Notes under the pieces: generated by a model
Seen by the model: only the letters and a program-made list of their open reading frames with translations
The model's database searches: none
Told to the model about the DNA's origin: nothing
Translations under genes and position numbers: made by a program
Assembly: GCA_964539515.1 (NCBI GenBank)
Contig: CAZIJO010000003.1
Location: 21,490-85,489, forward strand
Source: an uncultured Bifidobacterium sp.
Lineage (GTDB): Bacteria > Verrucomicrobiota > Verrucomicrobiia > Limisphaerales > JADLHS01
Length of the DNA: 64,000 nucleotides
Reading direction: 5' to 3'
Part shown: one piece after another, positions 1 through 64,000 of the stretch
How positions within the stretch are numbered: position 1 is the stretch's first letter
Layout: each line of letters starts with the position of its first letter

Positions 1-1548
1 GTCCTTTTGCTGGTCGTGGCGCTGATGGCCCTTGGGCTGGGAGTTGGGGTGATGGTTTATTACCAGCACGCCAAACGCTCGGTCGCCGATTACCAGAAGC
101 AATTGGTTGCCAACGGCGAAAAGCTGGCTGTCGAGGAGTTGATACCCAAAACCGTTCAGCCCGAGGAAAACGGCGCGAACGCCTTCTTTCGGGCACTTAC
201 GATGATAAATTTCTCGCCGGACGTGCTTTACTCCAATCCGCCGTCCGGTATGACCATGGTCGCCCCCGGCAAAGCCCGCGTTGGCTGGGCGCAACCGGAC
301 ATCCGCTCCAAAGAGGCCACCAACGCGTGGGAGGATGCCTACATCGCGGTGGGCAACTTTTCCGCCGCACTCACGTTGCTGGAAGAATTGATCGAGCACC
401 CGCATCTTGATTTCAATGTGAACTATCGTTTGGGTTTCACTATGCCTCTGCCAAGTCTTGCCCAAACCAAGGGGGCGGCCCAAAAGCTGTACTATGCCGC
501 TCTCTGCGATCTGCATCGGGGCGATACCGCGTCGGCCACAACTCGCCTCCGCGCTCTGCTCGCGATGGTGCAAGGCAGCACCGATGAGCGACTGTTCATT
601 TCTCAGTTGGTGCGCATGGCCATTGCCGCCATCGGGGCGGTCGGCACCTGGGAATTGTTGCAAGCGCCGAATGCCACGGACGAACAACTCGCCAGTATCC
701 AAAACGACTGGAGCCGTCTCGAGTTCATCATCGCTGCTGAAAACGCCCTGGCTATGGAACGCGCCATGAGCCAGATGACAATCGAACATATGCGTGATTC
801 TAGCGCCGAGTTCCGCAAGGCTGCCTCGGGTTTTTCCGGGCTCGGAGCGGGAGCCGCCGGTGGTGGTGGCGAATGGTTCGACCAAGCCAAACAATTCGGT
901 AAAGACACCTGGAATAAGACCCGACTCAAGGCCAAAGAATCAGCCTGGCGCTTTGCTTGGTCATATCCGGATCAATTGCGTGCGCTCAAAGGACAGCAGG
1001 TGTTGATTGAGACTGCGCGTCTTGTTCGGACCAATGGGAATTTCGCCGCCGCTCTGGCGTTACAAAAGGGTCGACTGGCGGCGCTGGAGATTCAGGACAT
1101 CGAGACTGACGACTTCTTCAGCATCGGTCCCGCCGACGTGGATTTTCGCACTCTTTTATCTCAAGGTGTTCTTTCGCTGACGCGTTTCCTCGACAAGGTA
1201 ATGACCATCGAAGTGTCCAGGCAAATGATCGTCACGGCCGTTGCACTCCAACGTTACAAGCTGCGAAAGGGAGACTATCCGCCGGAACTCGCCGCGCTCG
1301 TCCCCGAGCTTCTCCCCATCTTGCCCCGCGATCCTGTGGATGGCAAACCATTGCGTTACAAATCGAACCCGAACGGGACTTTCCTGCTGTATTCCGTTGG
1401 TGAAGACGGCGAAGACAGCGGCGGCGACCTCAAACCAGCCAACCCAGAAAGAGAATCCTTCTACTGGCAACATGGTCGGGACTGGGTCTGGCCGCAACCA
1501 GCGACGCCGAAAGAAGTTGAGGATTTCTATCAGGAGCAGTCCAAATAG
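1..1548 (+). CDS. hypothetical membrane-anchored protein, 5' partial; C-terminal pseudopilin-G-like motif
   Basis: Frame is open from base 1. N-terminal hydrophobic stretch; C-terminal DPVDGKPLRY...LYSVGEDGEDSGG motif typical of PVC-superphylum GspG-like tails. Confidence 0.7.
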   Translation, partial: VLLLVVALMALGLGVGVMVYYQHAKRSVADYQKQLVANGEKLAVEELIPKTVQPEENGANAFFRALTMINFSPDVLYSNPPSGMTMVAPGKARVGWAQPDIRSKEATNAWEDAYIAVGNFSAALTLLEELIEHPHLDFNVNYRLGFTMPLPSLAQTKGAAQKLYYAALCDLHRGDTASATTRLRALLAMVQGSTDERLFISQLVRMAIAAIGAVGTWELLQAPNATDEQLASIQNDWSRLEFIIAAENALAMERAMSQMTIEHMRDSSAEFRKAASGFSGLGAGAAGGGGEWFDQAKQFGKDTWNKTRLKAKESAWRFAWSYPDQLRALKGQQVLIETARLVRTNGNFAAALALQKGRLAALEIQDIETDDFFSIGPADVDFRTLLSQGVLSLTRFLDKVMTIEVSRQMIVTAVALQRYKLRKGDYPPELAALVPELLPILPRDPVDGKPLRYKSNPNGTFLLYSVGEDGEDSGGDLKPANPERESFYWQHGRDWVWPQPATPKEVEDFYQEQSK

Positions 1549-1641
1549 TTTGTCCGCCGCAACATGCTTTTTCAGTGAACCGTAAAGGAGGGGGTGTTCT
1601 GCGTGCGATGGTCGGGCCTGTAACTGCCCGCTTGAATCTGG

Positions 1642-2874
1642 TCACCGTGCCCCATCCACGATCTGGCAGACGAGGGGCTGCAACTTGACGCCAGTCTGCT
1701 TTTCGTATTCGGTCGCCATGTGCGCCATAAACGGCTCCACCTTATGATGGGCGACGAGATTGAGCGTCGCGCCGCCGAAACCGCCGCCCGTCAGTCGCGC
1801 CCCAAGGCAGGCGGGATGCTGCCGCGCGATCGCCACCAGCTCATCGAGTTCGGGGGTGCTGTTCCGGAGAAAATCCCGCGAGCTTTCGTGACTTTGAAAA
1901 AGGTACTGACCGAACTGTGCCAGATCATCCGCCCGCAGCGCCCGTTCCGCCGCCACGACACGCGCGATCTCCCCGACGACGTGGTGCGCACATGCGAATT
2001 CGCGTTCGGTCAGCGTGGCCCGCGCCGCCGGCAGTTGCTTGCGTTCGACGGTGCGCAAAAATTTTGCCCCGAGCTTGCGGGCCGCGGACGCGCAATGGTC
2101 GCGCAGCTCCTTGTATTCGCCGCCCACCAGTGCGTGGTTCACACCGCTCGGACAGACCACCAGGGCCACGCCCGGCAGCGGGGCGTGATCCACGGTCAAC
2201 GACTGGCAGTCAATGCTCATCACGTTCCACGCCCGGCCGAACAGCGACGAAATCTGATCGAGCAGGCCACAGGGCACGCCGACGAATTCGTTTTCCGCCG
2301 CGCGGCACAACCGGGCGTAATGCATCCGCTCGGCGGTCGGGACGGGCGGCAGTTCACCGCGTTCGTTCGGTCGGGGCGGCAGCGCCGTGCCCGTTTCGGT
2401 GAGGGTGAAGGGATGAAGCCGGCGAATCGTCATGGCCGTCGCCACTTCGAGCGCGGCCGAGCTGCTCATGCCCGCGCCCAGGGGCAGCGTGCCGTGGATG
2501 GCGGCGTTGAACCCGCTGAAATGCACCCCGCGGCGGCGCAGTTGCACCAGCACCCCCTTCACATAATCCGCCCACCGGGCCGCCGGGTTCGATTTGATGT
2601 CGCTGACGCTAAATTGTTCCGCCCCGGAGAAGGCGGACGAAATCAATTCCACCCGGCCGTCGGATCGCGGCGCGGACGCGATGAAAATATATTTGTCCAC
2701 GGCCACGGACAGGACGAGGCCCTGGTTGTAATCGGTGTGATTGCCGAGGACTTCAAGCCGGCCGGGCGCGGCGGCGACGTGCGTGGGCGCATACTGGAAG
2801 TGCTTCTTAAACAGGGCGGCCACTGCCGCTGCGGCATCGCCGGTTTTCAAGCTCGGTAATTCGGTATTCAGCAT
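1642..2874 (-). CDS. galK: galactokinase
   Basis: GHMP motifs APGRLEVLGNHTDYNQG, PLGAGMSSSAALE and GARLTGGGFGG; start moved to ATG at 2874. Confidence 0.93.
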   Translation of the reverse strand: MLNTELPSLKTGDAAAAVAALFKKHFQYAPTHVAAAPGRLEVLGNHTDYNQGLVLSVAVDKYIFIASAPRSDGRVELISSAFSGAEQFSVSDIKSNPAARWADYVKGVLVQLRRRGVHFSGFNAAIHGTLPLGAGMSSSAALEVATAMTIRRLHPFTLTETGTALPPRPNERGELPPVPTAERMHYARLCRAAENEFVGVPCGLLDQISSLFGRAWNVMSIDCQSLTVDHAPLPGVALVVCPSGVNHALVGGEYKELRDHCASAARKLGAKFLRTVERKQLPAARATLTEREFACAHHVVGEIARVVAAERALRADDLAQFGQYLFQSHESSRDFLRNSTPELDELVAIARQHPACLGARLTGGGFGGATLNLVAHHKVEPFMAHMATEYEKQTGVKLQPLVCQIVDGAR

Positions 2875-2937
2875 TTCATCACCTGGGAACAAGGCCCGGC
2901 AGGAGTTCCTTTTGGAAACGGAGCCCTTGCCGGCCTT

Positions 2938-3216
2938 TCAGACCAGTCGGTCGAACTTTCGCGCGAGTTTGAAATCCTTCTCCGTGAGCCCGCCTTCGCT
3001 GTGCGTCGTGAGCGTGAGCGTGACTTTGTTCCAGCGGATATCAATATCGGGATGATGCCATGCCTTCTCCGCGTCTCGTGCCACCGCGTTGACGAACCGG
3101 ATCGCGGCGGGGAAATCCTTGAATACAAAGGTGCGGGTAATGGCGCCGCCGGCTCGTTGCCATTCGGGGAGCGCCTCGAGCGCGCTTTTGATTTGGGCGG
3201 CTTTGAGTTTGGCCAT
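2938..3216 (-). CDS. phhB: pterin-4-alpha-carbinolamine dehydratase
   Basis: FKDFPAAIRFVNAVARDAEKAWHHPDIDIRWNKV...THSEGGLTEKDF signature; start at MAKLK (3216). Confidence 0.93.
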   Translation of the reverse strand: MAKLKAAQIKSALEALPEWQRAGGAITRTFVFKDFPAAIRFVNAVARDAEKAWHHPDIDIRWNKVTLTLTTHSEGGLTEKDFKLARKFDRLV

Positions 3217-3247
3217 GTCTGCTTGATGCCAGAAGGCGCGCGATGGG

Positions 3248-3649
3248 TCACGTCGAAACTGGCGGGATCGGTGGCGGCGGAGATGGAATTTCGTCGAAGA
3301 CGCGGAGCGCGTTTCGCCGCGCTTCGCGAACGAGGCCAACCGTAGTCACTAGCGACCACAACCACGCGGCAATGAACAGAACCCCACCGGTCTCCCCAAT
3401 CCATGCGATTGGGGTTATCGGCACGTCCCCGGCAATCTGACCATAATATTGCCGCAGCAACGCCACGAACCAGGCCAAAAGGAATCCAAACCCGATCAAG
3501 GCCAGAATGAGCTGGCCGCAGCCCGCCACCAGCCGTCCGGCCATGAGCGTGCCGAGACCGGGGGTGGCGAGCAGATTAATGAGCGCGGCATTGCGGGCGG
3601 TGGCCGGGCTAAGCGGTTTGCGACCGCGGGGCGGTGAAGATGGTTTCAT
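3248..3649 (-). CDS. hypothetical membrane protein
   Basis: INLLATPGLGTLMAGR followed by 2-3 hydrophobic helices and a Pro-rich tail; overlaps the upstream gene's stop. Confidence 0.65.
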   Translation of the reverse strand: MKPSSPPRGRKPLSPATARNAALINLLATPGLGTLMAGRLVAGCGQLILALIGFGFLLAWFVALLRQYYGQIAGDVPITPIAWIGETGGVLFIAAWLWSLVTTVGLVREARRNALRVFDEIPSPPPPIPPVST

Positions 3650-4571
3650 AGGCGTACATCATGGCCGCAAAACCAAGGGGCATGGAGAAGACCAGGCCCA
3701 CACAACACAGCAGGAAGCCGACGAGATTGATCAAGCCCACCAGGATAAGGAGGCCGCAGAGTTGCCACCAATGTTTGCGCACCATCTTCCAGCTCGCTTG
3801 CATGGCCGGCCAGAAATCCAGGCGTTTGTCCACGATCAGGGGCAGGGTGAACATCCAGTTGACCGTTAGAAAAATCGCGGGCACGAGACAAGCCAACCCG
3901 GCCCCAAAGACCGCGGCGATCGCCGCCGGGTTGGGTTCCTGATGCTGCGTCATCGCGGGCAACAGGGCCACCAAGCCAACGACAATTGCCGGAATGAAAC
4001 ACAGACTCGTCAGAATGGTGGAAACGATGTAACCCAGGACGAGTTGGATAAATGCGCGTCGGAATCCTTCAAACACATCCCCGGCGGTGGCGGGTTGGGC
4101 GCGGATCGCCTGGAGGGTGACGTAGAAAAGCCCACCCATCAGTGGGGCCGCCACGAAGAGATTCGCCAGCGAAAAGAGCGCGCCGATGATCGGAAGGGCG
4201 CCGAGCAGGCTGAAGACGATTTCGATCCCAACATAGATCAAGGTCGCGCCGACCAGCAGGCCCATGTTTTTCTGCAAGAGTTCCCAACCCCGGCTGATGC
4301 ATGCGCCAAGGTCCAGATTGTAATCCTGATCCAGAATTTCGGGTCCCATCTCTGCGCCGGTGGAGGCCGCAAAAGGCGCGGGAGTGGAGGCTGCCTTGGT
4401 GGCTAATGCCTCGGCAAATTCGGGAAAGGTGTCAACGGTTCGCCAGTCGGTCTGACCCTCCGCCTGCGCCAGCGTCTGCCCGCTCGCGCGACCCTGGCGT
4501 ATCCATTCGCGCAATTGCTCGGCACTGACCGGGCCATATTCTTTCTTATCCGCTCCGATGATTTTATACAT
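3609..4571 (-). CDS. GYF_2 (DUF4339) domain multi-pass membrane protein
   Basis: N-terminal MYKIIGADKKEYGPVS...LREWIRQGR...W motif, then about 5 TM helices. Confidence 0.85.
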   Translation of the reverse strand: MYKIIGADKKEYGPVSAEQLREWIRQGRASGQTLAQAEGQTDWRTVDTFPEFAEALATKAASTPAPFAASTGAEMGPEILDQDYNLDLGACISRGWELLQKNMGLLVGATLIYVGIEIVFSLLGALPIIGALFSLANLFVAAPLMGGLFYVTLQAIRAQPATAGDVFEGFRRAFIQLVLGYIVSTILTSLCFIPAIVVGLVALLPAMTQHQEPNPAAIAAVFGAGLACLVPAIFLTVNWMFTLPLIVDKRLDFWPAMQASWKMVRKHWWQLCGLLILVGLINLVGFLLCCVGLVFSMPLGFAAMMYAYETIFTAPRSQTA

Positions 4572-4606
4572 GATTTAGGTGGGTTGGTTTGGGTTGAGTT
4601 ATGGGT

Positions 4607-5029
4607 TCACGGTGACATCCAGGCAAACGCCGGTGCCGGCACATTTCGCAGGACGGTAAACAGAATCACGATGGCGGCAATCACCCAGGCCGTGGCCGGA
4701 CGCGCGAGGGACAGTGCGCTGGAGCGCACGGCCCTCCGGCCGGATTGCTGGCGGACCAAGCCTAACGCCAGCAATGGCAGGGCAGACACCAGCAAGGCAT
4801 TGTGATGAAACGCCGCGGCGAAGTTGCCGTGCGTCAACTGGTGCAACGCGCGCAACGAACCGCAGCCGGGGCAGTGCAGGCCGGTGAATTTATGGAACAG
4901 GCACACCGGGTAGATCGGGCTCCGGGCCGGGTCAAACGCAAATAGCACGACAAACGCGAGCAAACCGGCCGCAATCAGTCCGAGGCCGATAAATGTTTTT
5001 TGCGACAGGGGCGGAAGCTTTTTGGGCAT
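4607..5029 (-). CDS. DUF2752 domain membrane protein
   Basis: YPVCLFHKFTGLHCPGCGSLRALHQL signature; start MPKK overlaps the upstream stop (TGATG). Confidence 0.88.
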   Translation of the reverse strand: MPKKLPPLSQKTFIGLGLIAAGLLAFVVLFAFDPARSPIYPVCLFHKFTGLHCPGCGSLRALHQLTHGNFAAAFHHNALLVSALPLLALGLVRQQSGRRAVRSSALSLARPATAWVIAAIVILFTVLRNVPAPAFAWMSP

Positions 5030-5544
5030 CACAGTCTTTTCCATGGAGCCGGGAATTGGTGCCAGCTCATCGCGAGACCAATGGTCATCAACACCACCGC
5101 CAGCGTCAAACTCACAATCGAGCACAGAAGCCCGGTCACCGCGAGTCCCCGGCCGGAATAGACATCAGGATGCTGCTGGATTTGGACCAGCCCGACGAGG
5201 GAAAAGACAATGCCCAGCAGGTTGAAGGGCAAGCCGTAACAACAGCACAGGCCAAAAGTAAGCGAGACGATGCCCAGAATCAGGCCCGCCACCGCGAAAG
5301 GACTGTTGGTTTGGGGCGTTGTCCTGGTGAGCTGGTTCGGGCCGGGCCGAATCGGCGGCGGTGTGGTTGGGTGGGTGGTAAAGGACGAGAAATCAGGCAG
5401 GGCGCGCAGGGGTTTCCACTCCCCGCCGCCCTCAGGCAACACCTGGGTGTCAGTGTTGACGCGGCCCTCGGTAATCCACTGGCGCAGTTGATTGGCGTCA
5501 ACCGGGCCATATTCGCGTCCGTCCGCCCCGATGATCTTATACAT
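5029..5544 (-). CDS. GYF_2 + DUF4190-like membrane protein
   Basis: MYKIIGADGREYGPV GYF motif; AVAGLILGIVSL...CC...LGIVFSLVGL...GRGLAVTGL DUF4190-like segment. Confidence 0.85.
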   Translation of the reverse strand: MYKIIGADGREYGPVDANQLRQWITEGRVNTDTQVLPEGGGEWKPLRALPDFSSFTTHPTTPPPIRPGPNQLTRTTPQTNSPFAVAGLILGIVSLTFGLCCCYGLPFNLLGIVFSLVGLVQIQQHPDVYSGRGLAVTGLLCSIVSLTLAVVLMTIGLAMSWHQFPAPWKRL

Positions 5545-5821
5545 GGTGAATTCCTGCGGGATGAAGGGTTACATTACCAGAGCATCCGTATCCCGGAGCA
5601 CACGAGGAAGCAAGCACCGAAAAGCCGCCACAGCCGGCCAATCTCAGGTTTTTGGCGGAGGCAGTGGGGGGAGAAAAGGCGGTAGCAACGGGCGTGTGCG
5701 AACGCGCGGCGACCCGCGTGATGCTGGTGTTGGCGGAAGGGGCGCGCGAGGAGATTCATTTTGATTGAATTCGGGAATTCCCTGCCTTGCCTCCTTTTGG
5801 TTTCTTTGGAACCATGTTCCC

Positions 5822-7204
5822 ATGGCAACCAAACCCACCCCCGTGACGCGTCGCCGCTTCCTGACCACCTCAACCAAAGCCGCCGCCACCGTTGCCGCGG
5901 CAAATCTTTGGCTGCAACCCGGCCGGGCGCCCGGTGCGCCCCGGCGCCTGTCACCCAACGAAAAACTGAATCTGGCCTTCATCGGCGTGGGCGGTCAGGG
6001 GGCGGCTGACCTTGATGCCATCACCCAGGCGGAAGATGTAAACGTCGTCGCGCTCTGCGATGTGGATGAAATCCGGCTCAATGGCGCGGCCCAAAAACAC
6101 CCCAGGGCGAAGCTGTATCGGGATTACCGCAAGCTGCTCGAAACCGAGAATTCCGTGGACGCAGTGGTGGTGGCCACGCCGGATCACAATCATGCGCCGG
6201 CAAGCATCATGGCCCTCAAGCTGGGCCGGCATGTGTATTGTGAGAAGCCGCTCACACGCACCGTAAAGGAGGCGCGGGCGGTGACGCTGGCGGCGCGCGA
6301 AGCCAAGGTGGCGACGCAGATGGGGAATCAAGGAATGGCCTTCGAGGGCAATCGCTTCATCAAGGAATGGCTGGCCGACGGCGCGATCGGCGCCGTCCGC
6401 GAAGTGCATGTCTGGTCCGACCGGCCCACCCATCGCGGCAAGCTGCCGTTCTGGTGGCCGCAGGGAGTCGACCGGCCCACCGATACGCCCCCCGTACCGG
6501 CCACGCTGGATTGGGACTTGTGGTTGGGGCCGGCGCCGGCGCGGCCGTATCATCCGGCGTACGTGCCGTTCAAGTGGCGCGGCTGGTGGGACTTTGGTTC
6601 TGGCGGCCTGGGGGACATGGGGATTCACAACCTCGCCCCGGTATTCGCAGCGTTAAACCTTGGCGCGCCGACAAGTCTCGCGGCCAGTTCCACGCCGGTA
6701 TTTCCCGAGACCGTGCCGCTCGCCAATGTCGTCCATTATGAATTCCCGGCGCGCGGAGCGTCGCCGCCGGTCAAATTGCATTGGTACGACGGGGGAATCA
6801 TGCCGCCGCGACCCGCGGAGCTGGAGATCGAGCGGGAATTGAATCACGAAGACGGCATCATCTTCGTCGGCGACAAGGGCAAGATGCTGGTCGAAGGCTG
6901 GGGCGGGGAAAAGCCGCGCCTGATCCCGGAATCGCGCAATCAGGAATACCAAAGGCCACCGAAAACGCTGCCGCGTTCCGTGGGGCATCACAAAGAATGG
7001 TTGCTCGCCTGCCGGACCGGATCGCCAACGCAATCGGATTTTGCCTTCGCCGGGCCGTTGACCGAAGCGGTGTTGCTCGGGATGGTCTGTGTGCGCAACG
7101 GCGGGGACCTCTTGCATTGGGACAGCGCCAATCTCAAGGTCACCAATGACCCGGACGCAAATCGCTTTCTCCATTACGACTATCGACCGAGCTGGGAGCT
7201 GTAA
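5822..7204 (+). CDS. Gfo/Idh/MocA family oxidoreductase with Tat signal
   Basis: TRRRFL twin-arginine signal; IGVGGQG Rossmann motif; ATPDHNH, YCEKPL, GDMGIH. Confidence 0.92.
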   Translation: MATKPTPVTRRRFLTTSTKAAATVAAANLWLQPGRAPGAPRRLSPNEKLNLAFIGVGGQGAADLDAITQAEDVNVVALCDVDEIRLNGAAQKHPRAKLYRDYRKLLETENSVDAVVVATPDHNHAPASIMALKLGRHVYCEKPLTRTVKEARAVTLAAREAKVATQMGNQGMAFEGNRFIKEWLADGAIGAVREVHVWSDRPTHRGKLPFWWPQGVDRPTDTPPVPATLDWDLWLGPAPARPYHPAYVPFKWRGWWDFGSGGLGDMGIHNLAPVFAALNLGAPTSLAASSTPVFPETVPLANVVHYEFPARGASPPVKLHWYDGGIMPPRPAELEIERELNHEDGIIFVGDKGKMLVEGWGGEKPRLIPESRNQEYQRPPKTLPRSVGHHKEWLLACRTGSPTQSDFAFAGPLTEAVLLGMVCVRNGGDLLHWDSANLKVTNDPDANRFLHYDYRPSWEL

Positions 7205-7255
7205 GCGGTGAGTCCGCGGAGCGGTGCGCCGGCGGACCAAGCCAGGTGGCCGGCC

Positions 7256-8575
7256 TTAAGGTGAGCGGATTCGGTAGGCACGAGCGGAATAATTCGTCCA
7301 CTGGGGATCGCCAAAATAAACTGAACCGTTGGTGAGCGTGCAGCTTTTTAGCGCATTCCAAACTGGATTGGCCGGGTTCGTGGAAGCCTCTACCAGGATC
7401 GGAATATTCGGGGTGCCGGTGATGGTGAATCCGAATTGGTTGTTCCGCACGCCAAAGCTGGGATCGCTGGATTGTGCCTGCGGGTTCCAAAGGAGGGTAG
7501 GCCGACCGCCAAACGACGGTCCCCAGCCGCTGGTGCCAGGCAGGTGATATACGATTGCGGAACTGGCATTCTTGAGCGCATCCGCGCCGACGAGGGGCGC
7601 GTTTCCTTGGCCATAGACCGCCGTCAGGTAATAGCAGTTTTCGAAAGCAGAATTTCCGATCCAAGTGACGAGCTTCGGGATCGTGACGCTGGTCAGGCTG
7701 ATGCAATCATAGAATGCCGTGACGCCAATATCGGTGACCCGCTGCGGAATCGTGATCCGGGCAAGGCTGAGGCAGCGATAGAACGCTGCACTGGCAATGC
7801 TGGTGAGGGTTTCGGGGAGCGAGACATTGGTCAGACTCCAGCAGTCATAGAACGCCCCGCCCCCAACGTTGGTGACGCCATGGGGGATCGTGATCGTTCT
7901 CAAGCTGGTGCAGGAATAGAATGCCCCATCCCCGATCCCGGTGACACCGTTGCCGAGCTGGACGCTGGTCAGGCCGGTGCAGTCGTGGAATGCTCCTTCG
8001 CCAATGCGGGCAACGCTATCGGGGAGGATCAGTTTGATCAGGCTGGTGCAGGTGTAGAACGCGTAATTGCCGAGGCGGGCGACCCGGTTGCCGAGCTGCA
8101 CGTCGCTCAGGGCCGAGCAATCATAGAATGCTCCGTTACCGACATTGGTGACGCTGTTCCCGATTGTGACCTTGGCCAGGCTGCGGCAGGAGAAGAATGC
8201 GTAATCTCCAAGGTCGCCGACGTTGTTGCCAACCGTCACGCTGGTCAAGTTGGTAGCGTTCAGGAAGGCAAAGTCGCCAATGCGGGTGACCGGCAAGCCA
8301 TTGATCGAACTGGGAATCGTCACGACGTAGGCGGATCCCGTGTAGGCCGTAATGGTGAGCGTGCCGGCGTTGGTGACATAATTGTACTGCGCTGGCGCTC
8401 CGGCGATTCCCATCCAGAGAATCAACATGGCCAACCTTATGGCGGCGCCAGCGGCTCCCAAACTTCGCTCCGGCTTTGGATCGGTCGGGCAAAAATATCC
8501 GCCGGCTTGTTCGCGCGCTCGCGTTTTGCACCCTTCCGGCCTCATGCGCCGACATTGCGCTTTTGCATTCTTCAC
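7256..8575 (-). CDS. BspA-type leucine-rich-repeat surface protein with Verrucomicrobia-type C-terminal domain
   Basis: About 10 tandem 23-aa repeats (LxxVxIxxxVxxIGxxAFxxCxx); C-terminal FGFTITG...VEASTN...W...F.DP...YRI domain. True start uncertain (8575, 8545 or 8428). Confidence 0.88.
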   Translation of the reverse strand: MKNAKAQCRRMRPEGCKTRAREQAGGYFCPTDPKPERSLGAAGAAIRLAMLILWMGIAGAPAQYNYVTNAGTLTITAYTGSAYVVTIPSSINGLPVTRIGDFAFLNATNLTSVTVGNNVGDLGDYAFFSCRSLAKVTIGNSVTNVGNGAFYDCSALSDVQLGNRVARLGNYAFYTCTSLIKLILPDSVARIGEGAFHDCTGLTSVQLGNGVTGIGDGAFYSCTSLRTITIPHGVTNVGGGAFYDCWSLTNVSLPETLTSIASAAFYRCLSLARITIPQRVTDIGVTAFYDCISLTSVTIPKLVTWIGNSAFENCYYLTAVYGQGNAPLVGADALKNASSAIVYHLPGTSGWGPSFGGRPTLLWNPQAQSSDPSFGVRNNQFGFTITGTPNIPILVEASTNPANPVWNALKSCTLTNGSVYFGDPQWTNYSARAYRIRSP

Positions 8576-9180
8576 GTCAATAGCGGTGAAGTGGTCATCT
8601 GAACCTTAGCCCTTCGATTTGGTAAGATACGGCCGGCTAAAGTAACGAGAAGGTTCCCCGGTTCGCTTGCTGTGCCAGGCTCATCCATTTGTCGCAGAAT
8701 GGTGGCGTTGTGTGTGGCCATCAACTGACCGTCAACCCGCGATGTTGCGCAATTGCTGGGGGAGGGAGGATTTGGGATTATTGCGCATTGGCCGCATCCC
8801 GTGACCGGCTGGAGGTTGCGGTCGGCCCGGAACCCTTTCGGTTGGGCCGGGCGGCTGCGGGCCGGCAAGGTGCTGGGCGCGAGGACGGCAGCGAGCGGGG
8901 TTGCATTTTCCTCCGCCCGCCACGCTATGCGGAACTAATCAATGGCATTAAAAGCTCAAAAAACGTGAATAATTTCACAAAGAGTCTTGCGACGCGATTT
9001 GGGGTTGTTAAGAATGCGGCTGCGTAATCGTGCGATTATGGCGTGGGAGTCCGGGGCGGCTTTATCATGCCGGGGCAGAAGCTTGTTTGTCGCTCGCACG
9101 TTTTTTCGGCAATCCCGACATCAGCCAGAAAGTCTGGCCGGTGAATTTTTGTTTTTTGACGGACTCAGTGGATATCTGAA

Positions 9181-9849
9181 ATGTCAGCAATTTTTCCGAA
9201 ATGGACCAACCGGTTGCCGTTGATGATCATCCTCGGTGGCGGTTTGTTTGCCACAGCGGTGACCGCGGGGGTTTGGTATTACTTCACCCCGAAATATTTC
9301 CTCGTCGGATATCAACCCATCCAGCCGGTGGCCTTTTCGCACGCCACCCATGCCGGACAATTGGGGATGGATTGCCGCTACTGCCATAGCGCGGTGGAGC
9401 AGTCGTGGTTCTCGAACATCCCGTCGTCCTCCACCTGTATGAACTGCCACAATCAGGTGCTCAAAGATGATGATCGTCTGGCCCTCGTCCGCGAAAGCGC
9501 CGCGACCGGGAAGCCGATCCCGTGGGTGCAGATTCATCGCGTGCCGGACTTCGTTTATTTCAACCACTCCGTCCACGTCAATCGGGGCATCAGCTGCGTT
9601 GAGTGCCACGGGCCGATCGACAAGATGGATGAGGTTTATCACGCGAAACCGTTGAGCATGTCGTTCTGCCTCGAATGCCATCGCAATCCGGCGGCGAAAG
9701 TGCGGCCGGCCGACAAGATTACGGATTTGAACTGGCAGTGGAGCCCCGACCCGGCCGTCAATGCACAGCAGCAGAAGGCGTTCGGCGAAAAATTCGTCAC
9801 GGATAACCGGGTGGAATCGCTTCAGAACTGCTCGGCCTGTCACCGATGA
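9181..9849 (+). CDS. actA: alternative complex III pentaheme cytochrome c subunit ActA
   Basis: Five CxxCH motifs (CRYCH, CMNCH, CVECH, CLECH, CSACH); QPIQPVAFSHATH; N-terminal TM; first gene of the act cluster. Confidence 0.93.
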   Translation: MSAIFPKWTNRLPLMIILGGGLFATAVTAGVWYYFTPKYFLVGYQPIQPVAFSHATHAGQLGMDCRYCHSAVEQSWFSNIPSSSTCMNCHNQVLKDDDRLALVRESAATGKPIPWVQIHRVPDFVYFNHSVHVNRGISCVECHGPIDKMDEVYHAKPLSMSFCLECHRNPAAKVRPADKITDLNWQWSPDPAVNAQQQKAFGEKFVTDNRVESLQNCSACHR

Positions 9850-12800
9850 AAACCATTCCCGTAACGGACACCACCCCTGCGACCGGCCGCCAATACTGGC
9901 GCGGTTTGGATCAACTGGCCGAGACGCCGGAGTTCAAGGAATGGCTGCAGCGGGAGTTTCCCGCCGGGGCGAGCGAGATGACGGACCCGGTTTCCCGCCG
10001 GCACTTTGTCAAAATCATGTCCGCCTCCTTCATGCTGGCGGGGCTGGGGTTGGGGGCCACCGGCTGCCGACGGCCGGAGGACAAGTTGATGCCCTTCGGT
10101 AAGGCGGCAGAGAATTTCGTTTACGGCACGTCTCAGCATTTTGCCACCGCCATGCCGACGCGGGGCGGGGCGGTTCCGCTCCTGGTGAAGTCGTATGAGG
10201 GGCGGCCCGTCAAGGTGGAAGGCAATCCACTGTTCCCCGGCGGTAACGGCAGCACGGACCGGTTTGCGCAGGCTTCGTTGCTGAACTTATACGATCCGGA
10301 TCGCGCCACGCGATTTGCGAAGCAGGGCGGCTCGGGCCGGCTGGAATCCGTGCAACCCGAAGTGGCGCTCGATGCGCTCATTGGCCTGGCGGCGAAATTC
10401 GCAGCAACCCAAGGCGAAGGATTGGCCCTGCTCGCCGAGCGCACCCATTCGCCGTCACGCCGGCGGCTGCATCAGGAAATTTCCAAAAAACTCCCCAAGT
10501 CGCAATGGTACCTGTACGACGCGATCGATGCGGACGTGCATCAACGGGCGGCCACCCGGGCATTTGGCAAACCGGTCAAGCCGGTTTTCCGCTACGATGT
10601 GGCCAGCACCATTCTTGCGCTGGATTGTGATTTCATCGGCGGGGAGGAGGATGCGCACAATAACATTGGCCGTTTTGCCAAGGGGCGAAAGATCGAGAAA
10701 CCCGAAGATTCGATGAGCCGCCTGTACGCGGTGGAATCGCTCTTCACGCTCACCGGCGTCAATGCGGATCATCGGTTGCGCTTGCCGGCAAGCGCTGTTG
10801 CCCAGATTGCGGCGGCCATTGCAGCGGAACTGGGCGTGAAGGTCGTAGGCGGCACCTTGCCGGCGGGAGTTGACGCAAAGTGGATTTCCGAATGTGCCAG
10901 GGATTTGAAGGCAAACGCAGGCAAGTCGCTGGTCGTCGCGGGCTATCGCCAGCCGATGGCGGTGCATCTCCTGGCTCACGCCATCAACGCCGCGTTGGGC
11001 AGCGTGGGCACCACGGTGGAATTGATCGAAGTTCCCGCCCCGATTTCGGAGAGTCTCCCGAAACTCGCCGAGGCACTGAATGGCGGCCGGGTCGAGACCC
11101 TCGTGATTCTCGGGGCCAATCCGGTTTACAATGCGCCGGCGGATTTGAATTGGGCGGCGACGCAGCGCAAGGCGAAGGCGGTGGTGCGCCTGGGATATTA
11201 CGAAGACGAAACCGGCGCGGTTTCCGACTGGCATTTTCCACTTGCCCATTACCTGGAGTCGTGGGGTGACACGGTCACCAGTGATGGCACCTTGGTGCCT
11301 GTTCAGCCGCTGATTGCGCCGTTGTTCGGCGGCTTGACCGACCTCGAGTTTCTCTCCCGCCTCGCCGGGTTGCCCGAAACCAGCCCGAACAAGATCGTCC
11401 GCGAAACGTTCGCCAGCATCACCGGTAACCGCACCGAGGCGGCCTGGAACAAGTTCTTGCACGATGGCTTTGCACCCGGCACGGCGGCAAAGAAGGTCAG
11501 CGCCAACTTTAATGCGTCGGCCCTCGGCGGAATCACCACGCCCGCAGGCGCCGGCAAGGACAATCTCGAGGTGGTGCTCTTTCGCGATGCGAAGGTGGAC
11601 GACGGCCGTTACGCGAACAACGGCTGGTTGCAGGAGTTGCCCGAACCCATCACCAAGATGGTATGGGACAACGCCGTGCTGGTCAGCCGCAAAACCGCGC
11701 GTGAGCTTGGCGTGCAGAATGAGGACGTCGTCGAAATAAAGATCGGCGAGCGTTCGATCAAAGGGGCGATTTGGACGCAGCCGGGCATGGCGGATTATTC
11801 ACTCGGCCTGGCGCTCGGTTATGGGCGCACCCGGGTTGGGCGTGTCGGTGTCGGGACCGGTTTCGACGCTTACCCGTTGTTCTCGACCCGGACGGGTTAC
11901 ATTGCAACCGGGGCCACCGTACGCAAGACCGACGAGACCTATCCGCTGGTTTGCACGCAGAGCCATTGGTCCATGGAAGGTCGCGCCATCGTGCGCGAGG
12001 CGAATCTGGCGCAGTTCAAGTCCCATCCGGATTTCGCGGAGCGGATGAATGCTGAGGAAGCGCCGAACGAAAGCCCGATTTATCCAAATCCGCTGGATGA
12101 GGCCAAGAAGACCGCGCTGCATCAGTGGGGCATGTCGGTGGATTTGAATTCCTGCGTCGGCTGCGGCACGTGCGTGATGGCGTGTCAGAGCGAGAACAAC
12201 ATTCCGATTGTCGGCAAGGATCTGGTGAGTCGTGGGCGCGAAATGCAATGGATCCGGATCGATCGCTATTTTTCAACGGATCCAAGCAAGCGCACGTTTG
12301 GCCAGACCTACCAGAAGGACGAGGCCCAGCAGTTCGACACCTGGATTGATGACGTGCAGGCGGTGAACCAGCCGATGTTCTGCCAGCATTGCGAAGCCGC
12401 GCCCTGCGAAAGTGTCTGCCCCGTCAATGCGACGATCCACGACCACGAAGGTTTGAACGTGATGGCGTACAACCGTTGCGTCGGCACGCGGTACTGTTCC
12501 AACAACTGCCCCTATAAAGTCCGGCGGTTCAATTATCTCGATTACAACAAGCGCCCGTTGAAGGAGCTGAAGGGCCCGTTTTATGCCACCACCCTGCTGC
12601 ATCGAACCGGCGGGGAATGGGACCTGGCGCGCTGGTGGAAGGATCAGAATGCCACCATGCGTCCGGATGACGAGCTGGATTTGATCCGGATGATCAAGAA
12701 CCCGGACGTGACGGTGCGCATGCGCGGCGTCATGGAGAAATGCACCTTCTGCCTCCAGCGGATTGAGGGCGCGAAGATCGCGCAGAAGGTCAAGGCCGGC

Positions 12801-13145
12801 GAGTCGGGCGACGTGGTGGTGCCGGATGGCACGATCAAGACGGCCTGCGAGCAGGCGTGCCCGGCCGAAGCGATTGTGTTCGGCAACGTTGCCGATCCGG
12901 AGAGCCGGGTGTCGAAACTCAAGGCGCAGGAACGGGATTACTCGGTGCTGGACTTCCTGAAAACGAAACCGCGCACCACCTACCTGGCGCGCGTTCGCAA
13001 TCCGAATCCCGCCATGCCGGACTACGAAGAAGCGCCACTGACCTTCAAGGAATTTGCGACCAAGAATGGAGACCCCTTTGCCCATGGTGGCCACGGAAAG
13101 GCCGCCGCGCCCCATGAACACGCTGTCGAGAAAGGAGCGCACTAA
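9846..13145 (+). CDS. actB: alternative complex III subunit ActB (molybdopterin-oxidoreductase-like + Fe-S domain)
   Basis: YWRGLDQL and SRRHFVK Tat-variant leader; [10 protein letters not shown]; ferredoxin motifs [44 protein letters not shown]. Confidence 0.94.
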
Positions 13146-14563
13146 TGTCTGAAGCCACCACTCAGATTCAGGTGCCCGTGACGCCGCCGGAACTGGAGCG
13201 GATTCCGCTGGTGCAGAACAATCGCAGCTTCGGCTGGATTTCCGACCGTGTCTCCGCCATCACCGAAGGCAAAACGCCGGCCTGGTGGTGGGCGGCCTTC
13301 ATTCCCAGCATCAGCTTGCTGGCGCTGCTGGGGGCGATGCTGTTCTATCAGGCCACTACGGGCGTTGGCGTCTGGGGGAATCATCACCCCACGATGTGGG
13401 GCTGGGACATTATCAATTTCGTGTGGTGGATCGGTATCGGCCACGCGGGCACATTGATCTCGGCCATTCTTTTCTTGCTGCGCCAGAAATGGCGGACGGG
13501 CGTGAACCGGGCCGCGGAAGCCATGACCATATTCGCCGTCATGTGCGCCGGAATTTATCCGGCGATGCACGTTGGGCGCGTGTGGTTCGACTGGTGGCTG
13601 TTCCCCATCCCGACCTACCAGGGACTCTGGCCGCAATTCCGTTCGCCCCTGATGTGGGACGTGTTTGCCGTTTCCACCTATTTCACGGTTTCCGTTCTGT
13701 TCTGGTACGTCGGTCTGGTCCCTGACCTGGCGACGATGCGGGATCGTGCCAAAACCAAAATCCGGCAGTTTATTTATGGAGTGATGGCCTTCGGCTGGAC
13801 CGGCTCAAACCGGCACTGGAGCAATTACGAGAAGGCGTATCTGATTCTCGCGGGTCTTTCCACGCCGCTGGTGCTTTCCGTTCACTCGATCGTCTCCCTG
13901 GACTTTGCGGTGTCGCAGCTGCCCGGCTGGCACACGACCATTTTTCCCCCGTACTTCGTGGCGGGCGCGGTATTCTCCGGCTTCGGCATGGTGCTCACGC
14001 TGCTGATTCCGTTGCGGAGCATGTGCCATCTCGAGGATGTGATCACGATGCGGCACATTGACGTGATGTGCAAAGTGACGCTGGCGACCGGTTCAATCGT
14101 CGGTTACGCCTACGGCATGGAGTTCTTTATTGCCTGGTACTCCGGCAGTGCCTTCGAGCGCTTCGCCTTCATCAACCGCGCGATGGGTCCTTATTGGTGG
14201 GGTTACTGGCTGATGGTGGGATGCAACGTGATCGTGCCCCAGCTCTTCTGGTTCACCAAGGTGCGGAAGACCCTTTGGCTGGTGTTCATCCTGTCAATCC
14301 TGGTCAATGTCGGCATGTGGTTCGAGCGCTTCGTGATCGTCGTGATCTCGTTGCATCGTGAGTTTCTGCCGGCCAACTGGGATTATTTCAAGCCAACCTG
14401 GGTGGATATTTGCACCTACCTCGGCACGTTTGGATTGTTTTTCACCATGTTCCTCCTGTTCCTGCGCTTCCTGCCGATGGTGGCCATTTCGGAAGTCAAG
14501 GGCGTGACCCCCCAGGCGGATCCGCACCACCCGCTGGCCAAAGGTAACGGAGGCAAGCACTGA
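13145..14563 (+). CDS. actC: alternative complex III NrfD/PsrC-family membrane subunit ActC
   Basis: [56 protein letters not shown]. Confidence 0.94.
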
Positions 14564-15102
14564 TGAGCGCCAACGCCAAACCCTACGGTCTGCTCGCGGA
14601 GTTTGACAACACGGCGGACGTGTTGCACGCGGCGGAAAAAGTTCGTAACGCCGGCTTCCGCATCTGGGATGTGTACATGCCATTCCCGATTCACGGCATG
14701 GACAAGGCCATGGGCCTGAAGAATTCCAAGGTCGGCTGGTTCTCGTTCATCGGCGGCGCGACCGGGTACACGACCGGCATGCTGATGATCTGGTGGATGA
14801 ACGCGGTGGACTACAAGATCCTGATCGGCGGCAAGCCGATGTTCAGTCCGCATGGCGCGTTTCCGCCCTCGTACGAGCTCACCATTCTCTTCGGCGCGTT
14901 CGGTGCCATTCTGGGCATGTTGTTCCTGAACCGTCTGCCGCGATTGCACCATCCGCTGCTCAAGCACAAACGCTTCGCCCTCGCGTCCCATGACAAGTTC
15001 TACGTGGTGATCGAAACCGCCGATCCGAAGTATTCCGAAACGGAAACCCGCAAGTTGCTCGAGGCTGCCGGCAGCAAGCGCATCGAAATGGTGGAGGATT
15101 AA
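14563..15102 (+). CDS. actD: alternative complex III subunit ActD (DUF3341)
   Basis: YMPFPIHGMDKAMG, GGKPMFS, FPPSYELTILF; position after actC. Confidence 0.92.
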   Translation: MSANAKPYGLLAEFDNTADVLHAAEKVRNAGFRIWDVYMPFPIHGMDKAMGLKNSKVGWFSFIGGATGYTTGMLMIWWMNAVDYKILIGGKPMFSPHGAFPPSYELTILFGAFGAILGMLFLNRLPRLHHPLLKHKRFALASHDKFYVVIETADPKYSETETRKLLEAAGSKRIEMVED

Positions 15103-15746
15103 TGCGCTACTTCTTCTTAATCTTTGCGGTGTTGGTCCTCATCGTGGTCGGCATCGCCGGCCGGCGGGGTGATCTGTCGCGCAATCGGCCGGTCCAGATT
15201 TTCCCGGACATGAAACGGCAGCTCAAGCTGCGCCCGCAAACGCCCAATGGTTTTTTTGCCAGCGGCCTGAGTTCGCACCTGCCGCCGTCGGGCACCATTG
15301 CACAGAGCAAGCCGATGGCCGTCGGGGGGCGGGAGGTTTACCCGTTCGAAGACCTGCCGGTGAACACGGGCCGCGTGCCGGGAACGACCAATTTTGTCGA
15401 GCTGACGCCCGTTCCGGTCACGGGTCGATTGCTGGCCCGGGGGCAGCAGCGGTATGCGATTTATTGCGCACCCTGTCATGGCCAGACCGGCGATGGGAAT
15501 GGGATCACCAAGAAGATCGGGGCGATGGCCGTGGTGGCGAACCTGCATGACAAGCGCATCGTGGAATTGACCGATGGCGAAGTGTTCAACACGGTCAGCT
15601 TCGGCAAGAACAACATGCAAGGTTATGCGCCGCAGATCGGGGTCGAGGATCGCTGGGCGATTATTGCGTATCTCCGCGCTTTGCAATTGAGCCGGCTCGG
15701 TTCGGTGGACGACCTCGCGCCGGAGACCCGCGCGAAACTCAAGTAA
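15102..15746 (+). CDS. actE: alternative complex III monoheme cytochrome c ActE
   Basis: FPDMKRQ.K.RPQ, GQQRYAIYCAPCHG, NMQGYA, DRWAIIAYLRALQ. Confidence 0.9.
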   Translation: MRYFFLIFAVLVLIVVGIAGRRGDLSRNRPVQIFPDMKRQLKLRPQTPNGFFASGLSSHLPPSGTIAQSKPMAVGGREVYPFEDLPVNTGRVPGTTNFVELTPVPVTGRLLARGQQRYAIYCAPCHGQTGDGNGITKKIGAMAVVANLHDKRIVELTDGEVFNTVSFGKNNMQGYAPQIGVEDRWAIIAYLRALQLSRLGSVDDLAPETRAKLK

Positions 15747-15750
15747 GCGT

Positions 15751-17064
15751 ATGAGTCAACAAGACGATTTCTCCAACACCGATCCGACGCTGCCCCCGCC
15801 GCTTGACTTGTCCAAATGGCGCAAGTTGCCGGGCCAGTTGATTGCGGTTGGGGGCCTGGTCACGCTGGTCGGGCTGGTGGTCAGCTGGCGGCACGATGGC
15901 CTGGTCAATTTTGGTTTCTCCTGGCTCGTGGCGTTCATGTTTTTCCTGAGCCTGGGGCTCGGTTCGTTGTTCCTCGTGCTGGCGCATCACCTGTTTGACG
16001 CGGGTTGGTCGGTGGCCACCCGCCGCATGTGCGAGCACATGTCATCCCTGCTCTTTCCGTGGCTGGCGATTTTGTTCATCCCCATTGCGTTGTTGGCCTC
16101 TCGAATCTACGCCTGGATGGGGCCGGTGTTGCAGGACCATCCCGATCACGCCCTAAAGGCCAAATCGCCCCTCTTTACGACCGCCGGATTTTACCTCGTC
16201 GCGGTGGCGTGCTTTGCCGTGTGGTGGCTGTTGACGAACCGGTTGAAATACTGGTCGCTCAAGCAGGACGAAACCGGATCGGCGGAATGCACCCGCAAGA
16301 TGCGCCTGCATTCGTATTGGGGCATCTGGCTCTTCGCGTTCACGGTCACCTTCGGCGCGATCATGTGGATGAAGGCGTTGCAACATCAGTGGTTCTCCAC
16401 CATGTATGGCGTCCAATACTTCGCCGGCAGTGTCTGGCTCACCTTGGCGACGATTTATGTTCTCACGATGCTGCTGGATCGGCAACGCGTGCTCACCGAC
16501 GTGTTGCACGAGCATCAGTTTTATTTTCTCGGCACGCTGATGTTTGCGTTCACGGTGTTCTACGCCTACGTGTCGTTCTCCCAATACTTCATCATCTGGA
16601 ACGCCAACATGCCGGAGGAAACCTTCTGGTACGTCGTCCGCGAGAAGGGGACCTGGTTTTATGTCGGCCTCGTCATCATCTTCGGGCATTTCTTCATGCC
16701 CTTCCTGGCGCTGTTGCGCATCGATGTGAAGAGTAATTTTGCGCTCATGATTCCGATCGCGGCCTGGGCCTGGCTCATGCATTTCGTGGACATGACCTTC
16801 AACATCCTGCCGCCCCAGTTCAAGGATGGCTTTCCGTTCCAATGGATCTGGCTGCCGCTCGGCATCATGGCCCTCATGGGCGGTCTGCTGGCGCAGGAGT
16901 TTATCCGGAAATTTGCCAGTGCCTCGCCTTATCCCAAGAAGGACCCGCGGCTCATCGAGGCGATGGGGCTTTATCATCCGGTGGCCACCCAGATCTCCGG
17001 TGGTGAACTCGATCAGGCCGACACGCGGCACGGCGCCCCCATTCAACCCAAAGGAAGTCACTGA
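15751..17064 (+). CDS. actF: alternative complex III membrane subunit ActF
   Basis: About 10 TM helices; WFSTMYG, YVSFSQYFIIWNANMPEETFWY. Confidence 0.9.
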   Translation: MSQQDDFSNTDPTLPPPLDLSKWRKLPGQLIAVGGLVTLVGLVVSWRHDGLVNFGFSWLVAFMFFLSLGLGSLFLVLAHHLFDAGWSVATRRMCEHMSSLLFPWLAILFIPIALLASRIYAWMGPVLQDHPDHALKAKSPLFTTAGFYLVAVACFAVWWLLTNRLKYWSLKQDETGSAECTRKMRLHSYWGIWLFAFTVTFGAIMWMKALQHQWFSTMYGVQYFAGSVWLTLATIYVLTMLLDRQRVLTDVLHEHQFYFLGTLMFAFTVFYAYVSFSQYFIIWNANMPEETFWYVVREKGTWFYVGLVIIFGHFFMPFLALLRIDVKSNFALMIPIAAWAWLMHFVDMTFNILPPQFKDGFPFQWIWLPLGIMALMGGLLAQEFIRKFASASPYPKKDPRLIEAMGLYHPVATQISGGELDQADTRHGAPIQPKGSH

Positions 17065-17447
17065 TGAATGCAGATGTGTCGGAGAGCAATGCTTGCGGCC
17101 GCAATTTCTCCGTGACCGCGGCGGTCGTCATTGTCTGCCTCATCTTTGCCGGGCTCGTCTGGAAGATGCGGGAATACACCACCCCGCCGCCGCTGAACGC
17201 GGTGCGCGCCGCCGAACGGGCCAAGGCCCTGGCCGATTTGCGCGCCGAGGAGGCCACCGCCTTGAACAACGTCGGTTGGGTGGACCAGGCGAAAGGGGTC
17301 GTTCGCCTGCCCATTGCCGACGCGGTGAAGCTCGCGGAAAAGCAATGGCAGAATCCCGCGCAAGCCCGCGCCAATTTGATTGCCCGGGTCGAAAAGGCCA
17401 CGGCCCTCCCGCCCAAAGCGCCGGAGAAACCGAGCCAGTTCGAGTAA
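17064..17447 (+). CDS. ActG-like small membrane-anchored protein
   Basis: One TM helix, then GWVDQAKGVVRLPIADAVKL, resembling the ActG motif; translationally coupled to actF. Confidence 0.6.
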   Translation: MNADVSESNACGRNFSVTAAVVIVCLIFAGLVWKMREYTTPPPLNAVRAAERAKALADLRAEEATALNNVGWVDQAKGVVRLPIADAVKLAEKQWQNPAQARANLIARVEKATALPPKAPEKPSQFE

Positions 17448-17468
17448 TTCCCCGTCTGCCCAGACTGA

Positions 17469-18893
17469 ATGACCGCGACTTCGTCCACCCCGCCGCCGCT
17501 GATTGACAATTCCTGTCGTCTGCCCCTCCTCACGCTTTTTGGAGGTGCGGCCATCTGGCTCGCGCTGAGTTCGGTCTTTGGCGTCATCGCCTCGCTGACG
17601 TTCCACAAGCCCTCGATGTTCGCGGACTGCGCGATGTTCAGCTACGGGCGGGCGCTTCCCGCCTGGTCTTTTCTGCTCGTCTATGGCTTCTGCATCCCGG
17701 CCGGCCTCGGGGTTGGTCTCTGGTTGCTGGCGCGGCTTGGTCGCGTCGCGCTGGCCCGGCCCTGGCTGATCGTCGTGGGGGCTAAACTCTGGTCGCTTGG
17801 CGTCATCGTCGGCTTGATCGCGATTCTCTCCGGTCAAGCCACCGGGTTCGAGTGGCTCGAAATGCCGCGATACGCGGCGGTGATCTTGTTCCTTGCGTTT
17901 CTGCTGATCACGGTGTGGGCCTATGTCACCTACACCCAGCGCACGGAGCGGGCGCTTTATCCCTCGCAATGGTTCGTGCTGGCGGCGTTGCTCTGGTTTC
18001 CCTGGATTTTCTCAACAGCCAGTCTGCTGTTGCAATTTTTCCCTGTGCGGGGGGTCGTGCAGGCTTCGGTCGCGTGGTGGTTTGCCGGCAACCTGCTGAA
18101 TGTGTGGCTGACCCTCGCCGGGCTGGCGTCCACGTTTTATGTGCTGCCCAAGCTCACCGGACGCCCGTTGCAAAGTCATTACCTCGCGTTGTTCGCCTTC
18201 TGGACGCTGATTCTTTTCGGCACTTGGACGGGCATTCCGGCGCACGCCGCGCTCCCGGCTTGGATGCCGACCTTGAGCGGGGCGGCGAGCGTGATGCTGC
18301 TGATTCCGGTGCTCGCGGTCGCCACCAGCGTGATCCTGACTGTGCGCGGCGCCAAGACTCCGTGCGGTGGCGGCCCGCTGTGCTTTACCAAATTCGCCGC
18401 CATGTGCCTGGTGCTGGCGACGCTGCTGCTCGCAGTGGCTGCCTGTCCCCAAGTCAGCCGGGTCACCGATTTTACCTGGTTTAACCACGGGCAGAACACC
18501 CTGCGGATCTACGGTTTCTTTGGCATGACGATGTTCGGCGCCATCTATCACATCCTGCCGCAGCTCGTCGGGCTGGAGCGGGTTTGTCCGCGGTGGATGC
18601 GGATCAATTTCTGGCTGGTGATGCCGGGCACTCTCCTTCTCGCCCTGCCGCTGGTGTTTGGTGGCATCGCGCAAGGCTTGAAGCTCGTCGAGGCGACGAT
18701 TCCGTTTGTGGAGGTGGCCAAGTCCACTTTGATGGCTTTTCGCATCAGTACGCTGGGCGAGACGATGATCGCCCTCGGTAACTTGATTTTCTTGTTCAAT
18801 ATCCTGTCGGCGATGGTGGGCTACTATCGTTCGGTCGGCCGGAAGTGCTATGCCGAGGTCACTGCGCTTGAACCCGCGGGGGTGAAGCCATGA
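17469..18893 (+). CDS. cbb3-type oxidase subunit I (CcoN) homolog lacking metal-ligand histidines
   Basis: About 12 TM helices, co-linear with CcoN (YGRALP, WWFAGN, LPKLTGRPL, ALPAW, GAIYHILP, GIAQG), but His ligand positions read W, G, (no HH), Q, T. Confidence 0.85.
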   Translation: MTATSSTPPPLIDNSCRLPLLTLFGGAAIWLALSSVFGVIASLTFHKPSMFADCAMFSYGRALPAWSFLLVYGFCIPAGLGVGLWLLARLGRVALARPWLIVVGAKLWSLGVIVGLIAILSGQATGFEWLEMPRYAAVILFLAFLLITVWAYVTYTQRTERALYPSQWFVLAALLWFPWIFSTASLLLQFFPVRGVVQASVAWWFAGNLLNVWLTLAGLASTFYVLPKLTGRPLQSHYLALFAFWTLILFGTWTGIPAHAALPAWMPTLSGAASVMLLIPVLAVATSVILTVRGAKTPCGGGPLCFTKFAAMCLVLATLLLAVAACPQVSRVTDFTWFNHGQNTLRIYGFFGMTMFGAIYHILPQLVGLERVCPRWMRINFWLVMPGTLLLALPLVFGGIAQGLKLVEATIPFVEVAKSTLMAFRISTLGETMIALGNLIFLFNILSAMVGYYRSVGRKCYAEVTALEPAGVKP

Positions 18894-19762
18894 AATCCAG
18901 CGTGCTGGTCTTCTTGGCGGCGTTCATTGCGCTTTCGGCGTCCTGGGGCGGATTCGTGCTCGCGCCGCAATTGCAATTGGGCCGCTCAGGGCAGGCCAAG
19001 ACCGTTCCTGGTCAGGCCAATTATCCAATCGCGCGTCCGGGGCTCGCCGCGCAAGGGGCGGAAGTCTATCGCTCCCTGGGTTGTGTTCACTGTCACAGCC
19101 AGTCGGTTCGCCAGGACGGCGTAAAATGTGAGATCATTTTGACCGACGCGGGAACCAATACGGCGGCCACCGCGGCCGCGCTCGCCAAGCTAAACGCCAA
19201 GCTTGGTCAGGCGGATCTCCTCTCCGCGTTGCCGAAAACATTGATGTCGGTCGCCGATATGAACGCCGCGGACCCGATCCTTAAAGCGATCGGTTCGGCC
19301 GGGGCCAAGGCGCAAGTGGTGGTGAGTGCACTGGGACCGGATATGGCGCGCGGCTGGGGCCGCCGGCGTTCCGTCGCCCAGGATTACCTCTATGATTTGC
19401 CCGTGCAACCCGGCTCCCGGCGGGCCGGACCGGACCTTGCGAATGTGGGCCTGCGCCAACCGGATGTGAACTGGCAATTGCGCCATCTCTACGCTCCGGC
19501 CGCCGATGTTCCCGGTTCCACGATGCCGCCCTACCGCTTTTTGTTCGAACTGCGCAAGGTCGGGAAGCAGTCCTCCGCCAGGGCGCTGCAACTTTCCGGC
19601 GACTTCGCGCCGCCGGCCGGCTATGAAATCGTGCCGACCGACGACGCATTGGCTCTGGCCGCCTATCTGGTGAGTTTGCGCGCCGAGGCGCCTTTGTTTG
19701 AATCGCCGTTTACCGCGCCCGCCGCGCCGCCGGTTGCAGCCACCAATTCCCCAGCGAAATGA
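18890..19762 (+). CDS. ccoO: cbb3-type oxidase subunit II (CcoO)-like cytochrome c
   Basis: GAEVYRSLGCVHCHSQSVR, GSRRAGPDLANVG, HLYAP, GSTMPPY. Confidence 0.85.
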   Translation: MKSSVLVFLAAFIALSASWGGFVLAPQLQLGRSGQAKTVPGQANYPIARPGLAAQGAEVYRSLGCVHCHSQSVRQDGVKCEIILTDAGTNTAATAAALAKLNAKLGQADLLSALPKTLMSVADMNAADPILKAIGSAGAKAQVVVSALGPDMARGWGRRRSVAQDYLYDLPVQPGSRRAGPDLANVGLRQPDVNWQLRHLYAPAADVPGSTMPPYRFLFELRKVGKQSSARALQLSGDFAPPAGYEIVPTDDALALAAYLVSLRAEAPLFESPFTAPAAPPVAATNSPAK

Positions 19763-20367
19763 GCGCCGAAGCGAAACAACCGAGCCGCGCTTTGCCGGAA
19801 GCCGAACCGACTTCCGCGGCGACGACCGTGCCAATGTGGTTGATTGCGGCGATGCTGGTGTTGCTGTTTCTCGGCGCGTGGTATTTCGATGCGCGCGGCG
19901 GATGGTTCGAGGCGAAGGTTTATGCGCCGTACCATTCGGTGGCGGATGTCGGACGGTTTCAGCCACGTTCCGGTGGCGAAGCGGTTTTGTTGCGCGGCAA
20001 ATTGTTGTTCGAGCAAAACTGCGCGCTGTGCCATAACCCCGATGGCATGGGCAAGCCGGCGCAGGCACCGCCCTTGGCCGGTTCGGAATGGGTTTTAACC
20101 ACGGGTGTCAATCGTCTGATTCGTATTCCCCAAGTTGGCTTGAACGGGCCGATCGAAGTCAAAGGTCAACCCTGGAACCTGCCCATGGCCGCCATGGGCG
20201 CGATGTATCCGGACGAGGACCTCGCGGCCGTGCTCAGCTACATTCGCAATGCCTGGGGCAACAAGGCTTCCGTGGTTACCGCCGAGCAGGTCAAGAAAGT
20301 GCGCGCGGAATTGGCCGGTCGGAGCCAGCCGTACTCCCCGGACGAGTTGAAGAAAGAGGCGGAGTAA
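19759..20367 (+). CDS. membrane-anchored monoheme cytochrome c
   Basis: TM helix, CALCH, APPLAGSEWV, PMAAM, AAVLSYIRNAWGN. Confidence 0.9.
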   Translation: MSAEAKQPSRALPEAEPTSAATTVPMWLIAAMLVLLFLGAWYFDARGGWFEAKVYAPYHSVADVGRFQPRSGGEAVLLRGKLLFEQNCALCHNPDGMGKPAQAPPLAGSEWVLTTGVNRLIRIPQVGLNGPIEVKGQPWNLPMAAMGAMYPDEDLAAVLSYIRNAWGNKASVVTAEQVKKVRAELAGRSQPYSPDELKKEAE

Positions 20368-20387
20368 GCTGCCGGGGCGTGGGAAGC

Positions 20388-21419
20388 CTATCGCGAGCGC
20401 GCCGTGATGCGCTCAATCGCCCACTGGGCGTGTTCACGAACCAGAGGTTCGGGATCCTGTCGGGCCTTTTCCAAAGTCGCGAGGCTGTTCTCATCCCCCG
20501 TATTTCCCAAGGCCACACAAACATTGCGCAGCAGACCCCGACGTTTCGTTCGCAGTACCGGAGTGCCCGCAAATTTGGTCTTGAACCCAGTTTCGTCGAG
20601 CTTTAGCAATTCAATCAGATCCGGCGTGGCAAGCTCGGGACGGGCGTGTGGTTTCATCAAACTCCCTTCGCGGGCAAAGCGATTCCACGGGCAGACGGCG
20701 AGGCAGTCGTCGCACCCGTAGATGCGATTACCGATGAGCGGCCGCAGTTCCAACGGGATCGCGCCCTTGAGTTCGATGGTGAGGTAGGAGATGCAACGGC
20801 GGGCGTCGAGTTGGAACGGAGCGGTGATGGCTTGCGTCGGGCAGGCCGCGATGCAGCGCGTGCAGGTGCCGCAATGGTTTTTCTCGGGCGAGTCGGGTGG
20901 CAATTCCAGGGTCGTCAAAATTTCAGCCAGAAAAATCCAGTTGCCGAGCTTGCGGCTGATGAGATTGGTATGTTTGCCGACGAAACCCAGGCCGGCGCGT
21001 TGGGCGAAGTCGCGTTCCAAAATCGGCCCGGTGTCCACATACCAAAGCGAGCGGGTGCTTTCCCCGCCGAGTTCCTTCACGGCGGCGGCCAGGGATTTCA
21101 AACGCTCGGCCAGTACATCGTGGTAGTCGGTGAAGCGGGCATAGCGGGCCACCTCGCCGGAGGGCGGAGGGCGGAAGGCGGAGGGCGGAGGATCCGTCGC
21201 ATAGCTGATGGCCAGCATGATCACGCTTTGCGCACCCGGGAGGACCAATTGCGGATTCATCCGCTTGGCTGCGTTGCGTTCGAGCCAGCCCATTTCGCCG
21301 TGGCGTCCGTCGGCCAGCCATTGTCGCAGCTGAGGCGCACTTTGCGGCGGCGCGGCGGTGGTGAAGCGGCAGTCGTCGAAGCCGAGTTCCAAGGCCCGCT
21401 GGCGGATTGCCACTTTCAT
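20388..21419 (-). CDS. queG: epoxyqueuosine reductase
   Basis: YARFTDYH, VDTGPILER, CGTCTRCIAACPT, DARRCISYLTIE, YGCDDCLAVCPWN; start MKVAIR (21419). Confidence 0.95.
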   Translation of the reverse strand: MKVAIRQRALELGFDDCRFTTAAPPQSAPQLRQWLADGRHGEMGWLERNAAKRMNPQLVLPGAQSVIMLAISYATDPPPSAFRPPPSGEVARYARFTDYHDVLAERLKSLAAAVKELGGESTRSLWYVDTGPILERDFAQRAGLGFVGKHTNLISRKLGNWIFLAEILTTLELPPDSPEKNHCGTCTRCIAACPTQAITAPFQLDARRCISYLTIELKGAIPLELRPLIGNRIYGCDDCLAVCPWNRFAREGSLMKPHARPELATPDLIELLKLDETGFKTKFAGTPVLRTKRRGLLRNVCVALGNTGDENSLATLEKARQDPEPLVREHAQWAIERITARSR

Positions 21420-21441
21420 CCTAAATCCGGCAGTTGAAATC

Positions 21442-21588
21442 GCCACAAAGAGGCACAAGAAGCACAAAACACAGGACCACGATGGAAATACTACCGGTGA
21501 CATCCCTCAACGGCCAGGTGGACGATTCCGACGTCGGACAAAGTATGTCGAACCTAATTTCTTTGCGCCTTTTGTGCCTTTTTGTGGC
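21442..21588. repeat. inverted repeat pair with 9-nt periodic GCCACAAAG/AGGCACAAG units
   Basis: gccacaaagaggcacaagaagcacaaa (from 21442) versus tttgcgccttttgtgcctttttgtggc (ending 21588). Confidence 0.8.
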
Positions 21589-21676
21589 TGGTTGGACTGC
21601 GGTTTCCAGGTTCATCGGTGCGGAGTCAGTCAGGCGAAACACAAAGGCGCAACCAGACTTCTAAGGCGTGTGACTT

Positions 21677-21807
21677 AACGCAGAGGTCGCAATGGTTCTC
21701 GCCAAGGCCGCCAAGAAAATCCGCCTCGGCGTTCTTCGGCGCCAACCTCGGCGTCCTCTGCGTTAAAAAATCTTTGCGCCGTTGCATCTTTGCGACTTGG
21801 CGTTAAA
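21677..21807. repeat. AACGCAGAG...CTCTGCGTT inverted repeat plus a single CTTTGCG-type arm
   Basis: aacgcagaggtcgc (21677) pairs with gcgtcctctgcgtt (ending 21764); tctttgcgccgttgcatctttgcgacttggcgtt follows. Confidence 0.75.
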
Positions 21808-21815
21808 GACCGGAT

Positions 21816-22355
21816 TTATTTTCGCGCATGGGTGGCGAGGCGGAACTGGTGGACGACCTGTTGGGCAACCTCGCGAATGGAGCGAAACTCGGTGTTCAAG
21901 AGCACATCGGCCTGGCGGTAAAAGGGTTTTCGGGTGGCCAGCAGGGAGCAAATCTTGGCCCGCGGGTCGGCTTCGAGGAGCAGGGGACGATGGGTCTGGC
22001 TGTGGACGCGCTCGAAGATTTTATCCGGCGATGCCCACAGGCAGACCACCAGCGAGTGTTGCTTGAGGCTTTCCAGATTGACGGGGTTGACCGGCAGTCC
22101 CCCGCCGGTGGCAATCACCGTCCGGCTGCGGGTGGCTAGTTCCGCGACAAGTTGTTGTTCCAGTTCGCGAAAGGCCGGTTCTCCATGTTCGGCAAAAATC
22201 TCCGCGATCCGTTTGCCGGCGCGCGCCTCGATGAGTTCGTCCGTGTCGAGAAACTCAAAGTGTAATTGGTCCGCCACCAGCCGGCCGACGGACGACTTGC
22301 CCGTGCCCATGAATCCAATCAAGGCGACATTGACGATGGTGCGGGCCGCGGTCAC
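21816..22355 (-). CDS. aroK: shikimate kinase
   Basis: LIGFMGTGKSSVG, GEPAFRELE, IATGGG, RPLL. Confidence 0.95.
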   Translation of the reverse strand: MTAARTIVNVALIGFMGTGKSSVGRLVADQLHFEFLDTDELIEARAGKRIAEIFAEHGEPAFRELEQQLVAELATRSRTVIATGGGLPVNPVNLESLKQHSLVVCLWASPDKIFERVHSQTHRPLLLEADPRAKICSLLATRKPFYRQADVLLNTEFRSIREVAQQVVHQFRLATHARK

Positions 22356-22394
22356 GGGAATGAGTTAAACGGTTTTGGACGGGGTTGACACGTT

Positions 22395-22508
22395 CAAAGT
22401 CCAAGAACTGAAGTCGGAAGTCTGACGCCCAAAGTCTAAAGTCAATTGTCTGCCGTGGCGTGGTCAGGTTTGGGACTTTAGGCTTCAGACTTTAGCCTTT
22501 AGCCTTTA
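22395..22508. repeat. heptamer-periodic inverted repeat (AAAGTC / GACTTT)
   Basis: caaagtc caagaac tgaagtc ggaagtc tgacgcc caaagtc taaagtc versus gacttta ggcttca gacttta gccttta gccttta. Confidence 0.75.
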
Positions 22509-22973
22509 AATAACGAAGTCGAGGGCGCTGGCGGGGGTCAGTTCGAGTTTGCGCGCGCGCTCGGCCAGATCGGCCAGCGTGACCCGCTCCATGATGGCAA
22601 CGATGGCGTCGCGCGTGTCCTTCATCACGCTCCGGATGGCGCAGCGGGATTCGTCGGGGCAGGAGCATTTCTCGTAAAAGTTCTCACTCACGCAGCTGAT
22701 CGGTGCGAGTGCACCCTCAATGTGGCGGACAATTTCCGCCAGGTTGATTTTATCGGGCCGCCGCCGCAGGCGATAACCACCCGCCACCCCGCGCTTGCTC
22801 TCAACCAAGTGGGCGGATTTGAGATCGTTGAGGATCTGTTCCAGGAAACGTTTCGGAATGTTCTGCTTCCGCGAGATTTCCTGAATGCGCACCACGGAGT
22901 CATCCTCCTGAAAGTCACGCGCCAGAACCAACAGCGCTCGTAGCGCGTATTCCCCACGAACGGATAGTTTCAT
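22506..22973 (-). CDS. Rrf2 family transcriptional regulator (CymR/IscR-like)
   Basis: MKLSVRGEYALRALL, IPKRFLEQIL, SKRGVAGGYRL; four Cys in C-x8-C-x-C-x5-C; C-terminus LDFVI; divergent from the sulfur operon. Confidence 0.93.
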   Translation of the reverse strand: MKLSVRGEYALRALLVLARDFQEDDSVVRIQEISRKQNIPKRFLEQILNDLKSAHLVESKRGVAGGYRLRRRPDKINLAEIVRHIEGALAPISCVSENFYEKCSCPDESRCAIRSVMKDTRDAIVAIMERVTLADLAERARKLELTPASALDFVI

Positions 22974-23067
22974 GCCAGCAAGTAAACAATCTCTACCTGA
23001 AAAGTAAAGTTTTAGAGAATCAGAGAATATGTCGATATTACAGGCAAAAACAAACTACAAAATAACT

Positions 23068-23093
23068 ATTGACTTAGTAGAGATTAAGTCTAT
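23068..23093 (+). promoter_or_regulatory. candidate Rrf2 operator overlapping a TTGACT -35-like hexamer
   Basis: ATTGACTTA-GTAGAGAT-TAAGTCTAT dyad in the AT-rich divergent intergenic region; the core GTAGAGATT recurs inverted at 22988-22996. Confidence 0.55.
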
Positions 23094-23121
23094 TCTGGTC
23101 GCGTTGTTACGAAAAATAGGT

Positions 23122-23310
23122 ATGAAAACAATCGAAAATTCAGCCAAAACACCAGTGGTGGCGAACCAGGAAACCTGGCTTGAAACGGTGCGTGCCCAAG
23201 TCGCTTCGTTGCGCTTTGGCGTTGTGCAGATTGTTGTTCATGATTCCCAGGTCGTACAGATCGAGCGCACCGAGAAAGTAAGGCTCGACCGTAAACCGTT
23301 GGAAGGGTAA
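23122..23310 (+). CDS. YezD/DUF2292 family small protein
   Basis: SLRFGVVQIVVHDSQVVQIERTEKVRL signature. Confidence 0.9.
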   Translation: MKTIENSAKTPVVANQETWLETVRAQVASLRFGVVQIVVHDSQVVQIERTEKVRLDRKPLEG

Positions 23311-23339
23311 TACCGGTCAGACCACCGAAGGATGATGGA

Positions 23340-25073
23340 ATGAGGAGAATCGCGAAAACAATCCTGTTTGGTTGGAACATGCCAGTCATGGTTTTAGCTG
23401 GCCTGTTGTCACCAGTTGGGGGGAAAGCCCAACCGGTATCTTCGAACACCGTTCCGGCTGCCACGCCCTCCTCCCAAGCGGTCCCTGCTGCCAACGGAGT
23501 TTCTCCGAGCCAGCCAGAACAATCGGAGCTGATCAAAGAACTGCTCGGTCGCTTGGAGCGGCTTGAAAACAAGGAGGCGGAGCAAAAGCAGCGGACCGAA
23601 GCCGCCGAGAAGGCACACCAGGAAGAGGTGCAGAAACTCCTCGGGCGCATCGGTGAACTCGAGGGCAAGGTCGGCTCCCTTGAGTCGGGCAAGGTCCTGC
23701 CCGAGATCGCGGTTTCCCCAAAGGATGGGCCGACAACGCAGGAGCTGGATCAGAAACTTCGGGTGATGGCGCGCAACGAGGAGCTGGCGGCAGAAGCCGC
23801 CGAGGCGCAAGCCGCCGCGCGCGCGAAGGAAACGCCGCGAATCACGGCCGGGGCGAATGGATTCGCCATCAGTTCGGCGGACACGAACTATGTGTTGAAG
23901 CTACGGGGTTTGGTGCAGGTGGATTCGCGTTCCTTTTTTGACGACAATCAATACCTCGAAGGCAATGATGGTTTTTATTTGCGGCGCGCCCGGCCCATTT
24001 TCGAGGGCACGCTCTTTCGTGATTTCGATTTCAATTTGACGCCCGATTTCGGCGGCAACAACGTCCAAATCTTTGATGCCTGGATGAATTACCGTTACCG
24101 GCCCGAGTTGCAGTTGAAGGCCGGAAAGTTCAAGAGCCCGGTCGGATTTGAAATGTTGCAATCCGTCGGCATGCTGCCGTTTAACGAGCGTTCGTTGGTC
24201 AGCAATTTTGTGCCGGCACGAACCCTCGGCCTCCAAATCTGGGGAGACATTGCCGGTGGAGCGGTAAGTTATGCCGCCGGGGTTTTTGATGGCTCCGGGG
24301 ATGCGCGAGTTGCGAGCAACAGCGATATCGATGATGCCAAGGAATTCGCGGGACGGCTTGGGTTTCAACCATTCAAGCAAAGCGCCACCACCATGCTGAC
24401 GGGACTTCGCTTGGGCGCGGGCGGGAGCTTCACCCAGGTGCGTTCCAATACCGCCAGCTTGCCGAACACGACGGGCGGAACTTTGCCCGGTTATGTGACC
24501 TCCGCCTTGCAACAATTCTTTGCCTACAATCCGGCGATCGGGACCGTATATGCCGACGGGGTTCACTGGCGGATTTCCCCCTATGCGGCCTACACCCTGG
24601 GACCATTTGGGCTGTTGGGGGAATACATCGTTGCCCAGCAGGGCGTGGTAAACAGTGTGACCGGGGCGCGCGAGGATTTGTTGGATTCGGCCTGGCAGCT
24701 TTCTGCGCAATGGGTGTTGACGGGTGAAGATGCCTCCTTCACTGGCATCGCGCCGAAGTCGCCATTTGATCCGCGGGCTGGAAAATGGGGAGCCTGGCAG
24801 CTCGTGGCCCGCTTTGCCCAGGCGGATCTTGATTCAGATGCTTTCCCCGTTTTCTCCGATCCCACGCTTTCGGCGCATTCGGCCATGAGTTGGGGAATTG
24901 GGCTGAACTGGTGGCTGAACCGGAATGTCCGGGTGCTTACGAGTTATTCCAGAACCTGGTTTGGCGGCGGGGGCGAGGTGAATCCGGTGTTCATCGGCAC
25001 CCACGTGCCCCCGGCCACGGTTACGCACCAGGACGAAAGCGTATTCATGACCCGGCTCCAGCTTGCGTTTTAA
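23340..25073 (+). CDS. OprO/OprP-family anion-selective porin with N-terminal coiled coil
   Basis: LRGLVQVD, FYLRRARPIFEG, DAWMNYRY, KAGKFKSPVGFE, ERSLV; ends LQLAF (beta-signal Phe). Confidence 0.88.
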   Translation: MRRIAKTILFGWNMPVMVLAGLLSPVGGKAQPVSSNTVPAATPSSQAVPAANGVSPSQPEQSELIKELLGRLERLENKEAEQKQRTEAAEKAHQEEVQKLLGRIGELEGKVGSLESGKVLPEIAVSPKDGPTTQELDQKLRVMARNEELAAEAAEAQAAARAKETPRITAGANGFAISSADTNYVLKLRGLVQVDSRSFFDDNQYLEGNDGFYLRRARPIFEGTLFRDFDFNLTPDFGGNNVQIFDAWMNYRYRPELQLKAGKFKSPVGFEMLQSVGMLPFNERSLVSNFVPARTLGLQIWGDIAGGAVSYAAGVFDGSGDARVASNSDIDDAKEFAGRLGFQPFKQSATTMLTGLRLGAGGSFTQVRSNTASLPNTTGGTLPGYVTSALQQFFAYNPAIGTVYADGVHWRISPYAAYTLGPFGLLGEYIVAQQGVVNSVTGAREDLLDSAWQLSAQWVLTGEDASFTGIAPKSPFDPRAGKWGAWQLVARFAQADLDSDAFPVFSDPTLSAHSAMSWGIGLNWWLNRNVRVLTSYSRTWFGGGGEVNPVFIGTHVPPATVTHQDESVFMTRLQLAF

Positions 25074-25108
25074 GTCCCTGACCTATGAAAGGAATCAATC
25101 AAGTGCAA

Positions 25109-26107
25109 ATGACCAAACTCATCACCCTTTTGGTAGCCGCTTTGGCGGCCTTGGGCTCGGGAGCGGGCGTAAATGCCAAGGACTTCAAGCTCCTCAACGT
25201 CTCCTATGACCCCACGCGCGAGCTCTACACGGAGTACAACGCCGCCTTCGCGAAGTTTTGGAAGGAAAAGACCGGTGACACCGTGAAGATTGATCAATCC
25301 CACGGCGGCTCGGGCAAACAGGCGCGCTCGGTGATGGAAGGACTCTCCGCCGATGTCGTCACCCTCGCGCTGGCTTACGACGTGGACGTCATTGCGGAGA
25401 AGGCGAGACTGTTCCCGGCCACGTGGCAAAAGCGATTGCCCGGCAATAGTGCGCCCTACACCTCGACGATCGTATTCCTGGTGCGCAAAGGGAATCCCAA
25501 AGGCATCAAAGATTGGAACGACCTCGTCAAGCCGGGCGTGGCGATTATTCCGGCCAATCCCAAAACCTCCGGGGCGGCCCGGTGGACGTATCTGGCGGCG
25601 TGGGGCTACGTGTTGAAAAACGGCGGGGACGAGGTGAAGGCGAAAGAATTTGTGGCAAAATTCTACAAGAACGTGCCTGTGCTCGATACCGGCGCGCGGG
25701 GAGCGACCACCACCTTCATCCAGCGCGAAATCGGCGATGTGCTTGTGGGCTGGGAGAACGAGGCGTTCCTTGCGCTCAAGGAATACGGGGCGGACAAATT
25801 CGAAATCGTTGTTCCGTCCGTCAGCATTCTGGCGGAGCCGCCGGTGACGGTCGTGGACAAGGTGGCGAAGAAAAAGGGCACCGAAGCCGTTGCCACGGCA
25901 TATCTCGAATATCTTTACTCGGATGAGGGCCAGGAAATTGCCGGACGGAACTTTTATCGTCCGCGTTCCGAAAAGGCGGCAGCGAAGTACGCCAGCCAAT
26001 TCACCAAGGTCAGTCTGTTCACGATTGATGAAGTGTTCGGTGGCTGGCAGAAGGCGCACAAGGCGCACTTTGCGGACGGCGGCTCCTTTGATCAGATCCA
26101 ACGCTGA
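25109..26107 (+). CDS. sbp: sulfate ABC transporter substrate-binding protein
   Basis: [54 protein letters not shown]-type motif, [11 protein letters not shown]. Confidence 0.95.
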
Positions 26108-26141
26108 ACGCCTCGCGCACCACCGCCAGAGCCCAAAACCC

Positions 26142-27155
26142 ATGAACGTCACCGTTGCCGCAAAACGATTCGCGCTCGGAGCAATGGCCCTTGCTGCGGT
26201 GTCGTTGGCCGCGGCGGCGGAGACGAAGCTCTTGAATGCCTCATTCGACATTTCGCGTGAATTGTTCCAGCGCTACAACGAAGCCTTTGTGCGCCACTGG
26301 CAACAGGCAGGGGGCGCGAGCGTGGCGGTGAATCAGTCGCACGCCGGTTCTTCCAAGCAGGCGCGCGCGGTGATTGATGGCCTGGAGGCCGATGTGGTCA
26401 CTTTCAACCAGGTCACGGATGTGGAAGCGGTGGCCGAGCGTGGTCTGATCGCCCGCGACTGGCGCAAGCTGTTGCCGCATCAAAGTTCGCCTTTCAGCTC
26501 CACGATCGTGTTTCTGGTGCGCCAGGGAAACCCCAAGGGCATCAAGGACTGGAGCGACCTGGTGCAGCCCGGCATCTCGGTGATCGTGCCCAATCCGAAA
26601 ACCTCGGGCAACGGCCGTTACAGTTATTTGGCGGCGTGGGGATACGCGCTGAAGCAATCCGCCGGTGACGAGGCGAAGGCCCGCGAGTTTGTGGGGAAAC
26701 TGTTCGCGAACGTTCCCGTCCTCGACACCGGCGGTCGCGGTGCCACCACGACATTCGCCCAGCGCGAAATCGGCGATGTGCTGCTGACCTTCGAGGCGGA
26801 GGTGTATTTGACGGTGAAGGAATTTGGCGCGGGGAAATTCGAGGCGGTCGTGCCTTCGTGCAGTATTGAGGCCGACATGCCCGTGGCCGTAGTCCAAAAG
26901 GTGGTTGGCAAGCGCGGCACGGAGCAACTCGCACGCGCTTATCTCGAACACCTTTATTCGGACGAAGGGCAGGGGATCATTGCGGCCAATTATTATCGGC
27001 CCCGATCGCAAAAGGTTGCCGGGCAATACGCCGCCCAGTTCGGCAAGCTGGAGTTGTTCTCCGTCGAGAAAGTCTTTGGTGATTGGGCCAGCGCGCAAAA
27101 GACGCATTTCAGCGAGGGCGGCGTGTTCGACCAACTCTACAAAAAATCCAAGTGA
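26142..27155 (+). CDS. cysP: thiosulfate/sulfate ABC transporter substrate-binding protein (CysP-like)
   Basis: SFDISRELF, QSHAGSSKQAR, DVVTFNQVTDV and SGNGRYSYL match CysP rather than Sbp. Confidence 0.85.
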   Translation: MNVTVAAKRFALGAMALAAVSLAAAAETKLLNASFDISRELFQRYNEAFVRHWQQAGGASVAVNQSHAGSSKQARAVIDGLEADVVTFNQVTDVEAVAERGLIARDWRKLLPHQSSPFSSTIVFLVRQGNPKGIKDWSDLVQPGISVIVPNPKTSGNGRYSYLAAWGYALKQSAGDEAKAREFVGKLFANVPVLDTGGRGATTTFAQREIGDVLLTFEAEVYLTVKEFGAGKFEAVVPSCSIEADMPVAVVQKVVGKRGTEQLARAYLEHLYSDEGQGIIAANYYRPRSQKVAGQYAAQFGKLELFSVEKVFGDWASAQKTHFSEGGVFDQLYKKSK

Positions 27156-27157
27156 CC

Positions 27158-27982
27158 ATGAGCACGACCATGATTTCACGCTTCCCGGAAAAGCCGGCGG
27201 CAGCCCGCCTGCGTTCAGCCGGCGACGCCGTTGCGCCATTGGAGGCGCTGGCGGCCAGTTCGCCCAATTTGGTGGCGAATCACGAATTGCGCTTCGATCA
27301 GGCCGGTGAGTCCTATGTGTTGCCGCGTTACACTTATCTCGGGCTCCGCGGGGGCGACCGCCCCATCCGCATCGGCATTTTTGCCGGGATTCATGGCGAT
27401 GAGCCCGAGGGCGTGCGCGCGGCGGTGTTGTTTCTGAAGCTGCTGGAGAGCGTGCCCGAGGTGGCGCGAGGTTACTCCCTCACGGTCTATCCGGTTTGCA
27501 ACCCCACGGGCTACGAGGACAACACTCGCTTGTCACGCCGGGGCAGGGACCTGAACCGTGAATTCTGGACGAACTCGGGCGAGCCAGAGGTGAAACTTCT
27601 CGAAGCCGAGCTGGGCGCGCGTTCATTTGACGGCATCATCTCCCTGCACACGGACGATACCAGCGATGGTTTCTACGGTTATGCGCGGGGCGCCACATTA
27701 ACCAAACACCTGATCGAACCCGCCCTGGCCGCTGCCGAGCGGATTTTGCCGCGTAATGCTCGTGAGACCATCGACGGCTTTCGGGCGCGCAACGGAATCA
27801 TCTTGGAATGCTACCAAGGCGTCCTGAGCGCGCCGGCCAGTGCAAGTCCGCGTCCATTCGAAATCATCCTCGAAACGCCGCAGTCGCCCGCCCCCGAGGT
27901 CAAGGACGCCGCCTTCGTCGCGGCATTGCAAACCATCCTGCTCGAATACCGGAAGTTCATTGCCTACGCGCCCAACATTTGA
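27158..27982 (+). CDS. M14-family Zn metallopeptidase/deacylase (AstE/AspA-like), intact active site
   Basis: IHGDE, NPTG...R...DLNR, SLHTD, ILETP; no signal peptide; ends AYAPNI. Confidence 0.85.
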   Translation: MSTTMISRFPEKPAAARLRSAGDAVAPLEALAASSPNLVANHELRFDQAGESYVLPRYTYLGLRGGDRPIRIGIFAGIHGDEPEGVRAAVLFLKLLESVPEVARGYSLTVYPVCNPTGYEDNTRLSRRGRDLNREFWTNSGEPEVKLLEAELGARSFDGIISLHTDDTSDGFYGYARGATLTKHLIEPALAAAERILPRNARETIDGFRARNGIILECYQGVLSAPASASPRPFEIILETPQSPAPEVKDAAFVAALQTILLEYRKFIAYAPNI

Positions 27983-27992
27983 GCCCGCAACC

Positions 27993-28826
27993 ATGACGCT
28001 CGTGAACTCCAAACGGCACCCGGTCAAAGCGGCGAACGACTCGCGCCAGCCGGACCGGCTGTTGCGCTACTTCGATGCCGTCGCGGAAAAATCCGGCCAC
28101 CTGCTGAGCAAGGCGGTGAAGACGTTCGAGTCCGCTGGCGAACTCTATGGCCTCCCGCGTTTTATTTGGGCCGGGCCAGCGGGTGGTCATGACACGTTTC
28201 GCCTTGGCATTTTCGCCACGTTGAATGGCGATGAGCCGGAGGGCGCGTTTGCCCTGACGCGATTCATCGCGGGATTGGAACAAGCGCCCGAACTGGCGCG
28301 GGGCTATGCTTTCTCGATTTATCCGCTCTGCAACCCCACGGGCTTCGAGGACAACACCCGCCTCTCCCGTGCCGGCGCTGCGTTGAACCGTTTGTTCTGG
28401 ACCGAATCCGACGCGCCCGAAGTCCGCTTTCTCGAATCGGAAATCTGGATGCAGGCGTTTCACGGCATCCTCAACCTGCGCAGTGACGCGGAAACTGCGG
28501 GCGTTTATGGCTTCGCCTCGGGTGGGATCATCTCGCAGGCCTTGCTGCAACCCGCGCTTCAGGCGGCGGGAACCTTTCTCCCGCGCAATCGTCAACGCGA
28601 GATCGACGGCATCCCCGCCCGGCGCGGGATGGTGTATGCGGACATCTACAACGCCGCGCGCGGAGCGTTGCGCGCCGTGCCTGGCCTGGAGAATCCGCCG
28701 TTTGAAATTACCCTGGCCACACCGCGCGCGGCCGCGGTGCATCTGCAAGTCGAGGCGCTGAATGCGGCGTTGCTTGCCATCCTGTCCGAATTCCGCTCAT
28801 TACAGGCCTATGCCCAGAACATTTGA
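27993..28826 (+). CDS. M14-family paralog with degenerate active site
   Basis: Co-linear with paralog 1, but LNGDE (H>N), ALNR (D>A), LRSD (H>R), TLATP (E>A); ends AYAQNI. Confidence 0.82.
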   Translation: MTLVNSKRHPVKAANDSRQPDRLLRYFDAVAEKSGHLLSKAVKTFESAGELYGLPRFIWAGPAGGHDTFRLGIFATLNGDEPEGAFALTRFIAGLEQAPELARGYAFSIYPLCNPTGFEDNTRLSRAGAALNRLFWTESDAPEVRFLESEIWMQAFHGILNLRSDAETAGVYGFASGGIISQALLQPALQAAGTFLPRNRQREIDGIPARRGMVYADIYNAARGALRAVPGLENPPFEITLATPRAAAVHLQVEALNAALLAILSEFRSLQAYAQNI

Positions 28827-28846
28827 ACCACGACCAAGGTGAACCC

Positions 28847-29671
28847 ATGAAAACCACTGCGCTTGCCCCCGCCATCCGTGCCGGATTCAACCTGCGCGAG
28901 CGTCCCACGCTGGCCGATCTGTTGGCGCCCCTGGATCAACTCGCTGCCAAGTCGTCCAATCTGCTTGCCCGGCCCCTTGGGCAGTTTGAGCGCGATGGCC
29001 ACAGTTACGCGATGCCACGCTACATTTTCGTCGGCCCGCAAGGCGGGGATGTGCCGATTCCCGTCGGCATTTTCGCCGGCATCTATGGGGATGAACCGGA
29101 AGGAACACGCGCATTGGTGAAGTTCGCCCAATTGCTCGAAGCGCATCCCGAACTTGCCGCCGGGTATGTCCTGTTCCTCTATCCGGCTTGCAATCCCACC
29201 GGGCTCGCGGCGGGCACGGCGTTTTCCAGCCGCGGCAAGGACCTGAATCTTGAACTTGTGAAGATCTCTCACGAACCCGAGGCGCGCTGGTTGCAAAGTG
29301 AACTCGCGTCGCAACACCTGGAAGGCATCATCAAGCTGCACACCAAGGCCGGGAGCAATACCTTCTACGGGCTGGTTCGGGGCGAGACCCTTGCGCGCCA
29401 ACTGCTGGATCCCGCGCTGGCCGCCGCCGCGGAATTGTTGCCGGTGGCGGAGGACTCAGGCATCGAGGCGTTTCGCGCGCGGGATGTTTCCTACGACCAC
29501 TATGAAGGTGGATCGCCGACGGCGCCAGAAGCTCCGACGCGTCCGTTCGAGGTCATTCTCGAAACGCCCGGGCAGGTTCCGGCTTATCTTCGCGAATGGG
29601 CCTTCGTGCTGGCGCTACGTTCCATTCTGACCGAGTACCGGAAATTCCTCGCCTACGCTCCCAACCTTTGA
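28847..29671 (+). CDS. M14-family paralog, partly degenerate
   Basis: IYGDE (H>Y), DLNL (R>L); LHTK and ILETP retained; ends AYAPNL. Confidence 0.82.
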
Positions 29672-29697
29672 TCCGCCCGAACCAAACCAACATCTCT

Positions 29698-30663
29698 ATG
29701 CCTCGCATCTACAACAACATCACGGAAACGATCGGCAATACGCCGCTCGTGCGCTTGAATCGCACTGCGCAAAACCATGGCGCGGTCGCCGAGGTCCTGC
29801 TCAAACTGGAATTCTTCAATCCGCTGTCCAGCGTGAAGGACCGTATCGGGGTGGCGATGATTGATGACGCCCTGCAAACCGGGAAGATCAACCCGAGCAC
29901 GGTGCTCATCGAACCCACGAGCGGCAACACCGGCATCGCGCTCGCCTTCGTGGCGGCGGCCCGGGGACTGAAGTTGATTCTCACCATGCCCGAAACCATG
30001 AGCCTCGAACGCCGCAAGCTGCTCAAGATTCTTGGCGCAAAATTGGTCCTGACCGAGGGCCCAAAAGGGATGAAAGGCGCCATCGCCAAGGCCGAGGAAT
30101 TGCGCCAGCAGATTCCGAACAGCGTCATTCTTCAGCAGTTCTCCAATCCGTCGAACCCGGCGATTCATCGCAAGACCACGGCGGAGGAAATCTGGCGCGA
30201 CACGGACGGCAAAGTTGACTTTGTTGTCGCGGGTGTTGGAACGGGTGGGACGATCACCGGCGTGGCCGAAGTCATCAAGTCGCGCAAGCCTGCTTTCAAG
30301 GCAATCGCGGTTGAGCCGGTCAAATCGCCGGTCATTTCGGGCGGCCAGCCCGGCCCGCACAAGCTGCAGGGCATCGGCGCGGGTTTCATTCCGGACAATC
30401 TAAACGTGAAGATCGTGGACGAGGTCATCAAGGTGGATGAAGCCGAATCCGGCCCGGTGTCGAAGGAGATCAACCGCCTCGACGGGATTCCCGTTGGCAT
30501 TTCGAGCGGCGCCATTGTTTGGGCGGCGTTGCAAGTGGCAAAGCGCCCGGAGAACTTAGGCAAGCAGATTGTCGCCATCGTGCCGTCCGCCTCGGAACGT
30601 TATCTGTCATCGTGGCTGTTTGCCGACATTGATACGGAGAGCGACAAGCTCGATTTCGTCTAG
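29698..30663 (+). CDS. cysK: cysteine synthase A (O-acetylserine sulfhydrylase)
   Basis: [15 protein letters not shown] (PLP Lys), [41 protein letters not shown]. Confidence 0.96.
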
Positions 30664-30685
30664 CCCGTCACTCATTGATGTTCTC

Positions 30686-30931
30686 ATGACCCGCGCCAAC
30701 AACAACGGCTCCCTTTGGACCCCGCACGCCTGGGCGACCACGCCGGCGGCGGCTGGCTTATGGAACGGCTGGTTGACGGTCGCTGTGGATCTAGTCTGGC
30801 CCACCCCGCCCGGGGAGGTCGTTACAAACTTGAAACCCAAAATTTCAAGAGCTCACCGGACCACCGGAAGTTCTTCGAGGAAGAACAGGAAACCCGGTGA
30901 AGGTCCGCATCCAGTTGCTGCCGGCGAGTAA
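30686..30931 (+). CDS. putative small Trp-rich ORF (81 aa) or structured leader
   Basis: ATG 30686 to TAA 30931, co-directional within the operon gap; five Trp within the first 37 aa; overlaps several hairpins. Confidence 0.35.
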   Translation: MTRANNNGSLWTPHAWATTPAAAGLWNGWLTVAVDLVWPTPPGEVVTNLKPKISRAHRTTGSSSRKNRKPGEGPHPVAAGE

Positions 30932-31062
30932 GCGCTCGCTGATCCTCAGCCTGATTCGTTCCCGCCTTCGGTTGACACCGCTGGCTGCGGTGTCGTCGCG
31001 CCCGTGCGCGGTTGTTTCCCGTGTTTGACCTCATTGAGCACAGAAAACCAAACACAGTGAAA

Positions 31063-32049
31063 ATGAAATCAAATCAAAACCTGAAACCCATCCGCAGCGT
31101 CGCTGCGGTGGTGGGTGGTTTTGCCTGGTTCACCGGGGCGGCGTTCGCAGCGCCATTCCTGTACAGCTCGGGTGATCTCGTGCTGGCGTTCCGCCAGACC
31201 GGATCGGCGAGTGATTACGCCGTGAACATCGGCAAGGCTACCAACTATAACAACCTGCCGGGAGGTTCAACCTTCGCGGTTACCAACTTGTCCGTCTCCC
31301 AACTCGGTGCCGCTTTTCCGAGTGTGAACGAATTGAAGTGGTCCGTGGCGGGCGCCATTCGCACGGCGGGCAATCCAACCTATCCCATCCAGACCCTCTG
31401 GGTGAGCCGGCCCCGCGTGGATGCCGGCACGCCCAGCGCGCCCTGGTTGCGGCGCAGCACTTCGACCCAGGGCACCGCCGGCGCGCAGATTGACGCCGTC
31501 GGAGTGCGCGCTGCCAACGGCAGCAGTTTCCTCGCAGCCGGACCCAACAACACTGTGACCGGAGTCGTCTTGCCCGTGGCCAGCGACTTCAATCTCGGTC
31601 AAGTCATTGGCACGTTCGGTAATTATGACAACACGTTTCAGGGAAATGTGGAGAATCTCACCGCCGCTGATTTTGACGGTGCGCCTGAAAACGTTTCCCG
31701 CTCGGACTTGTATGAACTGTTGCCGGGCAACAGCGCGTTAAATCTGCCGGGACGCTTCCTGGGCTTCTTTGAACTGAAGCCCAACGGCGCGTTGACCTTC
31801 ACGGCGGCCTCCACGGTACTGCCGGCGCCGACAATCACCAGCATCACCCGCACCGGCGATGTCACCACCGTCTCCTTCACGACGGTTTCCGGCGGAACGT
31901 ATCGGTTACGGGCTACTAATGCAGCGGGATTGACCACGCCCGTCTCGACCTGGACCACTGGCAATTCCCTTGCGGGCACGGGCGGAGTGTTGTCGCTCAC
32001 GGACACCAATTCCGCCGACATCCGCTTCTTTGCGGTGGATGTGCAATAA
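31063..32049 (+). CDS. secreted Ser/Thr/Gly-rich protein with Verrucomicrobia-type C-terminal Ig-like domain; no Cys or Met after the start
   Basis: Signal peptide ending AFA-A; GDLVLAFR N-terminus; C-terminal PTITSITRTG...YRL...W...TDTN...RFFAV domain. Confidence 0.85.
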   Translation: MKSNQNLKPIRSVAAVVGGFAWFTGAAFAAPFLYSSGDLVLAFRQTGSASDYAVNIGKATNYNNLPGGSTFAVTNLSVSQLGAAFPSVNELKWSVAGAIRTAGNPTYPIQTLWVSRPRVDAGTPSAPWLRRSTSTQGTAGAQIDAVGVRAANGSSFLAAGPNNTVTGVVLPVASDFNLGQVIGTFGNYDNTFQGNVENLTAADFDGAPENVSRSDLYELLPGNSALNLPGRFLGFFELKPNGALTFTAASTVLPAPTITSITRTGDVTTVSFTTVSGGTYRLRATNAAGLTTPVSTWTTGNSLAGTGGVLSLTDTNSADIRFFAVDVQ

Positions 32050-32126
32050 CCTGAACCGAACTAAACAACTGAAAACGGAATTATCCCTATTTGAAATCGA
32101 AAACTTGAACCTTTGAGAGACTGATT

Positions 32127-33203
32127 ATGAAAACGACAAACTTACTGATAATTGCGGCGGGCGCGGTGCTCGCTGTCACCAGCGCGCAGGCGCAGGTGGA
32201 AATCAACATCTCCGGCGCGGTGGCCTTTCGTGATACGTCCTATCGTGCCATCCGGGCGCTCTATGGAGCAAATCTCGCGTCGGAGAATAACCTCACCCCG
32301 CCGCCCTCTTCACTAAAGGTGACGTGGACGGGGCAGATCACGAACTTGTTCGGCAATCAAACTGTCACCATCCGCACGTTCTACAACGGGGCCAACGCCG
32401 GCATCCAGGACCTGGTGCAGAATCGTAACGTCAACTACCTGGCGTCTTCGACCCCGGGAGGCACCTCCACGGTGAATCTCCAGTCGGACCTGGCGTATTC
32501 CTCGGTATTCCAGGCATCCACGCCATATACCTCGCCCGCCCTGGAAGATGTGCGCTTTGGTCTCACGCCGGTCTTTTTCGTCAAGAGCACCAGTGCTCCG
32601 GCGGGATTGACCAACATCACCGTGCAACAATTCCGCACGCTGGCAGCCAACGGTTCCGTTCCCGGTTGGTTTCTGACCGGCAACACCAATGATACCGCAC
32701 CCATCTACTACGTCAGCCGCGACCCGAGTGCTGGTCAGCGGACGATCATCGAACGCGAACAGGGATTCTACGGCAACGCGATCTTCTACAACTGGAACCC
32801 TGCTACGACCCAGTTCGATCCTGATCCCACCGGGCGCACGTCCACGCAGATTCGCGACCTGCTGAACATCTCCGGCCCGGCAGTCAGTTATTTGACCGGA
32901 GTGGACGCGGTGAACGTCAATGGCGGGGCCAATATCCTGGCTTTGAATGGCTTTCGGCCGGTGTTGAATCCTTACAACTCCGTCAGCAACAATCACGCGC
33001 CGGTCATCAACGGCCAATACACGCAGTGGGGCTATGAGCACATCTTCATTCGGACCACCGCATCGGCCAACCTCCGCAACTTCCGTAATGCGCTGATTGC
33101 GAAGATTGATGAGGACCTGCAAACCTCCGCTTACTCAATTCCGCTGAGTCGCGCCCGGGTCGAGCGCTCGGCGCAAGGTGGCCCGGTCTCGCCCCTTGAT
33201 TAA
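32127..33203 (+). CDS. secreted PstS-like (PBP-fold) solute-binding protein; no Cys or Met after the start
   Basis: Signal peptide ending AQA-Q; ISGAVAFR, GANAGIQ, VSRDPSAGQR and YTQWGYEH resemble PBP/PstS-fold motifs. Confidence 0.65.
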   Translation: MKTTNLLIIAAGAVLAVTSAQAQVEINISGAVAFRDTSYRAIRALYGANLASENNLTPPPSSLKVTWTGQITNLFGNQTVTIRTFYNGANAGIQDLVQNRNVNYLASSTPGGTSTVNLQSDLAYSSVFQASTPYTSPALEDVRFGLTPVFFVKSTSAPAGLTNITVQQFRTLAANGSVPGWFLTGNTNDTAPIYYVSRDPSAGQRTIIEREQGFYGNAIFYNWNPATTQFDPDPTGRTSTQIRDLLNISGPAVSYLTGVDAVNVNGGANILALNGFRPVLNPYNSVSNNHAPVINGQYTQWGYEHIFIRTTASANLRNFRNALIAKIDEDLQTSAYSIPLSRARVERSAQGGPVSPLD

Positions 33204-33269
33204 GTAATACTCGTTGCCGCCGGCGCGGGTCCCTGGCCCGCGCCGGCTTCTGCCCGAGCGACCATACGA

Positions 33270-35768
33270 ATGGAGCCATCTTCAAGATTCAATCGAATGC
33301 CGGGTCTGCAAACCGGAGTTCTGATTATGACCGCCCTGCTCATCGCCGCCCGCTTCAGCGGAACAATGGCGCTGGCGCAGTCCACCAATGCGCCGATCGT
33401 TCCCAGCTATCAGGTCGCGCGCTATGAACTCGATAGTCCGGTGCTCACTCCGGCGGACGTGGAACGGTTGACGGCCGACGCAACCGGTGATGCCGTGACC
33501 GTGGCGGAAATCCGGCGCGCCCTGAACCGATTGCAAACCGCCTTGCGCGAGCGCGGCTATCGACAGGCGGCATTGACGTTGCCACAGCAAGCGCTCACCA
33601 ATGGCGTGGTGCGCGTGCGGGTGTGGGAAGGTCCGGCGCCGGGCCAGGCCGCGCCGGCGGCGACCCCGCCGGTGGAACTGCCGGCGTTGGCTGCGCCGGC
33701 CTACGACATCCGCCACTTTGAAATTCACGGCAACACCAAGCTTTCGCCGGAGGCGATCGACCGCATTCTCGGTCCGGCGGCCGGGCCGTCGGCCAATCTT
33801 GATGCGTTGCGCGAAGCGCTGGTGAAACTGCGTGACGCTTACCGCGAGCGCCGCCTGCCGCTGGCCACGGTCACCGTTCCGGAACAATTGCTGACCGATG
33901 GCACGATTGTCATCCAGGTGAACGAGGGTTGGGATCCCGAGGCGGAAGCGCTCGCCAAAGCACAAACCGTGACGCCAACCAATGTTCCAGCCACTCCCCC
34001 CGAGCGCACGTTTGAGGTGCGTCGTTATGAAGTGCTGGGCAACACGTTGCTCGCCCCGGCTGCAATTGATGCCATCGTCACCAATGGCGTTGGCACGAAC
34101 GTCACGTTCACGCAGGTGCGGAAGGTTCTCGGGGATCTGCAACTCGCCTATCGCGAGCGCGGTTTTGCCAGCGCCAGCGTAGCGCTGCCGCCCCAGCAAC
34201 TCACCAACGCCACCATCAAAATCCAAGTCACCGAAGGCGTGCTCGTGGATGCGCGCGTGACCGGCAATCGCTATTTCAGTTCCAACAACGTCATGCGCGC
34301 TTTGCCGTCGGTGGCCAACGCGCTCATCTGGAAGGACGAGGTAATCAACAGTCGCGTGTTGCAGCGTGAACTGGACCTCGCGAATCAGAACCGGGACCGG
34401 CAGATTTATCCGGTCCTCAATCCCGGCCCCGACCCGGGCACGACCGCCTTGGATTTGCGGGTGAAGGACCGCTTGCCCTTGCACGGGCGATTGGAGCTCA
34501 ACAATCAATCGACCCCCGGCACGCCGGACTGGCGGCTCAACGCCTCTGCTAATTACAACAACCTCTGGCAACGGGAGCACGCTGTTGGCATTTTCTATGG
34601 ATTCACCCCCGAGGAGTTCAAAGTCCCGCAGCCAGACCCGGATTACTTTTTCAACCGGCCGCTCGTGGCGAACTTCGGCGCTTATTACCGCATTCCGTTT
34701 GGCGAGCCGCAATCGGTGCAGGAGATCATCAGCGGCAACCGCAACTTTGGCTTTGACGAGGCGACCAAGCAGTTCCGCCTGCCGCCACCGGGCAGCCGGC
34801 CGGACCTGACATTCTCCGTCAGTGGTTCTTCCAGCGACACTGGTGTCAATTACGGCCCGACCACCGTGGTTTCCCAGACGCCGTTGCTGACGATTCTCTC
34901 CCGGGACAGCGGCCAGGATTTGAACTTAAATCAAAGCGCTGGCTACAACCTCAATCTGCCGCGCGCTTTGAGTGACACCCGCCGCCTCAACTTCTCCCTC
35001 GGCATGGACTGGAAGCGCAGCGAGAAGGAGAGTTACAACACGAACAACTTTCTGATCATTACCGTCATCACCAATTCCCAAGGGTCGCAGATTATTACCA
35101 GCGAGGTGTCGTCGCCACAGCCCCCGCGCAAGACCGAGGTCAACTATCTGCCGCTTAACTTCGGGTTCAGTTTCGCGGATGCAAGTCCGAAAGCCACCTT
35201 GTTTGCCAGCGTGGTCTTGAGCGCCAATTTTCTGGGCAACGACTCTGATTTTGTTGCCGCCTCGTACACCCCTGAAGCGCAGGCGGAATATGCGAAGGCC
35301 GTCTTTGCGCTGAGCTACGATCGCAAAGTGTTCAACGACTGGTCGCTGTTGTGGCGACTCAATGGGCAGGCGGCGACGGGACCGTTGATCAACAACGAAC
35401 AATTTGCCGTCGGCGGCATCAACAGCGTGCGGGGCTATTATGAGGGCGATGAGTACGGAGACGTCGGTTGGTTTACCAGTGCGGAGCTGCGCACGCCATA
35501 CCTTGCCACTGAAGCCGGAGTGGTGGATGGCTTCACGCCGGTTTGGTTGCGGGGTTCGATATTTCTCGACGCCGGCCAGCCGATCTATCTCGACGATGTT
35601 CCTTGGGTCGCGCCGGACCGCTTTCTCTGGAGCACGGGTTTTGGCCTCTCAGCAAACATCAACAACCACTTTGACGCGAAAGTTGCAGTCGGTTGGCCGC
35701 TGGCCGACTCCGCCAACACCCAGGCTTATCAACCGCGCGTGCTCTTCTCATTGGGAGGACAGTTTTGA
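33270..35768 (+). CDS. ShlB/FhaC/HecB-family two-partner-secretion outer-membrane transporter (TpsB)
   Basis: Repeated POTRA motifs (YRERG...LPxQ.LT.G...I.V.EG), PGPDPGTT, conserved VRGY loop; ends LGGQF. Confidence 0.92.
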   Translation: MEPSSRFNRMPGLQTGVLIMTALLIAARFSGTMALAQSTNAPIVPSYQVARYELDSPVLTPADVERLTADATGDAVTVAEIRRALNRLQTALRERGYRQAALTLPQQALTNGVVRVRVWEGPAPGQAAPAATPPVELPALAAPAYDIRHFEIHGNTKLSPEAIDRILGPAAGPSANLDALREALVKLRDAYRERRLPLATVTVPEQLLTDGTIVIQVNEGWDPEAEALAKAQTVTPTNVPATPPERTFEVRRYEVLGNTLLAPAAIDAIVTNGVGTNVTFTQVRKVLGDLQLAYRERGFASASVALPPQQLTNATIKIQVTEGVLVDARVTGNRYFSSNNVMRALPSVANALIWKDEVINSRVLQRELDLANQNRDRQIYPVLNPGPDPGTTALDLRVKDRLPLHGRLELNNQSTPGTPDWRLNASANYNNLWQREHAVGIFYGFTPEEFKVPQPDPDYFFNRPLVANFGAYYRIPFGEPQSVQEIISGNRNFGFDEATKQFRLPPPGSRPDLTFSVSGSSSDTGVNYGPTTVVSQTPLLTILSRDSGQDLNLNQSAGYNLNLPRALSDTRRLNFSLGMDWKRSEKESYNTNNFLIITVITNSQGSQIITSEVSSPQPPRKTEVNYLPLNFGFSFADASPKATLFASVVLSANFLGNDSDFVAASYTPEAQAEYAKAVFALSYDRKVFNDWSLLWRLNGQAATGPLINNEQFAVGGINSVRGYYEGDEYGDVGWFTSAELRTPYLATEAGVVDGFTPVWLRGSIFLDAGQPIYLDDVPWVAPDRFLWSTGFGLSANINNHFDAKVAVGWPLADSANTQAYQPRVLFSLGGQF

Positions 35769-38700
35769 ATGAAGACTATTGAGCCAAAAAATTTGAAGGA
35801 CGCTCGCCCTCACCCCGTCCCTCTCCCTCGGGGAGAGGGAGGGCCAATCAGCGTCAACGAAAGCTCCGGTCGTCTTGGTTGCATCCGCCGCCAAATAATT
35901 CGTCAAGGTGGGTCTCATCAGCAAACTGGTGATGTTTCAAATGGCAAGACGCGGCGAGAATTTCTCCCTCTCCTGGGGGAGAGGGCCGGGGTAAGGGCGG
36001 GTGTTGTCACAAATCTCATACGAGTCTTCTCGGTTACGGTGGCGTTCCTGATCACCACAAACGTGTTGGCCAACCCGAATGGTCTCAGCGTTCAGAGCGG
36101 CAATGCCAGCGTCACTGTCAACGGCAACCAATACCACATCACGGCGTCGCACAATGCCATCCTCAACTGGCAGTCCTTCAACATCGCTGCGGGCGAAACC
36201 ACCCGTTTCATTCAACCCTCGGCATCCTCCGTTGTTTGGAATCGCATCCACGACGCCAGTCCATCGCAAATTTACGGCAATCTTGCCGCCAACGGGGTAG
36301 TGGTGTTGATGAACCAGAACGGCTTTTACTTCGGGCCGAATTCGTTCGTGAGCGCGGCGGGGCTGATTGTTTCCACCGCGCCGTTTGTGCCGGCGGAAAG
36401 TGGCGGCGGATTGTTCTGGCAATTCACCGGTCCAGCACCTGGGGCAAGCATCATCAACTACGGTCAGTTTAGCGTGGGGCAGGGCGGCTCAGCGTTTCTG
36501 ATTGCCGAAACCATCGAGAATCACGGTAGTATCACCGCGCCCGGCGGCAGCATCGGCCTGATCGCCGGACAGGAAATCTTGCTGAGTGAACGGCCCGATG
36601 GGCGCGGCTTGAGCGCTTCGGTCACGCTGCCCACGGGGGCGGTCAACAACTCCGGCGATCTGATTGCGGATGCCGGCACGATTGCCCTGAACGCGCGTGT
36701 GGTGAACCAGCATGGATTGGTGCAGGCCAACTCGATTCGCGAGCGCAACGGCATCATCGAATTGATTGCCTCGGATTCGCTCACCCTCGGGCAAGACTCC
36801 ATTGTTTCTGCCAGTGGAGATTCGGTTGGTGTGAGCGCCGGCGGCGCGATTGTCATCAAGTCCGCCGGCACATTCGCGGACGAGACTGGTTCTCAGATTG
36901 AAGTCCGGGGTGGGTCGCTGGGCGGTGACGGAGGCTTCGCGGAAGTCTCCGCGCCGCTCATGGATTCCATCGAGTCGCAAATTGATGGCCGTGCGGCTGT
37001 CGGTTATCGCGGCGGACGATTGCTGATTGATCCGCAGGACATCGTGATCGGTTTCAGCGGTGGCACCCTTGGTTCGGGCACGGTAGGAGCGAATGATCCG
37101 CCCGTCCCCGGCACGCTCAACCTCGACGTGAACTCGTCGTTCCTGGGCTTCTCTCAAATTATACTGCAAGCCACGCGCAACATCACCCTGGCATCGGGGG
37201 TCACCTGGGATCTCGTCGCCAGTACCGGCCTCAGCGAACCCGGCAGCCTCTTGAAACTTGAGGCCGGCAACAACATCACGCTTTCCAGCGGCGCGAGCAT
37301 TCTCGCCGGTGAGAACTGGTCGGTGACTTTGCAGGCCGGGCGTGACTTTTCACTGGCGGACTCAGTGATTGCCGGCACCGGCAACATTCTGTTCTCGGGG
37401 ACAGGTTCGTTGCAGGCGCAAAATGGAAACATCAGTTTGCTGGCGGGCAACAACCTCAGCGTGGGCAGCGGCCACGTGCGGACAATTGGCGGCGGCCGCA
37501 TCAGTGCCCATGCGGTGGGCGGCAGCATCAACACCGGCACGAAGGCGAACGGTTTTATCTTTGTGCCCACCGGTTCGGGCTACAACGTGAGCGCCGACCT
37601 CGGCGGCATCAGCACGGCCAGCGGTGGCGATGTGTCGCTGACGGCCGGATTGGATGTGTTGAGCTATCTTCCGATCGCGGGCGGGGTGCAAACTGACGCC
37701 GGCAGCGGCGCTTTCGGTGCGGCCCCTGGCAACGTGACCATTACTGCCGGTCGGGATGTTGGCGGGCATTTTGTCGTGCGCAATGGTGTGGGCAGTATCA
37801 CTGCCGGCCGCAACGCCGGCCTCGCCACGCGTCTGCTTGCGCTGAGTCTGGTGAGCGGTGGCTGGACGGTCAACGCCGCCAACGACATTCTGCTGCAGGA
37901 GGTGCGCAATCCGAACGGGGTGTTCAACAATCTCGGATCGAGCACCTCGCCCAATCGGCATCGCTTCGACTACGCCGCCAATGCCTACACGATCTTGAAC
38001 GGCGGTCACTCCGTGCAATTGCGCGGGACGGCGCTGCCGCGTTATCTCGACGTCTTTTCGCAAGGCATTCCGGCGATTTATCCCGGGCTGCTTGAAATCA
38101 CCGCCGGTGCGGGCGGTGTGGTCCTTGGCAACGATGTCATTCTGTTTCCCGCGCCCAACGGCAACCTCAGCATCGCCACCACGGACGGCGGTTCGCTCTT
38201 TGGCACGCGCGCCGGCGATCTCACCCAGCTGGTCTTTTCCGACAGTGGCAAGACGCAGTATCGGGCATTCGGTGATTTCGGGATCGCGGATCGCTCGGGC
38301 AACCTGCTGCACCTGAACGACCCGGTGCCGGTCACACTGGACATTGCGGGCGACATGGACGGCATTCTGCTGGGCGTGCCCAAACGCGCGGAGATCAGCA
38401 TTGGCGGCAACATGGTCAACAGCCGGTTCGACGGGCAGAATCTTCGCGCCACGGATGAAACCCGCATCACGGTTGCGGGCAACATCATCAATCGAAACGA
38501 ATTCACGACGGTCGCCAGTCCGCAGCCGAATTTCCGGTTGTTCGATCCGCTGCTTGATTTGATTTATCCGCCGCTGACCGGTGGCGCTGCCGGTGTTCAA
38601 AACCAGTTCATCTACAATCCGACGACTGGTGAGCTGACGTTCCAGGGCCGCATGACGGGCGAACAGTTGCAGGCGTTGCTGAATCTGACCGTGCGGGCCT

Positions 38701-40025
38701 TCGATGCCGATGGGATTCCGTTGTATCAACCAAACGGTGAACCGGTCACCGTGACGGCGGAATTCGCGAGTGCCGCCGTGCTTCAGCAACTTTACAACAA
38801 CAGCCAGGACGTGCCGCTCAACCCCGACACCGGTTATCGTATCGGCGGCGGTGGCAGATTCACCCTCCGGGCCAACAACCTCGACCTGGGCGCGACGGTT
38901 GGCATCGTGTCCCAGGGCCCGCGCGCCAATGCCCGACTGGCAAACCTTTTCACGGAGGGCGCGGACATCAATGTATTCCTGACCGGCAACCTCGACATGT
39001 TTTCCACCAAGATTGCGTCGCTGAATGGCGGTGAGATCAATGTATATGCGGACGGCCATGTCAGCGTCGGTTCGCGCACCTTCACGACGAGTGGCCAGGC
39101 GGCCCGCGGCATTTTTACGGTGGACGAGAGCGACATCACCGTCATCGCGCGTGGCGACATCAACGTGAACGGCTCGCGCATTGCGGCCTACGACGGCGGC
39201 CATGTGCTGGTGCGGTCGCTGGAAGGGGATGTGGACGCGGGCACGGGCGGGGGAGGCGCGGCGACCGTGGAGAAGATTTACGTGGACCCGGTCACCCGGG
39301 CCATTCAGACTTACGCACCGACGATACCCGGCAGCGGCATTCTGGCGACCACCTTTCCGCCATCGCAGGATTCTGCATTTCCCCGTTCGCTCAACACTGT
39401 GGGGGACATTGTCGTCGAAACGCCCCAAGGCAACATCATCGCGAGTTCGGGCGGCATTGTGCAGATCCCGCTCAACGGCGTGGGCAGCAGCCTCGGCACG
39501 GTCACGCTGCGCGCGGGAACGCAGGATGAGCGCGGCAATGTGATTTATCGCGGCAACATTGACGCGAGCGGTTCGGGCGTCATTGGCAGCACGGTGAAGT
39601 TGGAAGCGAGTGGCGACATCAAGGGGTTGGTCTTTGCGCGGGACAACCTGGACATTGAGGCCAATCAGAGCGTGAACGTAACCGCCCTGGCCGTGGGCAG
39701 CGCCAACGTCAGCGCCGGTGACACCATCTCGGGAACGATCATTGGCGTCGGCAGTGTCAACGCCAGCGGGTCGAGCGTGGATGCGTCGCTGCTGTCCCAG
39801 AACGTGACCGCCAGCGGCGACGTGACTTCTTCGCAGGTTGGCTTTGCCCAGGCCAACGTGGCGGCAACCACCAGCCAGGGTTTGCAGTCGGACGACAGCG
39901 CGAAAGAAGCTGCCGCCGGTGAAAAGCAGGACGAGGAAGACGAGTTGAAGAAGAATCGTCCCGGCCCGCGTATCGCCAAAACCACCGGCCGCGTCACGGT
40001 GATTCTGCCCGAGAAAAAATCCTGA
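35769..40025 (+). CDS. filamentous-haemagglutinin-like exoprotein (TpsA)
   Basis: ANPNG after the signal peptide; TPS domain ILNWQSFNI...NRI...SQIYG.L.ANG.V.LMNQNG; Gly/Ser/Asn-rich beta-helix repeats; starts 1 nt after the tpsB stop. Confidence 0.92.
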   Translation: MKTIEPKNLKDARPHPVPLPRGEGGPISVNESSGRLGCIRRQIIRQGGSHQQTGDVSNGKTRREFLPLLGERAGVRAGVVTNLIRVFSVTVAFLITTNVLANPNGLSVQSGNASVTVNGNQYHITASHNAILNWQSFNIAAGETTRFIQPSASSVVWNRIHDASPSQIYGNLAANGVVVLMNQNGFYFGPNSFVSAAGLIVSTAPFVPAESGGGLFWQFTGPAPGASIINYGQFSVGQGGSAFLIAETIENHGSITAPGGSIGLIAGQEILLSERPDGRGLSASVTLPTGAVNNSGDLIADAGTIALNARVVNQHGLVQANSIRERNGIIELIASDSLTLGQDSIVSASGDSVGVSAGGAIVIKSAGTFADETGSQIEVRGGSLGGDGGFAEVSAPLMDSIESQIDGRAAVGYRGGRLLIDPQDIVIGFSGGTLGSGTVGANDPPVPGTLNLDVNSSFLGFSQIILQATRNITLASGVTWDLVASTGLSEPGSLLKLEAGNNITLSSGASILAGENWSVTLQAGRDFSLADSVIAGTGNILFSGTGSLQAQNGNISLLAGNNLSVGSGHVRTIGGGRISAHAVGGSINTGTKANGFIFVPTGSGYNVSADLGGISTASGGDVSLTAGLDVLSYLPIAGGVQTDAGSGAFGAAPGNVTITAGRDVGGHFVVRNGVGSITAGRNAGLATRLLALSLVSGGWTVNAANDILLQEVRNPNGVFNNLGSSTSPNRHRFDYAANAYTILNGGHSVQLRGTALPRYLDVFSQGIPAIYPGLLEITAGAGGVVLGNDVILFPAPNGNLSIATTDGGSLFGTRAGDLTQLVFSDSGKTQYRAFGDFGIADRSGNLLHLNDPVPVTLDIAGDMDGILLGVPKRAEISIGGNMVNSRFDGQNLRATDETRITVAGNIINRNEFTTVASPQPNFRLFDPLLDLIYPPLTGGAAGVQNQFIYNPTTGELTFQGRMTGEQLQALLNLTVRAFDADGIPLYQPNGEPVTVTAEFASAAVLQQLYNNSQDVPLNPDTGYRIGGGGRFTLRANNLDLGATVGIVSQGPRANARLANLFTEGADINVFLTGNLDMFSTKIASLNGGEINVYADGHVSVGSRTFTTSGQAARGIFTVDESDITVIARGDINVNGSRIAAYDGGHVLVRSLEGDVDAGTGGGGAATVEKIYVDPVTRAIQTYAPTIPGSGILATTFPPSQDSAFPRSLNTVGDIVVETPQGNIIASSGGIVQIPLNGVGSSLGTVTLRAGTQDERGNVIYRGNIDASGSGVIGSTVKLEASGDIKGLVFARDNLDIEANQSVNVTALAVGSANVSAGDTISGTIIGVGSVNASGSSVDASLLSQNVTASGDVTSSQVGFAQANVAATTSQGLQSDDSAKEAAAGEKQDEEDELKKNRPGPRIAKTTGRVTVILPEKKS
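35805..35999. mobile_element. 195-bp MITE/REP-like element inserted in frame in the tpsA 5' end
   Basis: 37-nt inverted units cgccctcaccccgtccctctccctcggggagagggag and its near reverse complement ending ...cggggtaagggcg; length is exactly 65 codons. Confidence 0.8.
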
Positions 40026-40056
40026 GCCACTACCGCAATCCATTTCCAAAACCTCT

Positions 40057-40869
40057 ATGCTAACCGAAACCCTCCTCACTCCCATGTTCGCCTCGGGCGC
40101 GCTCCAGTTCGCGTTCGAAAAAGCCACGCTCGAAGGCAAGCTCACCATCGGCGCGCTCGTCATCGTGTCGCTGTTCAGTTGGTCGGTCATTATTACCAAA
40201 ATCCTCCAACTCTGGCGCGCGAGCCGGGTGTCGAAAAGGTTCTTTGACGCCTATCACGAGACGCGCGACCCGCTGGAGTTGCAGCGCAAGGGGCTGAAGT
40301 TCGATGGCGCGCCGGCTTACGAATTGTACGAGGCCGGGCAAAAGGAACTTCAGTTCCAAATCACGAAACATCCCGTGGTCGTGAAGGGCGAGGCCAGGAT
40401 TACCCAGGCCAGTTTTGATTCGGTGCGGGTCTCACTGGAAGAAGCCGCGATGCACGAGGCGCTCGCGCTGGAGAAGGGGATGATTGTGCTGTCCACGGCC
40501 GTGGCGGGCGGGCCGTTCATTGGTTTGCTCGGCACTGTCTGGGGCGTCATGGAGACTTTCTCCGGCATCGCGAAGGCAAATTCCGCCAGCCTCACTGCTA
40601 TGGCACCCGGTGTCGCGGGCGCGTTGATTGCCACGGTCATTGGCCTGCTGGTCGCGATTCCCGCGATGTTCGCCTACAACTTCATGGTGACGCGGATTCG
40701 CGCGTTCACACAGGAACTGGACGCGTTTGCCATCCGGTTCGCCACGCAGATCGAACACACCTACGTGGACGCGCGGCCCATCGGCGAGGAGGTTTCCGAA
40801 GCCATCACCCGCGCCATTCGCAAGGAGGGCTATGATGCCAACACCGTCATTCAGGCGGCGCATATATGA
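40057..40869 (+). CDS. exbB: MotA/TolQ/ExbB proton channel protein
   Basis: AGGPFIGLLGTVWGVMETF, APGVAGALIATVIGLLVAIPA. Confidence 0.93.
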   Translation: MLTETLLTPMFASGALQFAFEKATLEGKLTIGALVIVSLFSWSVIITKILQLWRASRVSKRFFDAYHETRDPLELQRKGLKFDGAPAYELYEAGQKELQFQITKHPVVVKGEARITQASFDSVRVSLEEAAMHEALALEKGMIVLSTAVAGGPFIGLLGTVWGVMETFSGIAKANSASLTAMAPGVAGALIATVIGLLVAIPAMFAYNFMVTRIRAFTQELDAFAIRFATQIEHTYVDARPIGEEVSEAITRAIRKEGYDANTVIQAAHI

Positions 40870-41279
40870 GAAAGTGCTCCAAGAGCTTGCATCAGTCGCT
40901 GACGGAGCTGAATATCACTCCGTTGCTCGATCTCGCGTTCGTGTTGCTGGTGATTTTCATCATCACCACAACCCCCATTGTGAACGATCTGGATTTGAAC
41001 CTGCCGACGGCATCGAAGAAGCAAAAGGATTCACCGCCCAAAGCGAACTACGTGACGGTGGACGCGGCGGGCACGATTCACCTGAACAAGCAGCAGGTCA
41101 CACTCGAAGGATTGCTCTCGGAACTCATCCAGTTGCGCGTGGACGACCCGGATTTGAGTGTCATTGTCCGCGGTGACAGCAAGACGAAGTACCGGCACAT
41201 CGTGACCGTGATGGATGCCCTGCAACAGGCCAACGTCGTGAAAGTGGATCTGGCCACCGAGCCGAACGGAAAGAACTGA
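40866..41279 (+). CDS. exbD: biopolymer transporter ExbD
   Basis: ELNITPLLDLAFVLLVIFIITTP, IVRGD, VMDAL. Confidence 0.93.
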   Translation: MRKCSKSLHQSLTELNITPLLDLAFVLLVIFIITTTPIVNDLDLNLPTASKKQKDSPPKANYVTVDAAGTIHLNKQQVTLEGLLSELIQLRVDDPDLSVIVRGDSKTKYRHIVTVMDALQQANVVKVDLATEPNGKN

Positions 41280-41283
41280 GCAA

Positions 41284-41967
41284 ATGGCGGATCGTCGAAA
41301 AGAGCAACGCGCGTCGCGATTGAGTGTCGTGATTTCCCTGGGGTTCCACGCCGTCATCATTGGTGGCTTGGTGTTCATCGCGGCCCGCGAGGGTATGCTT
41401 GGCAAGGAACTCAAAAAGATTGCCGTGACGATGGTGCCAAAGGAAAAGCCGCCGGAGGAAAAGCCCAAGGAAAAAGAACCGGAACCCAAGCCGCCCGTGG
41501 AAGAACCAAAACCGGAGCAAACCAAGCCGGTGGAAACCGCGCCCCAAATTGCCAAGCCCACCGCCACACCCCCGCCGGCCGCCTCCGTGGCCGTCCCGGC
41601 CGCCGCTCCCGCGCCGACTGCTTTGCCGGCGTTCGCTTTCGAGGGCGGCAAGCAAGTTGAGACTACGGCCGACCCTGATTTGATCTACAAAGGATTTGTC
41701 GAATACACGCTGCGCTCCCGCTGGAGCCGGCCCGAGGGAATTGATGACGCCAAATTCGTCGCCGAGGTGGAATTGGCGTTAGACAGCTCAGGACGCGTGC
41801 AGGGGACAACCTGGAAGAAAGGTTCCGGAAATTCGGCTTGGGATGCCTCCGTGAGGAGGGTGTTGGCAGCGACGGCCAACATCGGCCGTCCGCCGCCGAA
41901 GGGCTTTCCCGCGCAAGTGCTCGTCCGGTTTGATGTGCAGACCGTTGAGGAGATCGGAATCGAATGA
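41284..41967 (+). CDS. tonB: TonB/TolA-like energy transducer
   Basis: N-terminal TM with SLGFH (SxxxH-type motif), Pro/Lys/Glu-rich spacer, C-terminal W.RP...G.V...SG...WD.SV domain. Confidence 0.85.
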   Translation: MADRRKEQRASRLSVVISLGFHAVIIGGLVFIAAREGMLGKELKKIAVTMVPKEKPPEEKPKEKEPEPKPPVEEPKPEQTKPVETAPQIAKPTATPPPAASVAVPAAAPAPTALPAFAFEGGKQVETTADPDLIYKGFVEYTLRSRWSRPEGIDDAKFVAEVELALDSSGRVQGTTWKKGSGNSAWDASVRRVLAATANIGRPPPKGFPAQVLVRFDVQTVEEIGIE

Positions 41968-42404
41968 AAAAGCGGCGCGCGTTCAGAAAAGTTCACCGTG
42001 AAGGCCACGGCTCGCTGAACGAGTTGAACATCACGCCGCTGCTCGACTTGGTGTTCGTGCTGCTGGTGATTTTCATCATCACGACCCCGCAGTTGACCAA
42101 CAGCCTCGAGATCAATCTGCCCTCCGGCAAACCGCCGCCACCGAAAGCTGACGCGCCCAAGCCGAAGGTCAACCGTATCATCGTGGACGATACCGGGCAG
42201 GCATTCTTTAATCGCGAACCGTTAACGATCCCCGCGCTAAAAACAAAGTTGCAGCAGATGAAAACCGCCGATCCGGAGTTGGGCGTGGTCGTCGAGGGTT
42301 CGGAGGAAGTGGATTATCAAAACATGATCAACGTGCTGGATGTGTTGCAGCAATTGGACATCACCAAGGTTGGGCTTGCGACGGAGGCCGCATCGAATCC
42401 GTAA
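41964..42404 (+). CDS. exbD: second ExbD/TolR
   Basis: ELNITPLLDLVFVLLVIFIITTP, VLDVLQQLDITKVGL. Confidence 0.92.
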   Translation: MKKRRAFRKVHREGHGSLNELNITPLLDLVFVLLVIFIITTPQLTNSLEINLPSGKPPPPKADAPKPKVNRIIVDDTGQAFFNREPLTIPALKTKLQQMKTADPELGVVVEGSEEVDYQNMINVLDVLQQLDITKVGLATEAASNP

Positions 42405-42461
42405 GGAGCTGACTGGTTTCCAGCGCACAGCTTGCGGCCCGCTACATTCTAGGATTGTGCG

Positions 42462-42484
42462 GTAAACAAGTAAAAAGTTAGTCT
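42462..42484 (+). promoter_or_regulatory. possible second Rrf2-type site upstream of cysT
   Basis: GTAAACAAGTAAAAAGTTAGTCT matches the yezD-proximal site TTGACTTAGTAGAGATTAAGTCT at 14/23 positions; AT-rich patch in a GC-rich background. Confidence 0.35.
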
Positions 42485-42499
42485 GTGCGCCGCACTCGG

Positions 42500-43327
42500 A
42501 TGGAACAAAAGAAATTCAATGTCATGCCCGGCTTCGGTCTGACGATGGGCTTTACGCTCTTCTATTTGAGCGCGATTGTGCTCATTCCCATCGGCGCGAT
42601 CGTGCTCAAGACGCTTGGCATTCCGTGGAGCGAGTTCTGGCGGTTGGCGACGACCGACCGGGCGCTGGCAGCCTACAAACTCACCTTCGGAGCCTCGTTG
42701 GTCGCGGCGTTTGCGAACGCCGTTTTCGGCACGTTGCTTGCCTGGGTGCTGACGCGGTACGAATTTCCCGGACGCCGGTTCATCGATGCCATGGTGGATT
42801 TTCCCTTCGCCCTGCCAACCGCGGTGGCGGGGCTGACCCTGGCCAGCCTTTTCGCGGCCAACGGCTGGCTGGGAAAATACCTGGTGCCGTTGGGAGTCAA
42901 GGGCGCTTTCACCCCGCTGGGGGTCATCATTGCGTTGACCTTCGTCGGAATGCCGTTTGTCGTGCGCACGCTCCAACCGGTGATTGAGAACTTCGAACGC
43001 GAGGTCGAGGAATCGGCCGCGACGCTGGGGGCCGGGCGGCTGCGAACGTTTTTGACCGTGATTGCCCCGTCGCTGCTGCCATCCATCATCACGGGTTTCG
43101 CGCTGGCGTTTGCCCGGGCAATTGGCGAATACGGGTCCATCGTTTTTATTTCCAGCCACCACCGGTACGTGGACGAGATTGTTCCGTTCCTGATTGTCGA
43201 ACACCTGGATCAATTCGAGCATGCCGGGGCCATGACGCTGGCGGTGGTGCTATTGATCTTCTCGTTTGCCTTGCTCGGAGTCATCAATGTGCTCGAACAG
43301 TGGGCCAACAAGTTTGTGAAGGGATGA
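42500..43327 (+). CDS. cysT: sulfate ABC transporter permease CysT
   Basis: PGFGLTMG, DAMVDFPFALPTAVAG, PFVVRTLQPV, EESAATLGA, RAIGEYGS. Confidence 0.95.
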   Translation: MEQKKFNVMPGFGLTMGFTLFYLSAIVLIPIGAIVLKTLGIPWSEFWRLATTDRALAAYKLTFGASLVAAFANAVFGTLLAWVLTRYEFPGRRFIDAMVDFPFALPTAVAGLTLASLFAANGWLGKYLVPLGVKGAFTPLGVIIALTFVGMPFVVRTLQPVIENFEREVEESAATLGAGRLRTFLTVIAPSLLPSIITGFALAFARAIGEYGSIVFISSHHRYVDEIVPFLIVEHLDQFEHAGAMTLAVVLLIFSFALLGVINVLEQWANKFVKG

Positions 43328-43427
43328 GCGCTACTTTTCAAAAGGCTGATCTTTGTCTCCCCGCCGGGTTCAAGTCGCCAGTACTTTGCAGAGTAGATCG
43401 TTTGCGGTCGGATTAACGGACGCTTAA

Positions 43428-44363
43428 ATGGCTGGCATTACCAAAAAACAATGGGCCGGAGGGCGCAAGAAATCGCAACGCGGGACGGAAGAATCCCCGT
43501 TTGCGAAATGGACGCTCATTGCCCTGGCGATGCTGTTTTGCCTGGTTTTTCTGCTCCTGCCGCTGATCAACGTGTTTGCGCAGGCGTTTGCCAAAGGTTG
43601 GACGGCTTACTGGTCCGCGCTGACGCATCCGGATTCCTGGTCGGCGATCAAACTCACCCTGCTGGTGGCGGCGATCAGCGTGCCGTTGAATGTGCTGTTC
43701 GGGCTCGCGGCCGCCTGGGCGATTGCCAAGTTCGAGTTTCGCGGCAAGGCGCTGCTCATCACCTTGATCGATCTGCCCTTCTCGGTTTCGCCGGTGGTGG
43801 CGGGCTTGATGTTCATCGTGTTGTTTGGTCTGCAGGGTTTTTTTGGCGAATGGCTGAACGATCATGACTTCAAAGTCATTTTTGCGGTACCCGGGATTGT
43901 GCTGGCGACGGTGTTCATCACCTTCCCGTTCGTGGCCCGGGAGTTGATCCCCGTGATGCAGGCGACCGGCACGGACCAGGAGCAGGCGGCCCTCACCCTG
44001 GGCGCCAACGGCTGGCAGACTTTCTGGCACGTCACGCTGCCGTCCGTAAAGTGGGGGCTGATCTACGGGATTATTTTGTGCAACGCCCGCGCGATGGGCG
44101 AATTCGGCGCCGTGTCGGTGGTGAGCGGTCACATCACCGGGCAGACGGATACAATGCCTTTGCGGGTGGAGAAACTTTACAACGAGTATCAGGGGCCGGC
44201 GGCTTTCGCCGTCGCCAGTCTCCTGGCGATGCTGGCGCTGGTAACATTGGCTATCAAAACCTTCCTGGAATGGAAGCAGCACCGGGAATTTGAACTCGCC
44301 CAGCAGGCGACGCTGGGGGAGACCGGCGACACGGTTTTCCTGGCGCAACCCAAATCTGAATGA
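43428..44363 (+). CDS. cysW: sulfate ABC transporter permease CysW
   Basis: LIDLPFSVSPVVAG, FPFVARELIP, ARAMGEFGAVSVVSG, TMPLRVE. Confidence 0.95.
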   Translation: MAGITKKQWAGGRKKSQRGTEESPFAKWTLIALAMLFCLVFLLLPLINVFAQAFAKGWTAYWSALTHPDSWSAIKLTLLVAAISVPLNVLFGLAAAWAIAKFEFRGKALLITLIDLPFSVSPVVAGLMFIVLFGLQGFFGEWLNDHDFKVIFAVPGIVLATVFITFPFVARELIPVMQATGTDQEQAALTLGANGWQTFWHVTLPSVKWGLIYGIILCNARAMGEFGAVSVVSGHITGQTDTMPLRVEKLYNEYQGPAAFAVASLLAMLALVTLAIKTFLEWKQHREFELAQQATLGETGDTVFLAQPKSE

Positions 44364-45463
44364 GCATCGAACTGAAAGGCGTCACCAAGAAATTCGGCGA
44401 GGTCACCGCCGTGAATGATGTCAATTTCTCCGTCAACGACGGGGAATTGATGGCCTTGCTGGGGCCCAGCGGCGGCGGCAAGACGACGGTGCTGCGGATG
44501 ATTGCGGGCCTCGAAGTGCCGACCGAAGGGGACATCTTCGTCCGGGGCGAGCGGGTGAACGATGTGCCGGTGCAGAAGCGCAACATCGGGTTCGTCTTTC
44601 AGAGTTACGCGCTGTTCAAGAGCATGACGGTGTTCAAAAACATTGCCTTCGGTCTGAAGATAAAAAAGTGGAAGCCGGCGGAGGCCGAGGCCCGGGTGAT
44701 GGAATTATTGCAACTTTTTGGTCTGGCCGGCCTGGAGAATCGTTATCCGCACCAGCTATCCGGCGGGCAGCGGCAACGCGTGGCCATCGCCCGCTCCCTG
44801 GCGCCCAAGCCCGGCGTGCTGTTGCTGGATGAACCGTTTGGCGCCGTGGACGCAAAGATCCGCCAGGAGTTGCGCGAGTGGCTCGTGACCCTGCACCACG
44901 AGCTGAATGTGACTACGATTTTCGTCACGCACGACCAGGAGGAAGCGATGGAAGTTTCGAATCGCATCGTGATTTTCTCGAAGGGAAATCTCGAACAGAT
45001 CGGGACGCCGCGCGAAGTCTATGAACAACCGGCGAACGAATTCGTGGCGCGCTTTGTAGGTGTAATGAACGTCCTCGACACCGAGGTGTCGGGGGGCGTC
45101 GCCCGGATCAATGAAATGGCGTTTCCGGCCGGTGGTCACGCCGACGGCATGCGCCTGCGGATAGGTTTCCGGCCGTACGCGGTGCAGGTTTCCAATGATC
45201 TGGCCCTGCTTCCCTATCGCGCCGTATTGCGGCACACTTTCTTCCTCGGAATCCTGCTACGGCTCGAATTGGAACTGGCCTCCGGCCTGATCATTCGTAG
45301 CCGTATGACAAAGGAAGAATATGCCCAGCTGGGCCTGGTTGACGGTCGGGAGGTGTCGTTTCAAATCAAAAGTTACCGTGTGCTGGCGAGCGAAGATGCC
45401 CGGCTGGCGCCGGAGTTGGAGGCGACGTACCAAGCCCCGCCAACCATCGGCGAGCACATTTGA
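44360..45463 (+). CDS. cysA: sulfate ABC transporter ATP-binding protein CysA
   Basis: GPSGGGKT Walker A, FVFQSYALF, LSGGQRQRVA, LLLDEPFGA, THDQEEA; TOBE-like tail. Confidence 0.95.
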   Translation: MSIELKGVTKKFGEVTAVNDVNFSVNDGELMALLGPSGGGKTTVLRMIAGLEVPTEGDIFVRGERVNDVPVQKRNIGFVFQSYALFKSMTVFKNIAFGLKIKKWKPAEAEARVMELLQLFGLAGLENRYPHQLSGGQRQRVAIARSLAPKPGVLLLDEPFGAVDAKIRQELREWLVTLHHELNVTTIFVTHDQEEAMEVSNRIVIFSKGNLEQIGTPREVYEQPANEFVARFVGVMNVLDTEVSGGVARINEMAFPAGGHADGMRLRIGFRPYAVQVSNDLALLPYRAVLRHTFFLGILLRLELELASGLIIRSRMTKEEYAQLGLVDGREVSFQIKSYRVLASEDARLAPELEATYQAPPTIGEHI

Positions 45464-45658
45464 GAGTCTCGTGCCCTCCTTCGGCACTTTTTGGTTGCCG
45501 ACAGGATTTTCGGAGCTCATCCCGTTTGACAGCGGGAGGGCGCGCCGAGGCGAACTGTGGCGGAGGGTTGCTACGCGGGCTGGGGTGTCGGCCGGCAACC
45601 TGGGCTACGTGCTGCCGAACATCGCAAACTTCCCGAACCCTATTGGTTTCATGTTGCC

Positions 45659-46258
45659 TTGAAGCGTTTTGGGCTCATTGCTTGCGCGACCTTGCTCGCG
45701 GTCATCCTCTGGCTGGGCATTCCGCTGCGCGAAGAGTCCACCCAGTCGCGGAGCGTGTCTCCGCCCGAAAGCGATCCCATGGCCGGCGCGGTCGCCGTCA
45801 CCACCGTGCCCACCCCGGGCGCAGTTGGTTCCGGACCGGTGGCGCCATTGTTGGGCGAGACCATCCTGCGGGACTATGCCAATTCCAATCTCCCGCCGGC
45901 GAACGATCTCACCCTGATGTCACGCTTGATGGAGAACTCCTTGCTCCTGCTGAAGTCCGCCGGGAATCGACCGTTAAGTGCGAATGAAGACTGGGCGGAA
46001 CTGTTGCGGGGCCAGAACGGCGCTGGCGAGCGATTTCTGCCGGACCGGCACCCCGCGCTGGCCCCCGACGGGAAACTGGTGGATCGCTGGGGCACGCCGT
46101 TGTTCATCCACGCGCTGGGGGGCGGCCGTTTTGAACTCCGTTCGGGAGGGCCGGACCAGCGGCTTTGGACGGCGGATGACATTCATCGAAATGCGGACGG
46201 CTCCTTTCGCCGCGGCGCAAGCTTGAATGCGGACAGCTTGCTGCCTCCGGTTTATTGA
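45659..46258 (+). CDS. hypothetical membrane-anchored protein with GspG-like C-terminal motif
   Basis: N-terminal TM; LVDRWGTPL...ELRSGGPDQRLWTADD. Start uncertain (ORF open from 45557). Confidence 0.65.
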   Translation: MKRFGLIACATLLAVILWLGIPLREESTQSRSVSPPESDPMAGAVAVTTVPTPGAVGSGPVAPLLGETILRDYANSNLPPANDLTLMSRLMENSLLLLKSAGNRPLSANEDWAELLRGQNGAGERFLPDRHPALAPDGKLVDRWGTPLFIHALGGGRFELRSGGPDQRLWTADDIHRNADGSFRRGASLNADSLLPPVY

Positions 46259-47115
46259 CCCGCAAGGCCCTGCAAGTAGGCGAAGATCAGTTTCGGCAGC
46301 TCGCGGCTGTAACCACCTTCCAGCAGGCTGAACATGGGCACGCCGATTTGGCGTAACTCCGTCCCTAGCCAGTGAAAATCATCCTCTTCGAGCGACCCTT
46401 GCGCCAACGGATCTCGCACATAAGCGTCAAAGCCGGCGGAGACCGCGATTAATTCCGGGCGGAACGACTTCAAGTCCGACAAGGCGTGCGCCAATCGCTG
46501 GCGGTATTCACCGCGCGGCGAATGTGGGGCCACCGGATAGTTGAAGCAATTGTTACCGACGTGGGCCGCGCCCGTGCCGGGGTAGCAGGGGTGCTCGTGA
46601 ATGGAAAAAAACGCCGCGCCCGGATGATTCACCAGAATGTCCTCCGTCCCGTTGCCGTGATGGACATCAAAGTCGAAGACGGCAATGCGTTTGGTCCCGC
46701 TGGCCAGGGCCTGCAACGCCGCGATGGCGACGCTGTTCAGGTAGCAGAATCCCATGACCTCGTTCCGGGTGGCATGATGCCCCGGGGGACGCATGAGACT
46801 GAAAACGGCTTCGCCTTTGCGGGCAAATGCGAGGGCGAGCAACGCTGCGCCGGCCGCGTTGCGGGCCAGGGTCTCAATCTCCGGAAAGAACGAGGTGTCG
46901 GCATCGAAATCGCGGGGAACGCGGAGACGGGCAATGTACTCGGGGGTGTGCGCGCGGAGGATGGCTTCATCATTGGCGGGCGTGGGCGATACCCAGGTCA
47001 ACGGGAGTTCCGTTTGGTCGCGCAACAACTCCTGTGTCAGGGCAACCCGGGCCGGGCGTTCGGGATGACCCGGGCGGTGATAGCTCGTGCAGTTTTGGTC
47101 CGTGATGATCGTCAC
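46252..47115 (-). CDS. histone deacetylase family protein
   Basis: HPERPAR, RPPGHHA, GFCYLN, DFDVHHGNGT, SAGFDAY, LEGGY. Confidence 0.94.
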   Translation of the reverse strand: MTIITDQNCTSYHRPGHPERPARVALTQELLRDQTELPLTWVSPTPANDEAILRAHTPEYIARLRVPRDFDADTSFFPEIETLARNAAGAALLALAFARKGEAVFSLMRPPGHHATRNEVMGFCYLNSVAIAALQALASGTKRIAVFDFDVHHGNGTEDILVNHPGAAFFSIHEHPCYPGTGAAHVGNNCFNYPVAPHSPRGEYRQRLAHALSDLKSFRPELIAVSAGFDAYVRDPLAQGSLEEDDFHWLGTELRQIGVPMFSLLEGGYSRELPKLIFAYLQGLAGQ

Positions 47116-47316
47116 GCGAAAAATTTAACCACGGACGCGGCTGGAAAGACACGGATTATTTGACTCCCCACTGGCGGTCGGACCAGTGATTGGGCGGGTA
47201 GGAAAGCTGATCGTGTTCGCTTCGGGGCTGAGGTCGGCGCTCCCGGCGGCGCACGATTTGAATTTTTCTTTTCCCGCCCCGTCGTTACATTTGCCAACGC
47301 TGGATTTTATTACGCC

Positions 47317-48351
47317 ATGAAAATAAGAGTCATCGCCGTCGCCCTGTTGGCCGTGCTGACAGCCTTTATGCCGCCCATGGCTCGCGCCTGGGATTATGAG
47401 GGTCACCGGGTCGTGAATCAGCTGGCCCTGGCCGCCTTGCCGGCGAGTTTTCCGGCCTTTGCGCTAACGCCGCAAGCGCGCGAGCGCATTGCCTTCCTCG
47501 GGGGCGAACCCGATCGCTGGCGCAACATCACGAACGATCCGGCGCTCCCGCATGCCAATGGACCGGATCATTACCTGGATTTGGAGGAGCTGGCCGCATA
47601 CGGCCTGACCGCCGACACGTTGCCGAATCTGCGTTACGACCTGGCGGCCCGTCTGGCGATTGCCCGGGCCGCCCACCCGGAGCGCTTCGATCCGATTGAT
47701 CCTTTGAAGAACCGGGACCACACGCGGGAACTCATCGGTTTCGCGCCGTACACCATCACGGAGTATTGCGGCAAGCTGCGGTCCGGTTTTTCCTACCTCA
47801 AAGCATATCAGGAGTACGGCGGCACGCCGGAGGAAATCGCCAATGCCCAGGCCAACATCGTTTACGTCATGGGGGTGATGGGGCACTTCGTTGGCGATGG
47901 CGCCCAACCCTTGCACGTGACCCGGCATCATCACGGTTGGGTGGGCGCCAATCCGAAGGGCTACACGACGAACGCCAGTTTTCATGCCTGGATTGACGGT
48001 GGCTTTTTCAAAAAAACCGGTGGCATCAACGCCGCACCACTGGTGGGAAGAATCCGTCCGGCGATCATCGTGGGCGATCCCCTGAAACCAGAAGATCTGT
48101 TCCGCCAGGTCATGATTTATCTCGGTCAGACCTATCAACAGCTCGAACCGCTTTACCAGCTGGAGAAGGAGAAGAAACTAACTTCGGAGAATGCGCCGGC
48201 GGGCGAGGGCCGGGCGTTTCTCGAGGGCCAGCTCGTGAAGGGCGGGCAGATGCTGGGCAATTTGTGGTTTTCCGCGTGGCAACAGGCGACGGAAGACAAA
48301 TACCTCATCCGCCAACTGACCGAACGGATGGCGGCGAACAGTGGCAAGTGA
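47317..48351 (+). CDS. secreted S1/P1 nuclease-like (Zn-dependent PLC/nuclease fold) protein
   Basis: Signal peptide then W-DYEGH; PDRWR, HYLD, GHFVGDGAQPLH, FHAWID. Confidence 0.8.
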   Translation: MKIRVIAVALLAVLTAFMPPMARAWDYEGHRVVNQLALAALPASFPAFALTPQARERIAFLGGEPDRWRNITNDPALPHANGPDHYLDLEELAAYGLTADTLPNLRYDLAARLAIARAAHPERFDPIDPLKNRDHTRELIGFAPYTITEYCGKLRSGFSYLKAYQEYGGTPEEIANAQANIVYVMGVMGHFVGDGAQPLHVTRHHHGWVGANPKGYTTNASFHAWIDGGFFKKTGGINAAPLVGRIRPAIIVGDPLKPEDLFRQVMIYLGQTYQQLEPLYQLEKEKKLTSENAPAGEGRAFLEGQLVKGGQMLGNLWFSAWQQATEDKYLIRQLTERMAANSGK

Positions 48352-48374
48352 GCGAACCTGTTTCTCGAGCGAAC

Positions 48375-48740
48375 ATGACCAACCCTACGGCCATCCGTGT
48401 GGCAGCGCTGCTGGGCTTTCTGGCCGTGGCGCTCGGGGCGTTTGGGGCGCACGGATTGAAAGACTTGCTGGCACAAAACCACACCGCGGCCATCTGGGAG
48501 AAAGCGGTGTTCTACCACTTCATCCATACCCTGATGCTGTTCGTGCTGGCGCAACGCCGGCCGATACCCAGCGGCCCCTGGCTGAGTTTCCTGGCGGGAA
48601 TCCTGATTTTCTCCGGTTCGCTCTACCTGCTCGCCGTGACGAATACAAAATGGCTAGGTGCCATCACGCCGCTCGGCGGGCTGAGCTTTCTGGTGGGCTG
48701 GGGATGGCTTTTGCTGCGGGCGCGAAAACTGGCGGAATAG
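48375..48740 (+). CDS. DUF423 membrane protein
   Basis: ALGAFGAHGL, AVFYHFIH, FSGSLYLLA, GAITPLGG. Confidence 0.93.
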   Translation: MTNPTAIRVAALLGFLAVALGAFGAHGLKDLLAQNHTAAIWEKAVFYHFIHTLMLFVLAQRRPIPSGPWLSFLAGILIFSGSLYLLAVTNTKWLGAITPLGGLSFLVGWGWLLLRARKLAE

Positions 48741-48860
48741 ATCGGTGCTGTTCTAAAGGTGGTGGCTTCAGGCAGAAACCAACCTGCCGTTGCTTTCGAT
48801 TGTAACGCCTAGGTGGAAATCCCCGTTGCCAGACCGAGAGGCGTCCGTTATATCGACAGC

Positions 48861-49490
48861 ATGAAATCAACCCGGCCAGGACGTCGCCGTCCGGTGACCC
48901 AGTTCCGTGCCGGAGGATTTTCCCTCATTGAAATGATGATTGTGCTGGCAATCATTCTGGTCTTGTACGCGATGTATTTCGGTTTTGGCTCCCGTCAAAA
49001 TCAAATGCAGCAAAAGAAAAAGTGTTCGACCAACCTGCAAAAAATCGCCGTGGCAATGCAGATTTATGCCAATGACAGCGCCGACCGGTATCCCGTGGTT
49101 CCCGGCGCGCGGTCGGCCGAGGAAGCTCTGGCCGGCCTGGTGCCGCGCTATGCCGCGGACACGGCCATCTTCGTTTGTCCGGGGAGCAAGGATTCGCCCT
49201 TGCCGCCGGGCGAGCCGCTGCCGAAAGGCCGGATCAGTTACGCCTATTACATGGGACGAGCGGTGTCCAATCCGCAGGCGGTGCTGATGAGCGATCGGCA
49301 GACCGACGCCCTCGCAAAGGCGGCCGGGCAGGCGGCCTTTTCCCCGACGGGCAAGCCACCGGGCAACAACCATCACAAGTACGGTGGCAACCTGCTATTG
49401 GGTGACGGCAGCGTGCTGGGATCGCCAGCGGTGTTGGTGATGCCGCTGCCGCTCGCGACAAACGTGGTGCTGTTAAACCCAAAACCGTAG
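48861..49490 (+). CDS. prepilin-type N-terminal cleavage/methylation protein with H-X9-DG-like tail
   Basis: GGFSLIEMMIVLAII, KCSTNLQKI, FVCP, NHHKYGGNLLLGDGSV. Confidence 0.85.
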   Translation: MKSTRPGRRRPVTQFRAGGFSLIEMMIVLAIILVLYAMYFGFGSRQNQMQQKKKCSTNLQKIAVAMQIYANDSADRYPVVPGARSAEEALAGLVPRYAADTAIFVCPGSKDSPLPPGEPLPKGRISYAYYMGRAVSNPQAVLMSDRQTDALAKAAGQAAFSPTGKPPGNNHHKYGGNLLLGDGSVLGSPAVLVMPLPLATNVVLLNPKP

Positions 49491-49496
49491 TGGCCA

Positions 49497-51926
49497 ATGA
49501 AGATCCAATGTGATTGCGGCGCAAAATACGCCTTCGACGTTTCGGTCGAAATGGTCCGGCAGCCAGTGAAATTTGTCTGCCCTGGCTGCGGGTTGGATTC
49601 GTCCGTGCGAGTGAATGCGCTGATTCAGCAGCAGTTCAGCCAGGCAAGCGGGACCGGGGAGGACGCTGCTCCGGCGGTGGCCATAGTGCCGCCACCAACG
49701 TCAACCCCGGAGCCGACGGCGCCGTCCGCGCCCGCGCCAATGGCGCCACGTGTCCGGTTGAGTCACGGCGGGCAGGCGGCATCGGCTGCCGAGACAGCGG
49801 ATGTGAAGGACACGCGGTTTTGTTCCAAGCATCCGCAACAGCGGGTGACGGGCCAATGTCGCGTCTGCGGGAAATCGATCTGTCCGAAGTGCATGGAGCT
49901 GTTTGGCTATGTCTGTTCGCCGCATTGCCAGGAAAAGGCGGATTTGCAGGGCATTGACATTCCGGTTTATGCCGGCCGGAAATCCGTGGTCGAGCGTCAA
50001 CGCTGGAACAAGATTGGCCTGGTGTTCAAACTGGCCGCCTTGCTGGTGGTTGTGTTCATCGGGCTGTGGATTTGGTTCGAGTTCTTTCTCTCGCGACCCC
50101 ATACCGCTTTCGCGGTTCGCTTTGAGAATGAACCGGCCATGTCCGGTGTGAGTGCGCTGAGCGACCCTGGGCAGCTGGTGTTCATTCATGGCGACAAACT
50201 GGCCCGATACGATCTCAAAACCAAAAAGGAAGTCTGGCGTCGCCAGCTCGTCGACAAGAAGACAATGGCCGAGAAGGCCGCCCGGGAACTCAAAGAGATG
50301 CAGTCCGCGGAGCAAAGAGGCGAGAGCTTGTTCAAGGTTCCACAACTTGAGGAACTGATCCGCGACAGGACCCGGGCGGCCGAGCGTGACTTGGATTTGT
50401 ATGTGCACGATCAAAACCTCTGGGTGGCGGTGGATGGCAAGCTGGTGCGCTACGATTGGGATTCCGGTGCGCCCCGGCAGGAGCTCGCCGTCACGGACGA
50501 TTCCTCCCGCGCCCGGAAGCTCGGGGAGGAGATCGAATGGCGCACCGGGTACGGTGAAGGGCTCATGACCATTACCCGCTTCAATTTGGCGTCCGGGAAG
50601 GCGCGGACGAACCAGCTCGGCGAGGTGCCCGTTTCCCCGGGCGCGCCGACGGCCACGAACGCGGTTGTCGGCAAAACCACCCGCCCGCCCGCCGCGAAGT
50701 CAGCCGCCGCCCGGAAAGCACCGGTCGAGCCCGCCCAAAAACTGGATCCGCAGAAGCTCGCCACGCAACTGGCCGAAGCCCCGGCCGCAGCAAAGATTGC
50801 TGGCCCGGCGACGATTGCCACTGCGGCCAACCAGGAACGCACGCTGGCCGAAATGCGTTCCCAGGACGAAAACATTCCCGTTCGCCCGGCGGCGAAAACC
50901 GGGCCGAATTACGCCGATCATTTCACGGTCGTTCCCACGCGGGATGGTTTTGTGCAGTTTTCCCGGCGACTGATCGAGGAAAAGTTCATCAGTCACACGG
51001 CCATGAAAGCGCCGCCCAAGAAATCCGCCCTCAATGGGAACTTGTCGGTGACGGCCACGGTGGATGTGGCCAACGAATTACTCAACGAAATGCAACGCAA
51101 CGCGGGCGGTGATCAAGTGGTGGAGGATGTGAGCCGATACGCCGTGAAGGTGCGGATCGGTGATGGGAAGAATGCGGCCGACTGGGTGGGCGAAGTCGTC
51201 GGTCGGCCCGCGCTGTATCCGCTATCCAGCGGCAATGCGATCGTCGCGGGCAAGACCCTCGTGGTCCTCGATAAATCCAACCGGCAAAAATGGCAGAGTG
51301 CGCTCAGTTACCCGGTCCTCGGCGGCGGTGGGGAATCCGTTGACGACGGGGACGAAGCGGAGGAGCACAGCGGGCTCGGTCCCGTGGTGGAGCGCGGTGA
51401 TACCCTCTACGTTTTCGATCAAGGTGTATTGAGCGCGTTCGAACTTGCGACCGGCAACGCCCATTGGCGGCTGCCCTCGGTCGGTATCTCCGGACTTTAC
51501 TTTGATGATTCCGGGATGATTTATGTGAACACCACGACGGCCAGCCCGGAGAACATCAAGTATTCCAAACAGATTGACGTGAGTGATCGGATTAATCCTG
51601 TGGTTCTCAAACTGGATCCCAAGACGGGCAAGGAACTTTGGCAGCAAACGCTGAGCGGCAACATCAGCTATCTCGCCGGCCAGTATATCTATTGCATCGC
51701 TTTCACCGGCCCGCGCGACGATGAGGACGAGATCAACTCTGATCTGGCGGTGCTGGGCATGGAAAAAAGGCCCTATCTGCGCATCCGGCGGATCAATCCC
51801 AAGAACGGCCGGATCCTGTGGGAGCACTTTCAGCAGCGCGGGCCGCTGAACGTGCAGATTGACCGCAACACCATCCAACTGGTCTTCAAACGCGAGGTGC
51901 AGGTGCTGAAATACCTGTCCTTCTGA
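49497..51926 (+). CDS. Zn-ribbon/B-box + TM + PQQ-like beta-propeller protein
   Basis: CDCG...CPGCG; CSKH...CRVCGKSICPKC; one TM helix; propeller-like repeats (AFELATGNAHW, KLDPKTGKELW, RINPKNGRILW). Confidence 0.75.
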   Translation: MKIQCDCGAKYAFDVSVEMVRQPVKFVCPGCGLDSSVRVNALIQQQFSQASGTGEDAAPAVAIVPPPTSTPEPTAPSAPAPMAPRVRLSHGGQAASAAETADVKDTRFCSKHPQQRVTGQCRVCGKSICPKCMELFGYVCSPHCQEKADLQGIDIPVYAGRKSVVERQRWNKIGLVFKLAALLVVVFIGLWIWFEFFLSRPHTAFAVRFENEPAMSGVSALSDPGQLVFIHGDKLARYDLKTKKEVWRRQLVDKKTMAEKAARELKEMQSAEQRGESLFKVPQLEELIRDRTRAAERDLDLYVHDQNLWVAVDGKLVRYDWDSGAPRQELAVTDDSSRARKLGEEIEWRTGYGEGLMTITRFNLASGKARTNQLGEVPVSPGAPTATNAVVGKTTRPPAAKSAAARKAPVEPAQKLDPQKLATQLAEAPAAAKIAGPATIATAANQERTLAEMRSQDENIPVRPAAKTGPNYADHFTVVPTRDGFVQFSRRLIEEKFISHTAMKAPPKKSALNGNLSVTATVDVANELLNEMQRNAGGDQVVEDVSRYAVKVRIGDGKNAADWVGEVVGRPALYPLSSGNAIVAGKTLVVLDKSNRQKWQSALSYPVLGGGGESVDDGDEAEEHSGLGPVVERGDTLYVFDQGVLSAFELATGNAHWRLPSVGISGLYFDDSGMIYVNTTTASPENIKYSKQIDVSDRINPVVLKLDPKTGKELWQQTLSGNISYLAGQYIYCIAFTGPRDDEDEINSDLAVLGMEKRPYLRIRRINPKNGRILWEHFQQRGPLNVQIDRNTIQLVFKREVQVLKYLSF

Positions 51927-51945
51927 TCTCGCGGGCCGGCTGCAA

Positions 51946-53061
51946 TCAAACCGTTTCCGGTAGCTGGCGGAGCAAATTCTGGAGAAACACCACGTTGTCG
52001 CATTCGACGTAGTTCATCGTGCCGCCCATGCGGGCGAAGCTCTTGCAAAACCGAAGGTAGTACGCGGGATTGTCCTTGGGCGGTTCGCCGGTGCTCCAGT
52101 CCCAGTTCCCGCCGTCTTGAATGTCCACGACGTAAATCGTATGGCCACTGACGATTTTGCGCCCGGCTTGCAGGCGCAGATTGTTCACGCAACTGAGGCT
52201 CTTCTCAAACACCTGCGGCGCCATGATGGCCGAACCGACGGACAAGACCACGCCGCCGTCCAGTCCGTCCACCGCGCGGCCAAAGAGTCCGAAGTCGGTC
52301 GTGGCGGCCCGGCCGATGGCCGCGCCGTTGAACATCGGGTGATTGGAAATGATGTCGTAACCAATGCCGGGATGAACGGTGAGCGGAACATTGTGCCGGA
52401 AAGCCTGCGCGAGAATGGAACTCGCCGGATGCCGGTGCTTGACTTCGATCCGGCCGGCCGGAAGGGTGTGCGCGATCATGGCCTGCAACAATTCGGCGCG
52501 GGCCGGCGCGAGCGGGTGCGTCGGCTCGGTGCTCAAAGATTGCTTGAGGGCATCCATCGCGGGCAGCGTCGTGCCGTCCTCAACGATGAAGCGACCCAGG
52601 CTGCGTCCGTAACCTTCCCCGCGCAACGCGCCCGCCAGCAGGGCCAGATGAATATTACGACCGGTTTCGTCCCAGGTGCCGAACGTGCCGGTGGCGACAT
52701 TATCGCGAACACTCTCCGCGGTCCGGCCCTGGAAGGCGAGTTCCCAATCGTGGATCGTGCCGGCGCCGTTGGTGGCCAGGTGCGTGACCCACCCTCCCGC
52801 GACGAGCCCATTGACCACCTCCAGCAAGCCATTTTTTACAAGGTGCGCGCCGTAGAGCAGCATGACGCTTGCGCCGCGGTTGCGAGCCGCGGTGACTTTC
52901 GCCACGCAGTCACGGATATGCGCCGTCATCCCCGCGGAACAGGCGGTGTCTCCACTGCTGACTCCCGTCAGGAGTTCTTCCAAGGTGCTGAGATTTCGCC
53001 GCTGGGCCAGCGGGTAGGCTTTGATCTTTTTGAGGTCGAGCGGCGTTGGGAAGTCTTTCAT
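51946..53061 (-). CDS. conserved hypothetical protein, deoxyhypusine-synthase-like fold
   Basis: YGAHLVKNG, ATNGAGTIHDWE, TVHPGIGYDII, VGSAIMAPQVFEK. Confidence 0.65.
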   Translation of the reverse strand: MKDFPTPLDLKKIKAYPLAQRRNLSTLEELLTGVSSGDTACSAGMTAHIRDCVAKVTAARNRGASVMLLYGAHLVKNGLLEVVNGLVAGGWVTHLATNGAGTIHDWELAFQGRTAESVRDNVATGTFGTWDETGRNIHLALLAGALRGEGYGRSLGRFIVEDGTTLPAMDALKQSLSTEPTHPLAPARAELLQAMIAHTLPAGRIEVKHRHPASSILAQAFRHNVPLTVHPGIGYDIISNHPMFNGAAIGRAATTDFGLFGRAVDGLDGGVVLSVGSAIMAPQVFEKSLSCVNNLRLQAGRKIVSGHTIYVVDIQDGGNWDWSTGEPPKDNPAYYLRFCKSFARMGGTMNYVECDNVVFLQNLLRQLPETV

Positions 53062-53269
53062 GTCGCGCCGGTATTTAAGCAGGGTGGAACTCGGATGAAA
53101 ACGGATTTCTTGCCCGGTCGCCTTCGAGGGGCAGGGCTTCCGTGCGCCGTCGCGGAGTGGCGGTTCACCCGCCAGTCGTTGAGCCGGCGCATCCTGGCCG
53201 ACGGAAAGTGCTCACGTATATCCGGGTGGTTTGAAGGTTTCGTGTGGCGTCACCGGCTTCGACCGCATT

Positions 53270-53319
53270 CCGGTTGGCAGGATGCCAACCTCCACGCCAG
53301 GCAAGATGGCCGACCCTAC
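53270..53319. repeat. REP-like palindrome (GGCAGGATGCC family)
   Basis: GGTTGGCA-GGA-TGCCAACC hairpin followed by caggcaagatggccgaccctac. Confidence 0.65.
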
Positions 53320-53361
53320 ATTCCCTGTCCGATTCTGCCCTTGGCGGCTACTATAGGGTGA

Positions 53362-54882
53362 GTGAAAGACCAGACCGACGCCCAATTGCTGCGCGCCTAT
53401 GCGGAACACCGCTCCGATCCGGCCTTTGCCGAACTGGTGCGCCGCCATGTGGATATCGTCTATTCCGCCGCGTTGCGCATGGTTTGTGACGCGCACCTCG
53501 CGCAAGACGTGACCCAAGGCGTGTTCCTCGCCCTCGCCCGGAACGCCGCCAGGCTCACGGATCGAGCGGTTTTGTCCGGTTGGCTACATCGCACCGCGCA
53601 GAACATCGCTGCGCAGACCGTCCGCACGGATGTGCGCCGCCGGAGCCGGGAACAGGAGGCCGCCGCCATGAACGAATTGCTTGCCGCTGAACCAAACGCC
53701 GTCTGGGAGCACATTGCGCCGTTGCTCGACACCGCGCTCGGCGAACTGAGCGATGCGGACCGTGACGCGCTGTTGCTCCGCTACTTTGAACGCAAGTCCG
53801 CGAACGAGATGGCGGCAACGCTGGGCATCAGCGACGAAGCCGCGCAAAAGAGAGTAAACCGCGCCGTGGAACGCCTCCGCGGGCTATTTGCCAATCGCGG
53901 CATTACCGTTGGCGCGAGCGGACTCGTCGTCGTAATCACGGCCAATGCCGTCCACGCCGCGCCCCCTGGGTTGGTCGTCACGATTTCATCCGTTGCCACG
54001 CTGGCTGCGACAACCTTGATGACCACCGCCACCAATGCCGTGACCATGACCACCATGCAAAAGCTTGTGGTTGCCACCATCTTGGTGGCCAGTTTAGGCA
54101 CGCCCGTGCTCGTTCAAGTCCACGCTCAAAAACAATTGGCTGAACAAGTGCGCGCGTTGCAGCGCCAGGCAGATCTTTTGGCCGAACTAAAAGCGAGGAA
54201 TGAAAAGCTCACAAACCTCCTGACCGAAACCAAAAGTTCGAGTGCGGTCCACGGAGACCAATTCATGGAACTGTTGCGGCTTCGTGGTCAGGTGGGTCGC
54301 TTGAGCCGGGAGGTTCAGGCACTGAAACAACTGAACGCTTCAAGTTCGACAAACGCCGGCAATAACTTCGCAACTACGAGTAGAATCTGGTCGGAACGTG
54401 CAACCCAACTCCGGCAATGGCTGGAGGCGAATCCGGCTGGAAGAATTCCCGAACTGCAGTTTCTCACCGAGCAGGAATGGATTGAGTCCATCCATCCGCT
54501 GGCGCTTAGCACCGACGAGGAATACCGTCGTGCTGTCAGTAATCTCCGAGCCAATGCGGAGTCGCGCGTGCTCGACGTCCTGCAGGGTGCGCTTTGGCAG
54601 TTTGGACTGTCAAATGCAGGCCGATTCCCAAGCGAACTCACCCAACTGAAACCCTATTTGGGCTCAAGCTTGGATGACGCTATTCTCAATCGTTACGAGA
54701 TCGTGCGCACGAAAGATTTGGTCGGGGAACTGCAACTCGGGGAAGATTGGGCGATCACCCAGAAAGTTCCGGTGGACGACGTTTGGGACGCGCGGCTGAC
54801 GATCGGGATGACGGGTGGTGGCATGGCCGACAGCCGGGTGACCAATCGCTGGCGGCAACGGCACGGACAAGGTAATGAGTAG
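53362..54882 (+). CDS. ECF sigma factor with long C-terminal extension (TM + coiled coil + globular domain)
   Basis: TDAQLL...AFAELVRRH..IVYSAALR, AQDVTQGVF, GWL (sigma region 2); DRDALLLRYFE...MAATLGISDEAAQKRVNRA (region 4). Confidence 0.92.
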   Translation: MKDQTDAQLLRAYAEHRSDPAFAELVRRHVDIVYSAALRMVCDAHLAQDVTQGVFLALARNAARLTDRAVLSGWLHRTAQNIAAQTVRTDVRRRSREQEAAAMNELLAAEPNAVWEHIAPLLDTALGELSDADRDALLLRYFERKSANEMAATLGISDEAAQKRVNRAVERLRGLFANRGITVGASGLVVVITANAVHAAPPGLVVTISSVATLAATTLMTTATNAVTMTTMQKLVVATILVASLGTPVLVQVHAQKQLAEQVRALQRQADLLAELKARNEKLTNLLTETKSSSAVHGDQFMELLRLRGQVGRLSREVQALKQLNASSSTNAGNNFATTSRIWSERATQLRQWLEANPAGRIPELQFLTEQEWIESIHPLALSTDEEYRRAVSNLRANAESRVLDVLQGALWQFGLSNAGRFPSELTQLKPYLGSSLDDAILNRYEIVRTKDLVGELQLGEDWAITQKVPVDDVWDARLTIGMTGGGMADSRVTNRWRQRHGQGNE

Positions 54883-54909
54883 TATCCATCGGTCTTTGGG
54901 GGACGAACT

Positions 54910-55644
54910 ATGACAAAATTCAAACTCACTCTGCTGCTTGCCACCATCGCTGCGAGTCTGGTGGTGACTTTGTTTCTCTTCCGCACCGCCCAGGTGAAGT
55001 TGCGCGAAAATGATAAGACGGTGCTTTGGCAGGACGAGCAGGTGGCCGGGTTGATGGCCGAGCAAGAAAGGATGTCAAACCAATGGGTGGCCGCCGGGAG
55101 CGCCACCAGGAATCAGGAGAGCGAGCTCGCGCGGCTCCGCCGACTGGCGCAGGCGCTGCAGGTGCAGACCAATGAGCTTGCGAATAATCTCGCCCGCCAG
55201 CGACCGATGCAAGTATCCCCGACTGCTGCAAAACGGGAACCGCGTCCGCCCGAATACTACGACGAATTACACCGCCGGGCGGGGGGCAAAACCCGGGATG
55301 CCGTGAATCTCAGCCAGGTGTTCACCAGGTATGCTTCGGATCATCAAGGTCGCTTTCCCTCGAGTTTGGATCAGACAACAACCTATTTACAAAGGGACAA
55401 CCTGCCGCTCAGCGGAACAAACCAATTTGAAATCCTCTATCACGGCTCCATCGACGACCTTAAGGGAATTCCCGGGGGCGCGGTGGCGTTGTTTCGCGAC
55501 CGGCAAACCTGGCTTGCGCCCAGCGGTAAGCCGGCCCGCGTTTATGGCCTGGCCAATGGTTCCTCCCAGATTGTGGAATCGGACGACGATTTCAAGACGT
55601 GGGAAGCGGAGCATGTTTTTTCTTCCTCAGCTGCCAGCCAATGA
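54910..55644 (+). CDS. membrane-anchored protein paralogous to the ECF C-terminal extension
   Basis: TM helix, coiled coil ELARLR, YASDHQGRFPSSLDQ (versus ELLRLR and FGLSNAGRFPSELTQL in the ECF). Confidence 0.7.
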   Translation: MTKFKLTLLLATIAASLVVTLFLFRTAQVKLRENDKTVLWQDEQVAGLMAEQERMSNQWVAAGSATRNQESELARLRRLAQALQVQTNELANNLARQRPMQVSPTAAKREPRPPEYYDELHRRAGGKTRDAVNLSQVFTRYASDHQGRFPSSLDQTTTYLQRDNLPLSGTNQFEILYHGSIDDLKGIPGGAVALFRDRQTWLAPSGKPARVYGLANGSSQIVESDDDFKTWEAEHVFSSSAASQ

Positions 55645-55735
55645 AATCGCCGTCCAATTCAGCGATATGGTTCCGTGATCGTCAACTGGAGAGGGAGTCG
55701 CTTTTTAGGCGCTCGTTTAAGCCGAGGTCGCCGGG

Positions 55736-56623
55736 TTAGATGTCACAAATCCGCACGCCTTGTTTGAGGGAAGCCAGAGCGTCCGGACGCTTCGGAACAA
55801 ATTCCTGCGCGACGAACCCTTTGTAGCCCGTATCCAGGATCGCCTGCATGATGCGGGGGTAGTGGAGTTCCTGGGTATCATCAATCTCCCCGCGGCCCGG
55901 CACGCCGCCTGTATGATAGTGCGCGATAGCTTCGTGGCTCTGTTTGATGGTGGCGCAAATGTCCCCGTCCATGATTTGCATGTGGTAAATGTCGTAGAGG
56001 AGTTTGAAGCGCTCGGAGCCGACCTGCCTGACCAACTCCACCCCCCAGCGGGCGTGATCACACATGTAATCGTGGTGGTCCACCTTGCTGTTGAGCAATT
56101 CCATGATGACCGTGACCTTGTGTTTCTCGGCGAGGGGTGCGATGCGTTTCAACCCCACCGCGCAGTTCGCCAGACCTTGCTCGTCGCTCATGCCTTTGCG
56201 GTTGCCGGAAAAGCAAATCACATTCGGTGCGCCGAACTCAGCGGCGACGGGCAGCGTCTGCGCCATGAACTCGACAATTTTGTCGTGGTTCTCCACGCGG
56301 TTCAGTCCCGAGGTGATGCCGCCGGGCACGCCACTCACGACGGCGCAGGTGAGTCCGTGCTTCTTGAGCGTGGGAAAATCCTTCACTTCGAGCAGTTCAA
56401 CGGATTGCAGCCCGATCTCCTTGGCGGCAACACAGAATTCCTCGAGGGGAATCTTGCCGTAACACCATTTGCAGACGGAGTGGTTGATGCGGCCCTTGAG
56501 TTTGGGAGCGATGGCGGCTTCTGCGGCAGTGAGACGATGCGAGAGACCTGAGGCGACGGCGGCGGCAGCTGAAGTTGCGGCGATTGTGCGAAGCGCGGAA
56601 CGACGGGAGAGTTGCTTTCTCAT
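55736..56623 (-). CDS. hydroxypyruvate isomerase (Hyi)/xylose-isomerase-like TIM-barrel protein with Tat signal
   Basis: SRRSAL Tat motif; ICFSGNR, ELLNSKVDH, LYDIYHMQIMDG, HYHTGGVPGRGE, QEFVP. Confidence 0.9.
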   Translation of the reverse strand: MRKQLSRRSALRTIAATSAAAAVASGLSHRLTAAEAAIAPKLKGRINHSVCKWCYGKIPLEEFCVAAKEIGLQSVELLEVKDFPTLKKHGLTCAVVSGVPGGITSGLNRVENHDKIVEFMAQTLPVAAEFGAPNVICFSGNRKGMSDEQGLANCAVGLKRIAPLAEKHKVTVIMELLNSKVDHHDYMCDHARWGVELVRQVGSERFKLLYDIYHMQIMDGDICATIKQSHEAIAHYHTGGVPGRGEIDDTQELHYPRIMQAILDTGYKGFVAQEFVPKRPDALASLKQGVRICDI

Positions 56624-56721
56624 GAATGGATTCTTACCACGGATGGACCGTGATGGGCACTGATTTTTTATGCGGACTGGCTGGTGGTGGAGACGAATTG
56701 CCGGAGCGGGTTATAATCCGT

Positions 56722-56815
56722 TCTTAATCCTAATCTTCGTCTTGATCGTAATGCCTTTGCCGATCGCGCCGTTCTGCCGGGGAGAATAAGAATACGATTA
56801 AGATTATGATTATGA
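56722..56815. repeat. hexamer-periodic inverted repeat (TAATCT / AGATTA)
   Basis: tcttaatcctaatcttcgtcttgatcgtaat versus aataagaatacgattaagattatgattatga. Confidence 0.7.
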
Positions 56816-56829
56816 ACCTTGGCCCGACG

Positions 56830-58269
56830 CTACCCGAGCGCCAGCGCGCCGGTGCTGTCGCCAAACTTTTCCACCGGCGTGCCCATGTGTTCGAGCATCG
56901 AAACGTAGAGATTGCAGAGCGGCGTGCCCTTTGGGCTGGCGATATGGCGGCCGGGCTTGAGTTTGCCGCCGCCCCGCCCGGCCAGGAGGATGGGTAGGTT
57001 GGCCGGATCATGCCGGTTGCCGTCGGACATGCTCGAACCGAACAACACCATGCTGTTGTCGAGCAGCGTGCGTTCGCCCTCCTTGATCGCGGCGAGTTTG
57101 TCCATCAAATAAGCGAGCTGCTCGTTATGCCAGCGGTTGATTTTGGTGTACGGCTCGAACTTCTCGGGCTTGTCCTGGTGATGGCTGAATTCGTGATGGC
57201 CGCCGCCGGCACCGGGAATGAGCTGGCCGAAATTCTTGCCGGAAACGTCGTTGGCAAACATGAAAGTGCCGACGCGGGTGCTGTCGGTCCAAAAGGCCAG
57301 CGCCATCAAATCGAGCATCAGCCGGACGTGTTCCTGGTGATCGCCAGGTTCGCCCTTCGGCGCCGCGATCTCGCCCGGTTGCGTTTCGGGCTTCCACCCG
57401 CGTGGATCGGGCTTGGAGAAGAACTCGAGTCGTTTCTCCACTTCGCGGACGGCATCAAGGTATTCGTCGAGTTTGTATTGATCGTCCCGGCCCAGGCGGT
57501 TGCGCAACGATTTGGCATCGTCAAGAACGAGATCCAGGAGCGCGGCCCGATCCGCCTGCTGGCGACGGTCGGCGTTCGATATGCGGTTGGCCTTCATCAC
57601 GCTAAAGAGCCGCTCGTAGGCGAGCCGGGGGTTGATCTCCTTCGCCAACGGCATGCTGGGCGAGCGCCAGGCGATGTAACAGCCATAGAGCCGGGTATAA
57701 CCGACGTTGGTGTCAATGCCCGAGATCACCGGGTCAATGCCCAGTTCGAGCGAGGGCAGGGGAGTCAGGTGGCCGATTTGCTGCGCACAGAGCTGGTCAA
57801 TCGAAAGCCCGCCCACGCTGATGTCTTTCCCGGCGGTCTTACGCACCGGCAGGCCGGTCAGGAAGTTTGCAGTCTTGGCGTAATGACCGTCGCCTTGATG
57901 GCTGTGTTGTTTGTCGAGGCCGGAGAAAACCAGCAAGTTTTCGCGATGCCGGGCCAGCGGTTCGAGGGCGTAGGGTAATTCAAATTCGGCGCCAGCCTGC
58001 TTGGGAAACCAGTTTTTCTCCCACACCCCGTTCGGGAAATAAATGCCGGCCATGCGCACCGGCGCTTGCACGTTGGTGGCGGCTTTGGTCGAAGCGACCG
58101 CATCCGGCGCCGCCAAAGCGGCGACCTTACCCATGGCATCCAGCAGGGGCAGTCCCAGCAACGCCCCCGTGCCTTTGAGAAACGAACGGCGGGGCATGCG
58201 CCAGTTTCTTTTCAGAATGGCGGGCGTTTGGGGGACGAATTCCAAGCCGGATCGGTTGGCGGATTCCAT
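56830..58269 (-). CDS. DUF1552 domain protein
   Basis: RRSFLKG...LPLLDAM, YFPNG, SIDQL, LPSLEL, LDEYLDAVREVEKR, HHEFSHH, DNSMVLFGS.MSDGN.H. Confidence 0.92.
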   Translation of the reverse strand: MESANRSGLEFVPQTPAILKRNWRMPRRSFLKGTGALLGLPLLDAMGKVAALAAPDAVASTKAATNVQAPVRMAGIYFPNGVWEKNWFPKQAGAEFELPYALEPLARHRENLLVFSGLDKQHSHQGDGHYAKTANFLTGLPVRKTAGKDISVGGLSIDQLCAQQIGHLTPLPSLELGIDPVISGIDTNVGYTRLYGCYIAWRSPSMPLAKEINPRLAYERLFSVMKANRISNADRRQQADRAALLDLVLDDAKSLRNRLGRDDQYKLDEYLDAVREVEKRLEFFSKPDPRGWKPETQPGEIAAPKGEPGDHQEHVRLMLDLMALAFWTDSTRVGTFMFANDVSGKNFGQLIPGAGGGHHEFSHHQDKPEKFEPYTKINRWHNEQLAYLMDKLAAIKEGERTLLDNSMVLFGSSMSDGNRHDPANLPILLAGRGGGKLKPGRHIASPKGTPLCNLYVSMLEHMGTPVEKFGDSTGALALG

Positions 58270-58270
58270 G

Positions 58271-60232
58271 TCAGGACTCTGGTGCGTTGAGCTTCGGATA
58301 GAAGCGATGTTGAAACGGGTAGCTCATCGCGATCGTCTCGATCAATACGGTGGTGCGCCAGTTGTTCTGCGCGAGGGCTTTCATGGCCTCATCAATAACA
58401 CAGTCGTCAAATTTGTTCAATTCGCGTCCGAAAGCGAAGCCGGTCATTTTGCGGGCCAGGTGACGGATGATCTTCTCCTTGCGCGCCAAGAGCACCTGTT
58501 TTAATCCAGCCGGACCTTCGTAGACCTCGCCCGAGGGCAGCGTCCCCTTGGTGTCCAGCGGCGTGCCTTGCAAATGGTCGCGCCAGCGGCCGAGGACATC
58601 ATAGTTTTCGAGGCCAAAGCCGAGTGGATCCATCTTGTCGTGGCACGATGCGCATTCGGCCTTGAGGCGATGTTGCTCGAGCTGTTGCCGCAGGGAAAGA
58701 CCGGCGGTCTCGGCGGCCCTCTCATTCAGTGCGGGCACATCCGGTGGCGGCGGTGGAATCTTTTCACCCAGCAACGCCTCGATCACCCAGCGTCCGCGCA
58801 AGACTGGACTGGTGCGCAATGGGAACGAAGTTGCCGCATGCACGGCGGCCATGCCCAGCAGGCCGCCGCGCCGGGCATCCGCCACTTCCACGAGTCGCAG
58901 CTCATTGCCCGTGACATCTGGAAGGCCATACAGATTCGCGAGCCGCTGGTTGGCAAAGGTGTAATTACTATCAAGCAGTTCGAGCAAGGATCGGTCCGCT
59001 TGAATTAGGTAATTGAAAAACGCCGTGACCTCACCTTTCATGGCCTGGGCGAGCGCAGGGTCGAACTCCGGATACTTCGTGGCGTCGGGCTTCACCTCGC
59101 TGCCGAGCCGGTCCAGATCCAGCCATTGGAGGGCGAAGCGTTCGCCAAACGCGGCGGCTTTCGGATCTTTCAGCATTCGACGAATCTGCGCACGATAAAC
59201 ATTGGTGTGGGCGAGGTGGCCCGCCTCGGCGAGCGCGAGCAGTTCTTCATCGGGCATCGAGGACCAAAGAAAATAGGACAGCTTGCTGGCGAGGGGAACA
59301 TCCGCGAGCCGTTGGATCCCGTTGGTGGCGGGCTCGGGCTCCGCGAGGAATAGAAAGTGGGGCGAGATAAGCACGCCCTGAAGAGCTAGCCGTACCGCAG
59401 CCGCGAAATTATCGCCCCGCCTGTTCGCCCGTGCATACAAACTGTGCAGGTCATTCACTTCCTCGCGGCTCACCGGTCGGCGCCAGGCGCGACGGGCAAA
59501 CGCGGCAATTACTTCCCGCGCGAACGTCTCCGATTTTTCGAACCAGCCCGGCGTGCGAAACAGGATGCGTTCGCGGGCCGAGCGCAATTCGCGGGCTTGT
59601 CCGCGGGGGCGATCCGGCAGGATCAACTGCGTGATTTGCTCGGCCGCCGCGAGATACTTCTCCACGTGAATGGAGGACGTGAACAGCGTGTCGCCGGTCG
59701 TGTCAAAGCCCTCGCCGCCGCCGCCGTCCGCGGGCAGCAGGTGTTCCAGTTGGAGGTCGAGTTCGACGCCGAAAAGATCGCGGATGGTGTTGATGTATTC
59801 GGCGCGGTTAAGCCGCCGGCTCATTACGTAGCCGCGGTAGAAATTGGCCGTGCGGTCGGAAGCGATCTGATTGCAATCGGGCTTTTCGGGCTGGGGCAGT
59901 TGCCGGAGGAATCCCGTGAGTTTCTGGAACTGATTAAAGTCCAGCTCGCCGGACTTCTTGGGCGGCATCTCATAGGCCTGGACCTTCTCCAGCACCGCCT
60001 GCCAGAGCTCCGGCTCGGTCTTGATCGCGTCGAAATTCTCGAACCGCTCGAGATTCAGGTCTCCCTTGGTCTGGGTCGCGTTGTGACACTCGTAGCATTT
60101 CTTCGCCATCAACGGGCGGATGTGCTTGGCGTAATCCTCCGCCAGTTCGGCGCGGCTGACGAGGGTGAAGCCCAAAAGGGCCGCAAATACTGTCGGCTTC
60201 ACTCGTGACGCGAGTTTAAGGATGTGGATCAC
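58271..60232 (-). CDS. planctomycete cytochrome c + DUF1587/1592/1595/1588/1585 (PSD) domain protein
   Basis: CYECH, RRLNRAEYINTIRDL, LSYFLWSSMPD, RTSPVLRGRW, CASCHDKMDPLGFGLE. Confidence 0.92.
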   Translation of the reverse strand: MIHILKLASRVKPTVFAALLGFTLVSRAELAEDYAKHIRPLMAKKCYECHNATQTKGDLNLERFENFDAIKTEPELWQAVLEKVQAYEMPPKKSGELDFNQFQKLTGFLRQLPQPEKPDCNQIASDRTANFYRGYVMSRRLNRAEYINTIRDLFGVELDLQLEHLLPADGGGGEGFDTTGDTLFTSSIHVEKYLAAAEQITQLILPDRPRGQARELRSARERILFRTPGWFEKSETFAREVIAAFARRAWRRPVSREEVNDLHSLYARANRRGDNFAAAVRLALQGVLISPHFLFLAEPEPATNGIQRLADVPLASKLSYFLWSSMPDEELLALAEAGHLAHTNVYRAQIRRMLKDPKAAAFGERFALQWLDLDRLGSEVKPDATKYPEFDPALAQAMKGEVTAFFNYLIQADRSLLELLDSNYTFANQRLANLYGLPDVTGNELRLVEVADARRGGLLGMAAVHAATSFPLRTSPVLRGRWVIEALLGEKIPPPPPDVPALNERAAETAGLSLRQQLEQHRLKAECASCHDKMDPLGFGLENYDVLGRWRDHLQGTPLDTKGTLPSGEVYEGPAGLKQVLLARKEKIIRHLARKMTGFAFGRELNKFDDCVIDEAMKALAQNNWRTTVLIETIAMSYPFQHRFYPKLNAPES

Positions 60233-60316
60233 GAGCAGTTCCTGGGGCGCAAGCCGTGCTGAATATCCATTGCTGGAATCAGCGATCGCATCAGCGGGAG
60301 AAGGCAGCTCGGGGCG

Positions 60317-61042
60317 TTACTTTGCAAATTGCGCGTAGCGCTCGGCCACGAAGTCCCAATTCACAACGTTCCACCAGGCGGCGATGTAGTCCGCGCGCTT
60401 GTTCTGGTACTTCAAGTAGTAGGCGTGCTCCCAGACGTCCAAGCCGAGGAGGATTTGTGCACCCTGCGCCAGCGGACTGTCCTGGTTGGGTGTGGCGTGA
60501 ATGGCGAGCTTGCCGTTCGAATAAGCCAACCACGCCCAACCGCTACCGAATTGGCCGAGCCCCGCCTTGCCCAAGGATTCCTTGAAGGCATTGAACCCGC
60601 CGAAGGATTTCTCGATGGCCCTGAGCAACTCACCCTTTGGCTCGCCGCCGCCGTTCTTTTTCATCATCTGCCAGAAGAGAGAATGGTTATAGTGTCCACC
60701 ACCGTTATTGCGGACGGCAGTGCGGATTTTTTCCGGGAGGGCATTCAGATTCGCGACCATTTCTTCAACCGATTTTTTGCCCGCCGCGGGATGGTCTGCC
60801 ACCGCCTTGTTCAAATTGGCCACGTAGGCAGCATGGTGTTTGTCGTGGTGAATCTCCATCGTGCGTGCGTCGATGTGGGGTTCGAGCGCGTCAAAGGCGT
60901 AGGGCAGCGGTGGTAACGTAAACGGGCCGGCGGGCGTGGCGGAGGCAACCGCGGGTGTGGTTTGGGCAATGGCGCCGGGCACGGTCGCGAAGGCGGCCGA
61001 AACGAGGGCAGTGGTTTTGAGGGCTTGACGACGGCTTATCAT
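60317..61042 (-). CDS. sodA: Mn-type superoxide dismutase with Tat signal peptide
   Basis: SRRQALK Tat leader; [47 protein letters not shown]. Confidence 0.93.
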
Positions 61043-61321
61043 ATTCGTTGTGGATTGAAAGTTTCTGGGGCGAAGCTAACACGAACGGTCGCGCCGAGGC
61101 AATTGTCCAGCTGGTTTATTTCTAGGAGGTCGTCCCTGTCACCCCCTGCCGGGAACATCGCGATTCCAAGATTATTGGCGGGCTGCCTGAATTCGGTACA
61201 AGCGGTGAGACAGGTCGGGGGAATGTCATGCATTCATTTCGCCAAAGCTTGCAATGTCGGGCCGGAATCACGACTGCGGTGCCGTGGCGTGGGCACAACA
61301 TCTGCATGATCCACTGCGCTT

Positions 61322-62782
61322 ATGGAGAAGTATTATGTCGCTTGTGATTTTGGCGTGCGAACCAGTCGCATTCTGTTGGGTACCTTGCACAATCAAACGC
61401 TCAAGGTGAATGAGTTGCGTCGGTTCAAAACCTCGGTCATCAGTGAGAAGAATTCTTTGCAATGGAACGTCCCCGAAATCTATCGCGAAACGCTGGCTGC
61501 GCTGACTGAATTGGGCGAGCAGGAGGTGGGGGTGGCGGGCGTGAGTTGCAGCTCGTGGGGCGGAGATTACATGTTGTTTGATTCGGACGGGGCCCTGTTG
61601 ACACCCGTATTTCACCGTGCGGATCAACGGACTGCCGCCGGGATGAAGACGGTCCTGTCGAAGCTGCAGCCGGATACCATTTATGAAGAAGCCGGGGTGC
61701 AAAGCCGGCCCGGTTGCACTTTGTTTCAGTTGGGCGCGGAAGGTTCCCGCCGGCTTAAACGGGGCAATCATCTGCTGCCATTTGCTGATGGGTTCAACCA
61801 TCTGCTCGGAGGCGACCGTAGCGCGGAATTATCTTCAGCGAGCACAACCCAGCTTCTGAATCCGGCCACGCAAACCTGGTCGAAGCCGTTGGCGAGCCGC
61901 TTAGGGCTGGCCATGGAGTTGTTACCGAACCTTGTTTCTCCAGGCACGAAGCTCGGCCGGCTGCGGCCCGACCTGATAAAACAGACGCGGCTCGAGGATG
62001 CGACAGTGATTGCTTCGTGTTCGAACGAACTTTCAGCCGCCTTGGCTGGCCTGCCGCTCGGACATGGCAAGGATTGGGCCTACATGCGGGTCGGCAGCGA
62101 ATCGCTCATCGGGACGCAAGTGCCCGCACCCCTAATGAGTAAAGCGGCGCAGGAACTGGGTTACTCAAATGAAATCTGTCTGGATGGGACGACCAATCTC
62201 TACAAGCCCACTTTAGGCCTCGAATTGCTGGAGGATTGCCGGCGGTTTTGGATCGCCCAGGACCGCGAACTATCGGACGACGTCCTGCTTCATCTCGCGA
62301 CCACTTCACCCGCGTTCGAATGCCTGATCAACCTTGCCGATCCCCGCTTTGCGGAGCCGGGTGATCTCCCCTTGAAGGTTCAAGCTTTTTGTCGCGAGAC
62401 GGGCCAGGAGATTCCCCGCAAACCCGGGCAGATTATCCGGTGTGTGCTGGAAAGCCTCGCGTTGGAGTATCGCAAGGAGTTTCTTCTGCTTGAACAGTTG
62501 ACCGGCAGCAAATTCACCCGGCTCTACTTGTTCGGTGGGGCGGAAAATGGACTTCTCAATCACTTCATTGTCAACGCGCTGCAAGTGCCGGTCATCCTCA
62601 CTTCCCCGGACAGTGGCGCGATCGGCAACGTGCTCGTGCAAACGTTGGCTTTGCGGCATATCCCGTCGCTGGGCGAAGCCCGGGAGATTCTACGCAATTC
62701 CATCAAGACTCAAGCGATTGTGCCGCATCCGGCCTCGTGGGAAATGGTTGCGAATCGGATGGCGGAACTGGTGGCAAGTTAG
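61322..62782 (+). CDS. rhamnulokinase-like FGGY carbohydrate kinase homolog with degenerate motifs
   Basis: Co-linear with RhaB (WGGDYMLFD, ASTTQLLN, SNE, FCRETGQ, ESLAL, AIGNVL), but DFGVRTSR replaces DLGASSGR and NEL replaces HDT. Confidence 0.8.
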   Translation: MEKYYVACDFGVRTSRILLGTLHNQTLKVNELRRFKTSVISEKNSLQWNVPEIYRETLAALTELGEQEVGVAGVSCSSWGGDYMLFDSDGALLTPVFHRADQRTAAGMKTVLSKLQPDTIYEEAGVQSRPGCTLFQLGAEGSRRLKRGNHLLPFADGFNHLLGGDRSAELSSASTTQLLNPATQTWSKPLASRLGLAMELLPNLVSPGTKLGRLRPDLIKQTRLEDATVIASCSNELSAALAGLPLGHGKDWAYMRVGSESLIGTQVPAPLMSKAAQELGYSNEICLDGTTNLYKPTLGLELLEDCRRFWIAQDRELSDDVLLHLATTSPAFECLINLADPRFAEPGDLPLKVQAFCRETGQEIPRKPGQIIRCVLESLALEYRKEFLLLEQLTGSKFTRLYLFGGAENGLLNHFIVNALQVPVILTSPDSGAIGNVLVQTLALRHIPSLGEAREILRNSIKTQAIVPHPASWEMVANRMAELVAS

Positions 62783-62835
62783 CAATTCGGTTCAGTTAAT
62801 TGAGCGCTAACAGTACGGCCCTGGCTACGGGCTGG

Positions 62836-63261
62836 CTACGATCGCTTCTCGTCGGCATCAATGAAGTCTACAAAGTTTTTGAGATCATCGCGGTGGCTTA
62901 ACCCGGCCTGGGCTTTGCGCATTTTCAACCGGGCGATGCCTTCTGCATCATCGGCCTTGGGGTAATCGAGCATGCTGGCCAGCAACGCGGCTTTGTCGGT
63001 CGGAGACTTTCTAACGTGGTGGAGAACCCAATCGCACACCTCGCCGTCGCTGACTGTTTCTTTCACCACCGCGATCATCTGCTCGTGGGTCACGCCTGCC
63101 GCCTTCAGCCAGGCACCATCAAAGCCTTTGCCGAAGTTGTTCTGGTAGTCAGCGTGGAGTTTTCCGGCCAGATGCAGCCGGATCTTATCCACGTAACGCG
63201 GCAAATGCGGCCAGCCGTTCATGGTTTCGCGGGGACTGCGGGGATAAATTATTTCACTCAT
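62836..63261 (-). CDS. DUF5069 domain protein
   Basis: PRSPRE.MNGWPHLPRYVDKIRL...D.IDADE; start MSEII. Confidence 0.85.
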   Translation of the reverse strand: MSEIIYPRSPRETMNGWPHLPRYVDKIRLHLAGKLHADYQNNFGKGFDGAWLKAAGVTHEQMIAVVKETVSDGEVCDWVLHHVRKSPTDKAALLASMLDYPKADDAEGIARLKMRKAQAGLSHRDDLKNFVDFIDADEKRS

Positions 63262-63378
63262 GGGTGGAATGATTGGCCGGCTGGCGGGCGGTGTCAACCG
63301 TTGCCCGCTGAATGCCAGGAAAGCAAAAAAGCGTGAGATTCTGACGCTTGCTCGCGATCCGGACCAACTCCGTCCCGG

Positions 63379-64000
63379 TTAGGGATTGTCGGTAGCGGAA
63401 AGTAGCTTCAAACCGCGCCGCAGGTCATCCTGGCGCAGGCCAATCTGTTCAACGGGAATGCGTCGGAATCCCAGAGCCCAGGCTGGCGAATCTTTCTTCA
63501 GCTTGAAGTCCACCGCGCGCCACTTGTCATCTGGCAAGGATTTGAGACTTGAGGCGGCGTTGGTAAGATTGTTTTCAAGTTGGAACAAGCGAGCCGTGGC
63601 ATGCCAGCCGATATCCAGCCATTTGCCGACGCAGATATTGCGGGCAATCACGTTGTCCTCCGGCGGCACCCCTTTGAACGCCCCGCCGGTGATCGCTGGA
63701 CCTTGGGGCGGACCGTAATAGCGGTCGAGCGATTTCATTTCCGGATATCGCTCACGATAGAGCGCCAGGGGCACGTCACCCAGCCGCTTCCGCATGGTGT
63801 CGTCCACCATGTTGTGCCAGACAGTTGACGGGTCAAGGCCACGGCCATCCGCGCGCACGGCTGGGTCGCAGTCCACAAACAAGTTGTTCTCCACGCGATG
63901 ATCCCGGCCCCCGCCGATGAACATGGCCCAGTGAACCTTGTAAAACACATTGCCGAACACCTCCGTGCCGCTCACGCAGTCGTCCATATAGACACCCATG
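63379..64000 (-). CDS. right-handed parallel beta-helix repeat protein, 5' partial
   Basis: GVYMDDCVSGTEVFGNVF, FIGGGRDHRVENNLFV; C-terminal DF.LK.DSPA..LGF..IP.EQIG motif; runs off the window. Confidence 0.8.
   Translation of the reverse strand, partial: MGVYMDDCVSGTEVFGNVFYKVHWAMFIGGGRDHRVENNLFVDCDPAVRADGRGLDPSTVWHNMVDDTMRKRLGDVPLALYRERYPEMKSLDRYYGPPQGPAITGGAFKGVPPEDNVIARNICVGKWLDIGWHATARLFQLENNLTNAASSLKSLPDDKWRAVDFKLKKDSPAWALGFRRIPVEQIGLRQDDLRRGLKLLSATDNP

Follow-up and report, generated by a model that had tools for sequence, protein, structure and literature searches.

The closest characterized relative of the proteins described here is SO_3749 of Shewanella, a genetically proven N-acetylornithine deacetylase whose N-acetyl amino acid deacetylase activity was shown by argE cross-complementation (PMC3219624). 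The equivalog model NF052223 and the structures 2qvp, 3b2y and 3ieh would correspond to SO_3749, judging by the name of the model. Proteins of this type are about 275 aa long, consist of a single M14-like domain without signal peptide, and stand in an arginine-synthesis context in which no degenerate paralogs have been reported. Other enzymes to be compared are AstE, ASPA and DoeB (PF24827), which are zinc-dependent N-acyl amino acid hydrolases, as well as Francisella REP34 (4oko) and the classical M14 carboxypeptidases. In animals, inactive M14 homologs such as CPXM1/2 and AEBP1, which are secreted multidomain proteins, have kept the M14 fold under selection after loss of their catalytic residues. 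As regards cysK, which is adjacent to the genes studied here, CysE, CymR and CdiA-CT dock into the CysK active site through a free C-terminal aliphatic residue. The terminal Ile of the H. influenzae CysE tail (...MNLNI) accounts for about 80% of the CysK binding energy (PMC9547175), and Ile is the last residue of every known CysK partner (bioRxiv 10.1101/2024.09.19.614015). Literature searches on M14/aspartoacylase-family genes, whether from Verrucomicrobia or from operons for sulfate or cysteine, yielded nothing relevant.

The locus lies in a 64,000-nt stretch of Verrucomicrobiota DNA, hereafter the window. As described in the first-pass annotation, three same-strand M14-type genes follow each other directly upstream of cysK: P1 (27158..27982, + strand, 274 aa), P2 (27993..28826, + strand, 277 aa, with its ATG at 27993 and not at 27990) and P3 (28847..29671, + strand, 274 aa). 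The downstream gene (29698..30663, + strand) was identified as cysK, encoding O-acetylserine sulfhydrylase A, by TIGR01139 (445 bits versus a cutoff of 351). Upstream of the trio, and also on the + strand, are a small DUF2292 gene heading the operon (23122..23310; PF10055, 60 bits), a gene for an anion-selective outer-membrane porin of the Porin_O_P family (23340..25073; PF07396, 112 bits), and two genes for sulfate/thiosulfate-binding proteins that share 60% identity, SbpA (25085..26107; NF008022, 524 bits) and SbpB (26142..27155; TIGR00971, 461 bits). The DUF2292 gene recurs at the same position in related loci, where the position of the porin gene is conserved as well. Intergenic gaps are short (2 nt between sbpB and P1, 10 nt between P1 and P2, 20 nt between P2 and P3, 26 nt between P3 and cysK), and promoter-like and terminator-like sites across the cluster were no commoner than in shuffled sequence, so that nothing in this promoter/terminator scan, used for that purpose alone, contradicts a single operon. 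The cysT-cysW-cysA genes for the sulfate ABC permease and ATPase (42500..45463, + strand; 81-84% identity to L081 cysTWA by tblastn) are separated from cysK by a 12-kb block, whereas in relatives they directly follow the M14-like gene or cysK. A regex search found no cysE in the window.

Divergent from the operon is a gene for an Rrf2-family regulator (22506..22973, - strand; Pfam Rrf2, 134.5 bits) with the tail ...ALDFVI. It scores 84 bits with the NCBIfam CymR model and 87 bits with IscR, both below their cutoffs, and is probably a CymR-like repressor of the operon. No inverted repeat that could serve as an Rrf2 operator palindrome was found within 22960-23345. At the related loci, 48/50 of the neighboring Rrf2 regulators carry CysE/CymR-like Ile tails.

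The three proteins are paralogs sharing an M14/AstE-like fold and 39-50% identity (P1/P2 45%, P1/P3 49-50%, P2/P3 39%), with paralog-versus-paralog tblastn E-values of 1e-43 to 1e-77, far beyond chance; tblastn revealed no fourth copy in the window. The motifs originally read for each of them proved correct. P1 has HGDE, DLNR, LH and ILETP and a complete catalytic set (H79, E82, R124, R127, D131, N133, R134, H164, E239), and judged by these residues it is an intact enzyme. P2 has NGDE, ALNR, LR and TLATP, and through H79N, D131A, H164R and E239A has lost two zinc His, one Asp and the catalytic Glu, while it retains the carboxylate-binding R124, R127, N133 and R134. From these replacements, metal binding and the general base are predicted to be gone in P2 and the whole carboxylate-binding set kept. 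P3 has YGDE, DLNL, LH and ILETP, and through H79Y and R134L, together with R124A and R127S, two losses that had not been listed before, lacks one zinc His and three substrate-binding Arg. It keeps E82, D131, H164 and E239, that is, two predicted metal ligands and the predicted general base, with the carboxylate-binding arginines gone. The zinc-ligand set His-x-x-Glu plus distal His was thus found in P1 alone, P2 having N79/E82/R164 and P3 Y79/E82/H164. Likewise, the general-base Glu (equivalent to Glu270) and the Asn-Arg pair (equivalent to 144/145) occur together in P1 (E239, N133-R134), whereas P2 combines Asn-Arg with A239, and P3 combines E239 with N133-L134. Alignment of the three paralogs shows that the losses of P2 and P3 are complementary. 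All three are full length, without a hydrophobic signal-peptide core in a direct reading of their N-termini, and end almost identically (AYAPNI, AYAQNI and AYAPNL), as had been noted. Their Cys+Met content is low (0.7-1.1%), similar to that of Sbp and CysK.

Regarding the fold, PF24827 (AstE/AspA catalytic domain) is the best Pfam match for all three paralogs, over profile positions 4-126 of 192 only. P1 (38.1 bits) and P2 (26.6 bits) pass its gathering threshold of 25 bits, but P3 (19.1 bits) does not. With Peptidase_M14 (PF00246), P1 reaches 17.7 bits, below the gathering threshold of 21.6, and P2 and P3 give no match. The AF2 model of P1 (pLDDT 87.4, pTM 0.87) retrieved 4oko, 2qvp, 3b2y and 3ieh at the top of the Foldseek ranks, with TM 0.70-0.75 to the first three, followed by the classical carboxypeptidases (A, B, D, M and N, E about 1e-9 to 1e-10). 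REP34 is the top match (TM 0.72-0.75) and has the same zinc- and carboxylate-binding residues, but is only about 21% identical, and the proteins of the window, in contrast to REP34 and the classical carboxypeptidases, are predicted to be cytoplasmic. The SO_3749-type entries are the best PDB matches by sequence (E 1e-11 to 1e-8; TM about 0.7). A PDB profile search matched the family to the 275-aa Shewanella proteins along most of the chain (residues 52-266 of 275) and placed HxxE, NR, H and E at corresponding positions, a register confirmed against 2qvp and 3b2y. These alignments end 9-14 residues short of the C-terminus, leaving the terminal Ile or Leu outside the aligned part. The identity is about 22-25%, and the NF052223 scores (38 bits for P1, 33 for P2, 18 for P3) are so far below the cutoff of 400 that an inference of substrate by homology is weak.

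Zinc-dependent N-acyl amino acid hydrolase chemistry, as in AstE, ASPA and DoeB, is plausible for P1. However, P1-P3, with a single domain of 274-277 aa, lack the beta-domain that AstE and ASPA carry at their C-terminus, the score with NF002601 is 17 bits versus a cutoff of 180, and the DoeB and AstE structures rank far below REP34 and the small Shewanella proteins in Foldseek; an assignment to aspartoacylase/AstE proper was rejected. Names such as "MpaA" and "murein peptide amidase" in JGI records were discarded as automatic labels, P1 scoring 17 bits with the MpaA murein tripeptide amidase model (NF007897; cutoff 157). We consider P1-P3 to be members of an uncharacterized subfamily of putative M14/AstE-like zinc amidohydrolases, small (about 275 aa), cytoplasmic and single-domain, found essentially in Verrucomicrobiota only.

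Gene context was counted at 80 genome loci from species-level relatives and on 14 contigs (L-numbers are locus codes). The M14-like gene belongs to the core of the Verrucomicrobiota sulfate-uptake/cysteine-synthesis operon, whose order is Rrf2 on one side and DUF2292, porin, Sbp, the M14-like gene, CysK at some loci, CysT, CysW and CysA on the other. Sbp lies immediately upstream of the M14-like gene in 56/74 loci, and the gene immediately downstream is cysK in 32/82 and cysT in 23/82, the tie to the sulfate ABC transporter being at least as strong as that to cysK. The family is usually single-copy, with one intact copy in 79/80 genome loci, and the intact signature HEDNRHE was found in 80/84 genomic copies and in 275/349 protein clusters. 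Absence of P2 and P3 from relatives, which the first-pass annotation had named as evidence against its interpretation, does apply to 79/80 species-level relatives (L001 has P2).

Decay, which it had named beside absence, was not observed. In the recommended dN/dS comparison of the window with L084, values were 0.078 for P1, 0.106 for P2 and 0.063 for P3. Over all comparisons every paralog lay at 0.06-0.16 (P2 0.08-0.15, P3 0.06-0.16) at dS 0.6-1.3, similar to Sbp; purifying selection on P2 and P3 is as strong as on P1. Residue conservation, followed per paralog, showed that P2-type and P3-type proteins each form one monophyletic clade on a long branch, with a conserved degenerate signature and newly gained clade-specific invariant motifs. 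The P2-type clade comprises 53 protein clusters, 44/53 with the exact signature NEANRRA, and the P3-type clade 23 clusters, R134 being absent from 23/23. Since their dN/dS equals that of P1 and their signatures are conserved, P2 and P3 are conserved pseudoenzymes and not decaying genes; catalytic loss, purifying selection and cross-lineage conservation, the criteria for pseudoenzymes, were all found in both. In this respect the first-pass interpretation is supported: both degenerate paralogs exist as complete genes and are under purifying selection. Most relatives do without them. The alignments and clades indicate that P2 and P3 arose through two duplications inside one lineage, after which complementary halves of the active site were lost.

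Where the degenerate copies occur, no contig examined shows an interrupted reading frame, and the order P1-P2-P3 is kept in at least nine further contigs, at identities down to 64-73%. Trios were found at L081/L082, L083, L084, L089, L090 and L092 and on contigs 8389 and 3202; at L091, which is cut, part of P2, then P3 and cysK are visible. Pairs of an intact and a P2-type gene occur at L001, L085, L093 and L094. Since L001 has P2 without P3, and L092 lacks cysK, the trio with cysK is not an obligate unit. In all examined loci but one, the P2-type gene lies directly behind an intact copy and is separated from it by at most 10 nt, a constant place that fits a functional partnership.

Altogether, we propose that P1 is an active N-acyl hydrolase of the sulfate operon and that P2 and P3 are its non-catalytic partners, a reading to which we give a probability of about 0.5. 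As a core gene of a sulfate/cysteine operon, the M14-like gene would be expressed when sulfur is limiting. Its nearest characterized relative, the SO_3749-type deacetylase, taken together with the gene context, suggests that P1 hydrolyzes a small N-acylated amino acid, or removes a C-terminal residue, in a reaction tied to the supply of serine or cysteine; the most economical candidates are N-acetylserine and N-acetylcysteine. A precedent comes from Bacillus, whose sulfur-salvage clusters include N-acetylcysteine deacetylases (PMC12757645). P2 and P3 would be either subunits of a heteromer or ligand-binding or regulatory proteins, with P2 possibly the older and more obligate partner of the intact enzyme. 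The two further ideas of the first-pass annotation, a hetero-oligomer of P1-P3 and a putative release of cysteine from N-acyl- or gamma-glutamyl-cysteine compounds by P1, are plausible; indirect evidence for the hetero-oligomer comes from the conserved order and adjacency of the genes, to which L086 is the one exception.

Alternatively, P2, and perhaps P3, could act on its own as a binding or sensor protein instead of being a subunit of P1. With its former active site remodeled to bind a small anionic ligand, be it O-acetylserine, an acyl-amino acid or a sulfur oxyanion, it would regulate uptake or CysK. The one exception in gene arrangement speaks for this: at L086, a lone P2-type gene stands between sbp and cysT in an sbp-cysTWA operon, and the surrounding 8 kb contain no intact copy, so that P2 is apparently able to work without an adjacent P1. 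In the protein itself, all four carboxylate-binding residues are kept, an Arg has been gained at the zinc-His position, a conserved 4-residue loop insertion is present, and long clade-invariant motifs (ESEIWMQAFHG, PARRGMVY, LRAVPGL) lie near the pocket. These are exactly the regions of which AF2 is unsure: the P2 model is poor (pLDDT 55, especially near the former active site), too poor for a fold comparison, which may be due to a shallow alignment (22 sequences, 61-87% identical) and which would leave room for a remodeled pocket that has acquired its own function. However, the other examined loci keep the P2-type gene right behind an intact copy, and at L093 the two have moved together outside any sulfate cluster; we hold independence of P2 from P1 to be rather unlikely.

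The C-termini raise another possibility, namely that the free terminal Ile or Leu enters the CysK active site as do the tails of CysE, CymR and CdiA-CT. The M14-like proteins would then work as enzymes or regulators bound to CysK, with P2 and P3 as additional ligands of it. Indeed, conservation of the tail exceeds that of the active site and extends to the dead paralogs: 345/349 protein clusters and 57/61 of the 50%-identity representatives end in Ile or Leu at an identical position, and about 95% of family members, active and dead alike, do so, in most cases with Asn in front. P1 and P2 share the -NI ending of H. influenzae CysE, confidence in the P1 model is low for the final four residues (pLDDT 55), as expected of a free tail, cysK is the next gene at 32/82 loci, and tail docking is probably used at the locus, given the clear CysK-type tails of the adjacent Rrf2 regulators. 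Yet those same regulators, with their strict Ile (48/50), illustrate how a constraint by CysK shows itself at these loci, and known CysK partners always end in Ile, while in the M14-like family Leu predominates (203 -NL versus 142 -NI clusters, 58% Leu), Ile and Leu exchange among close relatives, and Leu is enriched next to cysK, where 33 of the copies lying immediately upstream have it as their last residue and 3 have Ile. In addition, only about three residues extend beyond the predicted last helix of P1. Because Leu predominates and is enriched next to cysK, CysK docking by the family tail appears unsupported; we demoted it to a rival reading and regard it as unlikely.

A further view, more doubtful still, places the family in a circuit of C-terminal tails around CysK. 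P1 would be a cytoplasmic carboxypeptidase recognizing or trimming the Ile tails of the CymR-like Rrf2 repressor and of CysE, or else the intact enzyme would itself dock in CysK. P2, which lacks the metal site and the general base while its carboxylate-binding site is complete, would serve as a non-cleaving tail trap. If true, this would add a proteolytic or competitive control layer over Verrucomicrobiota sulfur assimilation. Finally, that P2 and P3 are functionless pseudogenes on their way to loss would agree with the single intact copy sufficing for most relatives (79/80 genome loci) and with the absence of P3 from L001, but is already contradicted by the intact frames, the dN/dS of 0.06-0.16 at dS 0.6-1.3, the degenerate signatures conserved over 53 and 23 clusters and the new invariant motifs of each clade, and is hardly credible.

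With P1 as the enzyme and P2 and P3 as its proposed non-catalytic partners, the finding concerns an uncharacterized gene embedded in an operon type that ranks among the best understood in bacteria, and this throughout a phylum whose members abound in soil and fresh water. The presence of such a core gene in the sulfate operon implies that Verrucomicrobiota sulfur assimilation includes something beyond the textbook pathway. The Ile tails of the Rrf2 regulators suggest that control of the CymR-CysK type, to our knowledge described so far from Firmicutes, also operates in Verrucomicrobiota. Unlike the animal CPXM1/2 and AEBP1, the trio is bacterial, apparently cytoplasmic and operon-encoded, it sits beside an intact paralog, and its losses are complementary in two copies. 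It offers a clean natural case of an enzyme that gave rise to two dead paralogs, one keeping the binding and the other the catalytic machinery, and a good system to study how bacterial pseudoenzymes arise and why they are retained.

P1 (27158-27982), P2 (27993-28826, with its ATG at 27993) and P3 (28847-29671), the three tandem M14/AstE-like paralogs, are ORFs of the same strand (+) separated by 10 and 20 nt, respectively; the stop of the preceding sulfate-binding-protein (Sbp) gene lies 2 nt from the P1 start, and 26 nt separate the end of P3 from cysK. They share 39-50% pairwise identity (tblastn E 1e-43 to 1e-77), and no fourth copy was found by tblastn within the 64-kb window. On the AstE/AspA catalytic domain model PF24827 (gathering score 25 bits), P1, P2 and P3 scored 38, 27 and 19 bits, and P1 weakly matched the Peptidase_M14 model. 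The motifs listed by the first-pass annotation were recovered exactly in the ORF translations (HGDE, DLNR, LH and ILETP in P1; NGDE, ALNR, LR and TLATP in P2; YGDE, DLNL, LH and ILETP in P3). Its other two observations were also borne out, as none of the three N-termini is signal-peptide-like and the C-termini are nearly identical (AYAPNI, AYAQNI and AYAPNL).

For P1, AlphaFold2 gave a confident model (pLDDT 87.4, pTM 0.87) from an alignment of 25 family members. Foldseek returned as best matches Francisella REP34 (4oko) and the Shewanella structural-genomics proteins 2qvp, 3b2y and 3ieh (275 aa, TM 0.70-0.75), with the classical carboxypeptidases A, B, D, M and N ranking next. In a PDB search with the family profile, the alignment to the Shewanella proteins spanned positions 52-266 of 275 and placed the family's HxxE, N-R, His and Glu in register, which validates the catalytic-residue assignment. 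The top NCBIfam model was the Shewanella-type N-acetylornithine deacetylase (38 bits vs a cutoff of 400), an enzyme, SO_3749, known from genetic work (PMC3219624), and the name MpaA found in source records was rejected (17 bits vs a cutoff of 157). P1 thus belongs, as an intact member, to a small, single-domain, cytoplasmic M14/AstE-like amidohydrolase branch and is not the equivalog of any characterised enzyme.

We observed that the losses in P2 and P3 are complementary. P2 retains R124, R127, N133 and R134 (P1 numbering), the substrate-carboxylate holders of M14 enzymes, but two histidine zinc ligands (N79, R164) are gone, as are D131 and the general base (A239); the loop preceding its last strand is longer by a conserved 4-residue insertion, and its former pocket is ringed by long invariant motifs specific to the P2 clade. 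P3 retains E82, D131, H164 and E239, with H79 and all three arginines gone. Since the P2 alignment was shallow, the low confidence of the P2 AlphaFold model (pLDDT 55, lowest at 75-80, 111-161 and 207-239) was taken as evidence of nothing.

The comparison set comprised 80 loci of species-level genomes, nearly all Verrucomicrobiota MAGs, and 14 metagenome contigs (L handles). Because 79 of the 80 genome loci hold a single M14-like copy and the full signature (H79, E82, D131, N133, R134, H164, E239) is present in 80/84 aligned copies (the three window paralogs and 81 from the loci), the triplication is a lineage-specific elaboration. Nor is the trio an accident of the window's genome: the order P1-P2-P3, mostly followed by cysK, recurs in L084 (87-90% identity), L081/L082 and L083 (64-73%), L089, L090, L092 (without cysK) and two more contigs identified via shared protein clusters. 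L091, a contig cut short, has a P2 fragment followed by P3 and cysK, and L001, the closest species-level genome, has P1 and P2 without P3 or cysK.

With P1, P2 and P3 as queries, 349 protein clusters were retrieved and sorted by the residues at 79, 82, 131, 133, 134, 164 and 239. The canonical group (275 clusters) reads HEDNRHE; the P2-type group (53) reads NEANRRA in 44 clusters and single-site variants in the remainder; R134 is absent from all 23 P3-type clusters, 13 being YEDNLHE and 4 HEDNLHE, the latter retaining the first His. By neighbour joining, the P2 and P3 types each formed one long-branched clade with no canonical members within, the P2 clade being sister to canonical single-copy genes ending in ...IAANI and the P3 clade to the canonical protein P0141. 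The latter is the second of two tandem canonical copies, alongside one of the ...IAQNI type, upstream of cysK-cysT-cysW in L087 (1-997), a locus that represents a precursor of the multi-copy arrangement in which all copies are active. Since P0141 is canonical and itself tandem to another canonical copy, the duplications preceded degeneration.

Pairwise dN/dS (Nei-Gojobori, unsaturated dS) for P1, P2, P3, Sbp and CysK was 0.078, 0.106, 0.063, 0.090 and 0.034 between the window and L084, and 0.086, 0.076, 0.134, 0.091 and 0.046 between L081 and L083. Two of the checks proposed by the first-pass annotation, selection and residue conservation, thus favoured the degenerate paralogs: P2 (0.076-0.106) and P3 (0.063-0.134) stay near P1 and Sbp, and their signatures are conserved, so that they are conserved pseudoenzymes and are not decaying. 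That annotation had regarded absence or decay in relatives as damaging; the two are indeed absent from 79 of the 80 species-level loci (L001 has P2), but the loci that carry them show no decay.

Concerning the operon, a minus-strand Rrf2 regulator gene (22506-22973) precedes plus-strand genes for a 62-aa DUF2292 protein that opens the operon (23122-23310), Porin_O_P (23340-25073), Sbp A (25085-26107), Sbp B (26142-27155), P1-P2-P3 (27158-29671) and CysK (29698-30663); cysTWA (42500-45463) lies 12 kb beyond cysK. The recurrent order in the retrieved loci is Rrf2, DUF2292, porin, Sbp, M14-like, [cysK], cysT, cysW, cysA. The gene directly 5' of the M14-like gene is Sbp in 56/74 loci and the one directly 3' is cysK in 32/82 and cysT in 23/82; the family is thus embedded in a sulfate ABC-transporter operon, so that a position upstream of cysK is not the whole of its context. 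The low Cys+Met content of P1-P3 (0.7-1.1%), as in Sbp and CysK, is loosely compatible with synthesis under sulfur limitation.

The DUF2292 gene heads many related loci as well. The tandem Sbp A and B share 60% identity; a single Sbp is the rule among relatives, and L057, L089 and L094 have two. The 12-kb block parting cysK from cysTWA (31012-42404), genes that in many relatives (e.g. L087, L083) lie side by side or almost so, encodes two unknown proteins (345 and 358 aa), TpsB (ShlB/POTRA), TpsA (1418 aa) and ExbB-ExbD-TonB-ExbD. In L001, L084, L085 and L089-L092, the first four genes of the block come after the M14-like genes, whether or not cysK intervenes, and five of its products that we checked have very low Cys+Met (0-0.6%).

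Every trio, like the pairs of L001, L085, L093 and L094, has a P2-type gene immediately after an intact copy (gap <=10 nt); from this linkage, P2 most likely partners an intact enzyme. L093 (6077-7837) is the most telling case because its pair is not part of a sulfate or cysteine cluster; a DUF6600 gene and a glucose/sorbosone dehydrogenase-like gene flank it. L086 alone departs from this linkage: its single P2-type gene (8001-8915; NEANRRA, ending in ...IAQHI) sits between sbp and cysT-cysW-cysA, and an intact copy is absent within 8 kb. P3 would have been added later and be easier to dispense with. The first-pass interpretation is supported in part: the paralogs are functional non-enzymes travelling with an intact enzyme, with which they may form a heteromer and which may release cysteine.

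Asn-Ile or Asn-Leu precedes the stop codon in 345/349 clusters, and Ile or Leu occupies the same end position in 57/61 diverse representatives (clustered at 50% identity). As the degenerate types retain this tail, it is under more constraint than the active site. The last helix of the P1 model extends as far as residue 273, and confidence is low for the four terminal residues. Docking of the tail in CysK was considered because CysE, CymR and CdiA-CT dock there by a free C-terminal Ile; it is not supported, given that Leu is commoner (203 clusters -NL vs 142 -NI), that Ile and Leu exchange between close relatives, and that, among copies immediately 5' of cysK, the terminal residue is Leu in 33 and Ile in 3. 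Speculatively, the Ile-or-Leu tolerance would fit an M14 S1' pocket, the tail then docking in a partner subunit, no less well than it fits CysK.

The most defensible candidate function for the trio is that of an N-acyl-amino-acid or C-terminal hydrolase induced by sulfur limitation and accompanied by two non-catalytic paralogs. Deacetylases in sulfur salvage have precedents in Bacillus, but these belong to the M20 family (PMC12757645).

Finally, we compared the Rrf2 regulators of the window and of L002-L081. A free C-terminal Ile is present in 48/50 of those adjoining these operons, with tails reading ...G[EAD]GI in 39 (mostly ...GGEGI) and ...D[YF][VSIN]I in the remainder; the window regulator ends in ...ALDFVI. 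The LDFV shared with the CysK end in the window (...DKLDFV) is probably due to chance, since CysK C-termini differ among relatives. The Rrf2 tails closely resemble known CysK-docking tails, of which those of CysE and CymR plug the active site of CysK, namely ...GDGI of E. coli CysE, ...MFYI and ...DYII of S. aureus CymR and CysE, and the M. tuberculosis peptide DFSI. By this likeness, the regulators are probably CymR-like with CysK as co-regulator, in which case the operon would be responsive to the supply of O-acetylserine and sulfide, and their Ile tails suggest CymR-CysK-type regulation in Verrucomicrobiota.

Follow-up and report, generated by a model that had tools for sequence, protein, structure and literature searches.

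Which of the proteins encoded around a bacterial cysK dock on CysK through their C-termini? The question is raised by a 64,000-nt stretch of DNA (the window), where an Rrf2-family regulator and three M14-fold paralogs are encoded close to cysK. CysK (O-acetylserine sulfhydrylase A) binds partners that insert a C-terminal isoleucine into its PLP site, among them CysE, CymR and CdiA-CT, which ends in -GYGI. Only a few such moonlighting partners are known: besides these three, of which CdiA-CT is a toxin, there is nematode EGL-9. The first-pass annotation of the window took the ends of M14a (IAYAPNI), M14b (QAYAQNI), M14c (LAYAPNL) and Rrf2 (ALDFVI) for anchors of this kind, and translation of the window confirms all four ends. 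We find a different division of roles the more probable: the M14 tails are a family motif that would serve at an interface, and the likely CysK anchors are those of Rrf2, the sulfate ABC ATPase CysA, and CysE.

The locus is a Verrucomicrobial operon for sulfate uptake and cysteine synthesis (Table 1). A divergent rrf2 gene is followed by genes for DUF2292, Porin_O_P, two Sbp proteins, the three M14-fold paralogs and CysK; in this lineage cysT, cysW and cysA lie 12 kb downstream of cysK, beyond an insertion. The pattern in related loci of Verrucomicrobiota is Rrf2, DUF2292, porin, sbp, M14, cysK and cysTWA. In 80 species-level loci, found with an alignment of nine M14 sequences that recovered close M14a orthologs only, M14a sits between sbp and cysK or cysTWA, and the position of DUF2292 matches in most. 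By tblastn, the cysT and cysW products are 71% and 33% identical to the CysT permease of one related locus (L074). An SD-like AAGGTG lies upstream of the M14c ATG at 28847.

Table 1. Features of the sulfate-uptake and cysteine-synthesis locus, in window coordinates.
Feature	Coordinates	Strand	Evidence and remarks
Rrf2-family regulator, 155 aa	22506-22973	-	PF02082, 134 bits over residues 3-138; ALDFVI, codons 22509-22526
Conserved block AAACTACAAAATAACTATTGACTTAGTAG, divergent Rrf2/DUF2292 promoter	23052-23080	.	invariant in the window, L002, L004 and L005
DUF2292 small protein, first operon gene	23122-23310	+	PF10055, 60 bits
Porin_O_P anion-selective outer-membrane porin	23340-25073	+	PF07396, 112 bits; syntenic in related loci
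Sbp1 and Sbp2, tandem sulfate-binding proteins	25085-26107 and 26130-27155	+	NF008022, TIGR00971, 441-524 bits
M14a, AstE/AspA-like M14-fold zinc hydrolase, predicted active site intact	27158-27982	+	PF24827, 38 bits; tail 27959-27979
M14b, putative pseudoenzyme paralog	27993-28826	+	alignments; PF24827, 26.6 bits; tail 28803-28823
M14c, M14-fold paralog	28847-29671	+	alignments; PF24827, 19 bits; tail 29648-29668
CysK, O-acetylserine sulfhydrylase A	29698-30663	+	TIGR01139, 445 bits
cysT and cysW, sulfate ABC permeases	42485-43327 and 43428-44363	+	BPD_transp_1; tblastn
CysA, sulfate ABC ATPase with TOBE domain	44360-45463	+	ABC_tran and TOBE; TIGEHI, 45443-45460

The three M14 proteins belong to an uncharacterised AstE/AspA-like M14 subfamily within the sulfate-uptake operon. 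M14a scores above the PF24827 cut-off of 25 bits, and its AlphaFold model (mean pLDDT 93.7) matches M14 metallopeptidases in Foldseek with probability 1.0, the top matches being 3b2y, 2qvp and 4oko. The zinc and catalytic set is kept (H79, E82, H164 and E239), and the carboxylate-binding pair N133 and R134 is also present. M14a has the M14 fold, the HxxE...H zinc site and the length, about 270 aa, of the AstE/AspA-type M14 deacylases and of putative metallopeptidases from Shewanella (PDB 3b2y, 2qvp and 3ieh; NF052223, N-acetylornithine deacetylase); as in those proteins, its catalytic Glu sits in an E-T-P context and an N-R carboxylate clamp is present. Identity is just 22-25%, however, with a TM of about 0.72, and the score is far under the family cut-offs (38 vs. 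400 bits). Unlike the AstE/AspA deacylases, the window subfamily has a C-terminal EYR...AYAxN[IL] motif and a sulfate-operon setting. In M14b, Asn and Arg stand in place of two His, and Ala in place of the catalytic Glu; to judge by these residues the protein is catalytically dead, as had been claimed. M14c, in which the first zinc His is changed to Tyr and the carboxylate-binding R134 to Leu, is probably inactive as well. The subfamily is a conserved, wholly uncharacterised member of sulfate operons in which pseudoenzyme paralogs are widespread. Natural M14 fusions to a DCC1-like thiol-disulfide oxidoreductase and to HPr occur; a CysK-M14 fusion, sought among these natural fusions as Rosetta-stone evidence, was not found.

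Almost all full-length members of the subfamily stop at exactly the same terminal residue, after the signature EYR-x-[FL]-x-A-[YFH]-A-x-N-[I/L], where Tyr(-4), Ala(-3) and Asn(-1) are the invariant positions and the last residue alternates between Leu and Ile. Because the three window paralogs inherited their tail from this family-wide motif, they do not count as independent cases, and therefore chance is not at issue. The tail is retained by distant paralogs in other surroundings: one (L085) has an SrpI-like encapsulin, a cysteine desulfurase and a rhodanese as neighbours, another (L083) MlaE and an ABC ATPase, these contexts coming from a few contig look-ups, several on very short contigs. 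Retention of the tail in a dead paralog had been offered as an argument for docking, but it is not peculiar to this locus, as HxxE is missing in 32 of 58 tail-bearing representatives. The tail is the C-terminal signature of the whole subfamily and probably not a CysK anchor.

A signature of this kind might be purely structural, capping the C-terminal helix, packing against the monomer it belongs to and docking on nothing. Tyr(-4) is at the end of a high-confidence helix (residues 246-269 of the M14a model), the motif is continuous with a conserved L-x-E-Y-R helix segment, and active and dead members alike keep it. Yet Asn(-1) is invariant in a stretch where the last four residues have a pLDDT of only 64, and the near-universal end point suggests that the position of the free carboxylate matters. 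On balance we find a purely structural tail unlikely. We prefer an interface role, in which the exposed, short stub A-[YFH]-A-x-N-[I/L] at the end of the long C-terminal helix would be an intra-family interface element, either as a subunit contact or as a product-like plug of the carboxylate-binding pocket of a neighbouring M14 subunit. Such a role would account for the retention of the stub in many catalytically dead paralogs. A PDB sequence search with the tail region gave no match.

The identity of the cysK gene is borne out by a TIGR01139 score well over the equivalog cut-off (445 vs. 351 bits) and by canonical motifs: the TSGNTG loop at 74, QQF at 146, GTGGT at 181 and a further 10-residue motif at 218. 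The full set of active-site motifs that contact partner tails is present. The best PDB matches are 4lma and M. tuberculosis CysK1 (2q3b), an enzyme inhibited in tests by DFSI, the peptide of its own CysE (Schnell 2007, as cited in PMC3388911). The end of CysK itself, ...DKLDFV, resembles the Rrf2 tail minus its Ile, a likeness that is unconserved in related loci and that we regard as coincidental. The reported absence of cysE from the window also stands: tblastn with E. coli CysE gave no match there. One CysE adjoining a related locus ends in ...DYDYAI, and CysE would be the third anchor in the CysK PLP site, as in the classical cysteine synthase complex.

Several tails have been characterised at this site. 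DYVI of plant SAT is a CysK ligand with a Ki of 4 uM, and DFSI of M. tuberculosis CysE is another (PMC3388911), as is GDGI of StCysE (PMC12895370). H. influenzae CysE ends in ...MNLNI (PMC9547175). In S. aureus the Rrf2 regulator CymR inserts its tail, ...GYMFYI, into the CysK active site (bioRxiv 10.1101/2024.09.19.614015). The terminal Ile is described as strictly required (PMC12895370, PMC5562914).

The Rrf2 protein of the window fits this group. Its tail runs about 17 residues past the Rrf2 domain, which ends at residue 138, and is expected to be flexible. Window-type orthologs end in xDF[VIMN]I, with Ile last in 119 of 120. A second subfamily at the equal operon position, 41-47% identical, ends in GGEGI or GGAGI, and over both subfamilies Ile is terminal in 51 of the 52 Rrf2 genes of the 80 related loci; shared ancestry inflates these Ile counts. 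The tails match known ligands, which favours the earlier proposal that Rrf2 is a CysK partner. The second-best PDB match is B. subtilis CymR (2y75), and the likeness to the CymR-CysK system of Bacillus subtilis and Staphylococcus aureus extends to a sulfur/cysteine regulator of the Rrf2 family with a flexible tail ending in Ile and to a cysK within the regulated neighbourhood. By its NF047409 score, nevertheless, the window protein falls outside the CymR orthologs (84 bits, where the cut-off is 195), and its IscR equivalog score of 87 is under the cut-off too. It also differs in that tails of its system are CysE-like, DFVI or GGEGI in place of YMFYI, in an IscR-like Cys cluster (C94, C103, C105 and C111) that is missing from B. 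subtilis CymR when the two are aligned, and in its occurrence in the phylum Verrucomicrobiota. It may still work like CymR: Rrf2 would insert its C-terminal Ile into the CysK PLP site, the CysK-Rrf2 complex would repress the operon, and O-acetylserine would cause release.

CysA is a new candidate partner. Its tail, roughly 25 residues long and closing with PPTIGEHI, is predicted coil in a poor AlphaFold model (pLDDT 55). Across Verrucomicrobiota, the phylum that these counts cover, Ile is terminal in 120 of 120 window-type orthologs, which end in -GE[NH]I, and a second subfamily ends in -DD[YF]SI in 35 of 37 true orthologs (36 of 37 if the window-type L032 is included); shared ancestry inflates these counts as well. 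The latter tail contains DFSI, the M. tuberculosis CysE peptide, and extends only about 6 residues beyond the last predicted strand. The permeases, used as controls, seldom end in Ile (CysT 1/43, CysW 0/41), and E. coli CysA ends in ...LALAQSA, without the Ile tail. With an invariant last residue and a likeness to validated CysK ligands, the CysA tails look like true anchors. With the CysA tail held in the CysK PLP site, the sulfate pump would sense acceptor and sulfide status through CysK occupancy. As in the cysteine synthase complex, the Ile in both Rrf2 and CysA is preceded by D-[FY]-x or G-[DE]-[GNH] (cf. DFSI in M. tuberculosis, DYVI in plants and GDGI in E. coli and Salmonella), and the tails would compete with O-acetylserine at one site. 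In that complex the carrier is a serine acetyltransferase, whereas the tails here sit on a transcription factor and an ABC ATPase.

The terminal Ile of Rrf2 and CysA may instead have nothing to do with CysK, being kept by shared ancestry or for another function, such as a degradation signal or an intramolecular TOBE contact. Their binding to CysK is, after all, deduced from sequence, the DD[YF]SI tail has a short reach, and a literature search turned up no paper in which a bacterial CysA docks to CysK. But Rrf2 and CysA each comprise two subfamilies with unrelated tails, all of which end in Ile; the residues ahead of the Ile reproduce those of CysK ligands validated by experiment (PMC3388911); no such tail is present on the adjacent permeases or on E. 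coli CysA; and DYVI survives in two Rrf2 variants that have lost the Cys motif. We therefore regard a function apart from CysK as distinctly improbable, and retain Rrf2 and CysA as the likely anchors.

The same comparison bears on the original proposal, that the C-terminal residue of M14a, of M14b and perhaps of M14c enters the CysK active site and that these proteins either compete with Rrf2 or form a channelling complex. M14 genes immediately precede cysK in the window and in 30 of 67 related loci, and the stub is exposed and strongly conserved. The -NI end also closes H. influenzae CysE (PMC9547175) and the window-type CysA tail -ENI, and Ile is commoner in the window's own clade, where M14a orthologs (at least 73% identity) mostly end in it. 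Over the family, however, Leu is the majority state: it outnumbers Ile by 89 to 30 in 120 close orthologs with the tail, by 58 to 9 in genome loci and by 33 to 25 among the 58 diverse tail-bearing representatives, counts that shared ancestry inflates, and the position has switched between the two repeatedly across homologs. In the window, M14c has Leu. In the same organisms, Rrf2 and CysA keep Ile at 98-100%. Known CysK anchors have an invariant Ile and variable upstream positions; the M14 pattern, with Tyr, Ala and Asn fixed and the last residue free, is the opposite, and it persists in paralogs of unrelated contexts. A literature search turned up no direct assay of CysK with a peptide ending in Leu; we exclude Leu because Ile is naturally invariant and published statements hold that its substitution abolishes binding.

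Two further arguments carry little weight here. Comparison of loci by cysK adjacency, suggested at first pass, gave the equal conservation that would speak against docking (the tail is AYAPNL at 23 of the 30 loci that have a neighbouring cysK and at 29 of the 37 that do not), but it does not discriminate, because CysA retains its Ile tail even in loci that lack an adjacent cysK. Tail length was dropped as a case against M14 docking, the DD[YF]SI tail of CysA being equally short. A lineage-specific gain of CysK binding by M14a and M14b, both ending in -NI like H. influenzae CysE, is possible, but M14 docking as proposed is very unlikely. That the operon-encoded, carboxypeptidase-like M14a edits or mimics Ile tails is an extreme variant that we find scarcely credible.

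If Rrf2, CysA and CysE are the anchors, Verrucomicrobiota CysK may act as a hub, sensing how O-acetylserine and sulfide are balanced, with the regulator, the serine acetyltransferase and the ATPase competing for it through their Ile tails. Occupancy of a single active site would then gate gene expression, acceptor synthesis and sulfate pumping. We put this forward tentatively and would not be surprised to see it fail, the binding events and their regulatory consequences being what we infer from tails and synteny. A CysK-CysA contact, if real, would match sulfate import post-translationally to the supply of O-acetylserine and sulfide, and would take the CymR mechanism beyond Firmicutes. It would also couple a sulfate importer to cysteine synthase by direct contact, for which there is a parallel in plants: Shibagaki and Grossman (2010) reportedly found that the STAS domain of SULTR1;2 binds OAS(thiol)lyase. 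Unlike CysA, which belongs to an ABC importer, SULTR1;2 is of the SLC26 class, and its contact is not known to involve a C-terminal Ile anchor. The comparison of tails suggests a search rule as well: an invariant terminal Ile behind variable residues marks a candidate CysK partner, and a variable last residue behind fixed ones does not.

Finally, the promoter shared by rrf2 and the operon offers a site at which the regulator could act. No exact inverted repeat was found in it. The conserved block of Table 1 is invariant in the window and three related loci while the DNA flanking it diverges, and it is a candidate operator. Inside the block is a TTGACT hexamer that, by eye, fits the sigma-70 -35 consensus.

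In the window, a divergent Rrf2 regulator gene is followed by genes for DUF2292, Porin_O_P, two Sbp proteins, the three AstE/AspA-like paralogs M14a, M14b and M14c, and CysK. For comparison, 80 species-level related loci were fetched, almost all of them carrying the label Verrucomicrobiota or Verrucomicrobiia. Their usual arrangement is Rrf2, DUF2292, porin, Sbp, M14a, (CysK), CysT, CysW and CysA. Lying between Sbp and (CysK)/cysTWA, M14a thus belongs to the core of the phylum's sulfate ABC-importer operon. M14 is single-copy in most species, and the triplet is found in close relatives of the window. An inserted block of about 11 kb divides the ancestral operon here, with cysK on one side and cysTWA on the other. 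A similar ShlB/TPS arrangement is seen downstream of cysK in one related locus (L001).

Features of the sulfate-importer locus (window coordinates)
Feature	Position	Strand	Remarks
Rrf2	22506-22973	minus	C-terminus ALDFVI
29-bp promoter block	23052-23080		between Rrf2 and DUF2292
M14a	27158-27982		C-terminus IAYAPNI
M14b	27993-28826		C-terminus QAYAQNI
M14c	28847-29671		C-terminus LAYAPNL
cysK	29698-30663		C-terminus (30628-30663) ...ESDKLDFV
Inserted block	31012-42404		parts cysK from cysTWA
Protein without Pfam match	31012-32049		inserted block
Protein without Pfam match	32127-33203		inserted block
ShlB/POTRA two-partner-secretion transporter	33270-35768		inserted block
TPS exoprotein, 1418 aa	35769-40025		inserted block
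ExbB-ExbD-TonB-ExbD	40057-42404		inserted block
cysTWA	42485-45463
cysA, sulfate ABC ATPase	44360-45463		window-type tail ...PPTIGE[HN]I

The cysK product is a bona fide CysK (TIGR01139, 445 bits), its nearest solved structures being Microcystis cysteine synthase and M. tuberculosis CysK1. A search of the whole window agreed with the first-pass annotation that cysE is absent. In L040, cysE (5626-6621) occupies the position held by Rrf2 in other loci; its product, the sole adjacent CysE found in the related loci, has a canonical CysK-binding tail (...AADYDYAI). The end of CysK itself resembles the Rrf2 tail minus the last Ile, probably by coincidence, since CysK C-termini vary among the related loci. 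In the public MAG JBAOIL010000037.1 (L001/L004, 11702-13573), M14c and cysK have lost their normal C-termini to apparent frameshifts, which are likely assembly errors because the near-identical Logan contig L002 carries intact copies of both.

The first-pass annotation had proposed that CysK takes up the C-terminal Ile tails of the M14 proteins and of Rrf2. The four C-termini on which it drew are borne out by translation of the window, and its interpretation is partly supported: a tail-based CysK network holds in spirit, and for the Rrf2 tail, but probably not for the M14 proteins.

The terminal Ile is present in 119/120 window-type Rrf2 orthologs (x-D-F-[V/I/M/N]-I) and in 51/52 Rrf2 genes of the related loci overall. 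The latter include a second subfamily, which has 41-47% identity, is transcribed in the direction of the operon and has the tail G-F-x-G-G-E-G-I. Both ends are like known ligands: DFVI resembles DYVI of plant SAT (Ki 4 uM) and DFSI of Mtb CysE (PMC3388911), and GEGI resembles GDGI of CysE from Salmonella (PMC12895370) and E. coli, and GYGI of CdiA-CT. These similarities and the near-fixed Ile support the Rrf2 tail as a putative CysK anchor. By NCBIfam the window Rrf2 is not an ortholog of CymR, although in the PDB B. subtilis CymR ranks second among its matches. It has four Cys (C94, C103, C105, C111) in IscR-like spacing, and with a CysK-type tail as well it could sense Fe-S or redox state plus O-acetylserine. 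Two related Rrf2 proteins (L061, L067) have lost the Cys motif and kept a DYVI tail. The divergent Rrf2/DUF2292 promoter contains a 29-bp block, AAACTACAAAATAACTATTGACTTAGTAG, that is invariant in four related loci and is a candidate Rrf2 operator. A TTGACT hexamer inside it fits the sigma-70 -35 consensus by eye.

Unexpectedly, CysA is a second carrier of such an Ile tail. The common operon-type CysA (L003-L082) ends in [DE]-D-[YF]-S-I in 35/37 true orthologs, a tail that contains the C-terminal tetrapeptide of Mtb CysE. In the window subtype (P-P-P-[TS]-[IL]-[GA]-[ED]-[NHG]-I) Ile is found in 120/120 while the neighboring positions vary, a few orthologs ending in TIGDGI. The permeases, taken as controls, end in Ile in 1/43 (CysT) and 0/41 (CysW), and E. 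coli K-12 CysA lacks the tail (...LALAQSA). The CysA tail follows the TOBE domain and is predicted to be coil, in a structure model of low overall quality. Full-text literature searches gave no paper in which bacterial CysA docks to CysK, and a 2026 paper names only CysE, CdiA-CT, EGL-9 and CymR as tail partners. On its sequence, CysA is thus a candidate new partner.

Given the observed gene content, synteny, tail sequences and tail statistics, CysK may bind the tail of Rrf2 much as it does that of CymR, stabilizing repression at low O-acetylserine. Binding of the CysA tail would tie the activity of the importer to the state of O-acetylserine and sulfide, and CysE would compete for the same CysK site.

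The M14 proteins are tandem paralogs of 45-50% pairwise identity and, within the M14 fold, fall in the AstE/AspA branch (PF24827); the NCBIfam match is weak (Shewanella N-acetylornithine deacetylase model, 38 bits vs. a cut-off of 400). M14a retains H79, E82, H164, E239 and the N133-R134 carboxylate clamp, and M14c lacks the first His and the Arg. M14b, as had been noticed earlier, is catalytically dead, both His and Glu being lost, and keeps the clamp. The nearest folds to M14a by Foldseek are the Shewanella putative metallopeptidases 3b2y, 2qvp and 3ieh and Francisella REP34 (TM ~0.72-0.76). The subfamily is uncharacterized so far; by family, M14a should hydrolyze an N-acyl amino acid or a C-terminal residue. 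Reasonable candidate substrates are N-acetylserine, N-acetylcysteine and peptides that end in Ile or Leu. The AlphaFold model of M14a (pLDDT 93.7) shows a helix at residues 246-269 and a drop to pLDDT 64 over the final four residues, which leaves the tail as a short, exposed stub.

In known CysK partners the terminal Ile is strictly conserved, gives ~80% of the binding energy, and cannot be deleted or substituted without abolishing binding (PMC12895370, PMC9547175, PMC5562914, PMC3388911); its replacement in S. aureus CymR likewise abolishes peptide binding (bioRxiv 10.1101/2024.09.19.614015). The M14 proteins show the opposite: the residues upstream are fixed, and the last one is free to be I or L. 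Their tail marks the family as a whole. Its form in 120 close orthologs is [FL]-I-A-Y-A-x-N-[L/I], with essentially invariant Tyr(-4), Ala(-3) and Asn(-1); 89 of these orthologs end in Leu and 30 in Ile. The Ile ends are concentrated in the window's own clade (at least 73% identity) and sporadic elsewhere. Adjacency of cysK, the check put forward in the first-pass annotation, makes no difference: AYAPNL occurs in 23/30 loci with and 29/37 without adjacent cysK, and terminal Ile in 6/30 and 3/37. This comparison is uninformative on M14 docking, because loci without a neighboring cysK also retain the tails that are regarded as genuine anchors. More weight falls on an internal control. In the same organisms, hence facing the same CysK, Rrf2 and CysA hold the terminal Ile at 98-100%, whereas M14 does not, so docking of the M14 tails is probably wrong.

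Retention of the tail in the dead paralog had been taken to favor docking. Yet among diverse M14 proteins (one representative per 50% identity) 58 have a recognizable tail (Leu 33, Ile 25), and 32/58 lack the HxxE zinc motif; retention is therefore a family rule and nothing special to this locus. The M14 stub may be used for contacts within the family. Hetero-oligomers would be fitting because M14b retains the N-R clamp and many tail bearers are pseudoenzymes, but this is the weakest step of the scheme.

The tail also persists in distant members in other gene contexts. One adjoins MlaE and an ABC ATPase (L083). Another (L085, 5126-9397), with CGDE replacing HGDE and the tail ...LAIRQNI, adjoins an SrpI-like family-2 encapsulin, a 539-aa cysteine desulfurase-type aminotransferase and a rhodanese, a neighborhood that further links the M14 family to sulfur metabolism. 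In two family representatives M14 has an apparent fusion partner, an N-terminal DCC1-like thiol-disulfide oxidoreductase in P0158 (423 aa) and HPr in P0137 (376 aa); the fusions could be real or gene-call artefacts.

Follow-up and report, generated by a model that had tools for sequence, protein, structure and literature searches.

Two exported proteins free of methionine and cysteine in a sulfur-assimilation locus of uncultured Verrucomicrobiota

Two adjacent genes in the window, the whole stretch of 64,000 nucleotides analyzed here, encode exported proteins that contain no methionine or cysteine after the initiator. We consider it probable, with good confidence, that these genes, A (31063 to 32049, 328 aa) and B (32127 to 33203, 358 aa), are part of the sulfur-assimilation regulon of an uncultured soil or freshwater bacterium of the Verrucomicrobiota (Limisphaerales-type), and that selection has removed Met and Cys from their products as a classical case of elemental sparing. 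The reason for the loss would be that both proteins are synthesized, probably at high levels, under sulfur scarcity. The absence of internal Met and Cys, claimed in a preliminary description of this DNA, was confirmed from the translations. All features described below are on the forward strand unless stated otherwise.

Both proteins carry ordinary Sec signal peptides (AFA/AP in A, AQA/QV in B), and their mature forms together comprise 635 residues, none of which contains sulfur. The probability of such a count is 3e-9 at the Met plus Cys rate of six other exported proteins of the window (3.05%), 4e-8 at that of the sister clade B' (2.64%), 2e-5 at that of the B superfamily (1.7%), and 6e-4 at that of the rest of the A/B locus (1.17%), which is itself already sulfur-depleted. 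Among homologues with 53-89% identity, the mature protein is sulfur-free in 117 of 120 for A and 112 of 120 for B, with 4 sulfur-containing residues in 36,083 positions and 9 in 40,513, respectively; leftover Met and Cys residues in these homologues fall within signal peptides or mis-called N-terminal extensions. In sulfur-related contexts the sulfur-free state is kept across deep divergence, to about 25% identity, and the module is sulfur-free in three divergent lineages, namely the clade of the window, L156, and a clade 25-27% identical to B.

The preliminary description interpreted this composition as sulfur sparing and proposed comparisons with other exported proteins and with homologues outside sulfur contexts; neither comparison refutes that interpretation, which is supported. 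The six other exported proteins of the window contain 3.05% Met plus Cys, and all flank proteins of the window taken together contain 3.4% Met plus Cys. In the wider B superfamily, 143 of 150 representatives are not sulfur-free (Met about 1.2%, Cys about 0.5%). The clade closest to B, termed B' (40-43% identical), has 1.95% Met and 0.69% Cys, and none of its 62 members is sulfur-free. B' belongs to a paralogous copy of the module with the gene order A'-B'-porin-TpsB-TpsA-ExbB-ExbD-TonB, which is located beside a ModE-like (HTH+PBP_like) regulator in four of five places (L151, L152, L154, and L155) and beside nif genes (nifEN/nifB/nifV) in three of the five (L151, L152, and L154), and not beside cys genes. 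Paired comparison of A plus B gives 0 sulfur-containing residues in 686 aa for the window, 13 in 692 for L151, and 12 in 667 for L153. A shows a less marked contrast than B, because A' paralogues are themselves rather sulfur-poor (0.6-1.3%); TpsA, TpsB, and porins of the Mo-type module are sulfur-poor as well (0.7-1.4% Met). In L028 a B' protein of normal sulfur content is encoded just a few kilobases from cys genes, indicating that proximity by itself does not impose sparing. Depletion in A and B is maintained by selection, since it is conserved in orthologues and absent from the B' paralogues of another context.

Sulfur depletion extends beyond positions 31063-35768 to the entire locus of 22 kb, running from the OprP-like porin gene through cysA (23340 to 45463), which encodes 9 Cys and 66 Met in 7,070 aa (0.13% and 0.93%), compared to 159 Cys and 243 Met in 11,671 aa of the flanking genes (1.36% and 2.08%; Fisher p = 1e-22 for Cys and 7e-10 for Met). 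It is strongest for Cys, which is absent even from the cytoplasmic CysK and CysA and the inner-membrane CysT and ExbB. The depletion forms a gradient, from 0% in A and B, through about 0.5% in the porin, Sbp, and TpsBA proteins, to inner-membrane proteins that are merely Cys-free. Earlier counts for the neighboring proteins also hold: TpsB has five internal Met, three of these within the first 36 residues, and no Cys; TpsA has six Met, and its lone Cys (residue 37) is in an N-terminal extension that precedes the signal peptide; and Sbp1 has one Met outside its signal peptide. In relatives, the OprO/OprP-type porin family contains 0.41% Met and 0.08% Cys. The divergent Rrf2 regulator is undepleted (2 Met and 4 Cys), as expected for a low-copy protein needed under all conditions.

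These comparisons bear on three explanations that do not invoke sulfur limitation. Generic economy or composition would account for the zero count by location and fold, exported beta-rich proteins being Cys-free and Met-poor anyway. In E. coli, the sulfur content of extracellular proteins is indeed about 46% below that of cytoplasmic proteins (PMC2932507), and the sulfur-poor TpsA, TpsB, porins, and A' of the Mo-type module point in the same direction; however, the usual effect is about two-fold, compared to more than 100-fold for A and B. The sulfur content of the window's exported proteins, of the same-fold B', and of the superfamily also argues against it, as do the Cys-free CysK, CysA, CysT, and ExbB, and the paralogue control largely refutes this explanation, leaving it very improbable. 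Met and Cys are the residues most prone to oxidation, and A and B are exported, so that removal of both in response to an oxidizing extracellular environment is conceivable. Yet the Mo-context paralogues, with the same compartment and partners, retain these residues, cytoplasmic enzymes of the locus are depleted as well, and the depleted set consists of sulfur-assimilation genes that share a leader; we therefore give protection against oxidation a very slim chance too. Chance or mutational bias, for example of a high G + C content against ATG and TGY codons, is compatible with the roughly 60% G + C of the window but is refuted by the Met and Cys content of flanks of equal composition, by the p values given above, and by the conservation of the sulfur-free trait in more than 200 homologues, and has practically no probability left.

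On the reverse strand, divergent from the locus, is a gene for an Rrf2-family regulator (CymR/IscR-like; 22506 to 22973; Pfam Rrf2, E 3e-39), whose matches to the NCBIfam IscR and CymR models are below cut-off and which adjoins the A/B locus in many relatives. A consensus scan identified a sigma-70-like promoter with an embedded inverted repeat (TTGACT-N16-TATTCT and GACTTA..TAAGTC, 23069 to 23096) that is also kept in L009, L015, L016, L018, and L030. The first gene of the unit is a small ORF of the DUF2292/YezD family (62 aa, 23122 to 23310; PF10055, E 1.5e-16), found upstream of porin or sbp in relatives. It is followed by genes for an OprO/OprP-type anion-selective porin with an N-terminal extension of about 190 aa and no Cys (23340 to 25073; Pfam Porin_O_P, E 5e-32) and for two sulfate/thiosulfate-binding proteins, Sbp1 (25085 to 26107; NCBIfam NF008022, 524 bits, over cut-off; no Cys in the mature protein) and Sbp2 (26142 to 27155, with a start codon chosen in this analysis; TIGR00971, 461 bits). 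Three tandem paralogues of AstE/AspA-like, M14-type deacylases (27158 to 29671; Pfam AstE_AspA_cat) come next, at 27158-27982, 27993-28826, and 28847-29671, of which only the first retains the zinc motif HGDE (NGDE and YGDE in the others). Cysteine synthase CysK (29698 to 30663; TIGR01139, 445 bits, over cut-off) precedes the leader of A.

Downstream of B are genes for TpsB, an Omp85/ShlB-type transporter with POTRA domains and no Cys (33270 to 35768; Pfam POTRA_2, E 1e-41, ShlB, Omp85), and the exoprotein TpsA (35769 to 40025), which has an N-terminal TPS domain (Pfam TPS, E 3e-24; TIGR01901) and no toxin or further domain recognized at its C-terminus by Pfam or NCBIfam. The adjoining pair of a POTRA and Omp85/ShlB barrel protein and a TPS-domain protein identifies this as two-partner secretion (type Vb). 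An energizing complex of ExbB (40057-40869), ExbD (40866-41279), TonB (41284-41967), and a second ExbD (41964-42404) is also encoded (40057 to 42404; Pfam MotA_ExbB, ExbD, TonB_2), with no Cys in ExbB, TonB, or the second ExbD. The locus ends with a sulfate ABC transporter (42500 to 45463; Pfam BPD_transp_1 twice, ABC_tran and TOBE) comprising CysT (42500-43327), CysW (43428-44363), and CysA (44360-45463), names that we infer from the context with the sbp genes. A and B thus have cysK on one side and cysTWA on the other. Their synteny is kept in 30 of 30 genome loci, and sbp, cysK, and the Rrf2 gene are among the conserved neighbors. They are always accompanied by the OprP-like porin, the TpsB/TpsA pair, and a dedicated ExbB-ExbD-TonB set. 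The window locus and all the other modules examined lack a gene for a TonB-dependent receptor (plug plus 22-strand barrel).

The upstream region of A contains a conserved leader (30798 to 31027) that further connects these genes to sulfur assimilation. It consists of hairpin 1 (30798-30820, pattern GCC-NN-stem-loop-stem-AGGC), an invariant core CTCACCGGACCACCGGAAGTT (30852-30872), a 3' partner CCGGTGA (30894-30903), and a terminator-like GC hairpin with a T-rich tail (30997-31027). The 21-nt core recurs in metagenome contigs upstream of at least 58 sulfur-regulon genes, including those for Sbp (15 sites), VEEGQ barrels (14), porins (11), B-like (9) and A-like (5) proteins, and AstE-like and DUF3034 proteins (2 each); it was not found in Mo-type modules. 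Because the leader is common to A/B, sbp, porin, and other sulfur-poor genes, it ties A and B to the sulfur regulon, in which they are placed by their position between cysK and cysTWA, by conserved synteny, and by this element. The stems of hairpin 1 vary in a complementary manner (at least nine variants, 34 of 65 instances compared to 13% in shuffles). No covariation was ever seen in the core stem CCGG-N4-CCGG, and RNAalifold gave no covariation bonus for eight close leader sequences; the core could be a protein-binding site instead of an RNA structure. No Rfam 15 family reached its gathering score anywhere in the window, and the matches in 30664-31080 were no better than chance. Coverage in three environmental metatranscriptome runs was thin and ambiguous.

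In its AF2 model (pLDDT 87.6), protein B has the two-lobed alpha/beta fold of PstS-type (class II) periplasmic oxyanion-binding proteins. The best Foldseek matches are PstS structures (E 2e-12, probability 1.0, target-normalized TM 0.8). At the sequence level B had no match to Pfam and NCBIfam models, including PBP_like_2 and PstS, its profile retrieved no PstS from PDB sequences, and hhalign against 1IXH gave a probability of 1.5%, so that the PstS alignment is not statistically significant. The phosphate pocket of PstS is formed by Thr/Ser hydroxyls, Asp56, Arg135, and a Ser-Gly-Thr loop. General members of the B superfamily have the pocket motifs TGSTAFR / SGS / FSDVFQ / GRxxSGTR, and the B clade has SGAVAFR / NGANAG / YSSVFQ / SRDPSAGQR, in which Arg and Gly are retained and the Asp and hydroxyls are replaced. 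The phosphate-specific Asp of PstS-like relatives thus appears to be replaced by Ser in B, an argument that relies on motif correspondence because of the non-significant alignment. Protein A (pLDDT 85) has a predicted N-terminal domain of unassigned fold and a C-terminal Ig/FN3-like sandwich; it has no convincing match among PDB structures and none in Pfam or NCBIfam, and it has no known relative.

Sparing may be real while the A-B/TpsBA/TonB module serves something other than sulfate capture, with a ligand of B other than sulfate. The module might then take up organic sulfur, for example sulfonates, sulfate esters, or sulfur-containing peptides, or remodel the surface or mediate attachment during sulfur starvation. 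Sulfate or thiosulfate as the ligand of B is a prediction, two canonical Sbp proteins and CysTWA are already encoded in the locus, the three AstE-like deacylases hint at use of N-acylated compounds, and TpsA proteins are usually adhesins, cytolysins, or host-protein binders (PMC5422565). We nonetheless regard a non-sulfate role as unlikely: B has a predicted PstS-type fold with conserved anion-binding loop positions, the OprP-type anion porin is always included, a paralogous module with Mo-dependent functions fits a family of oxyanion-specific variants, and Pfam detected no sulfatase, sulfonatase, or monooxygenase gene in the window locus.

Sulfur sparing is a known principle, documented in sulfur-assimilation and starvation proteins (PMC2932507). 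Reported examples, as summarized there, include Met/Cys-free phycocyanin isoforms of Calothrix (Mazel & Marliere 1989; cited in PMC2932507), sulfur-poor assimilation enzymes of E. coli and yeast (Baudouin-Cornu et al. 2001; cited in PMC2932507), and sulfur-poor yeast isozymes (Fauchon et al. 2002; cited in PMC2932507). As in these cases, proteins linked to sulfur limitation lack Met and Cys, a whole assimilation locus is depleted, and a sulfur-replete paralogue (B' of the Mo-type module) exists for another condition, as in the phycocyanin and yeast isozyme pairs. In contrast to them, depletion in mature A and B is complete and kept to about 25% identity, the proteins are exported Verrucomicrobiota proteins without assigned function, the control is a whole duplicated multi-gene module, and induction by sulfur limitation is inferred. 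The combination of a same-Pfam anion-selective porin with a PstS-fold binder in a nutrient-starvation locus resembles OprP/OprO and PstS of the Pho regulon. Unlike PstS, B lacks a PstS/PBP family match and the usual pocket hydroxyls and Asp, and it is encoded not with PstCAB but always with A, the TPS pair, and ExbBD-TonB. Two-partner secretion systems induced by nutrient limitation (PMC5422565) include PdtAB of Pseudomonas aeruginosa, for which the inducing condition is phosphate starvation, and HxuABC of Haemophilus influenzae, where HxuA acts together with a TonB-dependent step. The TpsB/TpsA pair shares their nutrient-acquisition context; as differences, the window module has no TonB-dependent receptor, its proposed nutrient is an inorganic oxyanion, not haem, its TpsA has no recognized functional domain, and the module adds its own ExbB-ExbD-TonB-ExbD, A, and B.

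In Firmicutes, the Rrf2-family regulator CymR controls cysteine metabolism. The divergent Rrf2 gene beside cys genes and the presence of CysK are reminiscent of that arrangement, but the Rrf2 protein scores 84 bits against a CymR equivalog cut-off of 195 bits, no CymR-type operator was identified, and the leader motif is G + C-rich and at a fixed distance from start codons. Induction of the locus under sulfur limitation would proceed via the adjacent Rrf2 regulator, the leader, or both. As judged from its predicted pocket, B would bind a fully ionized tetrahedral oxyanion, sulfate or thiosulfate, and serve as a high-affinity scavenger on the outer side of the cytoplasmic membrane, at a step before Sbp-CysTWA, with A as its obligate partner. 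The TPS pair and TonB complex would build or energize the outer-membrane part of the capture system. Just past the B stop codon is a conserved GC-rich hairpin (33219 to 33247, stem GCCGGCGCGGG..CCCGCGCCGGC), which has an identical stem sequence in most related loci; the best local fold of 60 nt that includes it has a dG of -34.5 kcal/mol. This hairpin is a possible intra-operon attenuator or mRNA stabilizer. Through this hairpin A and B may be made in excess over the downstream genes, which would fit the depletion gradient. The strength of depletion and this hairpin are the two lines that suggest A and B are abundant.

More tentatively, and with rather more doubt than belief, these parts can be combined into a modular outer-membrane machine of Verrucomicrobiota for oxyanion acquisition, composed of the PstS-fold B, the novel-fold A, an OprP-type porin, TpsB/TpsA, and an ExbB-ExbD-TonB-ExbD motor. 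It would exist as nutrient-specific paralogues, namely a sulfate version made up wholly of sulfur-free or sulfur-poor parts, a version for molybdate whose genes are linked to those for the nitrogenase cofactor, and perhaps further ones within the B superfamily, which has roughly 1,100 clusters. Control of the sulfur version would be exerted by a structured RNA of a new kind in the leader, which might be a riboswitch or a 5' element bound by a protein and would mark a sulfur regulon in uncultured soil and freshwater bacteria. To our knowledge, little is understood of the way in which Gram-negative bacteria accumulate scarce inorganic anions at their outer membrane. Here, one conserved module couples a binding protein with an anion porin, a two-partner secretion system, and a TonB motor, and use of TonB without a classical receptor would, if true, be new.

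The A/B module and the leader appear to be undescribed. Elemental sparing has usually been demonstrated statistically across proteomes, whereas in A and B the signature is all-or-none and comes with its own control, since the multi-gene machine is present in two copies, of which solely the one in the sulfur locus is sulfur-free. This contrast makes composition by itself usable for predicting when an unknown protein is expressed, and it places two large families of hypothetical proteins in a physiological context. With the shared leader motif, which is a candidate for a new regulatory RNA, the sulfur regulon could be mapped in uncultured Verrucomicrobiota. Separately, on the unrelated contig L134, one sulfur-poor TonB-dependent receptor gene is preceded by this motif.

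Translation of 31063-32049 and 32127-33203 confirmed that the exported proteins A (328 aa) and B (358 aa) contain neither an internal Met nor a Cys. Both carry ordinary Sec signal peptides (with the cleavage site between AFA and APF in A and between AQA and QVE in B), and since no Met or Cys follows the initiator, mature A and B are devoid of any sulfur atom. The counts that the preliminary description gave for neighboring proteins were also right. Of the five internal Met of TpsB, which lacks Cys, three fall within its first 36 residues; TpsA has six Met and a single Cys, residue 37, in an N-terminal extension upstream of the signal peptide; and the first sulfate-binding protein (Sbp1) has one Met outside its signal peptide. 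Other secreted proteins are not equally sulfur-free, as six exported proteins encoded in the flanks of the window have 3.05% Met plus Cys in their mature parts. At that rate, the chance of finding no sulfur in the 635 mature residues of A and B is 3e-9; at 1.17%, the depleted rate of the remaining locus, it is 6e-4.

The genes for A and B lie in a single long same-strand cluster, from which the gene for an Rrf2 regulator (22506-22973) is divergent. A sigma-70-like promoter (TTGACT-N16-TATTCT, 23069-23096) with a GACTTA..TAAGTC inverted repeat inside it precedes a small DUF2292/YezD open reading frame (62 aa, 23122-23310) that opens the sulfur locus, followed by an OprO/P-type porin (23340-25073), two sulfate/thiosulfate-binding proteins, three AstE/AspA-like proteins, CysK, a 399-nt spacer, A, and B. 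Behind B follow TpsB, TpsA, ExbB, ExbD, TonB, and a second ExbD, and then CysT, CysW, and CysA (end at 45463). The three AstE/AspA-like paralogues (M14-type deacylases, 27158-29671) are in tandem; only the first keeps the HGDE zinc-ligand motif, and the other two, with NGDE and YGDE, may be inactive judging from this motif. These proteins might conceivably release Cys or Met from N-acylated compounds. The promoter is conserved, and the DUF2292/YezD reading frame is likewise the opening gene of the sulfur locus in many related loci retrieved for comparison (L009, L016, L018, L024, L027, L030, and L156); literature searches on YezD/DUF2292, and on Verrucomicrobia with TPS and sulfur, found nothing relevant.

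Sulfur depletion extends across the locus, from the porin to cysA. Its 18 proteins, which total 7,070 aa and 9 Cys, contain 0.93% Met and 0.13% Cys; the 31 proteins of the flanks contain 2.08% and 1.36% (Fisher p = 7e-10 for Met and 1e-22 for Cys). Cys is absent from the cytoplasmic proteins CysK and CysA, the inner-membrane proteins CysT and ExbB, and TonB, and the Rrf2 regulator shows no depletion. The families in 30 genome loci have the following Met and Cys contents, respectively: porin 0.41% and 0.08%, Sbp 0.38% and 0.09%, CysK 1.30% and 0.09%, TpsB 0.51% and 0.10%, TpsA 0.52% and 0.16%, ExbB 2.14% and 0.03%, TonB 0.74% and 0.03%, and Rrf2 2.15% and 2.47%.

To follow A and B among relatives, we aligned the closest 120 homologues of each, all from Verrucomicrobiota metagenome bins and 53% to 89% identical, and cut them at the signal-peptide site before counting. 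Mature A homologues contain three Met and one Cys in 36,083 residues, and mature B homologues eight Met and one Cys in 40,513 residues; 117 of 120 and 112 of 120, respectively, are fully sulfur-free. The sparse Met and Cys of the whole homologous reading frames are located in signal peptides or mis-called N-terminal extensions. The sulfur-free state has been kept while the sequences turned over to this extent, a pattern that only purifying selection against these two residues can explain. The order porin-A-B-TpsB-TpsA-ExbB-ExbD-TonB-ExbD is present in all 30 species-representative genome loci wherever the contig is long enough, and in most of them the module adjoins genes for Rrf2, sbp, AstE-like proteins, cysK, or cysTWA. 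In a deeper lineage, whose B-like proteins are only 25% to 27% identical to B, the genes run Rrf2-Sbp-(CysK/AstE)-B-A-TpsB-TpsA-ExbB-ExbD, and the counterparts of both A and B are likewise sulfur-free. In a third lineage (L156; Rrf2-DUF2292-porin-A-B-TpsBA-ExbBD-TonB), A is sulfur-free and the sole extra Met of B falls within the signal peptide.

A control for this signature is provided by paralogues. Searching 1.84 billion cluster representatives with a profile of the B family returned 1,093 clusters, of which the best 150 have 1.1% to 1.4% Met and 0.3% to 0.7% Cys in their mature parts at all divergence levels; the sulfur-free state is thus not a trait of the fold or family. Only seven of these 150 are sulfur-free, and four of the seven belong to the B clade or are fragments of it. 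The nearest sister clade, B', is 40% to 43% identical to B and has 1.95% Met and 0.69% Cys, with none of 62 members sulfur-free. In five places (L151 8964-20719, L152, L153 9029-20758, L154, and L155), B' is encoded in a whole paralogous module, A'-B'-porin-TpsB-TpsA-ExbB-ExbD-TonB-ExbD. Immediately before it is a gene for an HTH_3+PBP_like (ModE-like) regulator in four of the five places, with a TrmO_N gene in three of those four, and it is adjoined by nifEN, nifB, and homocitrate synthase genes in three of the five, with a ferritin gene in two of those three. The paralogous module is probably a molybdate-specific version of the same machine. The pair A and B has 0 sulfur residues in 686 aa in the window, compared to 13 in 692 for its counterpart in L151 and 12 in 667 in L153, and Cys over the eight shared module proteins is 0.05% compared to 0.47% and 0.31%. 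A' is also fairly sulfur-poor (0.6% to 1.3%).

Homologues in a non-sulfur context thus have normal sulfur in B', which favors the sulfur sparing proposed in the preliminary description. Exported proteins might also be generically cheap in sulfur; in Escherichia coli, however, extracellular proteins have only about 46% less sulfur (PMC2932507), and the paralogue control removes this explanation, as it does avoidance of oxidizable residues. The latter cannot apply because the molybdenum-type paralogues share the same compartment and the same partners. Sulfur sparing as the explanation of sulfur-free A and B is therefore supported. An extra A'-B' pair occurs in a complete genome (OZ260084.1; L028 2459-4527) a few kilobases upstream of cys genes and a sulfur-type module, with no TpsBA genes of its own between, and its B' has six Met and three Cys. 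This suggests that membership in the sulfur-type unit is decisive, not proximity to cys genes alone.

Neither A nor B matched a Pfam or NCBIfam model. AlphaFold modeled B with confidence (pLDDT 87.6). Foldseek placed this model nearest to the phosphate-binding protein PstS (E 2e-12, probability 1.0), with ModA and LysR effector domains next. The predicted fold of B is of the class II periplasmic-binding-protein type, which serves tetrahedral oxyanions. A search of PDB sequences with the B-family profile gave one chance-level match and no PstS, and hhalign of the B family with E. coli PstS (sequence identical to 1IXH) was non-significant, so the pocket argument rests on a comparison of motifs. 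In the superfamily alignment, general members have TGSTAFR, SGS, FSDVFQ, and GRxxSGTR, mirroring the four PstS pocket motifs (GAGATF, GSSGG, GASDAP, and RRADGSGT in E. coli). The corresponding motifs are SGAVAFR, NGANAG, YSSVFQ, and SRDPSAGQR in the B clade, and GGAVSLK and FAVVFQ in the B' clade of molybdenum contexts; Arg and Gly are retained in the last pocket loop. By motif, where PstS has the phosphate-pocket Asp, B has Ser and B' has Val or Ile. This Asp enables PstS to take protonated phosphate, and as established for PstS, Sbp, and ModA, absence of the acidic residue is expected of binders of fully ionized anions. The pockets of B and B' would thus fit binders of such anions as sulfate and molybdate. 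In the model of A (pLDDT 85), an N-terminal domain containing a long helix precedes a C-terminal Ig/FN3-like sandwich; this sandwich alone gave Foldseek matches above noise, all to Ig/FN3 sandwiches, and the N-terminal domain has no convincing structural relative.

A conserved leader (30798-31027) precedes A. It begins with hairpin 1 (30798-30820; frame GCC-NN-stem-loop-stem-AGGC) and about 30 nt of A/T-rich sequence, continues with an invariant 21-nt core (CTCACCGGACCACCGGAAGTT, 30852-30872; possible 3' partner CCGGTGA), and ends in a terminator-like GC hairpin with a T-rich tail (30997-31027), about 40 nt before the start of A. Scanning metagenome contigs with the degenerate core CTSACCGGWYCRCCGGVRGTY identified at least 120 loci. 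Among the matches listed, the core recurs before sulfur-regulon genes on more than 50 metagenome contigs. The distance from the core to the start codon behind it is 43 to 54 nt for sbp (15 sites), OprP-like porin (11), AstE-like (2), and DUF3034 (2) genes and for 14 genes of a Cys-free, outer-membrane-barrel-like family, and mostly about 200 to 224 nt for A-like (5) and B-like (9) genes. The remaining matches listed are mostly in coding sequence or due to chance, on unrelated G+C-rich contigs. Nearly every product behind the core lacks Cys and is poor in Met; one porin (538 aa) and one Sbp (335 aa), for instance, have neither residue. Whatever the mechanism, the leader joins A and B to sbp and porin genes in one regulon, and the element is absent from the molybdenum-type modules.

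Hairpin 1 occurs at a fixed distance in 34 of 65 instances, compared to 13% of shuffles, and its stems come in at least nine complementary versions (including CCAG/CTGG, CCCC/GGGG, CCGG/CCGG, CCCG/CGGG, CGCC/GGCG, CTCC/GGAG, and CCTC/GAGG). On these sequences, hairpin 1 covaries in the manner expected of RNA. When a covariance model of the core was run on the genome loci, 17 sites scored E < 0.01; all 17 retain CCGG..CCGG, and so show no covariation of the core. Since these arms never vary, the core may be a protein-binding site on RNA or DNA. The model missed the look-alike sequences noticed on visual inspection of the window, ahead of the start of the porin gene and ahead of cysT. Rfam contains no family matching the window at the gathering score or the cysK-A spacer at E up to 10, and the leader is a candidate new cis-regulatory element of the sulfur regulon. 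A small upstream reading frame in the leader (MKNQIYGSSPDHRRF...) was rejected, because in the window its frame is shifted with respect to the other copies while its nucleotides do not vary, and because L019 lacks the ATG. A Moco riboswitch was also sought by Rfam in four molybdenum-type loci, where the only match was the Acido-Lenti-1 sRNA, distant from the module (L151 196-241, 42.4 bits, above the gathering score; near nif genes on a Verrucomicrobiota contig).

Directly after the B stop codon is a strong GC hairpin (GCCGGCGCGGG..CCCGCGCCGGC, 33219-33247; best containing local fold dG -34.5 kcal/mol), the conserved stem of which recurs in most related loci. Its possible roles are attenuation or termination within the operon, or stabilization of the mRNA end of an A-B transcript. 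Ending or stabilizing that transcript would place A and B above the downstream genes, which would fit the depletion gradient. Window sequence was found in 21 sequencing runs, which are DNA metagenomes. Three RNA-labelled runs contain 11% to 17% of its words, and their contigs have a depth of 1 to 6 on A and B and far more on sbp and cysK, which at 85% identity are conserved enough to recruit other taxa.

A mechanism can be proposed in which sulfur limitation would switch on the locus via the Rrf2 regulator, the leader, or both. The induced cell would make the anion porin, two Sbp, CysTWA, and CysK at minimal sulfur cost, along with large amounts of A and B, the TpsB/TpsA pair, and a private ExbBD-TonB motor. 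B would capture sulfate or thiosulfate outside the cytoplasmic membrane, with A as its partner, and supply the porin/Sbp/CysTWA route, while the TPS and TonB parts would build the outer-membrane end of this machinery or supply it with energy; for molybdate, the equivalent job would fall to the paralogous module. The analysis itself establishes the sulfur composition, its conservation, the gene context, the fold, and the shared leader motif. Other TPS systems are known to serve nutrient acquisition, as HxuABC does with a TonB-dependent step, and to be induced when a nutrient runs short, as PdtAB is under phosphate starvation (PMC5422565). In the window locus, TonB stands without a receptor.

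It is established that proteins induced by starvation, and those of sulfur assimilation, spare sulfur (Mazel & Marliere 1989; Baudouin-Cornu et al. 2001; and Fauchon et al. 2002, as cited in PMC2932507), and sulfur-free A and B are an unusually extreme new case of this principle. Within the limits of the accessible literature, we found no description of the A and B families, of the module of porin, A, B, TpsBA, and ExbBD-TonB with its nutrient-specific paralogues, or of the leader element. An all-or-none sulfur signature with a duplicated-module control, an uncharacterized oxyanion module, and a candidate regulatory RNA make the system worth following.

The genome with flanking genes nearest to those of the window (L030; Rrf2 94%, Sbp 89%, and CysK 92% identical) matches A, B, TpsB, and TpsA in fragments only (8871-17766, 42% to 66% identity). 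As this is a nanopore assembly, the fragments may represent frameshift errors, or else replacement or decay of the genes. Additional proteins that are sulfur-free or nearly so come from related sulfur loci or from genes that follow the leader motif (L004 3158-4159 and 4279-5577, L111, L150, L134, and L034 and 13 other loci). The sulfur-poor set includes DUF3034 proteins of 333 to 341 aa with zero or one Met, a 432-aa Cys_Met_Meta_PP enzyme with one Met, and a partial TonB-dependent receptor of 718 aa, also with one Met; Cys is absent from all of these. The Cys-free family found behind the core is unannotated, about 545 aa in length, and starts with ..AVEEGQLVKKEGKWEYY..; by eye, it has the look of an outer-membrane barrel.
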